Source of the DNA: Euglena gracilis | Lineage: Eukaryota | Reading direction: 5' to 3' | DNA length: 64,000 bases | NCBI GenBank assembly: GCA_039621445.1 | Contig: CP154954.1 | Coordinates: forward strand, 48,029,847-48,093,846 | Shown here: positions 1 through 64,000 of the stretch, one piece after another | Layout of the letters: each line of letters begins with the position of its first letter | Numbering within the stretch: the stretch's first letter is position 1 | Notes under the pieces: model-generated | Told to the model about the DNA's origin: nothing | The model's input: the letters and a program-made list of their open reading frames with translations, nothing else | Databases searched by the model: none | Position numbers and translations under genes: made by a program

Positions 1-6
1 CCAAAG

Positions 7-1322
7 CTAAACCATTGTGGGCGAAGGGCTGGCTGGCCGACCCGTACAGGCCGCCAGCTCCCGGGCGTGCGCCGCCACCTCCGCCTCACCATCGCGGACC
101 TTCGCCTCCAGGGCCCCGATTTCCTTCGCCAACGTTCTCTCCTTCACCACCGCCAGCTCCTTCAACTGGAAGCCAGTGCTCTCCCAGAGTCCACGTCACG
201 TGACAAACGGCACACGGCGCGCGTGGAATTCACCGCCTGTTGCTCATCATTCCACGGACGACGTTTGTCCATTGAAAGAAAAAGGGAACTGGCGTTTCAA
301 CACAAATCGGCCTGCCGCGTGGGAGGAAAGCCACACAGCTTCCACTTCGCACTCGCCACGCAGGCAGACAACCTATACCACCAATTATACCACCAATATA
401 CAATTGTATACACAATTGAATATTGTATATACAGTTGTATTTCCAATATGTGTGTATATAAATTATAATACAATGCATATAATTGTAATATGTATGGCAG
501 CGAGATTCCACTTGGCCCCCCTGGGGGGGCCAAGTAGAATCTCCAGGGGGGGGGGTTCGCGAAAAATTTTGCGTTATGAATGGAATGGGGTTAGGGTTTG
601 GAGTTCAGCCTAACTTTAGGCCTAACTTATGGACGGGTGTTAGGTGTACAAGTCAGGCCTAAAGTTAGGTGGAACTCCTAACCCTAACCCTACTCCATCA
701 TAACGCAAAAAGAAATTTGGACCACCCTGGAGATTCTACTTGGCCCCCCGGGGGGGAGGGGGGGTCAAGTAGAATCTCGCTGCCAATCTCGCTGCTGTGT
801 GTATATGCATATACATACATACATACATACACAGAGAAACATATTGAATATACAATTGGTGTGTGGACCCCCAGCAGACAGCTGGGGGGCTGGCGGCGCG
901 GCCGTGGCAGGATCGGCATCGCCAGCCCTGGCTCCGCCGCCACGCCCGCGTCGCGCTGCAGCCGCTGCAGGGCGGACCGCAGGTCGCGGCACTCCTCCTC
1001 CGCCTGGCGCAGCGCCGCCGCCGGCCGCTCCCCTCGCCGCGCCGCTGCCTCCCGGTCCGCCGCCGCCGCCGCCGCGACGCCCTGTGCCGCGCTCTGCCAC
1101 TGCAGCGTGTGGTGGGCGGCGAGGGCCTCCGCGGAGGCGACGGCGTCCGGCAGGGGCGGTGGGGCCGGTGCGGTGGGGGGGCGGGAGAGGGCGGCGCGCG
1201 GGGCGGTTTGTGGTGATGGACGGGGTGACTGCGAACACAAAAAAAATCAAATCATGCCAAAAAATAAAATAAAAGTTTGTTTAACTGTTTGCTTGCGTCT
1301 TAATTTATTTGCCTGTTTGTCG

Positions 1323-1383
<61 letters not shown>

Positions 1384-4300
1384 CTTTTTTGTATGTCTGT
1401 CTGTTTGGTTGCTTGTTTGTTTGCTTGTTTGTCTGTTTGTCTGTTTGATATTGCTTTTCTTCCTTCCGAGGGGAATCAGGACACGAGGGCAGCAAGTGCC
1501 CATGGCAAACAGACCCGTGGCTGGCCCAGGCCGGGGTGGCGCCTTCGTCGTCGGTCTGCGGCGCGGCCTCTGGAGGCCCCGCCGCCCCCGGGGTCTGCCG
1601 CCCCCCGCGGCTGACGGACCGCCGGAAGTCGGCGGCGTCCCGGCCGCACTGCTCCAGCTTCCGCTGCAGCGCGTCGAGCTCGGGCCATACCAATGCTTTG
1701 CTGACAGCCTCCCGAGGAGTGTCCTGGTGAAAACTTCAGTCAGACCGACCCTGCCACCACCAGGCCTCTTTTCACCAACGCCAAGGTCGGTGGGGGGGGT
1801 GCCTTGTTCTAAGGGGAGGAGGCAGGTAGCTGTACGCGACTTTTTGCCAAGACAAAAAATTCCAGTTTTGCAGAAAAACGAAGAAGCTTGTATAATTTTG
1901 CTACAAGTACATCATTCAGAACATTAATTTTTTTCAAAATACTATGGCATAATCTCTGATGTGCGAGGCTGCAAATTAATCAGCAATGCACGTGGATCAC
2001 TGGCGTGCTGATAATTCTGATCATTTTCAGTGCATATACACCTTCCCTGGCTTGAGGGAAGAAAGAAACTTGGGATTGAGGCGAATTATTACTATTGGTG
2101 TGGTTCGAGCAACACAAACACGTACAGTGTGGGAATGCTATGGGGAGTACTGCAGTACTCTCACTGGCAAAAACAATGTCCCTCAACTTCTCCATTTTAA
2201 ACAATCGGGGACTTTGGCAGTCCCTGGCCATAACTCAAGCAACCAAACTAAAATAAAAAAAAGCGGTTTCCTCAATAAGAGATGAAAACTTCCTTGAGGG
2301 TGAACATATTCTGATCAACATTTCTGTACATTTTTGTGTGTGATTTACGTGGTTTGGTGTCCTGTTACACGATTTGGCATGATTTTACTGAAAAGAACTG
2401 TTTTACCAAAACAAGGCCAATTCGTGATAGTGCGTGATCCATTCTACATGATTGTGTACACAATTTCAGTTATTCTTTGTGAAAAGATTGTTCATGTGTG
2501 AAAAGATTGTTCATGTGTGAAAAGATTGTTCATGTGTGAAACGATTGTTCATGTGTGAAAAGATTGTTCATGTGTGAAACGATTGTTCATGTGGCCAAGC
2601 GTGATAATTCAGGTGATTCCACTTGCCACGTTGTTGTGGACCTGCGCAATTCCCCGCGGCATAGGGCAGGCCCCCGGCAAGCAATCGTCTGGCTCTGAGG
2701 CCAACGCCGCATTCTGCTCCGTGGTCACCGCCAGGTGGCGCAACAGGTGCTCCGTGTCGCCGGGGGAGCCCTTGCCCGGGCCGGGGCCTGTGAGTGGCAG
2801 CCCAGGTGGACAGCGACCTTCCATCCCGATTCATACACAATAAACATGTTTGATTGCTTTTCATTTTTTGGAGGCAGGTGGAGGCTGCAGTCCACATACG
2901 GAGATGCCCCTTCAGACGCTGCCTCGGCTGACATTGTTGGGCCGATACCGCAAAATCAGCAGCCGCAAAATGCCCAAGATCGTGAAGCCGCCACTTGCCC
3001 AAGGTGCTTTAAAGAAAGGCAATACTGAATGAAGGGGGAGGGGAGGATGGGTCTGAAATTCTCTGGCACAAAGCATTGAGGAAGAGGAAAACTTTTTCTT
3101 TTGATTCTCGTCCAACCCCTGCCCAGGACCCAGTGCCCTGGGGGGGGGGGGCTCAGACCACACCAACCACACCAACCACACAAGGTGTGAGTGTATGTCC
3201 CTACAGCGCTGGAATTACACCAGAGTTGCTCGCCCGGCCAGGCGGAGCAACAAAAGAGTGGTGTAAGGGGTACCTGGCCACTCACCACACAGCAAGCTGG
3301 GCCAGAAGCGAAGTTAGCGCCGGCCATAAGCAGACAAGAAGCCTTTGTGCAACTAAGGGGGCTCAGCTCAGGAGTGAGAGGTTGTCTGCAGACAGGGGGG
3401 GGGTCACAAATGCACTACAATGATGACCTCGGCGGAAAGAGGGCACCACACCGGGTGTTGCATTTTGAATGAGATGGCCGTCGACAGAGATGTCGGGAGT
3501 GAACAGTTGGCTCTGTGGCAGGGGGCCAGCTTCTTGGCAAAATGCCGTGAAACCATTTGTTTGTTTGAAGCAAAACAAGGGATTCACAAATGAATTAAAA
3601 AAAATCACCGAAATCACACATCAGTCCACATGTCATATTCCATTTTCGTTGAGCCTGGTTCAGTGGACATAAAAAGGAAGTGATCCACAAAATATGTATG
3701 TATAAGGGTGGCGAATTTTCCCACAAAGTTTCAAGTTCCCTGGGTTGAATGCGGTCTGCTGAGTGATGTTCACCAAGAGAGGCGTGCTGGATGCCTGAAA
3801 CGATTTCAAATGTCAAACAACACATACATGGCCTTCAACACATTCTGGAACGTGCTTTTTTCAAAGACCAGGTGGATTCGATCAAAGAGTGAAGGCCTCG
3901 AGGCCTTTATGTCATGAAGTGAGGCAAGACCATTTAAAAGAGTTGTTAAACTTAACAAATTGGCAGCACAGCCAAAGGGACTCAATTCAAAATTCAAACA
4001 GCTGTAATCAGTTGTGGATTTCCCAATGCTTTAATCTCAATAACTCCCACCACAAATCAAATTCAGCTCACCTCCAACTATTGCACTCTGGACAAGTGAC
4101 GGCAAAGGAAAATTGTCCTTTTTTCCCTTTGGAAGACTTCCTGTCATGTCTTCTGTGTTACGTACCACCTTTGTGAGGAGCTTCAAGATGTCGGACTGCA
4201 AGCACAAAGAGAATGGGTGCATTGAGTAGGTTCGAATTCAAAACACACCAGGCGGAAAGGCAGAATGAAATATCCAGATGTGAATTCCTTGCAATACAGT

Positions 4301-6812
4301 TTGAGATAAATGCATTATTTGCTTTCGCAAAATATTCATTTCTGGACATTTTCCAATCCTGAGTCATTTTTGGTTCCCACACATCGCCCAGAGGGGATAT
4401 TGTTTGTGATCCTTTCCAAATGGGCAGCTGAAGCAACTTTACCTGTAAAACCCTCACACGACCCAGTGTGCATCCCACACCAGCAAGAAAACGAAGCAGA
4501 AGGTTCTCCATGGTGCCTTGCAGCCGTTCGACCTGCCCTCCGCGGCATCTCCGGGCCACACTTTTCCTCAGGTGAGTCAGCTCAAAATTGATTACCAACA
4601 CCGAAACACAAAACTCCTTCAAATGGTAGGGTTCGGTCTCGAACTTAATTCTCCAAAGCAGCCACCTGTGTTTTCGGGATTCACACGGGAGATCCGGACA
4701 AATGCGGAGAATGGAAAGCCCACTCCCACTCTTGGGTTAGGGTTAGGCTTTTTTTTTAAGACCCCTGGGGGTCCCGCCCCACCCACCCAGTCCGGCGCGG
4801 GACCCCCCCCCCCCGGGCCGTCTGAGGGCATTTCCCCCCAAAAAAATCGGCACTTCCCGCCGAAACCCATCCCCCGGACTCTGGCCCAGGACCTCCCCAA
4901 GGAGGGGGGGGGGTCGGCCTTGGTCAGTGTTTGGGCTATTTGAAAAGGATAGGGCGAGGGTCAGGGTTCGGGAATAGGGCTAGGGTTAGGATTTAGGTTA
5001 GGCTTAAATGAAGGCAAAAATTGGGCGGAATTCAAATTTAAAGTTTGGCCGATTTCGGCCCAACTTCCTGACTTGGGGCCTAACCCTTACCCTAATCCCC
5101 TTTCTTAACGAAAATTGTAACCGTATCCTACTCCTAAGAATAAGATTTTTTCCACACACACACACACACACACACGTACATTGTAGACACTTTTTCTGGG
5201 TAGACACCATCTGCATTAAACCCCCCTGAATAGAAGCCCCCGGGGGCTACCATTCGGAACGTTGGTCGAAAACCGAGGGGGGGGGGTGCTTCTATTCGGG
5301 GGGAGGGGGGGCACTATTCGGAAAAGTGGTCGAGAACCAGAAGGTCCGAGAATTATCGAAGAACTTTCTTTGTGGGTCTACATGTCCCACCTTTCCAACC
5401 CATGTCAAATTTGCTGCAAATATTACTCTTGTGGATGCATTGGATCATTAAACATAAAACCACCCAACGCTCATTTAACCAATGGCTGCCCCCTCGGTTT
5501 TCGACCAACGTTCCGAATAGTGCCCCCCCCCCCCCCCAAATAGGGCGCTCTCCGAGAGTTGTTGCTCAATTGAGACGGCAAGTGCTTGCTTTGGCTGCTT
5601 CGGGGGGCTTCTATTCGGGGGGCACTGTTCGGGGGGGGGGGGCTTCTATTCAGGGGGGAGGGTTAAAAAAATGCAATATTGAGGAAAATAGAAGATTACA
5701 GTGGGAAGAGATAAATGGGCGATTTTGGAGACAGTTGGAAAATACTTTGAGAAAAACAGTTGACAAATTGAGAAAAATTGGAAAAATCGATCTCGCAGGT
5801 CGCTTCTTTCCACAACCTGCTGTCAGGCTTTTACCCCGGGGTCCCAGGGGCAGGGACCCCGGGGGGGGGGGGCAGGAACCCCGGGAGGGGGGGGGGGGGA
5901 GGGACCCCCCCAAAAAAATCAGGCCATTTCCCAAAAACCCCAAGAAAATTGCCGAAACCCAAACCCAGAACCCGGATCCACCCACCAACCAACCCAACCC
6001 CAGGGGGTCTGACTTAAAAAGAAGCCTGCCTGCCGTTTGTGTCTGATCAGCCGTACCACAATTGCATGTGCACAAAGAAAGAAATGGTGTGTTCATCACC
6101 TCCTCTACCATCTCAACTGCAGTGGAGAATTCTGCCCGACATTGTGCCCACCGCTGCAGCTGGGTTCGCTCCCGATCCAAAGCAGCAGCCAAGCGAGCAG
6201 ACAGTGCAGCATTCTCATCTTCAAGCTGCTCATTGAACACTGGCGCTCGTTTGGTAACTTGGGGCGTCACTTAATGAATTTCCAGATTGTGATTGCTTTG
6301 TCTCAAGAATTTGCCCTTCCTCGGGATCAATGTGAATTGAACTTTGAAATTCAGTTATTTGGGGAAACAGGGCAAAGACTTGCAGATCAAAATCATTTTG
6401 GGTGAGGAAATTTGCAGCGAAGTTGAATTAAAATTGACAAAATAAAGCCAGCGAGCACCAGGAAACGTGATTTCAATGCATCACCTCGTTTTCGCAGCCG
6501 TTTTGTCTCGCGAGCCTGGCCCTCCAGCTCCAGCAGCATTTCATGCAGCTGTCGGGCGCGACTGCGGAGGTGTGACCCTTTGGAAGGGTCGGCCTGGGAG
6601 AGAAAATGATGGAGGGGCGGAAAAGGAAAGCGACTGGGGGAAGGGGGATCTTTCAAGGGAGAAAAGCAGTACACCTCAGCGCCGGTCTCCAACACCTCGT
6701 CATCCCAATCCACCCCACGTGTTTGCTGTCCATCATGAATGCCCTCCAGAAAGATGGCTTCCCGGGGCGAACCTACGGGGTAGAACTGTCTCGAATCATC
6801 GACTGCGTCCAT
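7..6812 (-). CDS. Multi-exon host gene, predicted coiled-coil protein of unknown function
   Basis: Phase-compatible GT-AG exons 6812-6485 (MDAVDDSRQF...RKR), 6239-6100 (FNEQLEDENAALSARL...VEE) and 4580-4481 (LTHLRKSV...LRFLA). Further probable GC-rich exons near 2820-2610, 2230-2040, 1723-1510 (ELDALQRKLEQC), 1228-870 (AEEECRDLRSALQRLQR) and 165-7 (LKELAVVKERTLAKEIGALEAKV...TMV*). Middle exon boundaries are uncertain. Confidence 0.6.
495..785. mobile_element. Foldback MITE in intron
   Basis: Ends TGGCAGCGAGATTC(C/T)ACTTG are inverted repeats. Almost the whole 290 bp is self-complementary and includes TTAGGG/CCCTAA-like arms. Confidence 0.75.
1310..1446. repeat. (TGTC)n/(TTTG)n microsatellite
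   Basis: Direct reading. Confidence 0.95.
2478..2593. repeat. 19-bp tandem repeat, 6 copies (GTGAAAAGATTGTTCATGT)
   Basis: Direct reading, period 19. Confidence 0.95.
3157..3356 (+). mobile_element. Short retroposon-like insert, copy 1
   Basis: Last ~85 bp shared with 7122-7209. Flanked by ~10 bp direct repeat GGGGGCTCAG. Confidence 0.55.
5219..5664. mobile_element. Tc1/mariner-pogo-like MITE
   Basis: TIR CCCCCCTGAATAGAAGCCCCC / GGGGGCTTCTATTCAGGGGGG with AT-rich flanks. Confidence 0.7.
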
Positions 6813-7121
6813 GGGCGAGGTGCGATGGGCACCCGCACGATGTAAGAACGACGTCGGCTGCTCCGCCAAATGCACCGGTGGCCGCACCGCATAGATATGG
6901 GATGCTGAAACTGGTGGAGTGAACAGTTTAGATTCTCATCACTGACTCATAGCATAGGGAGGGGGAGGTGCTTTCCCCCAAGGAAGAAGAACCAACTTTC
7001 ACAAATTAACCTGGGAAAATTACAATTTGCAGGGAGGGCAGGGAAGGTGGGGTTTCAAAAAAGAGGTTGGATGGGTTTGCGCCTTCCTCCTCCAGGGATT
7101 TTATTAAGATCGGGGGGGAGG

Positions 7122-7209
7122 GGGGGCTGGCCACTCACCACACAGCAAGCTGGGCCAGAAGCGAAGTTAGCGCCGGCCATAAACAGACAAGGCGCCTTAG
7201 TGCAACTAA
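7122..7209 (+). mobile_element. Short retroposon-like insert, copy 2 (shorter)
   Basis: Same 3' end ...TGCAACTAA as 3157-3356. Flanked by GGGGGGGAGG direct repeat. Confidence 0.55.
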
Positions 7210-8414
7210 GGGGGGGGGAGGTCCTCCACCCACCCATCCCTTGGGGGGGGCCGGGGTGTCCCAGGGTGCCCACTAACTTTTCCCCGAAAATGGTCAAAAA
7301 AAATGCCCAAATGCTGAAAAATAGAACCTTTTTCAAAAATTTCCGAAAAGTATATCCCACCCCCCCCCTGCCTCCCTGACGGTTTACAAGAGCACGTCTT
7401 TGGAAAAGTGATCAAAATGACGGTTTTTTGAAGTTTTTTGATAAAAGGTCAAGACCATCGGTATGAAAACAGTCATTTCGGAGAGAAAAAAGAACAAAAT
7501 CTCACACGGCAAGATTTGATGGTGAACTTCACTGGTGAAATTCACCGGCCGAGGGCATGGTGGGATGAACGTCTTTCTTTTCCTGAAGAAATTGCTTGAT
7601 GCCAACCATTGGGGGCCATGGGGGCAGGCCAGGCATGTACAGTATTAGCCAAGATTGCATCATTGAAATGTGCTTCAAGGTCATGTTCATCCCTTCAAGG
7701 TCATGTTCATCGTTGGTGGAGGCTGCATTTTTGCCCATTTGAAGTCATTTTCGCCAATTTTTGTCAATTTTGCCAATTTTGGATTTTTTTTTAACAATTC
7801 TGACCGTCTTGGACTATTTCTGGGTCATTCTATGGTCACAGTGAAGTGAAGGATTTCATCAAAAAAAAAGTCTTCAAATGACCAAAAATTGCACAACTGG
7901 TGTTGCATTTTCAACGAATTGGAAAATTTTATCTTAGAAATGGGCGATAGTGGATGCAAAAAAAAACCTCAATTTTTGTGTGAAACGGTTTCAAGTGGCC
8001 AAAAATTGCCCAAAGAGACGTCTATTGTAGAATTCAAAAGATAATTTAAAATGAATGGCCGAAATAAAGATTCGGTAACGCAACGTGTAAAGCACAATGT
8101 AGCTGACATCAAATTCAAAAAAAAAAGTTGTACGGTGGTTTAAAAAAAAAATGGCCTAAGCACCCAAGCACTCAAGGATTCATTTCACCGATTTTTTTAT
8201 TAAAAAAAAACATTAGCCTGAGTCTGTTTTTATAGGACAGTTCTGGAGTAGTGAATGTGGGGAAAAGTTCTTTCCATGCCATCTTATTTTTTAAAACTAA
8301 TTAATTAAAAAATTGCCTTTCTGCATCTTTTGATTTTAGGCGAAACAAAATGAATTTTCTTTGCAATTGACCCAAAAAAATGCTCAAAAAATGACGTAGA
8401 CTGGGGGGAGTGGG

Positions 8415-8593
8415 TACCCCCCCCCTTATTGTCCCACCGACCTGCCCCCGGGAGGCCCGATCGGACAATAAGGGGGGGGGGGACAATAAGGGGGTATCAA
8501 AGGAATTTCATTGGCCGGGCCAAAAAATCCCCCGTCGGCCGGGGCCCAGGGACAATAAGGGGGGGGGACAATAAGGGGGGGGGGGGGGGTGGT
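8415..8593. mobile_element. pogo/Tigger-like ~180 bp MITE (other copies 37130-37315, 51384-51567, 56425-56603)
   Basis: Four similar copies with TIR CCACCCCCCCCTTATTGTCC. TA on both sides at 51384/51566 and 56425/56602. Confidence 0.8.
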
Positions 8594-10498
8594 CAGCCGC
8601 TCCCCAATTGGTTAGCCGACCAGGATTGGTCGGCAGCTAATTGACAAGATGGGGGGGGGGGGTAAATGCAGAAAAATAGTCAATTTCAAGCAACAGTTGC
8701 CAAAATAACTTTTTTCAAAACGTTCGAAAACGTCAATTAAAAAAAAACAGAAATCAAACCAATTTTTTTGTGTGTTCTTCATTAAAAAAGTTCTCTGGCA
8801 GTGAGCTATTCTGTGGGAATAGCTCGGGGGGGGATTGGTTTGGGGGGGGGGGGGCATGGTATGTAATTTGTCAAAAGTTTGGTCTTTGGGAAAAAGTTGT
8901 CCAAAGTGTGGAAGTTTCCAAGCCAGAAAAACATTCCAAGCAAAAATCATAAAATTTCCAAGGAAAGAACACAAAACAAACAAAACAAAAAAATCCCAAT
9001 CGAAAAGCTCAAAAAAAAGGTGCATTTGCGTTTCCCCCATGTTTTAACAACCTTTCCATTCTCAAGCCAAGGTTGTCTTGGCCACTTGATAACTAGGGAA
9101 CAAATTGTCCACCCCGCCCTCCGTTATTGTCCTTGGGCCACAGGGAATTCAGGATTCTTTTAGCCACACCTTTGTTTTCCCCTCATTGTCCGTTTTGGGG
9201 TACCGGAGGCAGTCAGCTCCCCCCCTTACCATCCCCCCCCTAAATGACCCCCCTCTTGTCCCGGCCGGGACCTCAGATGGTCACTTAGGGGGGGGGGGTC
9301 ATTTAGGGGGGTCGAGAAAAAGGGTCTGGGATACACTGGCTTGATTGGAACTGCTTCCTCACTTGCAATTGACACACCTCGTCGAGCATCAAACATATTT
9401 GCAGACGTCATAGCTGATGGATGTCACAAAAAACCACTGTTTCATGTCAAGAGGGACCCATTGTGTAATGAAAAATACACTGCAAACAAAACAAACTTGT
9501 TTTCAACATTCATCATCCGGTAATCAACTAACAGGTCCAGGTCTGAATTCTGGCCAATTTGAAAAAGCAGTTGATGAAAGCAAGGTTGTTTTGATAAATC
9601 GATATTTTCGATTAATCGTTCGCCGCGGCTCACCGACAGAGCCTGGGGTCCTGTTGAGTCGACCGACAAGTCGGTGGTGCGTGGGGGTCCTGTTGATAAA
9701 AAGTCACCCGACTAGTCGGCCGACTAATTTTTGAGTTGACCGACTAGTCGGCCGACTCAACAGTCTAATGTAGTTTTAAAAGGTGTGTTTGCAACAGAGA
9801 AGGGTGGGTGTCCTTGGGTATGTCGAGAGCCGACAAAGACAATTTGTGTGGACACACTGATTCATTCTTGATTCCCTTGTGCTAATCCCTTTTGTTTCTC
9901 AACTCCTCGAGGGCCCCAAAATAACAAAACCCCTTGTGCTACCGATGCGTTTTGGGGGGAATTTCTTTTGTTTCTCAACAGAATAACAAAACCCTTGTGG
10001 CACTGAGTCGTTTGGAGTCCAATCCCTTTTGTTTCTCCATTTCTCGGCACAGTGCGTGGAACATATGCAGCATGGGATATTTTGTTGTCCTGCATGATCA
10101 AGAACTCAATTTTGACCCAAGGCATGGCAAGCTTTTACCCACCGACCCTGAATGACACCCCCCCCATATGGACATTAGACTACCATGCCCCCCCATATAA
10201 GACCCCCCCCCTCGGCCTCGGGAGCCAAAATCCCAAGGGAGGGGTCTTATATGGGGGGGGGGTCGGTCCCGGCCAAAGGGCCGGCCTTCGGCAGGGGGGG
10301 GGTCTTTATGGGGGGGGTCTAATATGGGGGGCATAGTATTGAGTCAACCGACTAGTCGACCGACTCCATTGTTGAGTCGGTCGACTGGTCAGTCGCCTAA
10401 CGTGACCCCTATGACACCCCCCCTTAATAGTCGAGGGGGGCGACAATTGGGGGGGGGGGGTGTCTATCCCATGGACATGCAGGGCAAATTGAGTAACC

Positions 10499-12706
10499 AG
10501 GTTTGAAAAGTGATGAGCTCTTAATGGGACCTGCACGTAAGGGAAGGCTGAAAAGACTAGCATTGCAAATTTCGCGTAATTTATAATTTACAAATTGCAC
10601 ACTTGCAATTTACGGTAACTTTAATAATTTTTCAGTAACCCCGGCCATACACCCAGTACCCAATTTATTGGATTCTTTGGACTTTTTTGACCCGTCATTA
10701 ACCCAAACTCCATGGGTTTCGGGCCAAAACCAGAGCGCAGGGGGGTCGAAAAACACTCATTTTCAGCTCAAAAACAGTTTTTCCGAGTCTGGGAGGCAAA
10801 AAAACATCGTTTCGGGCAAAAAAAAATTCGATTTTTTTTCGACTTTTTTGACCCGTTTTTTACCCAAACTCCATGGGTTTCGGGCCAAAAACACGGCGCT
10901 GGGGGGTCGAAAAACGCTCATTTTGGGCTCAAAAACAGGTTTTCCGGGTCCGGGAGGCTAAAAAACATGGTTTCGGGCAAAATAAATTTGATTTTTTGTA
11001 CTTTTTTTTTACCCATAATGACCGAAAACGGCTACCATGACTCCCCCCAATCAAATCGAAATGTTGTTCAAAATCAAAATCTAATCAAAATGTTTTTTCC
11101 CGCCCCCCCCCCAAGTGACCCCCCCCCCCTAAAAGCCCGGGGTTGTTGGGGTCGCAGGGGGGGGGGTCGCGGGGGGGAAATGGGTTTTGCGGCAGGTCAT
11201 GCGTGACTTGCTTGACGTCATTCCTTCATCAAATTTTAGACCCCAATTAAGAATTTGTGTGCTATTTGGGTCCAAAACTGGATCGATCCAAAGAATTTGG
11301 ACGAATTTTTTGCATTTTGATTCCTTATTGAGTGGCATATTCCTAATTGATGTGAATTTTTTGTACCTTTTGGAATCATGAATCGGGTTCAGAGTGGGGT
11401 CGCATGGGGGTCGCGGGAGGGGGGGTCGTAGGGGGGTTCGCAAGGGAAACACCCCCTAGGACAAAAGGGGGGTCATTTAGGGGGGGTCATGGGGTCAAAA
11501 TAGGCCAAAACTGTACAACATGGCCAAAATTAGCCAAAAAACGCCTGTAACTCGGGCTAGGTGGGGAGTTGCGGGGAAATCAAAATACATTAGATAGGGC
11601 CTTCAATTCAGGTCTCCGGACCTTTCCTTTGATTCCCCACCATTTTTGAGAAATTTCAGAAAATTCAATTTTTTTGCGCCAAATGACTGCCAAAAACACC
11701 CTAAGTCACAAGCCTGCCGCGCTGTTTTGGGCCGTAAATCGGCCGAATTTCGGGCAAGGCGGGGAGTTGCGGGGAAATCAAAATACCATTAGATGGGGCG
11801 TTCCAAGGGCTTCATTTTTGCTCTCCAAACATTTCCTTTGATTTTGCTTCATTGTCGAGATATTTTGGAAACCCCGATTTTTTTTGGCCCAAAAAATGGC
11901 CCCCAAAAAAACCCAAAATGGCCGTTTTGGGCCGCAAAAGTGCACCGGAGCACGGGCCAGCATAGTTGGCAGCTTGTTTTTTTTGGACGCCGTTTTTTCT
12001 TTTTCAAATTTTAACAATTTTTTTAAAAAAAAACACCCACGAGGTTTTGCATGGAAAAACTTTGACTACATATTTTCAATTATTTTTGGCAACTTCTAGG
12101 TCATTTCTGCCAAAAAATTCTTACCACAAAAAATGAAGAAAAAAATTGAAAATGAGGAGAGGTGTTCTTTTGCCAAAAGTGGCCCAAAATGGACATTTTC
12201 CCCCAATTTTTTGCATATTCACCCCCAATTGAGGGGTTGTAGAGCCATTTGGGTGGGTTTTGACTGGTGTTGAGGTGATTTGTACAAAAAAAATTCAGGG
12301 AGGGGCTTAAAAGTCGGCGATACTGACCCATGAGTACATTAGAGTGGGTAGTCGGGCCCATGAGTACATTAGAGTGGGTACCCCCTACCACCCCCCCCCC
12401 ACCCCCCCCACCCCGTTTCGCCGACTAGTTACCAGGCCTAGTCGGCCGACCAAATGGGTCGTCAACCGACTAGTCGGCCGACTACCCACTACCCCCCCCC
12501 CAGTCTACCATCTGGCACTCTTCGCGGGTGAGTAACTTGGGCCTGGCGGGGAGTTGGGGGTCAAACGGAGGTGATTCGGAAACTAGAAATCCAGGAACGG
12601 AGCCGGGGTCATGGTGATAATCTGCGGTTTTCACGGTCTACCCAGAGGGGGGGGGGGGGGGCGGGGGGGGGATCAACCCTTTTCCCGGGGGTAAGCTTCG
12701 CTCAAG

Positions 12707-12743
<37 letters not shown>

Positions 12744-12884
12744 AAAAAAAAAAAAAAAAAAAAATAAAAGAAAAAAAAAAAGAAAAAAAAAAAAAAAAAA
12801 AAAACAAAAAATAAAAAAAAAAAAAAAAAAAAAGAAAAAGAAAAGCTTCGCTCTTACCCATAAAGGGATAAGAGCTCAGCGACC
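10499..12884 (+). mobile_element. Family G non-autonomous element (Crypton-like ends)
   Basis: Asymmetric subterminal IR (TGAGCTCTTA / TAAGAGCTCA) and ACC at both junctions. Interrupts a MITE whose intact copy lies at 34783-34992. Homologous to 48370-49672. Confidence 0.7.
12704..12842 (+). mobile_element. Poly(A) insert with 11-bp TSD
   Basis: AAGCTTCGCTC at 12693-12703 and 12843-12853. Empty sites exist near 21650 and 48400. Confidence 0.8.
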
Positions 12885-13495
12885 CCCCCCCCTAATTGTC
12901 ACCCCCCCCCTAATTGTCACCATGGGGGTAAAAACGTTCCCTGGGGGGGTCCCATACAGAGGGGGGTCACGTTAATCAGTCCACTCGATCATTGAATCGG
13001 CCGATTCCATTGTTGATTTGACCAGTTGTTGAGTCGGTCAACCAGTCGGTCGACTAATTGGTCGGCTCAACAATTGGCAGGGGAGGGGGGACATGAACTT
13101 GACTGCCTCCTCCTTTTGTGCTTTTTCATGGGAAGACCGATTATAGTCGATTAATATCCCTCTGGCCGATTGAACGATGGAGGTTTGGCACGTCTGACGA
13201 GGACCCTCGGCCACCAGGGGGGGGGGTCCCCATTTTGCCGTGCCGAGGGGGTCACTCCCCCGGGGGGGGGGGTCCACCGTGGCGGACAGCCGGAATTTCC
13301 CAAAGGAAAATTCATTGGTATGGTTCGGCATGCTGTGCCGAGGGGGTCGGCTAATTGTGCCATGCAATCCACCTCCAACTGGTGCCTGGTTATAGTTTCA
13401 TATAAAAAAAATGTGTGAGTATCCGGGTTCTAAGCGCTGAAGGCGCTTAGAACCCAGGCTCACGGTCTCAGAACACAACGTCTCAAAAAAAAAAC

Positions 13496-14722
13496 TACAT
13501 AAAAATCGTCCATGTCACCCGGATACACTGTGTATCCGGGTTCTAAGCGCCGAAGGCGCTTAGAACCCAGGCTCACGGTGTATCCGGGTTACAATGGACG
13601 ATTTTTATATATATCCGTGGACTAAGAGGCCCAAAACACAGACTGTGTTTCATGGAAACGCAAGGTCTACCCCATACGTTTTTCAATTTTTGGTCAAAAT
13701 GGATGTCCCCGAAAACACACCGTGTATCCGGGGACTCTCAGTCCACGAAACACAAGGTGTGTCCAGTCCACGAAAACACACCCTGTGTTTCGTGGACTGA
13801 ATTTTTTAAAAAATTGAACAGAATCATAGAAAATATGTCCCTCTAGTGACTAGAGGGACATATTTTCTATGAAGGCTATTCCTCGCCTTCCAGGACTAGA
13901 GTCTAGTCCTGGAAGGCGAGGAATAGCCTTCAGGCCAAGTTATTGGGGGCACTTTGGGGGGGGGGGCGGCGCCGAAGGCTCCCGGCCCCCTCCCAAAGGC
14001 CCCCACAATGCTTGGCCTGAAGGCATTTTTGGCTTAGAGCATGAAGGTGTGGCGTGGCGACGTTTTACCACATTTCGCTGCATGCCTTGCAGTTTTCTCT
14101 CTCTGAAATGAAGGGGAAAAAACGGCAAACAGTGCGGACCGCTTGCTCCCCCGACCCCTGAAACCTGATGAACTGGTTGCCACATTGCAAAAGAATTCGG
14201 TTGATTTGCAGCAGGGCTTTGCTGTCGACCCAATACACGGTACGCTGTTGGCCACCGCGTTGGAAGCGAAACCAACGGGAACCGCAAAGGCTGAGCGTAC
14301 AGCTGTTGCACGCCTGTTGGATTTCCATCAGGTGTGTACCCATCTGAACACTCAGTATGAGGACCTGGATGGTTGTTTCTTCTGCGTGGGCTGGTTGGGT
14401 CAATGACCCCGTTTATTTGTTTGATGTGGTTGCCCTTGTCAGACAAGCTGAGCAACAGCGCCGAGCACAGTGTGGCACGACGTTCAGTTTCGAGGCAAAC
14501 CTGCCTTCCACTGTCCGGGGCTATTTCAACTCTCTCGCACGGGTGTTCACATCCGTGTGTGTGTGTGTCCAGTCCACAAAAACACACCCTGTGTTTAGTG
14601 GACTGCCAGTCCCAGAAACACAGGGTGTGTTTTCATGGACATGGACTGGACACACACTGTGTTTCGTGGACTCGGTCCACAAAACACAGTGTGTGTTTTG
14701 GGCCTCAGTCCACGGATATATG
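13496..14722 (+). mobile_element. Hairpin-ended element, subfamily A
   Basis: Imperfect ~50 bp-stem hairpin 13499-13608 with GCGCC-GAA-GGCGC apex. IR ATATATCCGTGGACT at ~13609 and 14707-14721. Contains a gene fragment homologous to those in B, D and E. Confidence 0.75.
14119..14552 (+). pseudogene. N-terminal fragment of the putative YR protein (subfamily A), frameshifted
   Basis: KTANSADRLLPRP...VDPIHGTLLA...YEDLDG / WAGW...STVRGYFNSLARVF aligns by eye with the 26822 and 32217 ORFs. Confidence 0.7.
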
Positions 14723-15384
14723 AAATTGTTTTGTGAATGTGATGGAGACATTTGTCAAAAAAAGATCGTTCTGGAATCCAAAATGCCTTAGAATAATACC
14801 CTGTGGGCCGAAGGTAAGTCTTCAAGCGGCGAAGGGAGGAAAAGGAGCGTTCAGCGGTTGCAGAGGTTACAGGAATGGTGAGACAGAGTCAAACCAGAAG
14901 GATACTCAAGGGTAGAACGGACCGGATAGCTTTTGGCGGGGAATTCACTTTTTCTCCAAAAAAACAACAAAAAACCACTGTCTGTCTGTCTGTCCGTCTA
15001 TCTGTCTCTTTGTCTGTTTGTCTATCTATCTGTCTGTCTGTCTGTCCGTCTCACACACACCACTTGGAAAAAATTGGGAAGTGGACACCCAAACCATCCA
15101 ACTTGACTTTAGCAAAAAAAAACAGTTCTATTTTACTTGACACTTGTCTTGAACACCCTGGCTCCTGTGCAAGTGCGGAGGAATTCAACAACATCAGCAT
15201 AACTCTTCAAGATGACATTCATTCATTCTTCAAGATGACATTCTTCTGCTTGCAAATGTCAACCAAACAGCTGCTTTGTATCGAAATGTACCCCCCCCCT
15301 AATTCATTTACGGGGGGATGGTAAGCAACTGCATAGACATGCACCATTTGCCACTCGAACTGAAGTGAAGTGGGTTGATCGATG

Positions 15385-15545
15385 TCATGCCAACATCTTG
15401 TCCAATGACTCGGTGCCGCCAAACAGGAGAAACTTCTCCACGTCCACAATGTGCTTGGCTGCATGACCCTCAATGAAACGTTCAGAGATCTTCATCAAAG
15501 TTGCATCCAAATATGCAGTGTATTTTTCATTGAACTCCTTGCTGT
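15385..15545 (-). pseudogene. Possible hAT transposase C-terminal relic
   Basis: YTAYLDATLMKISERF resembles the Y..LD.....RF motif of ZMYM1-like hAT transposases. Confidence 0.35.
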
Positions 15546-16439
15546 TGGGGGGGGGTATTATTTCGGCGGCCGAAGTCGGACCCCAAGGGGGGGGGGGTAT
15601 TATTTGGGGGGGGGGTATTATTTGGGGGGGGGGGTTATTTGGGGAGGGTTTAACTCGGGGGGGGGGGGGCACGGTATCTTGCAAAATGAAGCAAAACCAA
15701 AGAAATGTCCGGAGACCTAAAGTGAAGTCATGGCTCCCCCCCCACGCCCCCCCCATGCCCCCCCCCCCCGACCCCCCGTGCGCCCCCCCCACCACCCAAC
15801 TCTCAACCCGATTTGGGATTCCAAAAAGTACAAAAAAATTGCATTAATTCAGAATTTACCGCTCAATTAGGAATCAAAAGTGTGGAAAAAATCGTCCCAA
15901 AATCCTTATTGGACCTTTTTTGGACCGAAAATAGCACACAAATTCCTACCATGGACCCCCCCTTACTGTTCCCCCCCTTACTGTTCCCATAGGGGGGACG
16001 GGAACAGTACAGTGTCAGGGCACTTTTTCTAAAGGATTGTTGGAACAAGGAGAGAAAAAAATATTTTTTGTCGGTTTTAGGTGCTCTCATTCCCATCAAA
16101 CTCCAAACCAACACCAAAATGTATGTTGTGGAAATGCAATTTTCAAGCATGTGAACCATAAAAGCTTCATTTTGGCATTTTTGGTGGCCTTTTGGGTCTA
16201 AATTGGTTGGTTAGTTCATGGCAGTAAGGGGGGGGGAAGCTCATCCCCCCCCTTACTGTTCTCATGGGCCCAAAAGGGGGCCACAGGACGGGAACAGTAA
16301 GGGGGGGTCATGGTAATTGGGGTCTAAAATTAGAGGAAAGAATACGACACACAAATCACGCATGACCTTCCGCGAAACCCATTTCCCCCCGCGACCCCCC
16401 CCCGTGACCCTCCCCGCGACCCCCTTGACCATTGGCCAA

Positions 16440-19062
16440 TACCACCCCCCCCCCTTATTGTCCCCCCCCTATTGTCCCTGGCCATTTTCCGCAAAGATTT
16501 TTTTTACATTGTTTCTCTTTTTGTTGTTTCTCTTTTTTTGCAGCCATGGCTCCCAAAATGCGCCAGACGGTGCTGTCTTTCAAGCCGGTCGCTGTCTTCC
16601 CCGACAGCCGGCGTGAGGGAGCTGTGGTGATTCCGAAGCCCGTCGATCGGGTTTCGGATGAGCAAACTGCACCTCCTGATGCTGTTCCCCTTCGAAAGGC
16701 CAAACGTTTCCTCCCGTATTCCACTAAGAATGAGATCGTGAAATTTCGGGCCACTCATTCTTTGGCGGAAACCAGCGCCCAGAGCTAGGCAGATCCAGGT
16801 GCAACAAATCCTCTGCAATGCATTTTTCAACCCCATGGGGGTGGTGCGGGTCACGGGGGGGGTCACGGGGGGGGGGGGTCACGGGGGGGGGTCACGGGGG
16901 AAGTATGCCACTTTGGAGGTGGTCGGGAGGCAGCATCCATGTTGTTGCATCCCATCACGAGAAGGGCGGCACGCATCCTAAAATCGATTTTTGGGCCCAA
17001 AAAGTAATCATTTTTGGCCATTTTTGGGCCATTTTTGAACAAAAAAAATGCCTTTTGGTTTGAAAGTGGTTATTTTTGGGTGATTTTACGTCCAAAATTG
17101 GTCATTTTTTCATTTTTTTGAAAAGGAATTTTTTAGGATTTTCTTGACCGTTACATTTTTTGGGATGCATTTTGGGCCATTTTTGAAAAAATGGCCCAAA
17201 ATGGCTATTTTTGAAGGGGGGGAAAAAAAGCCAAAAAATTCTGTTTCTGTTGCAGAAATGCAGCAATTTCTGGAACTTTTTTTAGGGGACAAGATTTTTG
17301 GCCATTTTGGGGTGTGGAGGTGCGTTGGATGTTGGGTGCCAAAAAGGGGTTTGGTTGTCCAAATGGAAGGTGGGGTGAGGACAATTATTTTCTGTTTTGG
17401 GGGGGTTTTCTTCCACAAAAATTTCATGTTTCCCCTCCCCCTTTTTGCGATGAAATTCTTTCCTACTTGCGCAATCTCCCTTTTGCCAATGTTTTGGGTC
17501 AAATTGGCCCCGAGCGAGAAATTGGTGATGGACTTTTTGGTGGTTCGCTAGCGACTAGTCGCTAGGGTCGCTAGCGACTATTCGCTAGTGACCATTGGTG
17601 GTCGGAACGACTAGTCGCTCCGACCACCAATTTTAAGTCCACCCCCCCTTCAAAAAAGTTTCAAACACCCAAACGCCTTCCAAACCCTCCATTCGGGGGT
17701 CAATTTACAAAAAAAATTGAGTAATTCTCTTTGTTCTCTCTGTTCTGTGAAACCATAGCCATAGCGCGACTTTATCCTTACCTTGCACACATAAGACTAC
17801 GGAGCGCGACTCGGCCATCCTTGCCTTGCACACACAAGGGGATTGTGTTATTTTGGGCGGGGGGTCCGGGGGGGGCAGCAGCCCCCCCCCCCCGGAGGAG
17901 GCCATAGGGAGCGCAATTCGGCCATCCTTGCCTTCCACACATTGCAAATTAACCCCGAAAATTAAACCCCAAATGGAGGTTTTGGAAGGTATTTGGGTAA
18001 AAATTTTGGAGGGGGGCTTAAAAATTTTTTTAGAGGGAGGGTAAACTTAAAATTGGTGGTCGGCCCGACCACCAATGGTCAGTAGACTTGGTCGCTAGCG
18101 ACTAGTCGCTAGCGACCACCAAAAAGTCCATCACCAATTTCCCGCAATGAGCCGGTCAAATTCATACGGCAAAGAAGCGCCATTGTTTGGGTCGAAATTT
18201 TTTTCACCTCAAATCTTGGCATTTCTTTCCATTTTTAGACCATGTCAAGGCAAATTTTCGATGGTTTGAACAAGAAAATTGATGAAAAGCGACCAAAAAC
18301 GCCACCTACATCAAAAAGCAGGCTGAAATGATGAATGAAAAGAAAGGCTGAAGTGATGAAGGTTGATGCATTGTATGAAAATTGAAGGCTCGATTCTCGG
18401 GTCACGGGCGGGTCACGGGGGGGGGTCACGGGGGGGGGGGGACAGGCCGGAGAGACGTTTGCGAAGCCGGGGAGAGAGCTGCTGTTGGACTGGGTCTTGG
18501 AGGCTTGGGAGGCAGTGACGGAGGCCATGGTCCAACGGGGGATGCAGGAGCTGATTGTGAACTTTGCGGTGAAGTCTGACCCAGCCATTCCACCGGTCCC
18601 TGTGGCAGCACCCCTGCCTCCTTCTCCTCCCAATGATGAGTAGCAAACTGCCGCTTTGTCTGTGTTGGACACCATGGAAGGCCAGGATGTTCCTCGTGTA
18701 GATGCACCCGATGAAGAGGGTTCGGGTAATGAACCTGAGCACTCGGAGGGTTCTGAGAATTGTGATGGCAGTCCTCCAATCCAAGCCTACTGTGTGTATC
18801 GTGTGTGAAAGGCCGCTTCGTACCTAACCACCAAATGTGGTTAGGTGCCTCCGCTGTGGAATTTCGTTCCACAGTGGCTGCATGGCTGTGGCTGCATGAC
18901 TTCTTCCGGTCAGTGCAGCTTCTGCCCTTAGGCCACCATGACCTGGTGTGTGGTTTTCGCTGCCCCCTGTCTTATTGTCCCTACCGTACCCCCTTATTGT
19001 CCCCCCCCTATTGTCCGTTTTCCCAGTGGGAAGGTGGTTGGGACAATAGGGGGGGGGGGGTA
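16440..19062 (+). mobile_element. Internally deleted pogo-like transposon with nested inserts
   Basis: TA-CCACCCCCCCCCTTATTGTCC-type TIRs. N-terminal HTH fragment at 16547-16788 (RFLPYSTKNEIVKF) and C-terminal fragment at 18449-18643 (KPGRELLLDWVLEAWEAVTEAMV, pogo WV..AW motif). Confidence 0.6.
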
Positions 19063-19078
19063 GGCTGACTCCCCTGGG

Positions 19079-19790
19079 CAGGGTTGGGCAATTAACCGTC
19101 ATTTTCCAAGTCAAGCGATTAACCATGGTTAATTGGGGGTCGGGGGTCGATTAACCAATTTCGATTAACCGTGCCTGTCCCTCGATTAATTTCGATTAAC
19201 TGCCACCGTATCATTTTTTTTCCCAAAAAACAAAAGTCATTTGCCTTTCTAGCTTACTTCCTCACTCCACAATTGGCCAAAAACCCCAAAAATTTGGCGT
19301 CCAGAAAATATGGTATCAAAAACAGAGTTTGCATTCAAGGTTTTTTTGAAAGAATTTTTCATCCACATTGGCATTGAACACAACCTTGCCATCTCCCTTG
19401 AAGAAATGTTCCCAAACCCGGGACACTTCTTCTTCCGACAACGAAAAAGAAGCGATTAACCGGGGGGGTCACAAGCGATTGCCCTCACCCCCCCCCCCTA
19501 TTTGGCTAATGGCCGGGCTCCTTCGGACCCCCAATTAGCCAATTGGGGGGGGGACAATTAGGGGGGGGGTTACCCCGGCCAATGGCCAATAAGCCTGACC
19601 CCCCCCTAATTGGCTCTTGGACCGTCCAACGGGACCCCCAATTAGCCAATTAGGGGGGGGGCAAATAGGGGGGGGTGAGGGTAACCGTTTTTCGATTAAC
19701 CATGGTTAATTGTCCCCCCCACAAACGAACGATTAACTAGGGGGGGGGTCACAAGCGATTAACCGTTCTTCGATTAACCATCCAACCTTG
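19079..19790. mobile_element. hAT-like MITE
   Basis: CAGGGTTGG...CCAACCTTG TIRs, many CGATTAACC subterminal repeats, imperfect 8-bp flanks. Confidence 0.65.
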
Positions 19791-21942
19791 CCTTGGGGTG
19801 GTGACATTTGTGAAAAGTGGTCGGAAAGAAAAGTAAAAAATTGTGAAATTTCGTGAAATTTCAGCGGCCGGAAATTTCAGTCACCACCCTAGACCCCCCC
19901 CACACCAATTAGCCAATTGGGAGGGGGGCATTAGGGGGGGTGAGGGTGACGGTATTTTTTCCCCGTAACTCTCCGCCAGGCCAGGTTGACGGCTTTTTTT
20001 GAAACTAAAAAACATGTTGTTTTTTGAAACAAAAAATATGTGTTTTTTTGAAAGGAAAACAAAATAAACGTCATGGAGGGTTTGGGGGGAAATTTTTTTT
20101 GAAATGTTTTTTTTCTAAAAAAGCTCATTTTTTATCTCTGCAGCTTCATTCTCTCACATGCCTCGAAGGAACGAAGACAGCGTTTGGAGGGTGTTCAACA
20201 AATTCAAGCCCCATGGGAAGTCTTACCATTGGGGGCGGTGCCAAGGATGCCTAAAGGACCAAAAAAATGACTTTAGAACTTTTGAAAAAGTCAATCTTTT
20301 ATTTTTTTAAAAAAATGTTTTTTGGTATTTTTTTTTGTTAAAAAACATGTCTTTTTTAAAAAAAACAACAATAACAACAAAAACGTCAACCTTACGCCAG
20401 GCCCAAGATTTACGTCCCAAAACATCGCGGAGCTTCCGACTTTGCCGTTTTGCAATTTTTGGACCAAAAAAAGTCGGAAAAAATCGAAAAAAAATTGCTC
20501 AAAACCTTGTTTTTTTTGGAGCCCAAGTCCCAGCCCCACCCCCCCCCCGGGGAGGGGGGCTGGGACCCCCCCTGTTCACTTCCGAACTGAACTGGACATG
20601 TTGACTTCCTGGAAGGGGGGGGGAGGGGGGGTCCGGCGCCGAAGGCGCCGAACTTTTTCTTGAAAAAGTGTCTTAATCGGTGTGCGCCGGTCATTCTGAT
20701 TTTTGGTTTTTTCTAGAAGTGAACAAGTGTAGGTACAGGTACACCGGGGGGGGTGCCACAAGGGGGGGTCGGGGGGAGGGGGGGGGGGGGGTCGCCGGCA
20801 CATGGCGGTAGACTGGGGGGGGGGTACTAACGGGTCCAAACTGCCGACTTTTAAGCCCCCCCCTGAAGAAAATCCTGTGCAAACTAGTCGGTGGCTAGTC
20901 GGTGGCCATAAAAATGGTCTGTGGCGGGCCCAAATCACCCGGAAATGGTCCGGATGGGTCCAAATAAGTGTCTTAGACCTAAATAAACACCCCCAGATGG
21001 AAATCTTTGGTCGGTGGGGGTCGGTGGGCCCTTGATGGGGGTCCGGAGGGGTAAAAAACCAATGATGAAACAGGGATTACATGAAAATCCTTTAGAAATG
21101 CAAGCATTCTGCATCACGAGAGGCAGAAAACTCCCCCTCCACCCCCATCTGAGCCTCAAACAACAAAATCCCTTCTGTGTTGGCAACATACTCGGGGGCT
21201 AAGTCGTTTTTGTGGCTCACTTTGGCATAGGCGGGGGGCCCTCCAAGTATATTGTCAACATAGAAGGGATTTTGTTATTTGAGGGGGGGTGGGGGGGCGG
21301 AGCCCCCCCCCCGCCTGTACCAAAGTGAGCCACAAAAACGACTTAGCCCCCGAGTATGTTGCCAACAGAGAAGGGATTTTGTTATTTGAGGGGGGGGGGG
21401 CGGGGGGATAAGTCCTTTTTGTGCAAATTTTTACTTATATTGAAAATCCAAAGGGGGGTCTTCGGCGTTCGGCGGAATGTTCGCCCCCCCCCCCCCGAGA
21501 AAAAATGGGTCCGGCACCTATGGTTTCGCTTGACCTGAAAAATGACGGTTAATTGCCCAACCCTGTGAGATCTAGCACCAAACTGGCCCAAAAATGTTGC
21601 CTTGAGCTAGAACAGATTTGGGGATGATAATCCCCTTTTCCCCAGGGGTAAGCTTCGCTCTTACTCTAAAGAGATAAGAACTCAGCGACCCCCCATATAC
21701 GACCCCCCCCTGGGATTTTGGCTCTGAGGGGGGGTCTTATATGGGGGGGGGGCATGGCATTTGACCCCTTAATTTAGCATTTGGGTCTGGGAAAAAATTG
21801 GGCGCCCAAGGTGCAGAAAATTTTTTCGCCCTCTCTCAAATCCGAATTTCACCTCCCTCCGACCCCCCCCTTATTGACCGCCCCAAGCGGCCGCTCGCCC
21901 CCCCCCCCCCGCCCCCCGCCCCCCACTGTGCCTAGCCTCCTA

Positions 21943-23269
21943 CCGGAGGGATGAAAATACCGCTCTGCATTATTTACCGGTTGGATTAATACCGAAGTGA
22001 TTTTTGAACGGAATTAATCCGAGCGATAACGGAGGCAGAGCGTATTTTGTCCGGTGGTATTAGGCGCAGGCTGTTCGCGAAGAAGAGCAACTCCTGATTC
22101 ACCTGTCGTTTCACACAAAATGTCGGATCACCTGTATGCCATCATTTGAACTGGTTCAAGCTGCACAGTTGGTCTCAGAGTTCCGTCCCGGACTTGTTTC
22201 AATTGGCCTGACTTCATTCTGTGCCTACAACCTTTTTCCTGAAGCTGCTGGAATCCTGTGGTCCAAGCCTCTCCACTTACAGATGGTGACCACTTCTTTA
22301 CGACCCTGGGATTCCTCGCCAGCAACACGGCCGCATCTACCCGCCACCTGTTGTCCGCCAGTCCACAAGTTACCAGAACCGCCTTCTTTCTGTATTTGGC
22401 TGTGGCCCTGTTCTGGTGCCAGTGGCTGTGCTGTGGTTGGCCCTGGCCCCCCCATGGTCCACGACGGTCATACACCGGTGGCCTGGGGATGTGCGCCTGG
22501 CCGGGCCTTTTACTGGACCACTACTCCTACATGGTCATCCACCACAGCTGCAGCAGTAAATGTCACTGGCCTGCATACTTTTTGCCTTGTGCATTGTGCT
22601 GCGTCCTTTTCCCAGTGCTGTAAAACTCTTGCCGTAAAACATTCTGGTACATCTTTCAGCCTTCCCCACCCAATTTCCCCCAGATTTGGGACCCTTCAAC
22701 TCTGAGAGGGATGTCGCCATCCCAAAAACTCGCTTCTGTGGCAGATGCCCCCGCTTGTGGGACAAGGCTCTCAGAACACTAACTGCCCCACCCCTGTCCC
22801 AGCTAAAGGAAAACGTAGTTTGGGCATCCCCCTATACCCCAAAATTTTTTAAAAAGGCAACGAAACGAATTTTTTTTTCAATTTTTTAAACCTGCTCCCC
22901 CCCCCCAGGGGCTGCATTCGGCTGCCTGGGGGGGGGGGCCGGGGGGATTGTGGGGGGTCCTGAGGGGTGTCCCTTGATTTTTTAAGACCCCAAGGCCCCG
23001 CCCCCCAAGGCGGTGAGGGGGTGAGGTGAGGGGGTTTTCCTTTCCCCACTGTTGCGGAAAAAAACATCACAAAGAACAAACACTGGATAGAAAAAGTGTT
23101 CGGCGCGGGGTTCGTGTCGTGCAAAACGCCAGCTGCATGATCACGCTTACCATACCTTGCTTTTTGAAGAGCGGAATTAATCCGCGCGGACACGCTCTGA
23201 TGGCGTGATTAATCCGTTCGGTATTTATCCCTTCGGTATTCGTGCCAGGCGGTATTTTCATCCCTCCGG
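21943..23269. mobile_element. TA-flanked TIR element (CCGGAGGGATGAAAATACCGC)
   Basis: Perfect 21-bp TIR with TA on both sides. Decayed coding-like interior. Confidence 0.8.
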
Positions 23270-23450
23270 TATGGTGAAGTTCACTATTGGGGCTCTAGAG
23301 GTGTTCTTTTGCCAAAAGTGGCCCAAAATGGACATTTTCCCCCCAATTTTTTGCATATTCACCCCGATTGGGGGGTTCTGGAGCCATTTGGGTGGGTTTT
23401 GACTGGTGTTGAGGTGATTTGGACAAAAGTTTTTTTCAGGGGGGGGACTT

Positions 23451-26221
23451 AAAAACGTGTTCAGCCCGCCAAATGCCTGCCCTGAAATTCGTGGTCATGA
23501 ACACGTTTTCCATGAGGGCATTTGTGGCAAAGACGCGTTTTCCATTAAACCCCCCCCAAAAATAAGACCCGGGTCTTATTTTTGGGTCCGTTGCTGGAAA
23601 CCTCCAGGGGGGGTCTTATTTTGGGGGGGGTCTTATTTTTGGATTTTTTCTTGACCGACCCGAGCCCGAAAAAAACATCATTTTTCAGGTTCCCAAAAAC
23701 ACTGAAAATTTTCCTTCGGCGCTTCGCGCCACATGTAAATTTGTGTAAGTTGACATTTAGCATGCTTTTTGCACTTAACACAAACGCGCGCTGGTTCTCC
23801 TAAACCCCAATGTCGAGCCTCCCTCGCGAGGATTGCGGGGTTTGTGCCGCGGCGCAGAGGGCAAATGACTGGCAGCCCAGCCTGTGTGTGAAATTTGGGT
23901 TTTTGGCAATTTCTCAGGGAAAATTTTCACTGTCAGGGGGGGACTTATTTATGGGAGGGGGTCTTATTTTTGGATTTTTGCTCGATCGGCCCAGGGGGGG
24001 TCTTATTTTGGGGGGGGGTCTTATTTTTTGGGGGGGTCTTATTTTTGGGGGGGGTTTAGGGCATCTGTGGCAATGACACGTTCTCCATTAAGGCATCTGT
24101 GGCAATGACACGTTTTCCATTAAGGCATCTGTGGCAATGGCACGTTTTCCATTAAGGCATCTGTGGCAATCAAAAAATCGCTGTCATGAAAATTCGGCGA
24201 GAGGTTGAGAGGCCGGGTGGTCCTCTACCCTAGACTAGGTAGGTCTAGACTAGACTAGACTAGACTAGGTAGGTCTAGGGGGGCACTCTACAACACAAGA
24301 AACGGCCAGAGGTTGCCTTTGAGCAATACGACAGGGAGTGTTAGACGTCACGGAAAACGACACGCTTTACACAAAAAAGAGCCATACTTTGGTGGCCGCC
24401 GCAAATCTTGGCAATGAAAATGGTATGCCAAACCGCAGGCGTCACACACCACGCTCCACACGATTTAAATTTTTGGGAATGGCAACACCACAAAAACCAC
24501 ATTTGTCCTGTTTTATAGGCAGTCGGGACACAGCACGAGGTCGGGGGGGGGGGGTTGGCGCTCTGCAAAAGGCAACACAACTCCCTTGGTCGTGGTTTTG
24601 CGGACTGCCCGAGCGACGGCATTCACGTATGTATGAAAAGAGGTTGCCGAACGATTCCCTGAAACAAATATGCTTCCCGACTGCTGCGCACGTTGAGCCA
24701 CACATTGTTCAATGACGCTCGCCTCATTGAACAACAGGCTGGGTTCCAGCTCCCATCCCGTCCAGGCAACAAAGAAATCATCCAGCTCAGGATAAGATGC
24801 TTGCCGATGTTGACACTGTTTGGCGAACTCCAAACAATTGGCAACAGTAGCAAGCTCTGCACCTACGGAGTCAGACTTTTTCTTCGTGTTGCCCTGTGCC
24901 AGCAAGGTGCCATGAAGAGGGTCAACCTTCGACTTCTTGGCATCTTGCTGGTATCCCGCGAGAGCAGCCAGGGGGGGTGTTGGGGACGCGGGGGGGACGT
25001 GGGGGGGGGGACGCGGGGGGGGGCGGGGGCGGGGGCACCACCATTCTGGGTGCTATGCTGGCATTTTTTTTGATTTTTTTTTAAAAAGCAAAAAAAAATG
25101 TTTTTTTTAAAAAGCAAATTGGCAAAAAAGGGTTGTTTTTAAAATGCAGTTTTACAATGCATTACCATCTCCTTGTTCTGCCCAACACACCTTCACACCC
25201 ATCCTATTTCTTCCATTTCTATTTTTTGGGGTACTTGTTCGCTGTATTCATCCCCAAAACCACGACCCCCAAACGGCAGACCCTAACCCTAACCCTAATC
25301 AAGGTTGTCGGCTCTTTTTTTTTGAAACAAAAAACATTTTTTTTAAAAAACATGTTTTTTTAAAAAAAATAAAAAGACGTCATAGAGGGTTTGGATGAAA
25401 GTTTTTTTCTTAAGAAAACAGTGATTTTTCATCTCTGCATCCTTCGAAGTCTGCAAAGGGTGCTGGCTTTCACAACTGCGACACCTTGCCAACCACATCT
25501 TTTTGGGATGAGGATCTGGAAAACTAAAAAACGTCACTTTTGATGACCAAAAAAATGACTTTTGACCTTTTTCCTCAAAAAAATGGCCATTTCGAAGGAA
25601 AAAGCTCAATTTTTGTTTTTTAAAACAAACATGTTTTTTTGTTGTTTTTTTGAAGAAGAAAAAAAACGTCAACCCTGACCCAAACCCTAACCCTAACCCT
25701 AATCTTAACCCAAACCCGATTCCTTAAAGAACAAAAATTGAGGGTTTGGGCTAGGGTTGGGGTTAGGGTAAGGGTTAGGTGGGGGTCGTAGGCGGGGAGC
25801 AAACAAATGTCGTTTTTTGTTGGGCAAGGATAAAATTTTGATTTCTCACTTGTTTTTGCAATGTTCTTTTCCTTTCTCCGCTCTTCATTTCATCACAGCA
25901 AGCATGCCGGGACATTGCAGAAAAGCCTCTTCAAAAAAGGACACCAAGCCACTTGGTGGGGACGCGGGGGGGGACGCGGGGGGGGGATGCGGGGGGGACA
26001 CGGGGGCACAACCCCCAGGAACAGGTCCGTCCTAGGGGGAGGTGGCAAAAGACCATTCACAAAGTTTGCCGTGCGTTTAGCCATAGTGGGAGGGCTGTGA
26101 AAAAAAAAGGGGGGGAAAGGGGGGGGGGTACCACGTTTTCCATCAGGGCATCTGTGGCAATGACACATTTTCCATTAAGGCATCTGTGGCAATGACACGT
26201 TTTCGCCACAATTTGTGTATA
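23451..26221 (-). mobile_element. Hairpin-ended element, subfamily D, copy 1 (hairpin mostly deleted)
   Basis: Begins AAAAACGTGTTCAGCC after host CTT and ends CCACAATTTGTGTATA. Empty site CTT^AAAAGTCGGCG seen at ~12306. 32-bp subterminal repeats. Gene fragment 26084-24348 on minus. Confidence 0.8.
24348..24520 (-). pseudogene. PHD finger at the C-terminus of the element gene (one frameshift)
   Basis: KCGFCG... / CDACGLAYHFHCQDLRRPPKYGSFLCKACRFP* gives the C4HC3 pattern. Confidence 0.8.
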
Positions 26222-26493
26222 AAAAGTCGGCGGTTTTGACCCGTTAGTACATTAGAGTGGGAGTCGGCCGACTAGTCGGCCGACTACCCACTACCCCCCC
26301 CCCCCCGTCTCGCCGACTAGCTACCGACCAATTGGTCAGCCGACCAAGTTGGCCGACTACCCACTACCCCCCCCCCAGTCTACCGTTTGGCACTGCGGTC
26401 GCCCCCCCCCCCGAGATTTTGGGGGAAGATTTTTTTTTTGCCTCATCGTCCTGAAACCACATTTGGTGTTTTCTTGCTTCTTGCTCACAGCCA

Positions 26494-26640
26494 ATGGATG
26501 TATCAGTGCCCAATGCATCTGCCACCTCATCTGGAAGGAAGTTCTTGAGCAGTTGGAAAAGTACATTTCCTTGGCTGATTCACGATGACCACCTTGATGC
26601 AGCATTCTGCTCCATTTGCAAAGGGGCCGTTTCTTTGCAC
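26494..26640 (+). pseudogene. TTF-type zinc finger fragment of a hAT transposase
   Basis: RKFLSSWKSTFPWLIHDDHLDAAFCSIC matches the ZnF_TTF pattern. Confidence 0.7.
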
Positions 26641-26660
26641 CTCCCATTCAGGTCCGATTT

Positions 26661-29600
26661 TGTCATTGCCACAGATGCCCTAATGGAAAACGTGTCATTG
26701 CCACAGATGCCTTAATGGAAAACGTGTCATTGCCACAGATGCCCTCATTGAAAACTTGCCTAACCACAGATGCCTTAATGGAAAACGGCACCCCCCCCCC
26801 TTTTTCCGCAGCCTTCCCACTATGGCTAAACGCACGGCTAACTTTGTGAATGGTCTTTTGCCACCTCCCCCTAGGACGGAACTGTTCCTGGCTGCTCTCG
26901 CGGTATACCAGCAAGATGCCAAGAAGCCGAAGGTTGACCCTCTTCATGGCACCTTGCTGGCACAGGGCAACACAAAGAAAAAGTCCGGCTCCGTGGGAGC
27001 AGAGCTTGCTGCTGTTGCCAACCGTTTGGAGTGCGCCAAACTGTGTCAACATCGGCAAGCCTCTTATCCTGAGCTGGATGCTTTCTTTGTTGCCTGGACG
27101 GGATGGGAGCTGGAACCCAGCCTGTTGTTCGATGAGGCGAGCGTCATTGAACAATGTGTGGCTCAACGTGAGCAGCTGTCGGGAACTTTGTTCGTTTCAG
27201 GGACTCGTTCGGCAACCTCTTTTCAGACATACGTGAATGCCGTCGCTCGGGCATTCCGCAAAACAACGACCGATGCCCTCAAAGTATGGCTCTTTTTCGT
27301 GTAAAGTGTGTCGTGTTCCGTGATGTCTGCCACTCCGTGTTGTTGTGCTCCAAGGCAACCCAGCCTTCTGCCGTGTTGTAGAGTGGCCCCGACCCACCTC
27401 ACTCGTTGAGGACCACCCGGCCTCGCAACCGCCCGCCGATTTTTCATGACAGCGTTTTTTTGCTTTTTACTCAGGGTTGCCACAGATGCCCTAATGGAAA
27501 ACGTGCCTGACCATAGATGCCTTAATGGAAAACGTGTCATTGCCAAAGATGCCCTCATTGAAACCGTGTTTGGGCCGATTTCGAGACTTTGAAAGTCTTA
27601 AATCTTCGCCCAAAACACGGTTTCAAACAAGAACAGTGTTTTGGGCCAAGGTTTTAGGGGGGCCCAGGGGCGACCACGGCGCCTTCGGCGCCGCGGTCCC
27701 CGCCCCTAGGCTCCCCCTAACTCTTGGTCCAAACACAGTTCTTGACGCAGAAAACGTGCCTAACCACAGATGCCTTAATGGAAAACGTGTCATTGCCACA
27801 GATGCCCTCATTAAAACCTATTTTCTGGGCCCGACGCCTGTCTTGAAATTCTACTGACATTAAACGATTTCAGGCTGAAATTGTTTATGTCGGTCGATTT
27901 CCATTCAGGCGCCCGTTTATGAAAGTCGATTTCCATTCAGGCGCCCGTTTATGAAAATCGATTTCCATTCAGGCGCCCGTTTATGACAGTCGATTTCCAT
28001 TCAGGCGCCCGTTTATTGAAAGTCGATTTCCATTCCATTGAAATCTGTTGCTAGTCAGATTGGGAATTTTTAGTGATTTTTTGGACATTTTGTATTTCCA
28101 TTTTTTTCGACATTTTTGGTCCTATGGGGTTGTGGAGGAGTTATGGATCAGACAAAAACCAAATTTTGGGGCCAGGTGATCACAGCTGGCTGAACTTTGG
28201 ATGGAACAGACGGAAGGACGGTGCTTAAGATTATTATTTTCTGGATCTTCAGAAAAAGCATTCGGCATATTTGTCCTGAACCAGTTGTCATCACTGGTCA
28301 TCTAAAAGAAAAGCTTTCGGGTGAGGAGTTATTTGGCAATGTCAACCCTATTTTCTGCGCTCGACGCCTGTATTGCAATTATATTGACATCATCGGATTT
28401 CGGGCCAAGGCTGTGTTCATAGCAAAAGGCTGTGTTCATGGCTTTGGTCAAAATCTGTGTTTGTAATAAAACGCAGACTCTGGCCTGAGTCTCTGTTTCG
28501 AAACGCTGAGTCTGTTATTCGGCCTGAGTCTGCGTTTCGAAACGCAGACTCAGGTCAGAGTCTGCGTTTAAGAAGCAGTTCTTGATATAGAGATTGAAAA
28601 AAAGAAAAAAGCATTCCGAAAAAAAGAGACAAAATGTTGATCGACATTAACAGGTTTCAGGCTGAAACTGAAAATGTCCCAAAACGGAACAAAAAGGCAT
28701 TTCCAAGACATCGGAAACCGTTTAAGCCGGCGTTTGAGACGCCGGGCTCAGGACAGAACCGGCGTCCCCCCCCACGGGCTTCCGGACGCCGGTTCTGTCC
28801 TAAAGCCCGGGGTTAGGAACGCCGGCTTTGTCCAAAGCCCGGCGTCCGGTTTTCATTCCTAAAAATGTCACCAAAAGTGCCCAAAAGTGGCCCTAAGGTG
28901 CTGGTATGAGTGTTTCAACCATCAAGGACAATGAATTTTGCCATCTGGGGACCAGTGGGGTGGATATCCAAATTTGGTGAAAATTGGCCCAGATTTGGAA
29001 ATAGAGTACCGTGCAGCGTGGAAAGATCTGATGAGCACCGCTGGTCGTCTGTTGAAAAGAGCTTTCGATCGAGGGGTAACTTGGTACCCTAACGTTGCAC
29101 GCAGCCCGAGATACGCTCGCGATCGTCGGATCGGCCAGAATCTGAGTCGAAATTTGTCGCAATTTTCAGTGATTTTTGGTTTAAGATGCTTAATAAACCT
29201 TAGAGAAACGTTTTTCCTCTTCGAATCAACGACCTGAGGGCCTTGGAGGGGCACCAGAGTTGTGAAATTAGGATTCCCCACTGACAGAAAATAAGAGCTC
29301 CAGGCGACGTGGCTGAATTTGGTGGTGATCGCCAGTCGTCTGATGAAAAGAGCTTTCGATTGAGGGGTGAGTTTGTACTTGGACGATTGACACAGCCAGA
29401 AATACCCTCGCGATCGCCGGAATTTGGTGAAGTGCAAAGTGGTGTGACATTGCAGATCAGTGGTCGGAGATTGGTCCTGGGAGTGTCCTTTGGCCGAAGG
29501 GTGGGGACGCCGGTTCTGTCCTGAGCCCGGCGTCTCTAAAACGCCGGCTTAAACAAGAGGTCTCGGACGCCGGTTCTGTCCAAAGCCCGGCGTTCCAAAC

Positions 29601-30112
29601 GCCGGTTCCGTCCTTCGGACGGAACCGGCGTTTGGAACGCCGGGCTTTGGACAGAACCGGCGTCCGACACCTCTTTTTTGTAGTAATGTCAGTCAATTTC
29701 CATTCAGGCGCCCGTTTATGACAATCGATTTCCATTCAGGCGCCCGTTTATGAAAGTCGATTTCCATTCAGGCGCCCGTTTATGAAAGTCGATTTCCATT
29801 CAGGCGCCGTTTATGAAAGTCGATTTCCATTCAGGCGCCCGTTAATGGGCCAAAAACCACTTTTTTGACCATATTTTCGTCCAGGCGGTTCGGTCGAATG
29901 AATATCAAGACAAGCGTAGGGCCCAGACAAAATAGGTTTTAGAAAAATCGACCGACACTAACAGATTCAGCAGGGGCGCCGGGCGCGTCGCTTCGCTCGC
30001 TCGCGCCCGGCGCCCCTGCTGAATCTGTTAGTGTCGGTCGATTTTTGTATAGAAAACGTGTTCATGACCACGAATTTCAGGGCAGGCATTTGGCGGGCTG
30101 AACACGTTTTTT
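26661..30112 (+). mobile_element. Subfamily D, copy 3 (hairpin end missing), contains element C
   Basis: Gene fragment 26822-27272 (MAKRTANFVNGLLPPPP...) followed by PHD tail KYGSFSCKVCRVP*. Plain end GGCTGAACACGTTTTT at 30112. Confidence 0.8.
27813..30051 (-). mobile_element. Hairpin-ended element, subfamily C
   Basis: IR AAAACCTATTTTCTGGGCCC at 27813 and ~29905-29941. Perfect ~45 bp-stem hairpin 29943-30046 followed by GTATA. Removal restores the host repeat CTCATT^GAAAACGTG. 32-bp tandem repeats near both ends. Confidence 0.8.
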
Positions 30113-32904
30113 AAGAAAAAAGTAAAAAAATCAAAAAAAACAAAAGGAAAAATTCATTGAAAAAACTCGTTATGAAACTCCCAAACCATACTTTGAATCC
30201 TACTAAGTTCAAAAACTGCCAAAAATGGTCAAACATTCAAAAATGCAACAAAAATAGAATTTTATGACTTTTTTTCATTTTTGTGGAAGGAAGTTTTTGG
30301 CAGAAATTACCCAGAAGTTCAATGTGTTTCCATCCATTTTGAGTCAAATTTACCGAATCAAATTTTGAGGGGGGGGGGCTTAAATTTCCGAAAAGGGGGG
30401 GGGGGTAATGCGGTTGATTGGAGGTCGGCCTGACCTCCAATGGTCGATAAGCCACAGCCAACGGTCGGCCCGACCTAGGTCGGCCCGACCATGGTCGGTA
30501 CGACCTCCGGGATCGTCATAGCCAATCATCTGCACGGAGCCCCAGAAGTTGCCAAAAATCATTGAGAATGTGCATTCAAAATTTTTTTCATACAAACCCC
30601 AGTGGGCGTTTTTTTTGTTTTTGTTAAAAAAACAATGTTAGAATTAAAAAAAAACAAAAAAAACAACGGCAAAAAAAACAGGCCGGCCCACTATGAAGTG
30701 GCCCTCCGGGGTCCGGCCAAGGTCCGGCCGGAACATGGATAAAAATTTTTGCACCATGCCCCCCCCCCCAGTTACCCCCACCCCTCCTCAAAGTGACCCC
30801 CCTTAGAGTGGCCAAAATTTTTTTGGCAAATTTGGTAACCCCACCCTCAAAGTGGCCACTTTCTTTTGGCGCCGAAGGCACCGAGGCCCAAAAATTGACC
30901 CCCCCCCCAAAGTGTCCCCTCCCCCAGAGTGGCCGTTTTGGGTTCCCGTGGTGCCACTTTGAGGGGGGGGGTGAGGGTAGTCACCCCCCCCCTTATTGGT
31001 CACCTTTGGGCCCCAGGCAAAAACAATTTTTTCGAAGGGAAATATTTTTCTTTGAAAAAGGGCCGATTTGGGCCGTCAGAATTTTTTTGCTGGTTGCCAT
31101 CCATGAAAAGTGCCCTGGAATGCCCAAAAACAACCTTGAAACCCCCAAGACTTGGGGCAGGGGGCAAAAGTTGGGCATAAATTGCCCCCCCCCCCCCAAG
31201 TACCCCCCTGTTAGTCACCCTTGGCCAAATTCACCTCCCAAGGGGGTGACTAACTGGGGGGGGGGGGCACGGTAAGTTAAATGGTCATAAAACACCTGAT
31301 TTTTTCCGAAAAAAATTTGACCTGATGGGAAAAAGGGTGTAGATCACAAATTTCACACAAAAATTCCCCCCCAAAAATGGTGGGGGTGCTATCGAAATTT
31401 TGTTTTCCGACCCCCCCCCCTAAGTGACCCCCCCCAAGTGGCCCTCTGGGGCAGGGGTGTAGAAGTAATTTTTTCTCGGGGGGGCGAGATCCTTGACAAA
31501 TGCCTAATGTAACCATTGTTTTTTTTTTCGCCGCCCACAGGACGGCAAGACGGCAGTGCTTTTTTGAAAGATGGCATTGAATGTGACAAAAAAATGTGGT
31601 AATTTCTGTCATGGCACAATCCACCACAATTTCGACTTTCAAGCCGCTCAACGGGCAGCAAGAGACGATGATGCCTTTCGTGGGGGTGGTTTGGGGGGAA
31701 CACCACATTTTTGGTGGCAACATTAGGAATCACCGAGCTGGAATTTTGGGGGGAAAATTCACAAATTAGGAATCCCCACACCTGAAATTAGGATTTTGAC
31801 ACCAAATTATAATCACCAAGCCCAAATTTGAAAAATTTACGCCTCAAAATCAAGAATCTGCCTGAGAATTTTATCAAATTAGGAATCACCGGCCAAAATC
31901 TTTCCCCACAAAATTTCGTCAAAAAGGGTCCTTGTTCGAGGCACGGGGGGGAGGGGGTCACGGGGGAACACCCCTGTGTTTTGGGATTTCTATACACAAA
32001 TTGTGGCTGAGCCCAGATTTCAGCCTGAAAACGTGTTCAGCCAGGGGGCCCCCGAAGGGGGCCCCCTGAACACGTTTTCAGGCTGAAATCTGGGCTCAGC
32101 CACAATTTGTTTGAAAACGTGCCGAACCACAGTTGCCTTAATTGAAAACGTGTCATTGCCACAGATGCCCTCATTGAAAACGTGTCACCCCCACCTTTTT
32201 CCGCAGCCCTCCCACTATGGCGAAACGCACGGCTAACTTTTTTTATTTATCTGGTATTTGTCTTTTACCACCTCCCCCTAGGACGGAACTGTTCCTGGCT
32301 GCTCTCGCGGTATACCAGCAAGATGCCAAGAAGCCGAAGGTTGACCCTCTTCATGGCACCTTGCTGGCACAGGGCAACACAAAGAAAAAGTCCGGCTCCG
32401 TGGGAGCAGAGCTTGCTGCTGTTGCCAACTGTTTGGAGTGCGCCAAACTGTGTCAACATCGGCAAGCATCTTATCCTGAGCTGGATGCTTTCTTTGTTGC
32501 CTGGACGGGATGGGAGCTGGAACCCAGCCTGTTGTTCGATGAGGCGAGCGTCATTGAACAATGTGTGGCTCAACGTGAGCAGCTGTCGGGAACTTTGTTC
32601 GTTTCAGGGAATCGTTCGGCAACCTCTTTTCAGACATACGTGAATGCCGTCGCTCGGGCATTCCGCAAAACAACGACCGAGGGAGTGGTGTTGCCTTCCT
32701 CAGAGAGAAAATCAGGACCTGACCGATGTTCCGTCTGTGTTTCCCACCGCCGAGCAACGTTCCGCTCCTGCGGTCAGCAGCTCCGTTCCCTCCCGTGACC
32801 AACCCCCTGTCCCTCGTGCTGTGTCCCGACTGCCTATAAAACAGGAGAAATGTGGTTTTTGTGGTGTTCCCATTCCCAAAAATCCAAATTGTGTGGAGCT
32901 GAAC

Positions 32905-34330
32905 TATATAAAAATTGTGGGCATAACCCGTATTCAGGCCGTATAACGGGTCAAGGGCGCCGCAGGCGCCCTTGACCCGTTATACGGCCTGAATACGGGT
33001 TATAGCCCACAATTTTTCTGTAACCGTGAATAGAAAAGGCCCGGCGCCTGCCCTGTTTTTCGTGGGTGTGCTTCACGCCAGGTTTTTCGGGCATTTTTTT
33101 GTCATTTTTCACCCAAAAATCCTATTCACAAAAATATGCCCTGTTTTTCGTGAATATCTATTCACAAAAAACAGGGCATATTTTCGTGAATTGAAAATAT
33201 GCCCTGTTTTTTGTGAATAGAAACAGGTCTGTAGAAATGGTGTCCAAATGACCCGAATCATACCCACATGGCACCGCTGGTCCTGGAAAACGAGAAATGG
33301 GCGTTGGGCCAAGTAATTGGGGGGCACTTTGGGGGGGGGGACTGGGCGCCGAAGGCGCACGGTCCCCCCCCCCCCCACAATGCTTGGCCTGACGCCGATA
33401 TTCTCTTTAGAGCCTAACGGATCACAGAGGGTCGGTATTTTATCCACATTGCTTGTGTTGTTCCTCAGTCTGTTCTTGCAAAAATGGCGAAGAAAGCCGC
33501 AAACACCATGGACCGAATGTTGCCACAACCCACAAAACGGTGTATTGGGGCTCTGGCTTCACGCCCGAACCGGCGTCCAATGCTGGTCCATTGGATGCCG
33601 GTTCATTGGTCCATTTTGCGTCCAGGGGACCCAAAATGAAAAGTGCCAAAAAGTGTCCAAATGGGTTTTAGACATGTGGCAACCATATAATCATATCTGA
33701 GCAGTTTTTGGGGGTATTTGGTCAGAAATTGGGGGATTTTCTGTAACACTTTACATTTGGTCAAATTTGGCGAATTTCTGAAATGGAGTACCATGCAGCA
33801 CGGCTGAAATCTAAGGCCATCTGCTGAAAGCCCTCGAGAAGGGCTATCGATCAAGGGGCAACATGGCAGGTGAACAGTGGGTTTTGGAATTTGCGAAAAG
33901 GGTCGGAACATTGCGATTGGCAATTTTTAGGGCGCTGTGCAGTGTGGCTGAGTTCTGAGGGTACCAAACGAAAGCTCATGGGGAAAGCTTTCAATTGATA
34001 TGCTGTATGGCACCTCAGGTGTGGGATTTCACAAATTAGGATGTCAAAATTTGGAATACACGATCGCTGAAAATAAGCGCTGTGTGCAGTATTGCTGATT
34101 CCTGTGGCCATCTGTAAAAAGCCCTTGAGAAGAGCTTTCGATTGATGGGATTGACAGGTTTTTGGGTTTCATTTCAGTTAAAATTCCTATTCACGAAAAT
34201 ATGCCCTGTTTTTCGTGAATAGGTATTCACGAAAAACAGGGCACATTTTCGTGAATTGAAAATATGCCCTGTTTTTCGTGTTCACACCCACGAAAAACAG
34301 GGCAGGCGCCGGGCCTCTATTCACGGTTAC
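32905..34330 (+). mobile_element. Hairpin-ended element, subfamily B, copy 1
   Basis: TATATA, hairpin 32910-33017, IR GTAACCGTGAATAG. Gene start MAKKAANTMDRMLPQP at 33484. Exact removal restores the host PHD reading frame. Confidence 0.85.
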
Positions 34331-34629
34331 AAAGTTGTGTGTGACGCCTGCGGTTTGGCATATCATTTTCGTCGGGGGCACTCTACAACACGACAGAAGG
34401 CTAGGTTGCCTTGGAGCACAACGACACGGAGTGGCGGACATCACGGAACACGACACGCTTTACACAAAAAAGAGCCATACTTTGGTGGCCGCCGCAAATC
34501 TTGGCTCACTCGTTGAGGACCACCCGGCCTCGCAACCACCCGCCGATTTTTCATGACAGCGTTTTTTGCTTTTTACTCAGGGTTGCCACAGGTGCCCTAA
34601 TGGAAAACGTGCCTGAACACAGATGCCTT

Positions 34630-34721
34630 TATATCAAGAACTGCGTCTTAAACGCAGACTCTGACCTGAGTCTGCGTTTCGAAACGCAGACTCAGGCCGA
34701 ATCTCAGGCAGACTCAGCCTT
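34630..34721 (+). mobile_element. Miniature hairpin-end element, subfamily F (second fragment 28466-28589)
   Basis: TATATCAAGAACTGCG with palindrome centred on GCGTTTCGAAACGC. Removal restores GATGCCTT^AAT. Confidence 0.6.
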
Positions 34722-37700
34722 AATCGAAAACGTGTCATTGCCACAGATGCCCTCATTGAAAACGTGCCTAACCACAGATGCCTTAACGTGACCCCCCCCT
34801 ATTTGTCACCCCCCCCCTAATAGTCGCCCCCCCCCTTGGGGGGGGCGACAATTAGGGGGGGGGTTACCCATGGACCCATGGAAATGTGGGGTGAATTGAG
34901 TAACCCCCCCCCTAATTGTCACCCCCCCCTAATAGTCGCCAGGGGGGTCAAAACGGTCCCAGGGGGGTGCCATATAGGGGGGGTCACGTTAATTGAAAAC
35001 GTGTCTGCCACAGATGCCCTCATTGAAAACGTGTTCATGACCACGAATTTCAGGGCAGGCATTTGGCGGGCTGAACACGTTTTTAAACAGAGGGATTTCA
35101 AAAAGAGTGCAAAATATGGAAAAAGAGACAGTACCCGCCCCCCAAGGTTCGGCAAATTTCGAAATTTTGGGAATTTTTCATCTCAATTGAAAAATTCGAA
35201 AAATTCGAATTTTTCGAAAATTTCAAAAATCGCGGAACGCGAATCTGGGTACCACCCCCCCCCTTTATTTGAGCACACCCACGGGCCAACGGACCCCCCA
35301 AATGCTCAAATAAGGGGGGGGGGGTCAAATAAGGGGGGGGGGCCAAAAATTCCTTTAGAAAAAGGGCAAAAAAAAATTTCGGCGCCTTCGGCGCATATGA
35401 AAAAAAATTTTCCCCGGACCCAAATGCTCAATTAAGGGGGGGGGTCAAATAAAGGGGGGGGGTATTCCTAATTCATCAGAATTATTGGTGCTCAGTGGAA
35501 AAGACTTGCATTTTGTGGACTCTGCAGACAACTCTAAGATGCCAGCCGGATGCAGGAGCATATGGTGAATTTGCCAATTCTTTCAGTGAATGTACATTTT
35601 CGTTTGTATTACGGCCAACAACGTGTGTGTTTTCTGGTTCCTGTTGCTGTTCCTGTTTGCTTTTCAATGGCAAAGAACTGGCCAGTTTTGGGCCAGATGT
35701 GGTGGCCAGTTTTCGGCCACATGTGCTGGCCAGTTTTGGGCAGAAGTGCTGGCCAGTTTTGGGCCACATGATGGCCAGTTTCGGCTTCCAATTTTGTCTA
35801 GCTTCAATTCCCCCCCACCCCTGGTACGGGGTGGGGTGGCCTGGGGGGGGGGGCTTCTGCGGGTGGGGGGGTCTGGGGGAGGGGGTTGGTTTTTTGTCCA
35901 TTTTATCCAGGGTTTCTGGGAGTGGTTCACCCCCTCCTCCCCTCCCCAGTCCCCCCCCGCTCCCCCCCCCCCTCGCCCCCTCCCCACGGCCCTGCCCAGT
36001 GTCTTGCCCTGTCCGCCCTTCCGCAGTCGTCCTCCTCTTCTTCTACCAGCCTCCCTAACGCCCGAACCACGCAGCCCCGCGCACTCCGCGTCCGACTCCT
36101 ATTCCCCCTGGGCACCCCCACTCCCGGCCCGAGCGTATTCCTGCTCTCACCCGCACCCGTCCCCCCCCCCCCTTTTCCTTTTTTTTTTTTTCCTTATAAT
36201 TTTTGGGGGCTTCTGCAGGTGGGGTGGTCTGGGGGAGGGGGTTGGTTTTTTGTCCATTTTATCCCGAGGGTTCTGCGGAGTGGGGGTGGACTTTTGCAAC
36301 TGTGGGGCCATGACTGGGGGGGGGGGGCGGCAAAAAAAATCCCCCGTTGGAGTCACGAGCGGGATTTTCCGCAAAAGGCAGGCAAAATTTATCTGAAGTA
36401 CTTCTCGAGAAGGTGCTTTTTCTGTCTGCGAGTACCTTGGAAATGCCGTCACCGTGGGAAGGACTGTAGCCAGCGGAAGAAAAACAGGTCCCCCTTGCAG
36501 TGCTTCACCCTGCGGAAATTTTGGAAATTTTCCTCACAAAAAATTCGAATAATTCAACTTTGAAAAATTCGAATTATTCGAAACGGAAAAAAACGCCGAA
36601 CCTTGCCGCAGCTATTTTGCATGTAACAAAAAAAGCGTACTGCCATCCGAAGGGCGGCAGGACGGTAATGCATTTTCCCCAAAAGCTTCCCAAAAAAGTG
36701 CCAAATTTGCAGAACTGGTGTGCTGTTCAAATAATTGAATTTAGAGGCCAAGTCAAGATTCCTGTTGCCGCCCGAAGGAGATCAGGCAGTAGACTTTGGT
36801 CATTTTGACCCCCCTCCCCCCCCCTATGGTGAAGTTCACCGTTTGAAAGTTCACCGGGGGGTCCCGGACCCCCTCCCCCCCTCTGCCTAACCCATCGGTG
36901 AACTTCACCGGTGAAGTTCACCAAGAGAGCACTTTTTTGGCCAAAAATGGCCAAAAAATGGCATTTGGGCAAGTTTTCGGAAATTTCGATAAAATTCCAT
37001 GAAGCATCAACCTCAAAATGACCATTTTGAGAGGAAAGGAGCAAAATTTTACCCATGAAAATTTCACCCCCAACCATCAAAACGGTGAAGTTCACCGGTG
37101 AACTTCACCGGTGAACTTCGCCGCCGAAAGTCCCCCCCCCCCCCCCCCCATATTGTCCCACCGACCTCTCCCCAGGAGGCCCGCCGGGACAATATGGGGG
37201 GGGGGACAATATGGGGGTACCAAAGGAAATTTCATTGACCGAGCCAAAAAAACCCCTCGTCGGCCGGGCCGAGGGACAATATGGGGGGGGGGACAATATG
37301 GGGGGGGGGGTGGTAAGCCCCCCCCCCCTCCCCCCCCCCGGTGAATGTTCACCGGTGAACTTCACCGGGGGGGTCCACAGCCCCCCCCCACCCCTGCCTA
37401 ACCTCCGAAGGGCGGCGAGACGGTACCATGCCCCCCCCCCCCATATAAGACCCCCCCCCATATAAGACCCCCCCCTGGCCGGCCGAAGGCCGGCCCTTTG
37501 GCCGGGACCAACCCCCCCACCCCCCCCCATATAAGACCCCCCCCCTGGGATTTTGGCTCCCAAGGGGGGGTCTTATATGGGGGGGGGGCATGGTAGTGGT
37601 GATACTCACAAACAATAGCCCCAAATTGAAAAAAGGAAGATTTTCGCTCCCTCCGACCCATGAGTTTTGGACTTGTTTGGCCGCCCGAAGGGCGGCGAGA

Positions 37701-38018
37701 CGGTAGCGACCTCCAACGGTAATAACACCAAAAATTCAATGAAAGTTGAGTTTTTACTGTGAGAAATTGAAGATGCACAAATAATGTGGTGAGAAAATTG
37801 CACATGTTTCAAAAAAACTCTTTCTTTCCAAAAACTCGGGGGGGCAGCCGCCCCCCCCCCCCGACCCCCCGGGTCCTGGCCGGGACAAGAGGGGGGGGTC
37901 ATTTGGGGGGGGGTAAAAAAAACCTCCCCAAAATTGCCGTTTTGGGCCACAAAAGCGCGATGACATAGGCTAGGCGTGTTGGCGGCCAAAACAGCGAATG
38001 GGGGACGACAGAGGGCCT

Positions 38019-38190
38019 CAGGGCTGACGTTTTTTTGGTTTTAAAACAAAGCAAAAAAACTTTCATGAATAAAAAACGGTTTAAAAACGGTTTTTTGTTT
38101 CAAAAAAGAGTGTTTTTTTTAAATAAAACATTGCAAATAGGAAAAAAACTTGTTTAAAAACACTTGTTTTAAAACAATGCCTCAGCCCTG
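38019..38190. mobile_element. hAT MITE
   Basis: TIR CAGGGCTGA with perfect 8-bp TSD GAGGGCCT. Confidence 0.85.
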
Positions 38191-38577
38191 GAGGGCCTCT
38201 GTGCAGGGCGGGATTGAGGTTGAGGATTTCAAAAAAAGTTCAACCTCAATGTCAACGACCTCAACCTCAACCTCAACCTCAATGTTACCTCAATGCCCAA
38301 AATTCAAAAAAAAAGAACTCACAAAAAGCATGGATTGGACCATCTCCTCTTCTAAACCCTTCCTCAAAGGCAATTTTGACGCTTTTATGACAATTTACAA
38401 CATATGTGGGTGGAAACAAGAAAAAATAGTGGGGTGCCAGGGATGGAATTTAAACATCCCGGAAGAGTTTGATACGTTTAAAACGTTTTAAACTAGATTT
38501 AAACAGTTTAGAACGATTCAGATCGCGAAATGGACGTCATTCCTAACTCGTATGGCTGTTCTTATCCTTTTACAGCA

Positions 38578-39885
38578 TGCGACCTGCTACAACTGCTGCC
38601 GTCGCCGCACCTACAGTTCACGTTGCTCAGGCAATGTCTCGATGCGTGTAAAGTGAACGACCTGCTTCGAACCACACACCTCTCGGGAGCCAAGGCACCA
38701 TGCCATTCCTTCGCCACTCTCCTTCGGGACACGATGTCCGTCATCACCGCTCGACCACTGGATGAAAAACAGTGGGCACAAGCCTCTCTGCCAGTCCGCC
38801 TGGGGGGGCTTGGGATTCGAGACCCAGAGGTATCTAGAACACCGGCAAGGTGGGCGGCCATCCTTGACTTCCTCGCACGAGCGGACAGCACCCTGTGCCT
38901 ACCTGAGGGTTGCCCCCAGCTGCCACGGGACTACGGAGAGACCGGCTTGGTGATCTCAGGCCTCACGAAAGGGGTGGCGCCGGTGGGTGACCTCCTAACG
39001 GACCCCAGCAAAGTGAGTTCCTTGTCTCCCACGATGTTGAAACAAAAATGGTGGACAGATGAGGTCGTCAAGGTCCGGGCAGACCTGCTTTTGGCTGGCC
39101 TTGCTGGAAATGACGCGGTCCGTTTCGCATGCCAGCGAAGGCCGCACGCCATGGCATGGGCAGCGGTAAATCCCTCTGCTCCCCTGAAAACCCTCATCCC
39201 ACCGGCTGAATTCAGAGCCCTGACGCAGTGGTCCTTGGGGTGCCAAGTCTGCCCCACAACGACAGATGGCTCCTTGCCGGAATGCCCCCGCTGCCACCAA
39301 CAAATGGATGTTGCAGGGAATCACCTTGTCTGCTGCCCCAAAAACAACACTTTGCGGCGACATGGTGCCCTCCAAACGTTCGTTTTGGAACTTGCGAGAA
39401 AGGCCGGATTCATGGCTCGACGGGAAGAGGTGGCCGACAATCGGACGAGGCCTGGAGATGTCTTCATCACGCGATTCGACGCGGACGGACCTGCAGCAGT
39501 GGATGTCACGGTCCGCCACCCGCTGCAACCAGCAAACCCAGTCTCCTCAATGGACGCCTTGGCACGGTGGCACGACTTGCAAGAGGGAGACAAAGAACGC
39601 AAGTACGCAGCTACCTGCCAGCGGCTGGGATGGACGTTCATCCCGTTTGTGGTGGACTGCTTCGGAGGGATGGGGGAGCGAGCGGCAGGATTCATATCCA
39701 AGTGCCTTCGCACTGTGTTGGCACAGACTGATGTTCCTCAAAGGCGATCGTCGGAGGCTACGGTATGGCAAGCACTGAGTCTAACGTTGGCAAGAGAAGT
39801 GGCTCGCCAGCTGGCTTGGGGGGCAGTGGCGGAGCCATCAGGCGATGTGGATCCCTCAACCCACACCCCATACGCCACGGAATAA
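38578..39885 (+). CDS. RT thumb region, CCHC zinc knuckle and restriction-like endonuclease (C-terminal part only)
   Basis: QASLPVRLGGLGIR; CPRC...HLVCC; RRH; RPGD...VDVTV; K..KY; FIPFVVDCFGG. These are typical CRE/RLE-clade motifs. Frame is open. Confidence 0.9.
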   Translation, partial: CDLLQLLPSPHLQFTLLRQCLDACKVNDLLRTTHLSGAKAPCHSFATLLRDTMSVITARPLDEKQWAQASLPVRLGGLGIRDPEVSRTPARWAAILDFLARADSTLCLPEGCPQLPRDYGETGLVISGLTKGVAPVGDLLTDPSKVSSLSPTMLKQKWWTDEVVKVRADLLLAGLAGNDAVRFACQRRPHAMAWAAVNPSAPLKTLIPPAEFRALTQWSLGCQVCPTTTDGSLPECPRCHQQMDVAGNHLVCCPKNNTLRRHGALQTFVLELARKAGFMARREEVADNRTRPGDVFITRFDADGPAAVDVTVRHPLQPANPVSSMDALARWHDLQEGDKERKYAATCQRLGWTFIPFVVDCFGGMGERAAGFISKCLRTVLAQTDVPQRRSSEATVWQALSLTLAREVARQLAWGAVAEPSGDVDPSTHTPYATE

Positions 39886-40279
39886 ATTCGGGTCACAAAC
39901 AAAAGCAAGCACGACCACGCCCAAGCCACACTGCATACAAAGAGCAGCACGGCCCAGAAGCACCACACAAAACGAACCACAGCTGGCATAGTGTCTACCA
40001 CATGCTCAACTACCAGCCTTGGTCAGCCGCTCCGGACATGGACCAGACGGAGCATGCCCACCACCTCACCATCGAAACACCGGGGCATCGGTCTCACTCC
40101 CAACACCCCGCCACCAGCTTTTCAGCATGTTCGTTTCTCGCTGCTAAGCTCGCACTTCCTACCTGCCCCCACACCTCCTTCTCCCCGCACAGACTCTATC
40201 CATTGTACATAGCCTTACTCCCCTGAACACAACAAATCCAGTAGGCTGTGCCACTGGTCGGTGGATTCGGTTCGCCCCA
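38578..40279 (+). mobile_element. 5'-truncated CRE-like non-LTR retrotransposon
   Basis: 12-bp TSD CCTTTTACAGCA (38566-38577 and 40280-40291). No poly(A) tail. Confidence 0.85.
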
Positions 40280-40293
40280 CCTTTTACAGCACA

Positions 40294-40450
40294 ATGCCTG
40301 GTGGAAGACCGGCACATGGTATTTGGCATTACTTCATAAAACATCAAGTATTTGATGGACGTACCCGTGCCACTTGCAAGGGGTGCGACGTTGAGAATTT
40401 AACTCTGAAGTTCAACGGATCCAAGCAAGCAACGAAGTTCAAGGTACCAC
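40294..40450 (+). pseudogene. BED zinc finger fragment of a hAT transposase
   Basis: MPGGRPAHGIWHYF...ATCKGC. Confidence 0.65.
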
Positions 40451-43331
40451 ACGAAGTTCAAGCCCAAGGTCAACGGAAGTGCAAGGTACCACTGGGGTAC
40501 AAGTGTCGCTCAAGTACAAGTTACCTGGTTTCTTTGGACCTGAAAAGGTTTGCTTGTTTCTCCCTTACTGTGCCTCATTGTTACCTTTGCAGGGTCAACT
40601 GACATCCCTGGTGGGGTTCAAGTGCTGGATTTATTCATTGGGATTTGAAAGAAGACACCAGTGGACCTGAAAAGGTTTGCTTGTTTCTCCCTTACTGTGC
40701 CTCATTGTTACCTTTGCAGGGTCAACTGACATCCCTGGTGGGGTTCAAGTGCTGGATTTATTCATTGGGATTTGAAAGAAGACTCCAGTGGACCTGATGC
40801 TGCCTGAAGTTAAAGCTGTGTACTGGCATTTGTACCTTTTCTGTCCTTGCATTGCAATTCTGTTGTGCAATGTTTTGGGAATTTTTTGTTGGGTGGAGAA
40901 GGATGTGACATGTTGTTGTTGGATCTGCAATCTGGGTTTCAGTCTCAATGTTAGATGTGCCATCTGGTCTGTTTTTCGGGGCCTTTTTGGGTCTGCGGGT
41001 GCGGTCAGTTTTGGGCTATGGGCGGTGAACTGGGTATTGCCCACAGCTGGGTTCCACAGTTTTGGGCCATGTTGGCCACAGGTGGGGTCACCTGGGTCTC
41101 CCTGCCTGGGGCCTGTTTTTTGGCGGGAGGGGAGGCAGCTGGGTGCCACAGTTTTGGAGATTTTTGCCCACGGGTCTCACAGTTTTGGGCCCATTTTTGG
41201 CGGGTCAGTTTTTGCCCCCCCATCTGAAGGTTGGGAGCACACTTCTGGCAAGTCTCCCTTTTTTTTGGTCACCCAAAGTTGGGGGCTGGGGGCGTTGTGT
41301 TTGATGGCCCGTGATGGGGGTCTGGCGGTCTCGCTACCTCTTTTGAAGCAGCGAACGACATGCTCGTGTATTTTCAATACGGGTCATTGACGACGTATGC
41401 CGGCTGTTTTTTACGTCTCCGGGGCTCGGGTGTTTTAAACTGATTTAAATCGGTGTTTTAAACGACCGTTTTTTAAGGGGCTCATCCCTGTGGGGTGCCG
41501 ATTAAAAACTTGAAATAAGTGACCAATTGCCCAATTTTTGAAAAAATCCAGGTAATTTGCCTCTCTTTGTAACACTCTTTTTCAATTCTCTTTGTTGTTG
41601 AGTCGTATTCCTTTGGATTTTCGCATTGAGGTGACATTGAGGAAAGATGGAGGTTGGAAAACCTCAACCTCAACCTCAACCTCAACCTCAACCTCAATAC
41701 CTCAACCTCAATCCAGCCTTGCTCTGTGGGTGCATTTTGTCTGACCCACAATTCTAGAATTATGGATCCTTTGTTCAAAACTGACCGCCTTTGTCCTAAG
41801 GCGGGTGGGGGGGGGTGGCCGCCTTCGTCCTCCGCTTTGCTCCGGACTCCGGACAAACCATACTTCGAATCCTGCTAAGTTCAAAAACTGCCAAAAATGG
41901 TCAAAAAACATCCAAAAATGCAAAAAAAAAATGCAATATATGACCTTTTTCACTTTTTTTGTGGAAGGAATTTTTGGCAGAAATGACCCAGAAGTTGCCA
42001 AAAATGGTTGAAAATATGAATGAATTCAAAAAATTTTCCGGGCAAAACCTTGTTGGCGTTTTTTTTTGTTTTATTTAAAAAAAACATTGTTAAAATTAAA
42101 AAAAGCAAAAAACAGCCTCCAAAAAAAACAGGCTGCCAACTATGGGGGGTCGGCACGCCGTGGCGAGCCGTACGGCTAGGGGGGGGGGTTTGGCGTGGCG
42201 AGGGGGTCCCGGATGGGGGGGAGGGAGGGGTGCGCGGGGGTTTTCTAAGAAAATTTTCTTTGGCGCGGCTGACATGGCGTGGCGAGGGGGTCTGAAAAGG
42301 GGGGGAGGGGGGCCCCCCCTCCCCCCCCTTTTCAGACCCCCTCGCCACACCATTTTATCCCCCCGGGGGGGGGGGTAAAATGGCGTGGCGAGGGGGTCGG
42401 TGAGGGGGGGGGAGGGGTGTGCCGACCCCCCTATGTGAGGAGAGCCATTTGGCAACTTTGGGGGGGGGGCACTTTGAGGGGGTGAGGGGAAATTGGACAC
42501 ATGCACCGCAAGTTTTCTCACTATGGGTTTATCAATATTGGATCTGAATGAGATACACGCATGTTAATGACACCCCCCCCCCATGGCGGAGGCCAAGTCC
42601 CCGGGGAGGGGTGGTTGGGAGCCCCCCCTGTTCACTCCTTCTTGGAGGGGGGGTCTTCAGTTCAGGCCGACAACCAGTAAATCCATTGGCTCAGAGTCCC
42701 CATTAACCAAGATGAAAGCTGAAAGGGATGATATTTACAGCGAAACCCAGCAATATGACATCACGTGAAGGCAACAAAGGAATCATTCAACTTTCAGGTT
42801 CCACGTGCTGCTGCATCAGAGGACCGCTTCATATTTTTGTATGACCGAGACCGGAGGGTGGTGGTTTTCACAAGTCACGTGGGTAGTTATGAAAAAAAAT
42901 ATTCAAAAGGGCTGAAATTCAGAAACGTGCAAATTTCACGGTTTTTGTGTAATGTTTCAGCTTTTCATGAAATTTCCAAGAAATTGGAGAATTTAAAAAA
43001 GTTATGCTTTGCCCGTGTGCGAAATGGCACACTTTCCTAATCCTTACTTTCTTCTGCACGGAGCCGTCTGTGAACGGTGACATCCCTTTAGCAGGCTCTC
43101 CTTCTCACTCTCCCTATTCAAACTAAATGAGCCCCTCATTCAAGACTGATAACCATGATCAGGAGAACAAAATCCCAAAGTGGCAGGATTGCACCGTCAG
43201 GCATCCAAAAAACACACACATTAACCTTGGCACAACTCGCCAACACCAACACCCACAGCAGCTAGCCAAATTTCGTGAATCATCCTTAGCCAACCACGTG
43301 TCGAGCAAAGGCGACACACCACAGACACGGT

Positions 43332-47776
<4,445 letters not shown>

Positions 47777-48369
47777 CATAGCTGGCACTTCGTTTAAAAC
47801 GAAGTTAAAAAAGACACGTTTTTTTTTATATAAAAACATGATTTTTTAAAAAAAACAAAGAAACGCCATTGAGGGTCCAGGGCAAAAAAATTTTTGCCTT
47901 TAATTTTAGCTTTTTTTGCCCATCCTCGGTCAGAGAAAGACACCAAAAAGCATAGTTAAATTTTGCCTTTTCTTCCCGCGCTCTGTCAAAAAAAGGACCT
48001 AGTTTGGAATGGTTTCAAGCCAAAATGGCAGAAAAATGCCCTATTTTGACCATTCTTGTTGAAGACAACCCTCTCAAAGTGGCCACCCTCCAGACACCAC
48101 GGGACCCCAAAACGGCCACACTGGGGGAGGGGACACTTTGGGGGGGGGGTCAATTTTTGGGCTTCGGCGCCTTTGGCGCAAAAAGAAAGTGGCCACTTTG
48201 AGGGGGAAACCAAATTTGCCAAAAAATTTTGGCCACTCTGAAGGGGGGGACACTTTGAGGGGGGGTGAGGGTATTGGTTTTCAAGTCACCCCCCCCCCCT
48301 TTATTTGAGCACACCCACGGGCCAACGGACCCCCCAAATGCTCAAATAAGGGGGGGTCAAATAAGGGGG

Positions 48370-49672
48370 GGTCGCTGAGCTCTTATCCCTTTATGGGTAA
48401 GAGCGAAGCTTACCCCTGGCGAAACCCCCCCCTCGCCCCCCCCCCCTCCCCCCCCCGCCCCCCCCCCGGGGGCCCCCCCCGGGTCGGGGCCACCTCGGGA
48501 ACCGACGGATTATCACCATGATCCCGGCCCCGTTCCCGGAATTTTTTTTTCCAGTCGCGAGCGACTGGATTCCTAGTTTCCGAATCACCTGGGTTTGACC
48601 CCCAACTCCCCGCCAGGCCCGAGTTATTCACGCGCGAAGGGGTCCAAACTCGGTAGGATTTACCCGCCCCCCCTGGATAAGCCCCCCCCCCTTTGGACGG
48701 CCAAAAAATGTCAATTTTCAAAATATCTCCAAAATGAAGCCAAATCAAAGGAAATGTCCGGAGACCTAATTTGAAGCCCTTGGAACGCCCCATCTGCTGG
48801 TATTTTGATTTCCCCGCCTGGCCCGAGATATGGCCGTTTTCGGCGCAGACGGCCGTTTTGTACACTTTTCCCTCTGTTCGACTTAGCCGTTTTCGGGGGG
48901 TGGGGGGTCAAAAAATCGATGTTTTCAAAATTTCTCGAAAATGATGCAAAATCAAAGGAAATGTCCGGAGACCTAAATTGAAGCTCTTGGAACGCTCTAC
49001 CTACTGGGATTTTGGTTTCCCCGCAACTCCCCGCCCAGCCCGAGATACGGGCGTTTTTTTTGGCCAATTTGGGCCATTTCAGGCCATTTTGTACACTTTT
49101 TCCACTGTTTGACTTAGCAGTTTTCGGCCAAAAAAGTCGAAAAAAATCGAAAAAAATTTTTTTGCCCGAAACGATGTTTTTTGGCCTCCCGGACCCGGAA
49201 AAACTGTTTTTGAGCCGAAAACGAGCGTTTTTCGACCCGCCGGCGCCCCGTTTTGGGCCGCCGACCCATTGACTTTGGGTCAAAACCGGGTCAAAAAAGT
49301 CGAAAAAATCGAAATTTTTTTTTGCCCAAAACAATGTTTTTGGTCCCGGAAAAACTGTTTTTGAGGCGTTTTTCGACCCGCCAGCGCCCCGTTTTGGACC
49401 GCCGACCCATTGACTTTGGGTCAAAACCGGGTCAAAAAAGTCGAAAAAATCGAAATTTTTTTTTTGCCCAAAACAATGTTTTTGGGCCTCCCGGACCCGG
49501 AAAAACTGTTTTCGAGCCGAAAACGAGCGTTTTTCGACCCACCGGCGCCCTGTTTCTGGCACAAAACCCATGGATTTCAGGCAAAAGAGCTCCATGGAGT
49601 GGGCCGGTATGTATGGAGGGGTCAATGAAGGGGTGCGTGCGCTTATTAAGAGCTCAGCACTATTCAAAACCT
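48370..49672 (-). mobile_element. Family G element, copy 2
   Basis: Reverse complement of the ends of 10499-12884, GGTC at both junctions. Intact host MITE at 35249-35464. Confidence 0.75.
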
Positions 49673-50295
49673 GGTCAAATAAGGGGGGGGTCAAAAATTC
49701 CTTTATGGAGGATAGAACAGCGGGGGGGGGGGAGGGGGCCTAATGCACATCGGGGGGGGTCTGAGGGGGGGCGAGCGGCCCGCGGGCGGCCGCGCGGGGG
49801 GGAAGGGGGGGGGGGGGAGGGTGGGGGGGAGGGGGTCCATGGCGGCCGCGCGGGCGGAACGCATCCTAAAATCGGTGACTTTCGGGTCCAAAAAGTGGTC
49901 ATTTTTTGCCATTTTTGGGCCATTTTTGACCAAAAAAGTGCTTTTTTTGGCCGCGCGCAGAACGCGCGGCCCCCAAATTTGCCATTTTGTGTCCGAAAAT
50001 GGTCATTTTTGGTCATTTTTGGGCCTCAAAAAATCGCGATTTTTTCGCCAAATTTTTTTTCTTGGCTATGCTAGGCACAGTGGGGGGAGGGGGGGGTCCA
50101 GGGGGGGGGGCGAGCGGCCGCGCGGGCGGCCGCGCAGGGGCCGCGGGGGGGGGGGGGGGGGGGGGGGGGGTCCCGGACCCCCCCGAGCGGCGCGCCTAGC
50201 CTCCTTTAGAAAGAGGGCAAAAAAAATTTTTGGCGCCTTCGGCGCATGAAAAAAAAATTCCCCGGACCCAAATGCTCAATTAAGTCTGCGTCTTA

Positions 50296-52000
50296 CCGGG
50301 GGTGGCCATATTCGGCGGGGCCTAATGTCAGAATCCTTTTAATTCGCACACGATTTTTGTCGTGAAAAAGCCTGACGAACACGGCCTGTTTGCGTGATAA
50401 AACCCTGACCTCTTTTCACCATATTTTCATGAAAGTTCCAATTAGGATCAGCCTATACTAGCGCAAGCAACAACGCCCAGGACTTCCTAATTGGGTCTCT
50501 GGCGGGTGTATCTTCCTCTTGGAATTCGTTGCTTATCTTTATTCTAACTTCAGGTACAAGCTATGGTTACTGAATGCACTGGTATTGGATAGTTTGAGGA
50601 TTGAAGCAGGTATGCCCATGTCGTTTTGAAGAATTATTCTACTGGTCTTTTCTAGTGCATCTGGACCACTTTCAAAAATGTGGCATTTTCTTCAAAATTT
50701 GGTTCCCTGAGTATTAATTTTGAGGGCCACCCTCTTGTTTGGCATGTCTTCTGCTGGGGGTCCTATTTTAATATCATTTTCTGAGTGTTATCATGGTTTT
50801 CTGGTCGTGTTTTACAGTGTTGGAACTTTTGCTGCCATTTCACAGAGCTCCATTATACAGCTCTGAGTCTTTGGCCTGGCGTTTTAAGGACATTTTGGCC
50901 TTGCATTTCTGTGTTTTCCTGCTTTCGAATTTACTTTCCTTCGCCTTCAAACTGCAATTCTGTAAATTGAACCCAGTGCATTGCATTGCGTCATGTTTTT
51001 TACCACATTGCATGTCATCTGTTTGTCTTTCATCTGTCATCCTTGACTCACAGGTTGAAGAGTGAAGAAACAGAAGAACCAAGAAGAGATGAAGAGTAAT
51101 GAAGTTAAGGTTTTCAGAATGTTTTTGTCAGGGTCCTGTGGTGTTTTGCGAAAGAAGCACAGGACCCTGCCGCTGTAAATTACATCTTCTTTGTAGCGAC
51201 GTTGCCTTTCCTTTGGTGCATTCAACAAAGGTTGTTTCACTTGTTTTTTTTGCCAAAAGGGCTTTGGTTGTTCTGCGTTTTAGTTCTGAAAGCTTTCTGT
51301 TGAGACCCCCCCCAGTTTGGGGAACACTTTTAGTGCCACAGGTGGAAACCAGTTTTGGTGCCCCAGGTGGGGACCAATTTTGGTACCACCCCCCCCCCCT
51401 TTATTGTCCCCCCCCCTTTATTGTCCCTGGGCCCCGGCCGACGGGGGGTTTTTTTGGCCCGGCCAATGAAATTCCTTTGGTACCCCTTTATTGTCCCCCC
51501 CCCTTTATTGTCCGGTCGGGCCTCCCGGGGGCAGGTCGGTGGGACAATAAAGGGGGGGGGGGTGGTACCAAGGGTTTCTTTTCTTGGGCAGGGGCGGGGG
51601 GGTTTCAAAAAATTTTCTTGGTCCTTTTTATTTCCAGACAAAACTGAAGGGGAATTAGCCCGAATGCAATCCGTTTTTTCCCCCGAGTGGGGCTTTATGG
51701 GTTTGAATTCCCCGGCAAGCCGGCTGTCGCACCGTTCGCATGCAACAGAAGCAGTTCATTTTCCGTCTTTTAGTCAGTGAAAACGAACTTTGCACGCTCC
51801 GAGAAATTACTGATTCAATTACGCGACACTCTTCGGCCTCGACTTATTCAAGTGCCGGAGTTCCTACTGCTCGCCGTTGAAGCATCCGCCGGCATGGATG
51901 CTGTGATTAAACCTGGCGAACGCAGCCGTCGAGCGTAATAAAACCCGGCGATGTTGCGCCGTGATGACTTTACCCTACTTCGAATTTTGGTGCCCTCCGG
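50296..52000. mobile_element. TA-flanked TIR element nested in E
   Basis: CCGG(G/A)GG ends with TA duplication. Removal restores the E terminus as seen at 57177. Confidence 0.75.
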
Positions 52001-52111
52001 TAGGCGCAGGGACTCAGGACAGAGTCTGCGTCTAAGACGCAGGACTTCGGGCAGGACGGAGTCTGCGTCTTAAGACGCAGACTCCGTCCTGAGTACTGCG
52101 TCTTAAGGAAA

Positions 52112-52940
52112 ATGTGGGAGCACACAATTGGGGGTTCCTGTGTTCCAGGAATTTTTGTTTGTGGACTGGCTTTGAAACATTTTCTTGTTTCCCCTGCAAA
52201 TTTTTCATCGTTCCGATCCGAACGACAACTAATTTACGGCCATCTTCGTGAGTGGACAACTGAAAGTTGCCCACCCGAAGGTCCAAGAGGGAATCTGGAC
52301 GAACACCCAATTGAAAGGCCATGAGCAGTAAATTCATCCTCTGGGATTCATACCAACTCTTCCAATTTGTTTGGGTAAAAAGTTGTGCCACCTTGGGTCG
52401 GTCAAAACCGCCACAGACTCCTTCCGTGCCATGAAATTGCGGGACCATGTGCAAGCAGCGTTGAAAAAGAGCACAAAATTTGGAAACTGTTTGCTTGCAA
52501 TGGGGACAATGCCATGTTCGGGACGCGTAGTCTTGTACGCCGAAGCCAATGCGTTGACTGTTGTTCTTAAGGTTGTGGGGCTCCATTCCCGAACAGCAAC
52601 ACCACTGGCTCGACAAATTTCCTTCCTCTGTTGTAGGGCTGATTGACACCGTCCACTTTCCAAAGGCAGTGAACCACTCATCCAAATTCGGCAAAATGAT
52701 CTGCCTGTGGTCCAACACCTTTGCAAAGTCCAACGCGGCGAGAATTGCCATTTTTCGGTTTCTCTCTGTTCCTGGAGGAGGACGAGCCACTTTGGAAAAA
52801 GTGTCCCCAAATAGGGCGGTGTCTGCTGGCAAATCTTCGAAAGGAGTGTATGCTTTTTTCAAAGCTTCTAAAAATTCAGGTACAGGTGGCAAGGGTCCAA
52901 AGCCTGCCTCAGCCACGTTCACCAACTGTGCGGCCATCAT
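52112..52940 (-). CDS. Tyrosine recombinase-like (Crypton-type) protein, C-terminally truncated
   Basis: LLLMAFQLGVRPDSLLDLRVGNF (box I Arg, codon 52299-52301), GTMKN (catalytic Lys position) and RNPQLCAP. The HxxR...Y half is absent. Confidence 0.7.
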
Positions 52941-53526
52941 CGTGATTGGCTGTGTGTGTGTGTGAGAGATAATATAACAAAAATTCCGCTGTCAAAGCCG
53001 CAGACTCCGTCCTGAGTCCCTGCGCCTCTAATACGCAGACTTAAAAAAAACTGCGTCTTAAGACGCAGACTCCGTCCTGAGTCCTGCGTCTAAGACGCAG
53101 GACTCAGGACGGAGTCTGCGTCTAAGACGCAGTTTTTGCTATAAAGGGGGGGGGTCAAATAAAGGGTGAGCTAAGATTGGTTCACCCTTGCGATCAAAGG
53201 CAAAAATTTGGACCATCATTTTCCCCTTTGTTTTTTTTGCCGGTTTTTTTGCCCGTTTTTTTTTAATAAAAAACAAAAAACTTTTTGTTAAAAAAACCAA
53301 AAAACGCCAGCTATGAGACGCACACAGACGCACACAGACGCACACAGACGCACACAGACGCACACAGACGCACACAGACGCACACAGACGCACACAGACG
53401 CACACAGACGCACACAGACGCACACAGACGCACACAGACGCACACAGACGCACAACGACGCACACGGACGCACACGGACGCACACGGACACACACAGACG
53501 CACACAGACACACACAGACACACACA

Positions 53527-53581
<55 letters not shown>

Positions 53582-54321
53582 CAGAGCGGACAACGAACGG
53601 AAGGAGAAGGAGAAGGAGAAGGCACAAACCTTACCGAGGATCGCAAGGGACTTCCCATATCGAAGATGAGCTTTGCTCATTTTCCCTACCCGCACAAGCA
53701 CACTCACATGCATTTGTTTGTAACATTGACACGCCTTCTTACAGCGCTTTGTAAATGTTGAACATAGAACGCAAGGCAATCAATCCATCAAGATCAACAA
53801 GAACAAGATCCACCAAGCCATCCACCCGTCGGCCAGCCGTCGGCCAGCCGTGTGACTCACAGGAAAATCACCCGCCGCATTTTTGCCCATTTTAAGTCAT
53901 TTTTCGCTAACCTTTGTCAAGTTTGTTAATTTTGGACCTTTTTTTAACCAATTCTGATCATTTCGACCTATTTTTGGGTCATTCTATATTCACTGTGAAG
54001 GATTTTCATCTACAAATGATTCAAATAACTAAAAATTGCTCAACCGGTGTCCCATTTTCAACGAACTGACAAAATTTACTTGATAATGGATGAAAAAAGG
54101 CTCAAATTTTGTGTGAAATGGTTTCAAGTGACTAAAAATTGCCCAAAGTACCACCGCCTCTTGTAGAATTCGAAAGATAATTCAAAATGAACATCCAAAA
54201 TTAAGATTTGGCACCTGCATACCAAATTTAGGCATTAGCCACTGAAATTGAGCAATTTTCACCCCGAAATATGCATTTGCCACTCATGCCACCCAAAATT
54301 GTGCATTTTCCACCCAAAAAT

Positions 54322-54776
54322 TATATAAAAATTGTGGGCATAACCCGTATTCAGGCCGTATAATAACGGGTCAAGGGCGCCGCAGGCGCCCTTGACCCGT
54401 TATACGCCCTGAATACGAGTTATAGCCCACGACTTTTCTGTAACCGTGAATAGAAAGGCCCGGCGCCTGCCCTGTTTTTCGTTGGTGTGCTTCACGCCAT
54501 GTTTTCGGGCATTTTTTTTTGTCATTTTTTTTACCCAAAAATCCTATTCAGAAAAATATGCCCTGTTTTTCGTGAATAGGTATTCATGAATAGGTATTCA
54601 TGAAAAGCAAGGCATATTTTTGTGAATTGATCCTATTCACAAAAATATGCCCTGTTTTTCATGAATACCTATTCACGAAAAACAGGGCATATTTTTGTGA
54701 AGTGAAAATATGCCTTGTTTTCCGTGTTCACACCCACGAAAAACAGGGCAGGCGCCGGGCCTCTATTCACGGTTAC
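54322..54776 (+). mobile_element. Subfamily B, copy 2 (455 bp non-autonomous)
   Basis: Same ends as 32905-34330. Removal restores the host repeat CCCAAAAAT^AACAAAATCCC. Confidence 0.85.
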
Positions 54777-57700
54777 AACAAAATCCCTTGTGTTACCCAC
54801 CCATTTTGGGGGGCAAATCCCTTTTGTTGCCCATATTCGAGGGTCCCAAAATAACAAAATCCCTTGTATTACCCACCTGTTTTCCCTTGTGTAACCCAAT
54901 TGTTTTGGGGGACAAATCCCCTCCATTGCCCAACTGGTCGAGGGCCCCAAAGCAACAAAATCCCTTGTGTTACCCACCCGTTTTGTAAGGTAAATCCCTT
55001 TTATTGCCCAACTGTTCGAGGGCCCCAAAATAACAAAATCCCTTGTGTTACCCACCCATTTTGGTGGGCAAATCCCTTGTGTTACCCACCCGTTTTTGGG
55101 GACAAATCCCTTTTGTTGCCCAACTGGTCGAAGGCCCCAAAATAACAAAATCCCTTGTGTAACCCACCCGTTTTGGGGGGGGCAAACACAAGGAGGTTTC
55201 TTGTTTTGGGGCCCTCGAACGGCTGAGCAACAAAAGGGATTTGTTTCCCAAAACGGGTTGAAAACATTTTTGTTGTTCTTGGGGCCCGCAAACATGGGTG
55301 GTCATGTTGTGATGTTGTGGGGGTCGACCGAGGGCGACCAACCTTGCAAAAAGGGGGGGGGGTCCGGCTCTGGGGTGGGGGTCAACCATGGTCACCCTCG
55401 GTCGACCCCCACAACCGTGGCTCGGTCACCCTCGGTCACTCTCGGCCCCCCCCCCCCCACGACCCAGGGCGACCGAGGGCGACCGAGGCGACCGTGGGCC
55501 GACCATGGTCGACCCACAGGGGGGTTGGTACACCCCTCCCCCCCCCCTCTCCGAGGGCCTCGCCACGCCATTTACCCCCCCTCCCCCCCCCCCTAGCCGG
55601 ACCCCCTCGCCACGCCACCGGGTATTTTCGCGATTTTTTGAACGAAATTTTTGTTGGAAACCATGGTACACCCCCCCCCCCCCCCTGGCCGCCGACCCCC
55701 TCGCCACGCCATTTACCCCCCCTCCCCCCCCCTATTCGGACCCCCTCGCCACGGCGTACCAACCACCCACACAACTCCCCCCCCCCAGGCCAAATCTACC
55801 TCCCCCTCCGGGATGCCCGTTGTGCCAAACCCATTGCTACGGGGATCACTTCGTGTGCTGCGAGAAAAAGGATGCACGCCAGTTTAGTACCTTTGTTCTT
55901 GTTCTCACCGCAGTTACACCGCAGTTATCTGGACTCCTCCAATGGGAACAATAAGGGGGGGGATAGCAAAGGGGGGGGCATGGTAATTCGGAGGTTCGGC
56001 AGCCACCCCCCCCCCCTCTGGTGGTCGGAGGGGCCCCCCCCTGGTCAGCCGACCCCCTCGGTACCATACTTGCAGATAGTGCGACCGGAAAAATTGTTTC
56101 CGTGCGCCGCGACCACCGCGGAAATTTTTTTTTTGTAACCGGCAGCGCCGCGGCAAAATTTTTTCTGTGCGCCGCGAATGCCGTGGCACTGGTTTATGTG
56201 TGCGCCGCAAACGCCGCGGAAACTTTTGAAGTTTGTGCCGCGACCACCGCGGCAATTGTCTTTTTAAATTGTGTCCCACACATACTTCTTTTGGCCCCTT
56301 CCCCTGCCTGGCCTCTTTGATACTTTCTCGACCATGGCCGAGAAGGGTATTTGGCGGCAGGGAGTGAACTTTTGTGCAAGCGTTCCTGTTTGTTTTCAAG
56401 ATCAGCTTTCACCATCTATCAATCTACCCCCCCCCCCTTATTGTCCCACCCACCTGCCCCCGGGAGGCCCGACCGGACAATAAGGGGGGGGGGACAATAA
56501 GGGGATACCAAAGGAATTTCATTGGCTGGGCCAAAAAAATCCCCCGTCGGCCGGGGCCCAGGGACAATAAGGGGGGGGGGACAATAAGGGAGGGGGGGTG
56601 GTAATTGTTTCCACCAAAAAAATGTTGGGTGTTGTGTTGCTGCCAATATGTTCTTGAGCTTTGGGCAGAAATTTTTTTGTGCCGCAACCACCGCGGAAAA
56701 ATTTTCCCCTTGCGCCGCGACCACCGCGGCAATAAATTTTGCTTGTGCCGCGACAGCCGCGGCAAAAATCTTTCTATGCGCCGCGACCACCGCGAAATCT
56801 TTTTTTTGCGCCGCGGCATGAGCGCCGCGGCGCACTAACTACAAGTATGCTCGGTACGGCATGCCAAACCATACCAATGTATTTTCCTTTGGTAAATTCC
56901 TTACTGTTCCCATGGAGCCGTGACCCCCATTTGGGCAATTAATTGTCATTTTTTCAGGTCAAGCGATTACACCTAACGCCCGATTCTTTTGCACTCCACA
57001 CCGTATTTATTTGCACTTTTGGTCAATATTTTTGCACTTTATCTCAAAAATGTTTGCACATGTTAAAATTTTGTTCGCACGTTATCTCAAAAATGTTTGG
57101 CACTTTATGTCAAAAATGTTTGCCTACGTTCCGAATTTTTTTGCACACGGATCGGGTGTTTTGCACTTTTGCCCTTAAGTCCGCGTCTTAGGTGCAGGGA
57201 CTCAGGACAGGGTTTGCATCTTCCGCCGGACTTCAGGCATGAGGTCTGTGTCTTGAGACGAAGACCATCCAAAGTGCCGCGTCTTTGTTGGAACCCCCCA
57301 AAATCGACCAAAATGGTTCAGAAAGCAGAAATGAATGGGTTGAAGCAGAAATGTCATTGCTGCATAAAGCCGATTGACCTCAGGATTTGTCCCATTTCAT
57401 TCCAACTTTTGACAAATGAGTTACATTGGTTCGTTTCAAGCCGTTTTGAGCTGTTTTCCAAATACAATTCACTGCAAATGGACAATAAAACTCCAAGGCC
57501 AACATGCGGTATTGAGAAAAATCAAAGACAGGAGTTCTTGGACATTTCCAAATACCAATTTCTGGTTTTGGAGTTGGGAAAAATCTTGACCATCACAAAT
57601 GCACTGCTCAAAGAAGCGCATTGAGTGTTTGTTACGCTCAATGTTAGAAAGGAGAGACATAGCGACGCGATGTAGTGTGATGATTTTTTGGCAAATAAAA

Positions 57701-59830
57701 ACACTGCATATGTGGGCATCGTGCATCAAAACCCCAAAAAATTGAAGATAATTTGCAAAATACCCTCACCCCCCCCTCAAAGTATCTGCCGTTTGAGGCA
57801 TTTTTGGCTGGTTTTCTGCCATTGCAGGCAGTTTTTTTTTGCACTAATTCTGGGCATTTTGGATTTTTTGGGGCCAATTCATGGTCATCGTGGATTTTTT
57901 GATGTCGTGTTCAATCCATTGAGGCTTCATTTTGGGCAGTTTTTTTTTTTGGCAGATGGTTACATTGTCTAATATTTTTGATAAGTTTCGGAAATGCTGG
58001 GCCGTTTGTGTGATTTCAGGTTTTTGACCAGATTTTGAATTGTGTCCATCCATTTTGTCCACGCGACTGACAAAAATATTTGCCCAATCCAGTCAAAATT
58101 TTCGCCCAGCGCCCACAAAAAAATTTGCCCAGAGCTGTCAAAAATTTTTGCACCGCGCCGCCAAAAATATTTGCACTTGCTCAAAAAATATTTGCCCTCC
58201 GTCATTTTATTTTTGCACAATGAAAAAAAGCGTTGCATTGGACAACGGAAAAAGATCCATGCCGTTTGAGTGTCTCAGGACACATTTTTTTTTAAGTCTG
58301 CGTGTTAGAGGCGCGGGGACTCAGGTCGGGGTCTGCATCTTTGACAGCCTACGGAAAGCACAAATGTTCATTGTGTTCACGTAGAGTTGGTGAACACCCT
58401 ATTTGGCCATTTTGGCTGCTCGCACAAGGCCTCCCGTTCTTGGCCAAAACTTTTTGAAAATTTTGGTTTACCCCCCTCAAAGTGGCCATTTCTGTTGGTG
58501 CCGAAGGCGCCGAAGCCCAAAATTTGACCCCCCCCCCAAATTGTCCCCTCCCCCAGAGCGGCCATTTTGGGGTCCCGTGCTGACTGGAGGGTGGCCACTT
58601 TGAGGGGGGGGTGAGGGGGCAAACATTTCGGACGCTAGGTGTAACCAATTTTCAAAACCATGCCTGTCCCTCAATTAATTTTGATTAACCGCCACCCTAT
58701 CAATTCCCCCCCCCCAAAAAGTCATTTGTCTTTCTTGCTCACTCCACAATAGGCCAAGGACCCCAAAAATTTGGCGTTCAGATAACGTGGTGTCAAAAAC
58801 AGAGTTTACATTCAAGGCTTTTTGAAAGAATTTTTCATCCACATTGGCACTGAACACGACCTTGCCATTTCCTTGAAGAAATGTTCCCAACCTCGGGACA
58901 TTTCTTCTTCCAACAACAAAAAATAAGCAATTAACTGGGGGGGGTCAAGTATCAATCCAACGCTTCATGCAGAGCGGGTTGGCTAACGGGGGGGGGCAAA
59001 CCCCCAGATGCCCCCCTATTTAAGAGCCCCCCTGGGATTTTGGCTCTCAAGGGGGGTTTTATATGGGGGGGGCATGGCAGACCCTGTATTTTTTGGGGGT
59101 GCCACCCCTATGACCCCCCTCCCCCGCGACCCCCCACCCCCCGTTACCCCGCGAAACGAACCTCCAATTTTCATACAATGGGGGTGTATGAGGCGCGTGG
59201 AGGGGGGGCACGAAGGGGGGTCTGTCACGGGGGGAATGTGGCAGCTTTGACGGTCACGTGTGACCAGTGTGACCTCACATACAATGTAACCTATTTTTAG
59301 AACTTTTGCGACAAAAATAGATCCAATTAGGAATTTATCACACATTTTTGGCAATTTTGATTCCTAAATTGGGTTCCATTTCCTAATTAGTTGCCATTTT
59401 TGGTTCCTACTGGGATCTGGAAACCCTCCATGTGTGGGTCGGTGGGGGGTCGCTTTTGCTCTATTTTCAGAACTCAAGTTTTCCAAAAGGGGGGGGGTTG
59501 AACGTGAAGTTTGTATTTTTTTTGAAAAAGGATGCAGCCACCATGAACTTAAGAGAGCAATTGTCGACAGGTGGAATTCAAACCAAGCTCATTGTGTGAG
59601 TTGAAAGAGAAGTTGAACTCTGCCTCCACCACTTTTCAAGCCTTGCCCACGTAACCGCGGTGTACATTGCACATTTCTGCGAAGAATCGGACGTACCACC
59701 TCCCCCCCCCCCAATTGAACCCCTCCTAATTGACCAAACGCCCCGGGGGAAATTTTTTCAACCCCCTCCCCTGATTGACTGCCCGGGGGGCATTGCGTGC
59801 TAAAGCATCCAACCTGCATGCTTCACAGCC

Positions 59831-60190
59831 ATGCCACCAAAGATGAAGCAAATTGCTCTATCTTTTATTCCTTGCGCAAGGCTGCTGGACTTGCAAAATG
59901 CCGGGGCTTGTGTGGTGCCTGGCGTTGAGGCTAGAAGGGATTTGGCAGTGGGCAGCAAAGCGGAGATACTGAAATTTTCACGGAACCATTCATTGAATGA
60001 AACACTTGCCAAATTTCCTGAAATCGGCCCTTCAACTCGTTAGCGGGTGAGAAGGCAAGTGAAACACATTGAAGAGGCAGTCAGCGCAGGATGGCCCATG
60101 GTGAAAAGGTAAACCCCTTGCAAAAGTACAAAGTTTTGGGCGAGCACCTGAACAAATTTTTGAGATGGTGCGTGACGCCCAGGGAGCGGA
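59831..60190 (+). pseudogene. pogo-like transposase N-terminus (HTH-psq and CENP-B-like HTH), disrupted
   Basis: Homologous to the 16547 fragment. RRDLAVGSKAEILKF...FPEIGPST, then KYKVLGEHLNKF / EMVRDA. Confidence 0.55.
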
Positions 60191-60359
60191 AGAAGTCTCC
60201 GGGAGAAGTACATCACAAGCCTGCCAAATGAAATCCAAAAGGACCTCATGATGCTACCAGCGAAGCGCCGGGACGAATTTTTTGCTCGTTGGCCGCGCTG
60301 GTACAAACTTGTGTGTCACCCGTGTGAAGCAATTTTTGCCGGTACACTGCAAAACCCTG

Positions 60360-60430
60360 AACCTTGAACCTAACCCTAACCCTAACACTAACCCTAACCC
60401 AAACCAACCCTGACCCTAACCCTAACCCCA
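60360..60430. repeat. Interstitial telomere-like (CCCTAA)n
   Basis: Degenerate repeats; also near 4960-5100, 25280, 25670-25780 and 61727-61910. Confidence 0.8.
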
Positions 60431-61471
60431 ACGTATTCCCTTTTGTTGCTTAACTTAACCGTTTGAGGGCCCCAAAATAACAAAATGTGTTCCCCACCCG
60501 TTTTGGGGGCAAATCCCTTTTGTTGCTCAACTGTTTTAGGGCCCCAAAATAAAAAAACCCGTTGTATTACCCTGCCGTTTTGGGGGGCAAAACCCTTTTG
60601 TTGCTCAACTGTTTGAGGGTCCCAAAAATAGCCCCCCGTTAACAACCCGTTTTGGGGCGCAAATCCCTTTTGCTGCTCAGCTTTTTGAGGGCCCCAGAAC
60701 AACAAAATCCCTTGTCTTTTCAACCCATTTTCGGGGGCAAATCCCTTCTGTAGCTCAACTGTTCGAGGGCGATGCGTGGTGAAAAGAGTTATTTTTTTCT
60801 TCCAAAATCAAGGGGTAAATTTCACGGGGGGGGGTGCTTAAAAAAGTGGTTGAACACCCCCATTGGTACATTTAGAGTGGGGGAGACAACCCAGAACCCC
60901 ACCCCCCTCGGAAATTGGGATCCACCGACTTGGGGGGTGGTCGATCAACCTCGATCGACTAAGTCGATCAATGCCCCAGAACCTCCCAAGTCCACCGTCT
61001 GGGGCCATGCCCTCCAAAATATGTTTTATGTCTTTTCCCAACAAATGGCCCATTTTCAAGGAAAACACGAGAAAATTTACATTTTCAAAAAAAACATCTT
61101 TTTATTTTGCTTTTTTTTAAAAAAATGTTTTGTGTTTATTTAAAAAAACACCAATGGCCAACAACCATGCCCCCCCCCCCACTGTCCCACTGTCCCCGAC
61201 CTGTGGCCCACTTTTGCCTCCATGGGACCGGCAAGGGAGGAACAACAAGGGGGGGGACGAGCTTCTCCCCCTTACTGTTCCCATGGGCGATGAACTAACC
61301 AACCAATTAGACCCAACAGGCCACCTAAAGTGCCAAAATGAAGCTTTTTTTGGTTTACCTGCTTGAAAATGGCACCTCCACAACATCCATTTTGGTGTTG
61401 GTTTGGAGTTTGATGGGAATGAGAGCACCTGAAACCGACTTTTCCCTCTTTTTCAGGTTGCTTGCTTAATC

Positions 61472-61501
61472 ATATATATATATATATATATATACCTATA
61501 T

Positions 61502-61533
<32 letters not shown>

Positions 61534-61586
61534 ATATATAGATTTATATAGATATATATATATATATATAGTATAATATATAATAT

Positions 61587-61619
<33 letters not shown>

Positions 61620-61716
61620 TATAATATCTATATCTATATATATATATATCTCTCTATCTATCTCTATAATCGTCTCTATCTATATATCTACTCGCCTCTA
61701 TATATATATATATATG
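61472..61716. repeat. (TA)n microsatellite
   Basis: Direct reading. Confidence 0.95.
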
Positions 61717-62381
61717 TATGTATGGGAATAGGGTTAGGGTTACGATTTGGGGAAAAAGTTGTGCCGAAATCGGGTCAAAATTCACATAAAAAATTGGATC
61801 CGAAATTCAGCCCGAATTCGGCCGGAATTCGGCCCCACCTGATTTCCCTTAACCCCAACCCTCACCTGAACCCTAACCGCAATCCCTAACCCTAACCCTA
61901 ACCCTATTCCTAAACATAACCCCAAAATGCCCCCGCCGGCGGAAAAAGTTTCCGTCGGTGGGGTGGGTTTCCCAAAGAAAATGCAAGGGGAGGTTCAGTA
62001 GTTTCACCTGGGCGGCCGAAGTCCCCGGTGGATCCAACCACTGGGACCCCCCCGGGTGGGGGGGTGCCGGTGAGTTAGTCTTGCCATATGTATGTGTATA
62101 TATAGATATAGATATATGTAGATATATATAGATATATATAGATTTGTTATTATCCATTTGCTTATATATATATTATCCATTTGCCCCTCCCAGTAGAATG
62201 AGCACGCACAGCACGCCTCATGTATGGGTCATGGGTTGAGGTTCTGCGGGCAGGCTGGTGGGGAGGCGACCAGGAGTAGGGGTCGGGAGCAGGGCTGCAT
62301 GAGGAAGCCTGTTAGAGGGGGGGCGACCCCTACCTACCCCCCCCCACTCACCAAAACCCATGAGGTTTCTGGGGTTCTCAT

Positions 62382-63830
62382 TCAGCCCTGGTCATGCGCC
62401 ATCCCGGCATCCCTCCGCGACGACGGAGGGGGGGCGGGGGGCGGCCCGGTGGGCCTCCTCAGGGGGGAGAGGGGGCCCCGGCGCGGGGGGGAGGGGTCTG
62501 GGTAGCGGTCGTACTGGCCCCCGGTGGTGGGGACGGGGTATGCCTCTCCGGCAGGCTTTGCTTGACCCCCCCCTTGGGGGGACACCCATCCACCACTTGG
62601 GGTGGCGTGCCTAACACGGTGGGCGCTTTGGACCCCCCCCCCCGGCCTGCCAGGGCCACCGGCGGCCGCCCGAAAACAAAGCCTTGTTGGGATCCTCGGC
62701 CCATTGGCTGCGGTGGTCGGCGTGGCGGTGCGGAGGGTCCGCCTCCTGTCGCTGCCGTGGCCGCTGCGGGCAGCACTCCCCGTGTGATGGCCGGAACGGA
62801 GGGTTGCCGGTGTGGTGCCAAAGGGTCCCTTGCAACGCGCATTGTGTGAGGCCTGTGCAGCCCAGACCCAACTCCAAAGACATGATTCTTGTGTGCTGTT
62901 CGCTGCTATCATTCCCTGGGGGTCCCCACTGGTTTTTGGCAGAAATATCGCCCGTTTTCAATTTCCATGTCTGGGCATTTTGTATTTTCAGTGTTCAGCT
63001 CTATCCTCCTCAGTCCACATGTATATCGGCACCCTGGAGGGGGGAGAAAAAAAAACAGGAAGGTGTGGAGGGCTTTGCTAAGATTGGAAATTCAAACCTT
63101 CACCAACATCCTACCCCTTGAGTGTATTCCCCCTAAATAATAATGATTTGAGCACCGAAGTCAGAGCCCAGGGGGGGGGGGTGGGGGGGTGTTGGGCTAG
63201 ATTATCAACCACAAAAAATGACTGCAAAATTTCTTTCGCCAATTTCTCCAGGCCAATATTTTTTGTAACTTTTTGTGCAATGACCACAATTTTTGAAATT
63301 CATACAGGCTCAATTCATCAATTTTTCTATGCACCTTTTTTGGATGTACCCGGTGATTTTTCTGCCATTTTTGTTTGTCTTCACCAGTGTGCAGCAGAGG
63401 GATCATTCTTTGGGAGATATCCGCTATGTGGGCAGTGACGAAGAGAAATGTCAGAAACAAGCACACGCAGTCCCACTTTCTCACCAAGGGGGAGGGCAAC
63501 AACGGACCCCGAAATAAATAATATCTCCCCCTAATTAATGATAAGCACACAAATCTACTCACTAACTAACGCTCATTCGGTGGTCTCAAGAACACAGCAG
63601 GGTGGAGTGCTGGCCTTGGCGCACGTTCCCGGGGTGGAGGGTCATCCCACTCAGCGGGCTCCTCCGCAAAGGACACCGGGCCATCCCACTTTCCACGGGA
63701 AGCCGCCGGCTGCTCGTGACGATGGCTGGGCCTCCGGTGCTTCGCGGCAGCGTCGGGTTGCACGTCGTCGGTCAACAGACTTCTGCCGCTGGAGATGCCC
63801 AAACGTCAAAAAAAGAAAACGCCGCAAAAC
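62382..63830 (-). CDS. 3' part of a probable multi-exon host gene, proline-rich protein of unknown function
   Basis: Unique GC-rich open stretches at 63800-63600 (TDDVQPDAAAKHRRP), 63440-63300 (HIADISQRMIPLLH) and 62880-62382 (...YDRYPDPSPPRRGPLSP...DQG*). Splice sites not resolved. Confidence 0.4.
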
Positions 63831-64000
63831 CCATCAGGATGGCCAAAATGACAGTTGTGCCTATTGTGTCAGGCTTTGACCAAATCTGCTTGTTTTGTTA
63901 TGGTGCCAGCACATACATGGTCCAAGCTAGGCCCCGCCCTAAAAAACATGGTTCGAATTGTTTTCATGTTCCACCTGCCCCAAAACACAACCCCTTCCAT

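What the first reader, a model, noticed from the sequence alone, without database searches (positions are those of the whole stretch)
24348..34370. The element protein ends in a PHD finger, visible only after reassembling broken copies
Seen: deleting B1 exactly (32905-34330) joins KCGFCGVPIPKNPNCVELN to KVVCDACGLAYHF in frame. Copy D1 supplies HFHCQDLRRPPKYGSFLCKACRFP* (24348-24445, minus) and D3 has KYGSFSCKVCRVP*. Together this is a complete C4HC3 motif. Known: PHD fingers read histone H3 tails, as in RAG2. Inference: a chromatin-guided YR transposase, which could explain the clustering of copies here. The YR and PHD parts come from different subfamilies and are linked only through the shared N-terminal domain.
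Basis: partly seen in the sequence, partly recalled or inferred. Interest (0 to 1): 0.8.

Follow-up and report, generated by a model that had tools for sequence, protein, structure and literature searches.

The report
Recombinase transposon ending in a PHD finger
The broken repeat copies are deletion remnants of a mobile element whose tyrosine recombinase carries a chromatin-reader-type PHD zinc finger at its end, a domain combination I could not find described in the papers searched.

Summary
Removing 32905-34330 joins the two PHD pieces in frame. Other genomic copies of the same organism have exactly this empty site and the un-inverted tail. D1 supplies the remaining part, giving C-x2-C-x17-C-x2-C-x4-H-x2-C-x13-C-x2-C.

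The three D copies are internally deleted, non-coding derivatives. Their N-domain and PHD lie in different frames because the deletion junction (32705/32707) is out of frame.

A HMMER search found a family with 209 representatives. P0151 (707 aa) and P0169 (565 aa) are uninterrupted ORFs: N-domain, recombinase domain, long disordered linker, C-terminal PHD. D's linker motif and PHD align to them.

A model of P0151 matches Cre over both recombinase domains (Z 18.5) and solved PHD fingers (Z 5.6-7.3). Arg, Lys, Arg and Tyr are conserved; both catalytic histidines are not.

This is a Crypton-like element with a PHD finger, which five literature searches did not find described. Histone reading, chromatin-guided insertion and the explanation for clustering remain untested.

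The parts
32111..32187 (+). D2 5' array of a 32-nt direct repeat (2.4 units)
   Evidence: Tandem Repeats Finder. The same unit brackets all three D copies.
32217..32705 (+). D2 N-domain coding remnant (starts MAKRTANF...). It is the core-binding-type domain of the recombinase and is cut after ...VVLPSSE.
   Evidence: Family HMM (A1) gives E 7.8e-44 on 32217-32708. 38% identity to P0001/P0002.
32705..32707 (+). Internal deletion junction of the D2 type. It is out of frame, and the N-domain frame runs into a stop at 32796-32798.
   Evidence: Loose ends behind 32705 (10 and 9 records) and before 32707 (4 records) continue with other sequence in the respective frames. ORF frames.
32707..32904 (+). 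D2 linker tail (ENQDLTDVPSVFP...) and PHD N-part. The first Cys pair starts at 32851.
   Evidence: Aligns to P0022 427-504 and P0040 270-351.
32905..34330 (.). B1, a composite insertion. It consists of a hairpin repeat (32905-33018) and an element with terminal inverted repeats (33019-34330).
   Evidence: Sequence. The empty site occurs in 9/15/1/1 contigs of other copies.
34331..34370 (+). D2 PHD middle part (KVVCDACGLAYHF)
34371..34505 (-). D2 inverted segment holding the PHD C-part (QDLRRPPKYGSFLCKACRVP, stop at 34441-34443) and the 3' untranslated part
   Evidence: blastn against D1 and Dmid. The un-inverted form appears as an 'opposite strands' joint 34370->34505 in 9/8/2/1 contigs. Junction losses.
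34506..34790 (+). D2 3' tail with 32-nt repeat units, interrupted by a short hairpin repeat (about 34633-34716)
   Evidence: blastn
24119..24972 (-). D1 main body. It holds the N-domain (24549-24974), a D1-type deletion junction, and the PHD at 24351-24501 with one frameshift near 24453. The stop is at 24348-24350 and the 3' 32-nt array is at 24056-24170.
26015..26217 (-). Detached 5' end of D1 (32-nt array 26132-26204, start of ORF KRTANFVNGLLPPPP), separated from the body by about 1 kb of inserted sequence
26661..27569 (+). Middle D copy.
52119..52943 (-). Diverged family copy with the N-domain and the first two thirds of the recombinase domain. It is frameshifted and cut by a hairpin repeat, and has no PHD.
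   Evidence: Family HMM E 1.6e-56, profile positions 2-289 of 454..
14119..14596 (+). Another N-domain-only remnant of the family (different subfamily)
   Evidence: Family HMM E 1.3e-19 and 2.2e-15. tblastn.

Best explanation
The three D copies (24.1-26.2 kb minus, 26.7-27.6 kb plus, 32.1-34.8 kb plus) are internally deleted, non-autonomous and now non-coding derivatives of a Crypton-like DNA transposon.

The parent element carries one long gene between two arrays of a 32-nt direct repeat. Its protein has four parts:
1. A Cre-type N-terminal core-binding domain.
2. A tyrosine-recombinase catalytic domain.
3. A disordered linker of about 130-260 residues with two short conserved motifs.
4. A C-terminal PHD finger.

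D keeps the first ~165 codons and the last ~100 codons because it keeps both element ends. The deletion is not a multiple of three, so D cannot make a fusion protein. D must be moved, if at all, by full-length copies.

Shown: the motif, the empty B1 site, the un-inverted form, the homology of D's two ends to single-ORF natural proteins, and the folds.

Inferred:
- The recombinase cuts and rejoins DNA through the conserved Arg-Lys-Arg-Tyr set, probably at or near the 32-nt repeats.
- The PHD finger tethers the enzyme to chromatin (an H3 tail) or to a host partner, and so biases where it acts.
For: Motif and joins.

Evidence from other copies in the same organism:
- The B1 empty site occurs in 9, 15, 1 and 1 contigs of the four runs.
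- The un-inverted joint occurs in 9, 8, 2 and 1 contigs.
- Behind 32705, 10 and 9 records continue, in the N-domain frame, as RQFPHFNE(C/L)F. Relatives have KQFPQFNDF and KQFPHFCAC at this position.
- Before 32707, 4 records read CAPPSEEHSV in the PHD frame. This continues the family motif A-P-P-x-x-x-A-L-V-N-Q-D-L-S-D-V-P.

Family:
- phmmer with P0002 found 209 representatives at E<=1e-3, 114 at E<=1e-10.
- Single ORFs from MAK... to the PHD: P0151 (707 aa) and P0169 (565 aa, Pfam PF00628 precomputed).
- Recombinase plus PHD in one ORF also in P0022, P0040, P0065, P0153, P0171 and P0172.
- Of the 7 proteins with at least 180 residues after the recombinase end, 6 carry the PHD.
- P0032, P0034, P0058 and P0101 are natural deletion forms that join N-domain or recombinase pieces directly to a PHD tail, as D does.

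PHD identity:
- Pfam PHD scores 30.2 bits (P0040) and 29.7 bits (P0065) against a cut-off of 24.
- Nearly all of the 50 PDB sequence matches of P0040 are named PHD fingers or PHD-containing chromatin proteins, such as TAF3, ATXR5, Jade and PHF21A.

D to family:
- D2 read across the two joints gives blastp E 7e-14 to P0022 and 7e-12 to P0040.
- D1's PHD gives E 1.5e-12 against my HMM.

Folds, from the AlphaFold2 model of P0151 (pLDDT >90 over residues 1-410, 70-90 over the PHD):
- Foldseek: Cre E 1.1e-7, TM 0.65.
- VIA: Cre Z 18.5 over 296 residues, XerA 17.3, XerH 17.2.
- VIA on residues 645-707: solved PHD fingers at Z 7.3-5.6, rmsd about 2-3 A.

Conserved columns: Arg 65 of 67, Lys 59 of 62, Arg-Arg 53 and 52 of 56, Tyr 47 of 49.

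All three D copies are bracketed by direct arrays of the same 32-nt unit.
Against: - No full-length D-subfamily copy of this organism was seen. The long form rests on loose ends of at most 30 letters from short contigs laid at 85% likeness.
- Both catalytic histidines of classical tyrosine recombinases are absent. Lys (46 of 57) and Asp sit near His I, and Val (43 of 53) sits at His II. Activity is therefore not assured.
- No Pfam recombinase family is hit.
- Many relatives end 15-50 residues after the recombinase domain with no PHD, for example P0004, P0161 and P0167 at 439-445 aa. The PHD therefore marks only part of the family, or those gene calls are cut.
- P0151's own PHD scores only 17.1 bits in Pfam, and P0153 has no Pfam match at E<=0.01.
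- The exact element termini, target site and any duplication were not determined.
- By recall, the tryptophan that forms the H3K4me3 cage in TAF3/BPTF-type PHDs is Ala, Pro or Val here (W only in P0065). A methyl-lysine reading mode is not indicated.
Confidence: 0.8

Rival explanations
1. The PHD is a captured host exon or a chimera specific to D. On this view the real element protein has no PHD.
For: - In this window the PHD is found only in D copies, out of frame with the N-domain.
- The only copy here with a recombinase domain (52119-52943) has no PHD.
- Many relatives lack a PHD.
Against: - At least eight natural proteins from other sources have the recombinase domain and PHD in one ORF, two of them complete.
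- D's linker motif and PHD are homologous to theirs.
- The sequence before 32707 in longer copies continues the family's conserved motif in the PHD frame.
Confidence: 0.03
2. The family is a domesticated, catalytically dead recombinase-derived chromatin protein, comparable to DUF3504/ZMYM/QRICH1 or Ndc10. On this view the D copies are pseudogenes of a host gene family rather than transposon derivatives.
For: - Both catalytic histidines are missing.
- The model also matches QRICH1 (Z 9.7) and Ndc10 (Z 9.0 and 7.5).
- A PHD finger is typical of chromatin proteins.
Against: - Arg, Lys, Arg-Arg and Tyr are kept in 93-97% of sequences across a family at 25-45% identity.
- Very many copies and many different deletion variants exist in one genome.
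- Copies keep both ends with repeat arrays.
- Deletion derivatives recur in other sources.
- Copies are interrupted and rearranged like other repeats here.
Confidence: 0.07
3. The element is the recombinase gene of a DIRS/Ngaro-type retrotransposon, not a Crypton-like DNA transposon.
For: - Tyrosine recombinases of eukaryotic elements also occur in DIRS-like retroelements.
- The N-domain resembles an ALOG domain (Z 6.0). By recall, ALOG domains derive from DIRS-type recombinases.
- The nearest Atlas cluster with taxa combines ALOG and Phage_integrase.
Against: - D keeps the start of the ORF about 30 nt behind the 5' array.
- D keeps the stop of the same ORF about 130 nt (Dmid) to 180 nt (D1) before the 3' array.
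- In relatives these two ends belong to one ORF, which leaves no room for other genes.
- P0151's ORF fills 2121 of 2374 bases of its contig.
- No reverse-transcriptase signal lies next to any copy in the window.
Confidence: 0.05
4. The architecture is as in the best explanation, but the PHD does not read histone tails. It binds a host protein (as Pygo's PHD binds BCL9/Legless), binds DNA, or only stabilises the C-terminus. Insertion is then not chromatin-guided.
For: - Among the best structural matches is the Pygo PHD in complex with a partner protein (Z 6.8).
- The cage tryptophan position is not conserved (recall).
- The long linker carries two conserved short motifs that look like partner-binding sites.
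Against: - The best structural and sequence matches include PHDs solved with H3 peptides: ORC1b, ATXR5, BPTF and TAF3.
- 29% identity to ORC1b, BPTF and ATXR5 over 52-55 residues.
Confidence: 0.4

Closest known systems
Crypton DNA transposons (Goodwin 2003; Kojima & Jurka 2011, PMC3212892, passages read)
   Same: - A single gene encoding a tyrosine recombinase.
- No reverse transcriptase seen.
- No long terminal inverted repeats.
- Non-autonomous derivatives that keep the 5' and 3' ends are reported for CryptonI and CryptonA.
- Extra C-terminal domains differ between groups: GCR1_C in CryptonF, and a conserved but unnamed C-terminal region in CryptonS.
   Different: - A C-terminal PHD finger. 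The word PHD occurs 0 times in that paper.
- His I and His II of the catalytic set are not conserved.
- 32-nt direct repeat arrays at both ends.
- Very high copy number, whereas Cryptons are described there as mostly low-copy.
- The relation to the named groups could not be tested (no Repbase). Whether the CryptonS C-terminal region is a PHD is unknown to me.
Cre / Xer / lambda-integrase tyrosine recombinases
   Same: - Two-domain fold: Cre Z 18.5 over 296 residues, XerH 17.2, Tn1549 integrase 15.1.
- Conserved Arg, Lys, Arg and Tyr.
   Different: - 12-16% identity.
- No Pfam hit.
- Both histidines replaced.
- About 300 extra C-terminal residues with a PHD finger.
Chromatin-reader modules in other transposon proteins. 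Examples: the chromodomain of chromovirus (Ty3/Gypsy) integrases and the RAG2 PHD (both recalled); the PHD in Gypsy-7a_cRei (PMC9940879, figure legend); the PHD in CR1-like elements (Kapitonov & Jurka 2003, seen only as a reference).
   Same: A small histone-reader-type domain is fused to, or works with, the enzyme that inserts the element. This is the likely logic of tethering to chromatin.
   Different: In those cases the enzyme is a DDE integrase/transposase or a reverse transcriptase with endonuclease.
Crypton-derived host proteins (DUF3504 in ZMYM/QRICH1, Ndc10/Cbf2)
   Same: - Recombinase-derived fold: QRICH1 Z 9.7, Ndc10 Z 9.0.
- Loss of catalytic histidines.
   Different: - Arg, Lys, Arg and Tyr are retained.
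- Multicopy, with deletion derivatives.
- No DUF3504 Pfam match.

Membership tests
PHD finger (Pfam PF00628) | Cys4-His-Cys3 ligand pattern with PHD spacing | tested here: met
   The pattern C-x2-C-x17-C-x2-C-x4-H-x2-C-x13-C-x2-C comes from D2 (32851-32904 plus 34331-34369) together with D1 (24351-24452). D1 has all eight ligands on one stretch of DNA, with one frameshift.
PHD finger (Pfam PF00628) | Score above Pfam's gathering cut-off (24 bits) | tested here: inconclusive
   Only the unbroken C-half of the window's own copy could be scanned: 22.9 bits, E 9e-5. Homologues give mixed results. P0040 scores 30.2 and P0065 scores 29.7 (both met). P0022 scores 23.2 and P0151 scores 17.1 (both below).
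PHD finger (Pfam PF00628) | Cross-braced two-zinc PHD fold | tested here: met
   Tested on the homologue P0151, not on D. Model residues 645-707 match ORC1b PHD (Z 7.3, rmsd 2.6, 52 aligned), Pygo (6.8), BPTF (6.7, rmsd 2.1) and ATXR5 (6.6). In all, 17 of the 50 listed rows cover model residues 639-707; 16 of them are named PHD fingers.
PHD finger (Pfam PF00628) | Aromatic residue two positions before the last Cys pair (feature recalled) | tested here: met
   D has F (GSFLCKAC). In the family column, W occurs in 5 of 10 and Y in 1 of 10.
PHD finger (Pfam PF00628) | Binding of a histone H3 tail | not testable with these tools
   No assay was possible. By recall, the cage Trp of H3K4me3 readers is Ala in D, Pro in P0040, Val in P0151 and Trp only in P0065.
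Tyrosine recombinase superfamily | Core-binding domain plus catalytic domain fold | tested here: met
   Tested on the P0151 model. Foldseek gives Cre E 1.1e-7, TM 0.65, 392 columns. VIA gives Cre Z 18.5, XerA 17.3 and XerH 17.2. D's N-domain is homologous to residues ~1-165.
Tyrosine recombinase superfamily | Catalytic Arg I, Lys, Arg II and nucleophile Tyr | tested here: met
   Arg 65 of 67, Lys 59 of 62, Arg-Arg 53 and 52 of 56, Tyr 47 of 49 in alignment A1. The D copies themselves have lost this part.
Tyrosine recombinase superfamily | Catalytic His I (H-x-x-R) and His/Trp II | tested here: not met
   Lys (46 of 57) and Asp (47 of 57) precede the Arg pair. Val (43 of 53) sits where His II is expected, and the next column is His in only 14 of 50.
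Tyrosine recombinase superfamily | Match to Pfam Phage_integrase (PF00589) or DUF3504 (PF12012) | tested here: not met
   No such hit for P0001, P0002 or 27 other members at E<=0.01 to 1. A neighbouring Atlas cluster has PF00589 on 18% of its members.
Crypton transposons | The recombinase is the only gene, with no reverse transcriptase | tested here: inconclusive
   D keeps the ORF start and ORF stop next to the two repeat arrays, and relatives have both in one ORF. P0151's ORF fills 2121 of 2374 bases of its contig. No full-length genomic copy was seen.
Crypton transposons | No long terminal repeats; a short direct repeat at the termini that matches the target | tested here: inconclusive
   Direct arrays of a 32-nt unit lie at both ends of all three D copies. 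No inverted termini were found. Exact ends and target were not determined.
Crypton transposons | Phylogenetic placement with CryptonF/S/A/I recombinases | not tested

The most novel reading that the evidence does not exclude
This is a clade of eukaryotic tyrosine-recombinase transposons that has fused a histone-reading PHD finger to the recombinase. Site-specific recombination would then be steered by a chromatin mark: an unmodified or specifically marked H3 tail chooses the neighbourhood, and the 32-nt repeats choose the site.

It could be a natural template for chromatin-state-targeted recombinases. It could also explain how the family reached very high copy number in this genome.
Probability: 0.3. 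Interest if true: 0.75.

Novelty: new variant of a known kind. Interest (0 to 1): 0.6.

Why it matters
Tyrosine-recombinase transposons (Cryptons) are the least understood class of eukaryotic DNA transposons. Almost nothing is known about how they choose targets.

A family in which the recombinase carries a chromatin-reader-type domain gives a concrete, testable hypothesis for target choice.

The family also has an unusual catalytic set, Arg-Lys-Arg-Tyr without either histidine, which bears on what a eukaryotic tyrosine recombinase minimally needs.

In practical terms, intact natural ORFs (P0151, P0169) now exist as starting points for biochemistry.

Tried and rejected
- Whole-genome search: none is held for this window, so no full-length D copy could be fetched.
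The genomic context of P0171 (a 3-Mb contig) and of the other relatives therefore stayed out of reach.
- Intron or programmed frameshift as the reason for the frame change between N-domain and PHD: rejected. The junction coincides with a deletion breakpoint where other copies continue differently. The RNA-labelled runs show the same joints as the DNA runs, with no extra splice-like joint.
- Pfam on the N-domain, on D2's linker plus first PHD half, and on the 52-kb copy gave nothing meaningful.
- PDB sequence search with the family profile gave only weak helix-turn-helix matches at E 0.16-0.65. The fold searches superseded these.
- Taxon of host and relatives: 20 clusters were looked up. Names were only 'hypothetical protein', plus one record filed under the plant Genlisea aurea. 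I suspect that record is a contaminant; this was not tested. The Atlas gave no taxon for the nearest clusters. A 457-aa ORF at 38512-39882 resembles retroelement-like clusters from mixed eukaryotes and gives no host clue.
- Expression: the D-like contigs in X15 (RNA only by guess) and in X20 (a leaf-litter metatranscriptome, small share of words) cannot show transcription, because DNA may be present. No habitat or expression claim is made.
- The search of earlier findings returned nothing for this genome.
- A Pfam call on four other window ORFs failed on a reference containing stop codons and was not repeated.
- Supplements of the papers were not opened. Additional file 1 of PMC3212892, which holds the Crypton sequences, might show whether CryptonS ends in a PHD.

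Full report
**What is in the window**

The window is eukaryotic and repeat-rich, and no genome is held for it. blastn of the region against the window finds three copies of one repeat, 'D'.

- D1 lies on the minus strand at 24119-24972. Its detached 5' end is at 26015-26217.
- A middle copy lies on the plus strand at 26661-27569.
- D2 lies on the plus strand at 32111-34790.

Each copy is bracketed on both sides by direct arrays of the same 32-nt unit (2.3-4.0 units where Tandem Repeats Finder called them; D2's 3' units were seen by blastn only). About 30 nt behind the 5' array an ORF starts with MAKRTANF. A stop codon lies about 130 nt (middle copy) to 180 nt (D1) before the 3' array.

**The observation**

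In D2, the stretch 32851-32904 encodes KCGFCGVPIPKNPNCVELN. After 1426 nt of foreign sequence (32905-34330), the stretch 34331-34369 encodes KVVCDACGLAYHF in the same frame. The foreign sequence is a hairpin repeat followed by an element with terminal inverted repeats.

D1 reads VVCDACGLAYHFHCQDLRRPPKYGSFLCKACRFP and then a stop (24348-24452, minus strand). The middle copy keeps PSKYGSFSCKVCRVP and a stop. Together this gives C-x2-C-x17-C-x2-C-x4-H-x2-C-x13-C-x2-C.

The D1 half alone scores Pfam PHD 22.9 bits (E 9e-5, cut-off 24) and PHD_2 22.4 bits.

The join is natural. I laid Logan contigs of two DNA runs (X1, X2), one possible RNA run (X15) and one metatranscriptome (X20) on 32100-34700 at 85% likeness.

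- 9, 15, 1 and 1 contigs skip 32902->34329. With 2 ambiguous bases this is the exact empty site.
- 9, 8, 2 and 1 contigs join 34370 to 34505 on the opposite strand. This is the un-inverted order seen in D1 and the middle copy.

D2 is therefore a copy that suffered an insertion and a local 135-nt inversion, with small losses at both junctions.

In both D1 and D2 the N-terminal domain and the PHD are in different frames. This is not an intron or a programmed shift. The frame change sits at a deletion breakpoint (32705/32707).

At that point other copies in the same genome continue differently.

- Behind 32705, 10 (X1) and 9 (X2) records go on, in the N-domain frame, as RQFPHFNE(C/L)F.
- Before 32707, 4 records (X2) read CAPPSEEHSV in the PHD frame.

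The first peptide matches what relatives have right after this point: KQFPQFNDF in P0001 and KQFPHFCAC in P0002. The second extends the conserved family motif ...A-P-P-x-x-x-A-L-V-N-Q-D-L-S-D-V-P-x-P-F that precedes the PHD in relatives. D2 itself keeps ENQDLTDVPSVFP.

D1 has a different junction, which one X2 contig also shows (32705->32812 with 8 letters between). Many other deletion variants exist. D is thus a heterogeneous set of internally deleted derivatives of a longer element.

**The longer element exists as one ORF elsewhere**

The D N-domain finds P0001 (38% identity), which ends in the first recombinase box. P0001 finds P0002 (491 aa).

phmmer with P0002 against 1.84 billion representatives gives 209 proteins at E<=1e-3, with the best 150 listed.

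- A C4HC3 pattern is present at the C-terminus of 3 of these 150: P0022, P0040 and P0065.
- Pfam PHD scores are 23.2, 30.2 and 29.7 bits respectively (cut-off 24). P0065 also passes PHD-1st_NSD at 27.5 against 27.
- P0151 (707 aa), a member of the P0040 cluster, is a complete ORF. It runs from MAKQVKNLL... through the N-domain, the recombinase domain and a ~250-residue linker to a C-terminal PHD. Its own Pfam PHD score is only 17.1 bits.
- A profile search added P0169 (565 aa, complete, PF00628 precomputed). It also added P0171 (479 aa, on a 3.0-Mb contig) and P0172 (519 aa), both with recombinase end plus PHD.

Of the 168 proteins then held, 7 have at least 180 residues after the recombinase end, and 6 of these carry the PHD. 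P0117 does not. I dropped two spurious second hits, P0022 at residue 64 and P0044 at residue 16.

Proteins with shorter tails cannot tell. Several 439-445-aa proteins do end 15-47 residues after the recombinase domain, so a PHD-less form probably exists too.

Four further proteins (P0032, P0034, P0058, P0101) join N-domain or recombinase pieces directly to a PHD tail. They are natural deletion derivatives like D.

D2 read across its two joints aligns to P0022 427-504 (35% identity, E 7e-14) and to P0040 270-351 (38% identity, E 7e-12). The database held 150 sequences. D1's PHD scores E 1.5e-12 against my HMM of three family PHDs.

**Folds**

I built an AlphaFold2 model of P0151 with an 86-sequence alignment. 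It is confident over residues 1-410 (pLDDT >90), disordered over 415-645, and has pLDDT 70-90 over the PHD.

- Foldseek: Cre (E 1.1e-7, TM 0.65, 392 columns), then XerH, Tn1549 integrase, XerA and IntI.
- VIA-align against 48,161 chains: Cre Z 18.5 (296 residues, model 25-405), XerA 17.3, XerH 17.2, lambda Int 13.7, type IB topoisomerases 10-12, Flp 10.0, QRICH1 9.7, Ndc10 9.0.
- For residues 645-707: ORC1b PHD 7.3, Pygo 6.8, BPTF 6.7, ATXR5 6.6 and further PHD fingers down to 5.6.

Column counts in the alignment are Arg 65 of 67, Lys 59 of 62, Arg-Arg 53 and 52 of 56, and Tyr 47 of 49. The two catalytic histidines are replaced: Lys 46 of 57 and Asp 47 of 57 before the Arg pair, and Val 43 of 53 at His II. 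No Pfam recombinase model is hit.

**How it most likely works**

Shown:
- A single-ORF element protein with core-binding domain, recombinase domain, disordered linker and PHD.
- D keeps only the two ends.

Inferred:
- Full-length copies supply the recombinase in trans. D is mobilised because it keeps the terminal 32-nt arrays.
- The recombinase uses Arg-Lys-Arg-Tyr chemistry.
- The PHD, on a long flexible linker, tethers the enzyme to nucleosomes or to a host partner.

By recall, the cage tryptophan of H3K4me3 readers is not conserved here. If histone is read, an unmodified-H3 mode (as in ORC1b, ATXR5 or PHF21A, which are among the matches) is more likely than a trimethyl-lysine mode. None of this was tested.

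The clustering argument is weak. About 25,000 contigs per DNA run were laid on this 2.6-kb stretch, B1 included. The window holds other family remnants as well, at 14119-14596 and 52119-52943. Local density may simply reflect abundance.

**Comparison with what is known**

The element works like a Crypton: one recombinase gene, no reverse transcriptase seen, no inverted termini, and non-autonomous deletion derivatives. Membership in a named Crypton group could not be tested.

- Kojima & Jurka 2011 (PMC3212892; passages read) describe GCR1_C in CryptonF, an unnamed conserved C-terminal region in CryptonS, and none in animal Cryptons. 'PHD' occurs 0 times in that paper.
- Five full-text searches found no paper describing a tyrosine-recombinase element with a PHD. 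I also read passages of PMC9977147, PMC13465315, PMC9940879 and one preprint.
- PMC9977147 lists PHD only in a figure key next to other element types.
- PHD fingers are reported in Gypsy-7a_cRei (PMC9940879, figure legend).
- PHD fingers are also reported in CR1-like elements (Kapitonov & Jurka 2003, seen only as a citation).
- These searches cover only the open-access library, and supplements were not opened.

**Verdict**

The architectural inference is supported by independent natural ORFs and folds. The chromatin-guidance function is plausible but untested. I rate this a new variant of a known kind, with interest 0.6.

Noticed in passing
window 18740-18990 (+): A second, degenerate PHD-like remnant: CIVCERPLRT, a stop, then PPNVVRCLRCGISFHSGC. 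A possible last Cys pair (LVCGFRC) lies in another frame. It scores E 0.006 against my family PHD HMM. It may be the 3' end of another family copy.
   Followed up: partly
window 24453 (D1) versus 32904/34331 (D2): D1's PHD frameshift is an 8-nt gap that straddles exactly the point where B1 is inserted in D2. Other copies show variant joints at the same point (32903->34331; 32904->34340 with 5-6 letters between). This could be an excision footprint of a B1-like element, a hotspot, or coincidence.
   Followed up: partly
window 34371-34505: A 135-nt inversion lies inside D2, with a few bases lost at both junctions and no obvious inverted repeats at the break points. The mechanism is unknown.
   Followed up: partly
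window 25671-25779: Head-to-head interstitial telomere-like arrays, (AACCCT) x7.8 and (AGGGTT) x6.5, lie inside the ~1-kb sequence that splits D1 from its 5' end.
   Followed up: no
window 32905-34330: B1 is composite. It is a 114-nt perfect-hairpin repeat abutting a ~1.3-kb element with ~50-nt terminal inverted repeats. Both parts are very abundant in the organism's runs.
   Followed up: no
window 43274-47800: A ~4.5-kb CA-rich satellite with a 10-nt period and strong strand asymmetry (GC skew -0.34, AT skew up to 0.97).
   Followed up: no
window 38512-39882 (+): A 457-aa open frame resembles unnamed eukaryotic clusters. One neighbouring cluster has RVT_1 on 15% of its members, so this is probably the tail of a non-LTR retrotransposon protein.
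   Followed up: partly
proteins P0022, P0065, P0117, P0131, P0151; also P0008: The disordered linker holds a second conserved short motif, an acidic W-D...PLTQ(L/P)SE, upstream of the NQDLSDVP motif. In P0008 it lies before the N-domain instead. These are possibly partner-binding motifs.
   Followed up: no
window 28469-28592, 34627-34716, 52000-52090, 53050-53150: A short hairpin repeat (units around ...CGTTTCGAAACGCAGACTC...) recurs. It interrupts both D2's 3' array and the 52-kb recombinase copy.
   Followed up: no

What the first reader, a model, noticed from the sequence alone, without database searches (positions are those of the whole stretch)
52112..52940. Divergent Crypton-like tyrosine recombinase ORF inside element E
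Seen: open frame with AFQLGVRPDSLLDLRVGNF, a beta-strand then MKN, and NPQLCAP; it is cut off by the element's own subterminal repeats. Known: G.R..(E/S)L..L, a Lys in KN/KT and a CP(V) motif are YR box I and patch features, as in DUF3504 Cryptons. This is the only catalytic clue for the family, and the ~120 aa N-terminal domain is not one I recognise.
Basis: partly seen in the sequence, partly recalled or inferred. Interest (0 to 1): 0.72.

Follow-up and report, generated by a model that had tools for sequence, protein, structure and literature searches.

The report
Dead copy of a recombinase transposon
This is a broken, shortened copy of a jumping gene (earlier notes say the genome is Euglena) whose intact relatives encode a Cre-like DNA cutting-and-joining enzyme from a family no database names, and whose ends combine hairpins with inverted repeats, a design I did not find described for such elements.

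Summary
The ORF and its motifs are real (window 52032-52940, minus strand, 302 aa). It is a relic, not a working gene. It has a ~35-nt deletion near 52644 and a 1-nt deletion near 52395, so about 83 codons are read out of frame. Homology stops at 52119, where the frame runs into the element's 3' hairpin. The catalytic C-terminal third is therefore missing.

Relatives (116 cluster representatives, none reaching a Pfam cut-off) are about 400 aa. A confident AlphaFold model of one matches Cre over both domains (Z 19.4, 292 residues). Arg I, Lys, Arg II and Tyr are almost invariant in the family. The two histidine positions of canonical tyrosine recombinases are never His or Trp.

The copy sits in a 1.14-kb element: TTTATAG, 92-nt hairpin, 29-nt inverted repeat, gene, hairpin, inverted repeat. 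Contigs from two studies span the truncation junction, so the shortened element itself multiplied. Four other copies in the window also lack the catalytic part.

The tyrosine-recombinase reading is supported. Membership of Crypton or DUF3504 is not shown.

The scan noted this kind of element before elsewhere in this genome (e1-7359373, e1-7361635).

The parts
53139..53145 (-). TTTATAG motif at the 5' terminus of the element, directly before the hairpin
   Evidence: Homology with a second, solo 5' end at 34626-34696 begins at this motif. Comparable TCTATG / TCTATAC motifs precede the hairpins at 13870 and 31996.
53046..53137 (.). 5' hairpin (92 nt, near-perfect palindrome) built from GACGCAGGACTC-AGGACG-GAGTCTGCGTC units
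   Evidence: DNA fold -57 kcal/mol, z -16.9, 0 of 200 shuffles as good. Self-match 96.8%.
52999..53027 (-). Left 29-nt inverted repeat AGGCGCAGGGACTCAGGACGGAGTCTGCG
   Evidence: Pair I8. One mismatch to the right copy.
52638..52940 (-). Gene piece 1: start codon and first part of the N-terminal core-binding domain (profile positions 1-101)
   Evidence: hmmsearch E 3.7e-27. 60% identity to P0004 residues 1-100.
52644..52645 (.). Site of a ~35-nt deletion (11 codons plus 2 nt) that shifts the frame
   Evidence: X15 contig record 12 has 34 unplaced letters between its two laid parts, which both include 52644. Loose ends lie on both sides in X1 and X4. Eleven residues are missing relative to P0010.
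52397..52651 (-). Gene piece 2, in a different frame from the printed ORF: rest of the N-terminal domain and linker (profile 109-197)
   Evidence: hmmsearch E 6.1e-26. 63% identity to P0004 residues 113-171 in frame -1. Translation.
52395..52396 (.). Site of a 1-nt deletion that returns the reading to the first frame
   Evidence: An extra T behind 52395 in 5 of 5 contigs in X1, 5 of 5 in X4 and 1 of 1 in X15.
52119..52394 (-). Gene piece 3: first half of the catalytic domain (profile 199-290) with Arg I (52299-52301) and the beta-hairpin Lys (52203-52205). Ends at NPQLCA.
   Evidence: hmmsearch E 3.9e-37. Residue map to Cre R173 and K201. Codons.
52035..52118 (-). Last 28 codons of the printed ORF: read-through of the hairpin and repeat, with no homology
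52005..52100 (.). 3' hairpin made of the same units
   Evidence: DNA fold -42.3 kcal/mol, z -10.7, 0 of 200 shuffles as good.
52002..52030 (+). Right 29-nt inverted repeat AGGCGCAGGGACTCAGGACAGAGTCTGCG, the outer end of the element
14119..14596 (+). Second lineage: N-terminal-domain-only gene fragment (profile 5-167, two frames) between nested inverted repeats, with a perfect 31-nt-arm hairpin upstream at 13870-13932
24549..24965 (-). Third lineage, copy 1: N-terminal fragment (profile 26-165)
   Evidence: 93% DNA identity to the copies at 26.8 and 32.2 kb.
26822..27274 (+). Third lineage, copy 2: N-terminal fragment (profile 2-153)
32265..32711 (+). Third lineage, copy 3: N-terminal fragment (profile 14-163), with a 115-nt hairpin upstream at 31996-32110
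   Evidence: (-71.7 kcal/mol, z -17.7).
34626..34696 (+). Solo copy of the 5' end (TTTATA plus a shorter hairpin) of the element-E family
57189..57265 (+). Decayed fragment of the 3'-end type of the same family (79% to 52001-52082)
58272..58348 (+). Decayed fragment of the 5'-end type (87% to 52988-53064, inverted)

Best explanation
Window 52002-53145 (minus strand) is a non-autonomous, internally deleted and frame-shifted copy of a DNA transposon family whose only gene encodes a Cre-like tyrosine recombinase of about 400 aa. Shown: the gene fragment is homologous to that family; the family has the two-domain recombinase fold; it keeps Arg I, Lys, Arg II and Tyr; this copy has lost everything after the first half of the catalytic domain and carries two frame-shifting deletions; the fragment is bracketed by TTTATAG-hairpin-inverted repeat on the 5' side and hairpin-inverted repeat on the 3' side; the truncated form occurs in contigs of two independent studies at high depth. 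Inferred: intact elements move by recombinase-catalysed excision and integration, as proposed for Cryptons. The repeated unit of the ends (two ~11-nt inverted arms around the 6-nt spacer AGGACG, a lox/dif-like geometry) would be the binding and crossover site. Shortened copies such as this one would be moved in trans by enzyme from intact copies. The active site would work with the four residues shared with type IB topoisomerases, without the two histidines.
For: Homology: E 1.4e-45 to P0002; 116 representatives at E<=1e-3, 46 at <=1e-10 and 7 at <=1e-30. Fold: AlphaFold2 model of P0010 with pLDDT 89.7 and pTM 0.78. Foldseek gives Cre first (E 3.6e-7, ~380 columns) and 43 hits at E<=1e-3. VIA-align gives Cre Z 19.4, rmsd 3.5, 292 residues over model 28-397; ranks 1-32 are all tyrosine recombinases, topoisomerases IB, protelomerases or their derivatives. 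Residues: hhalign to Cre (E 1.3e-3, 174 columns) pairs R225/K257/R349/Y378 with R173/K201/R292/Y324. Arg I also pairs with lambda Int R212 and XerD R148. Conservation: R 79 of 81, K 73 of 74, R 34 of 35, Y 32 of 33. In Cre only Tyr and Lys are strictly required, and His289 and Trp315 tolerate many substitutions (PMC2943603, abstract and passages). Architecture. Three separate lineages in the window have a long hairpin 100-190 nt upstream of the start codon. Amplification: 992 contig pieces in X1 lie on the 1.25-kb stretch (388 at >=99%, 324 at 95-99%, 280 at 90-95%). Contigs of depth 1080 (X1) and 331 (X4) span 52087-52228/52231, the gene-hairpin junction. No reverse transcriptase or any other Pfam family in the 77 of 105 window ORFs of >=130 aa that I scanned. 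No longer fused forms found.
Against: No full-length genomic copy with its ends could be examined: no genome is held, and scans of metagenome and viral contigs found nothing. The link between an intact gene and these ends therefore rests on truncated copies, plus a weak similarity between the upstream translation of P0002 and the left repeat. No target-site duplication, empty site or circle junction was seen. No family member reaches the Pfam Phage_integrase cut-off (6 of 23 give sub-threshold hits, on box I only). The C-terminal region draws weak helix-turn-helix hits in 12 of 23 and weak TetR hits. The box II register is not settled: alignments restricted to the C-terminus are not significant, and one puts the invariant Asp345 at the His II position and R348 at Arg II. 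Asp at that position inactivates Cre (PMC2943603, passage). Depths from contigs are not copy numbers.
Confidence: 0.72

Rival explanations
1. The family is a domesticated, catalytically dead recombinase derivative (a DNA-binding or regulatory protein, like DUF3504/ZMYM, ALOG, Ndc10 or MrpR), and the repeats are its binding sites rather than crossover sites.
For: Both histidine positions are lost: 0 of 35 and 0 of 33. One possible register puts an invariant Asp at His II. There are weak HTH-type hits on the C-terminus. Structural neighbours include inactive derivatives: MrpR Z 11.8, SroF 11.6, QRICH1 9.9, Ndc10 8.9.
Against: Arg I, Lys, Arg II and Tyr are kept in 97-99% of members at 25-60% pairwise identity. 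Domesticated DUF3504 genes have lost Tyr and Arg II (PMC3212892, passage). The family is high-copy with many decayed, truncated copies between inverted repeats, which is transposon behaviour, not host-gene behaviour.
Confidence: 0.12
2. The gene belongs to a DIRS-like or other tyrosine-recombinase retrotransposon, and this copy is a deletion derivative that lost the reverse transcriptase.
For: DIRS-type elements with phage-like recombinases are reported in Euglena gracilis (bioRxiv 10.64898/2026.05.21.726589, passages). DIRS1-type elements have inverted terminal repeats (recalled, not from a call).
Against: No reverse transcriptase, RNase H or methyltransferase match in the 77 ORFs scanned. 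The recombinase gene starts ~60 nt inside the left repeat as the first and only ORF. Complete ~400-aa proteins come from contigs of 1.1-3.5 kb with no other domain. No longer fused forms were found (weak evidence).
Confidence: 0.08
3. A recombinase gene fragment lies inside an unrelated hairpin/inverted-repeat element (a MITE-like carrier). The ends belong to the carrier and say nothing about how the recombinase element moves.
For: The end repeats have higher contig depth (33,000-64,000 in X1) than the gene body (1,500-38,000). Solo end fragments exist at 34.6, 57.2 and 58.3 kb.
Against: Three sequence-unrelated lineages in this window each have a long hairpin at a similar distance upstream of the same gene's start codon. 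The gene starts within ~60 nt of the left repeat and in a fixed orientation. The upstream translation of a 35%-identical full-length relative resembles the left repeat.
Confidence: 0.08

Closest known systems
Cre recombinase of phage P1 (and the Xer, lambda Int, IntI and Tn1549 Int group)
   Same: Two-domain fold over nearly the whole length, including a C-terminal helix after the tyrosine (Z 19.4, 292 residues). Arg I, Lys, Arg II and Tyr are in place with similar spacing.
   Different: 12-15% identity. No Pfam-level match. About 27 extra conserved N-terminal residues. His II and His/Trp III are replaced by C/V/L/I (or Asp) and V/I/M/L. His follows the Tyr in 30 of 33, and Lys344-Asp345 are invariant.
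Cryptons (eukaryotic DNA transposons that encode only a tyrosine recombinase; Kojima and Jurka 2011, PMC3212892)
   Same: The recombinase is the only recognisable gene. No reverse transcriptase nearby. Language-model neighbours include eukaryotic ALOG/Phage_integrase, QRICH1-like and oomycete core-binding-domain clusters (leads only).
   Different: Cryptons have neither inverted nor long direct terminal repeats, only 4-6-bp direct repeats, and keep the R-H-R-Y tetrad (PMC3212892 and PMC13465315, passages). Here there are 29-nt inverted repeats plus 92-115-nt hairpins, no His, and no DUF3504 match (0 of 23). Their phylogenetic relation was not tested.
Type IB topoisomerases
   Same: The conserved active-site set reduces to the four residues that recombinases share with TopIB: Arg, Lys, Arg, Tyr. 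TopIB also lacks His II (PMC2943603, Table 1). Structural matches reach Z 10.7-12.4 on the catalytic domain.
   Different: TopIB keeps His III. The N-terminal domain and the overall best matches here are of the recombinase type.
DIRS/Ngaro/VIPER recombinase retrotransposons
   Same: Eukaryotic mobile elements with a phage-like tyrosine recombinase, some with inverted terminal repeats. DIRS-type elements are reported in Euglena (bioRxiv 10.64898/2026.05.21.726589, passages).
   Different: No reverse transcriptase or RNase H in the window. This element is 1.14 kb, and the recombinase is the first and only ORF.
Earlier notes of this scan on the same genome (e1-7359373, e1-7361635)
   Same: The TATA-hairpin-inverted repeat-body-inverted repeat plan with a Cre-like recombinase gene. 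A PHD-finger form also exists: P0119 in this family has a sub-threshold C-terminal PHD match (E 3e-5).
   Different: No sequence-level link to those windows could be made (searches found no look-alikes). Here both ends carry a hairpin.

Membership tests
Tyrosine recombinase superfamily (Cre/Int/Xer fold) | Two-domain fold: helical core-binding domain plus catalytic domain | tested here: met
   Tested on a full-length relative (P0010), not on the window copy. Cre Z 19.4, rmsd 3.5, 292 residues aligned. Foldseek E 3.6e-7.
Tyrosine recombinase superfamily (Cre/Int/Xer fold) | Arg I, beta-hairpin Lys, Arg II and the nucleophile Tyr | tested here: met
   Family: 79 of 81, 73 of 74, 34 of 35 and 32 of 33. 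The window copy keeps only Arg I and Lys; Arg II and Tyr lie in the deleted part. Whether Arg II is R348 or R349 is ambiguous.
Tyrosine recombinase superfamily (Cre/Int/Xer fold) | His II of the H-x-x-R motif (R-H-R-Y tetrad) | tested here: not met
   0 of 35 have His at either candidate column. One column is C 20, V 8, L 3, I 2, Y 1, M 1; the other is D 34, Q 1.
Tyrosine recombinase superfamily (Cre/Int/Xer fold) | His/Trp III | tested here: not met
   0 of 33: V 27, I 3, M 2, L 1.
Tyrosine recombinase superfamily (Cre/Int/Xer fold) | Sequence match to Pfam Phage_integrase (PF00589) above the gathering score | tested here: not met
   0 of 23 reach 27.1 bits. 6 of 23 give 12-19 bits, always on profile positions 2-~50. 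The window ORF gives none.
Crypton DNA transposons | Tyrosine recombinase as the only enzyme, no reverse transcriptase | tested here: inconclusive
   No other Pfam family in the 77 ORFs scanned. Relatives are single-domain-architecture proteins on short contigs. No intact genomic element was seen.
Crypton DNA transposons | No terminal inverted repeats; 4-6-bp terminal direct repeats | tested here: not met
   There are 29-nt inverted repeats with one mismatch, plus hairpins of 92 and 96 nt. Short direct repeats could not be judged from one copy.
Crypton DNA transposons | Recombinase groups with CryptonF/S/A/I in a phylogeny; DUF3504 (PF12012) match for CryptonA | tested here: inconclusive
   DUF3504: 0 of 23 at E<=1. 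QRICH1 structure Z 9.9 against Cre 19.4. No phylogeny was made because no Crypton reference sequences were at hand.
DIRS-like retrotransposons | Reverse transcriptase, RNase H and methyltransferase beside the recombinase | tested here: not met
   None in the window. This copy is a deletion derivative, so the test is weak for the family as a whole.
Starship 'Captain' recombinases | DUF3435 domain | tested here: not met
   No such Pfam hit in 23 members at E<=1.

The most novel reading that the evidence does not exclude
Euglena carries an undescribed superfamily of tyrosine-recombinase DNA transposons. It has an asymmetric TATA-hairpin-inverted repeat end design and a histidine-free R-K-R-Y active site, and it has multiplied to very high copy number. 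Its commonest derivatives keep the 5' end and only the N-terminal DNA-binding domain of the enzyme. Two unrelated lineages in this window stop at the same domain boundary, so such stumps might be favoured, for instance as trans-acting competitors or repressors in the manner of P-element KP copies.
Probability: 0.4. Interest if true: 0.75.

Novelty: new variant of a known kind. Interest (0 to 1): 0.6.

Why it matters
Eukaryotic DNA transposons driven by tyrosine recombinases are few (Cryptons, Starships), and none has been reconstituted biochemically. This family would widen the known designs in three ways. Its ends pair hairpins with inverted repeats. Its shortened copies still amplify. Its active site retains only the four residues shared with topoisomerase IB. 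It would also supply named candidates (complete ~400-aa proteins and defined end sequences) for a direct test of how such elements move. It would add a family that current domain libraries miss, which matters for annotating the very repeat-rich euglenid genomes. The copy in this window is itself only a fossil.

Tried and rejected
- Direct Pfam and PDB sequence searches with the window ORF gave nothing relevant. A PDB search with the family profile had a best E of 0.17 (TetR HTH), with XerC-like at 1.4.
- The whole genome is not held.
- Related loci: the first alignment was too diverse for the tool. A3 and P0007 on metagenome contigs, and A3 on viral contigs, found pattern matches but no relative. 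No external DNA context was obtained.
- Longer or fused forms: none among 7991 candidates (weak evidence).
- hhalign to lambda Int (probability 1%) and XerD (9.5%, 54 columns) is credible only for Arg I. Alignments restricted to the C-terminus were not significant (E 0.18-0.59) and disagree on the box II register.
- A 'joint' in the reads from 53135 back to 52002 with 19 letters between looked like a circle or tandem junction. The 19 letters resemble the element's own linker between hairpin and left repeat, and the hairpin is palindromic. It is therefore a variant 5' end laid ambiguously, not evidence of excision.
- No RNA holder was listed for the stretch. The one raw RNA run laid (about 5% of it read) gave 3 reads, all on the repeats. 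This says nothing either way about expression.
- No detached C-terminal gene part exists anywhere in the window (nothing on profile positions 290-446 below E 0.8).
- Chance ORF: rejected on the homology scores.
- Look-ups of earlier notes by sequence found no look-alikes.
- Literature: searches 'Euglena' + 'tyrosine recombinase' + 'transposable', 'Crypton' + 'Euglena', 'Crypton' + 'tyrosine recombinase' + 'terminal inverted repeats' + 'DNA transposon' (15 of 45 listed) and 'Euglena gracilis' + 'genome assembly' + 'transposable elements' + 'DIRS' turned up no description of this family. Supplements were not read.

Full report
**1. The observation**

Window 52032..52940 (minus strand) is an open frame of 302 codons starting MMAAQLVNVA. 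These are GVRPDS (Arg codon 52299-52301), GTMKN (Lys codon 52203-52205) and NPQLCAP (from 52136). The frame has one full copy in the window. It does not match any Pfam family or solved structure by sequence.

**2. A real gene family**

The ORF finds four relatives in the 90%-clustered collection, with a best E of 1.4e-45. It finds 116 representatives in the 50%-clustered library: 46 at E<=1e-10 and 7 at <=1e-30. Complete members are about 400 aa. They run about 115 residues past the point where the window's homology stops, ending in conserved TFKD.ARR...T.LAN and AK..GV...T..YH blocks. Where a source names them, they are called 'hypothetical protein'.

None of 23 long members reaches a Pfam cut-off. 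Six of the 23 give weak Phage_integrase hits, always on the first ~50 profile positions. Twelve of the 23 give weak helix-turn-helix hits on the C-terminus. None of the 23 hits DUF3504 or DUF3435.

**3. The fold**

An AlphaFold2 model of the complete member P0010, built with a 26-sequence alignment, is confident (mean pLDDT 89.7, pTM 0.78).

- Foldseek against the PDB puts Cre first (E 3.6e-7, ~380 columns, TM 0.54/0.65), followed by lambda Int, XerH, XerA and the Tn1549 integrase. There are 43 hits at E<=1e-3.
- The independent aligner gives Cre Z 19.4, rmsd 3.5 A, 292 residues, model 28-397. It then gives XerA 16.9, XerH 16.5, Tn1549 Int 15.2, IntI 14.4 and lambda Int 14.2.
- Ranks 1 to 32 are all tyrosine recombinases, type IB topoisomerases, protelomerases or inactive derivatives of these.
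- The N-terminal 185 residues match Cre's N-terminal domain, isolated integrase core-binding domains (Z 4-5) and an ALOG domain (Z 6.3).
- By language-model features, the N-terminal part's named neighbours are integrase SAM-like, QRICH1-like and ALOG clusters (leads only).

**4. Catalytic residues**

A profile alignment with Cre (sequence taken from AF234172; E 1.3e-3, probability 18%, 174 columns) gives these pairs:

| P0010 | Cre |
|---|---|
| R225 | R173 |
| K257 | K201 |
| C346 | H289 |
| R349 | R292 |
| V370 | W315 |
| Y378 | Y324 |

Arg I is also paired with lambda Int R212 and XerD R148. The residue numbers are as in Table 1 of PMC2943603.

Across all held family members that cover each column:

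| Position | Residues found |
|---|---|
| Arg I | R in 79 of 81 |
| Lys | K in 73 of 74 |
| Arg II | R in 34 of 35 |
| Tyr | Y in 32 of 33 |
| His II column | C 20, V 8, L 3, I 2, Y 1, M 1 (no His in 35) |
| His/Trp III column | V 27, I 3, M 2, L 1 (no His or Trp in 33) |

Family-specific invariants are K344 (32 K and 3 R of 35), D345 (34 of 35), R348 (34 of 35) and a His right after the Tyr (30 of 33).

The box II register is not certain. Alignments restricted to the C-terminus are not significant. The one to XerD shifts by one residue, making R348 the Arg II and D345 the His II equivalent. In neither register is there a His.

Gibb et al. 2010 (PMC2943603; abstract, Table 1 and passages read) report the following for Cre. 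Only Tyr and Lys are strictly needed. Each Arg tolerates one substitution. All but five substitutions of His289 (D, E, K, R, W) remain active. Trp315 needs a large hydrophobic side chain, with Leu and Met retaining detectable activity.

Conservation of exactly the four residues shared with topoisomerase IB, in a family that has diverged to 25-60% identity, points to a working enzyme. The Asp register is the main caveat.

**5. This copy is dead**

The family profile matches the locus in three pieces: 52638-52940 (positions 1-101), 52397-52651 in another frame (109-197), and 52119-52394 back in the first frame (199-290). The closest relative, P0004, shows the same switch: 60% identity in frame -3, then 63% in frame -1.

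Public contigs of the same organism label show that both breaks are private to this copy or to this assembly:

- Every contig laid over 52395 has one extra T (5 of 5 in X1, 5 of 5 in X4, 1 of 1 in X15).
- One contig carries 34 unplaced letters at 52644, where loose ends also pile up. This fits the 11 residues missing relative to P0010, plus 2 nt.

The two deletions add up to 36 nt, so the long frame stays open while about 83 codons in the middle are misread. Homology then ends at NPQLCA (52119), and the last 28 codons are the hairpin read through. Nothing matching profile positions 290-446 exists anywhere in the window. Arg II and Tyr are absent.

**6. The element**

Read on the minus strand, the order is as follows:

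- TTTATAG (53145-53139)
- a 92-nt near-perfect hairpin (53137-53046; -57 kcal/mol, z -16.9)
- a T-run and linker
- a 29-nt repeat (53027-52999)
- 58 nt of spacer, then the start codon (52940)
- the gene fragment
- a second hairpin (52100-52005; -42.3 kcal/mol, z -10.7)
- the inverted copy of the 29-nt repeat, with one mismatch, as the outer end (52030-52002)

Hairpins and repeats are built from one unit: two ~11-nt inverted arms around AGGACG. I read this, by inference only, as a lox/dif-like site. A solo 5' end at 34626-34696 begins its homology at the same TTTATA. Decayed end fragments lie at 57.2 and 58.3 kb.

**7. Other copies in the window**

The profile also finds fragments at 14119-14596, 24549-24965, 26822-27274 and 32265-32711. 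All cover only the N-terminal domain.

- The last three are 93% identical copies of one deletion derivative with ~32-nt subterminal repeats.
- The 14-kb copy is a separate lineage between nested inverted repeats.
- The 14-kb and 32-kb copies have long hairpins (z -12.9 and -17.7), each preceded by TCTATG/TCTATAC, 100-190 nt upstream of the start codon.

Three unrelated lineages thus share the plan that earlier notes on this genome called TATA-hairpin-TIR-body-TIR (e1-7359373). I had not seen those windows. Sequence look-ups did not connect them.

**8. Abundance**

On the 1.25-kb stretch, 992 contig pieces of run X1 were laid at 90% likeness or more: 388 at >=99%, 324 at 95-99% and 280 at 90-95%.

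| Region | Summed depth in X1 |
|---|---|
| Ends | 33,000-64,000 |
| 5' part of the gene | about 9,000-38,000 |
| Box I-Lys part (52118-52330) | 1,500-8,000 |

Single contigs of depth 1080 (X1, 2025) and 331 (X4, 2018, another study) cross the gene-hairpin junction with one differing letter. The truncated element is therefore real and was itself copied many times. Depths are not copy numbers, and the flanks are repeats too, so I give no count.

**9. What kind of element**

No reverse transcriptase or any other Pfam family appears in 77 of the 105 window ORFs of >=130 aa. The rest are satellite translations or the family's own fragments. No longer fused relatives were found.

Cryptons are defined by a recombinase as the sole enzyme, no inverted or long direct terminal repeats, 4-6-bp direct repeats and the R-H-R-Y tetrad (PMC3212892 and PMC13465315, passages). 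This family matches the first criterion and fails the second and fourth. It works like a Crypton in my reading, but I do not file it as one.

The DIRS reading, the dead-domesticate reading and the 'nested in a carrier MITE' reading are kept as rivals at about 0.1 each.

**10. Novelty and verdict**

My four literature searches found no description of such elements in euglenids, or of recombinase transposons with this end design. Supplements and Repbase were not seen. The scan has met the kind twice before in this genome.

The finding is a correct call of a divergent tyrosine recombinase on a fossil copy. Its value lies in the family behind it.

Noticed in passing
window 43334-47776 and 53316-53581: A 4.4-kb satellite of a 10-nt unit (CACACAGACG, 440 copies, 89% matches), and a 266-nt array of the same unit only ~170 nt from the 5' end of the element. 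The unit shares the GCGTCT/AGACGC core with the element's palindromes.
   Followed up: partly
window 51380-51571, 56426-56603, 37135-37315, 8417-8590: Four copies (88-94% alike) of a ~190-nt MITE-like element with 34-nt inverted ends rich in C/G runs (TTGGTACCACCCCCCCCCCCTTTATTGTCC...). One lies ~430 nt from the 3' end of the recombinase element.
   Followed up: no
window 14596, 24549, 27274, 32711 (ends of the gene fragments): Two unrelated lineages (the 14-kb copy and the 24/26/32-kb group) both stop at the end of the N-terminal domain, near the conserved VPSSxKQFP motif (profile 153-167). In the reads, the 5' part of the gene is several-fold deeper than the catalytic part. DNA-binding-domain-only derivatives may be favoured.
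   Followed up: partly
proteins P0119 and P0089 (relatives, not in the window): Some family members carry a C-terminal PHD-like zinc finger (P0119: PHD_2 E 3e-5, PHD E 6.8e-5, both just under the cut-offs).
   Followed up: partly
family alignment A1 (P0010 residues 344, 345, 348, 379): Lys344, Asp345, Arg348 and the His right after the catalytic Tyr are conserved in 30-34 of 33-35 members. They are candidates to replace the missing histidines.
   Followed up: partly
window 38512-39882 (+): The longest non-repetitive ORF of the window (457 aa) has no Pfam family (E<=0.01) and no PDB sequence match (E<=1).
   Followed up: partly
window 56086-56264 and 56661-56824: Two arrays of a ~33-nt unit with a GCGCCGCGACCACCGCGG core, 444-477 nt apart, between the MITE copy and the decayed end fragment.
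   Followed up: no
proteins P0002, P0006, P0011 (N-terminal extensions): Predicted proteins of three full-length relatives begin with repeated peptides (such as FRNADSV...FRNADFV) upstream of the conserved MLPAQL start. Repeats therefore also lie just upstream of intact genes. The P0002 extension aligns weakly with the translated left repeat of the window element.
   Followed up: partly
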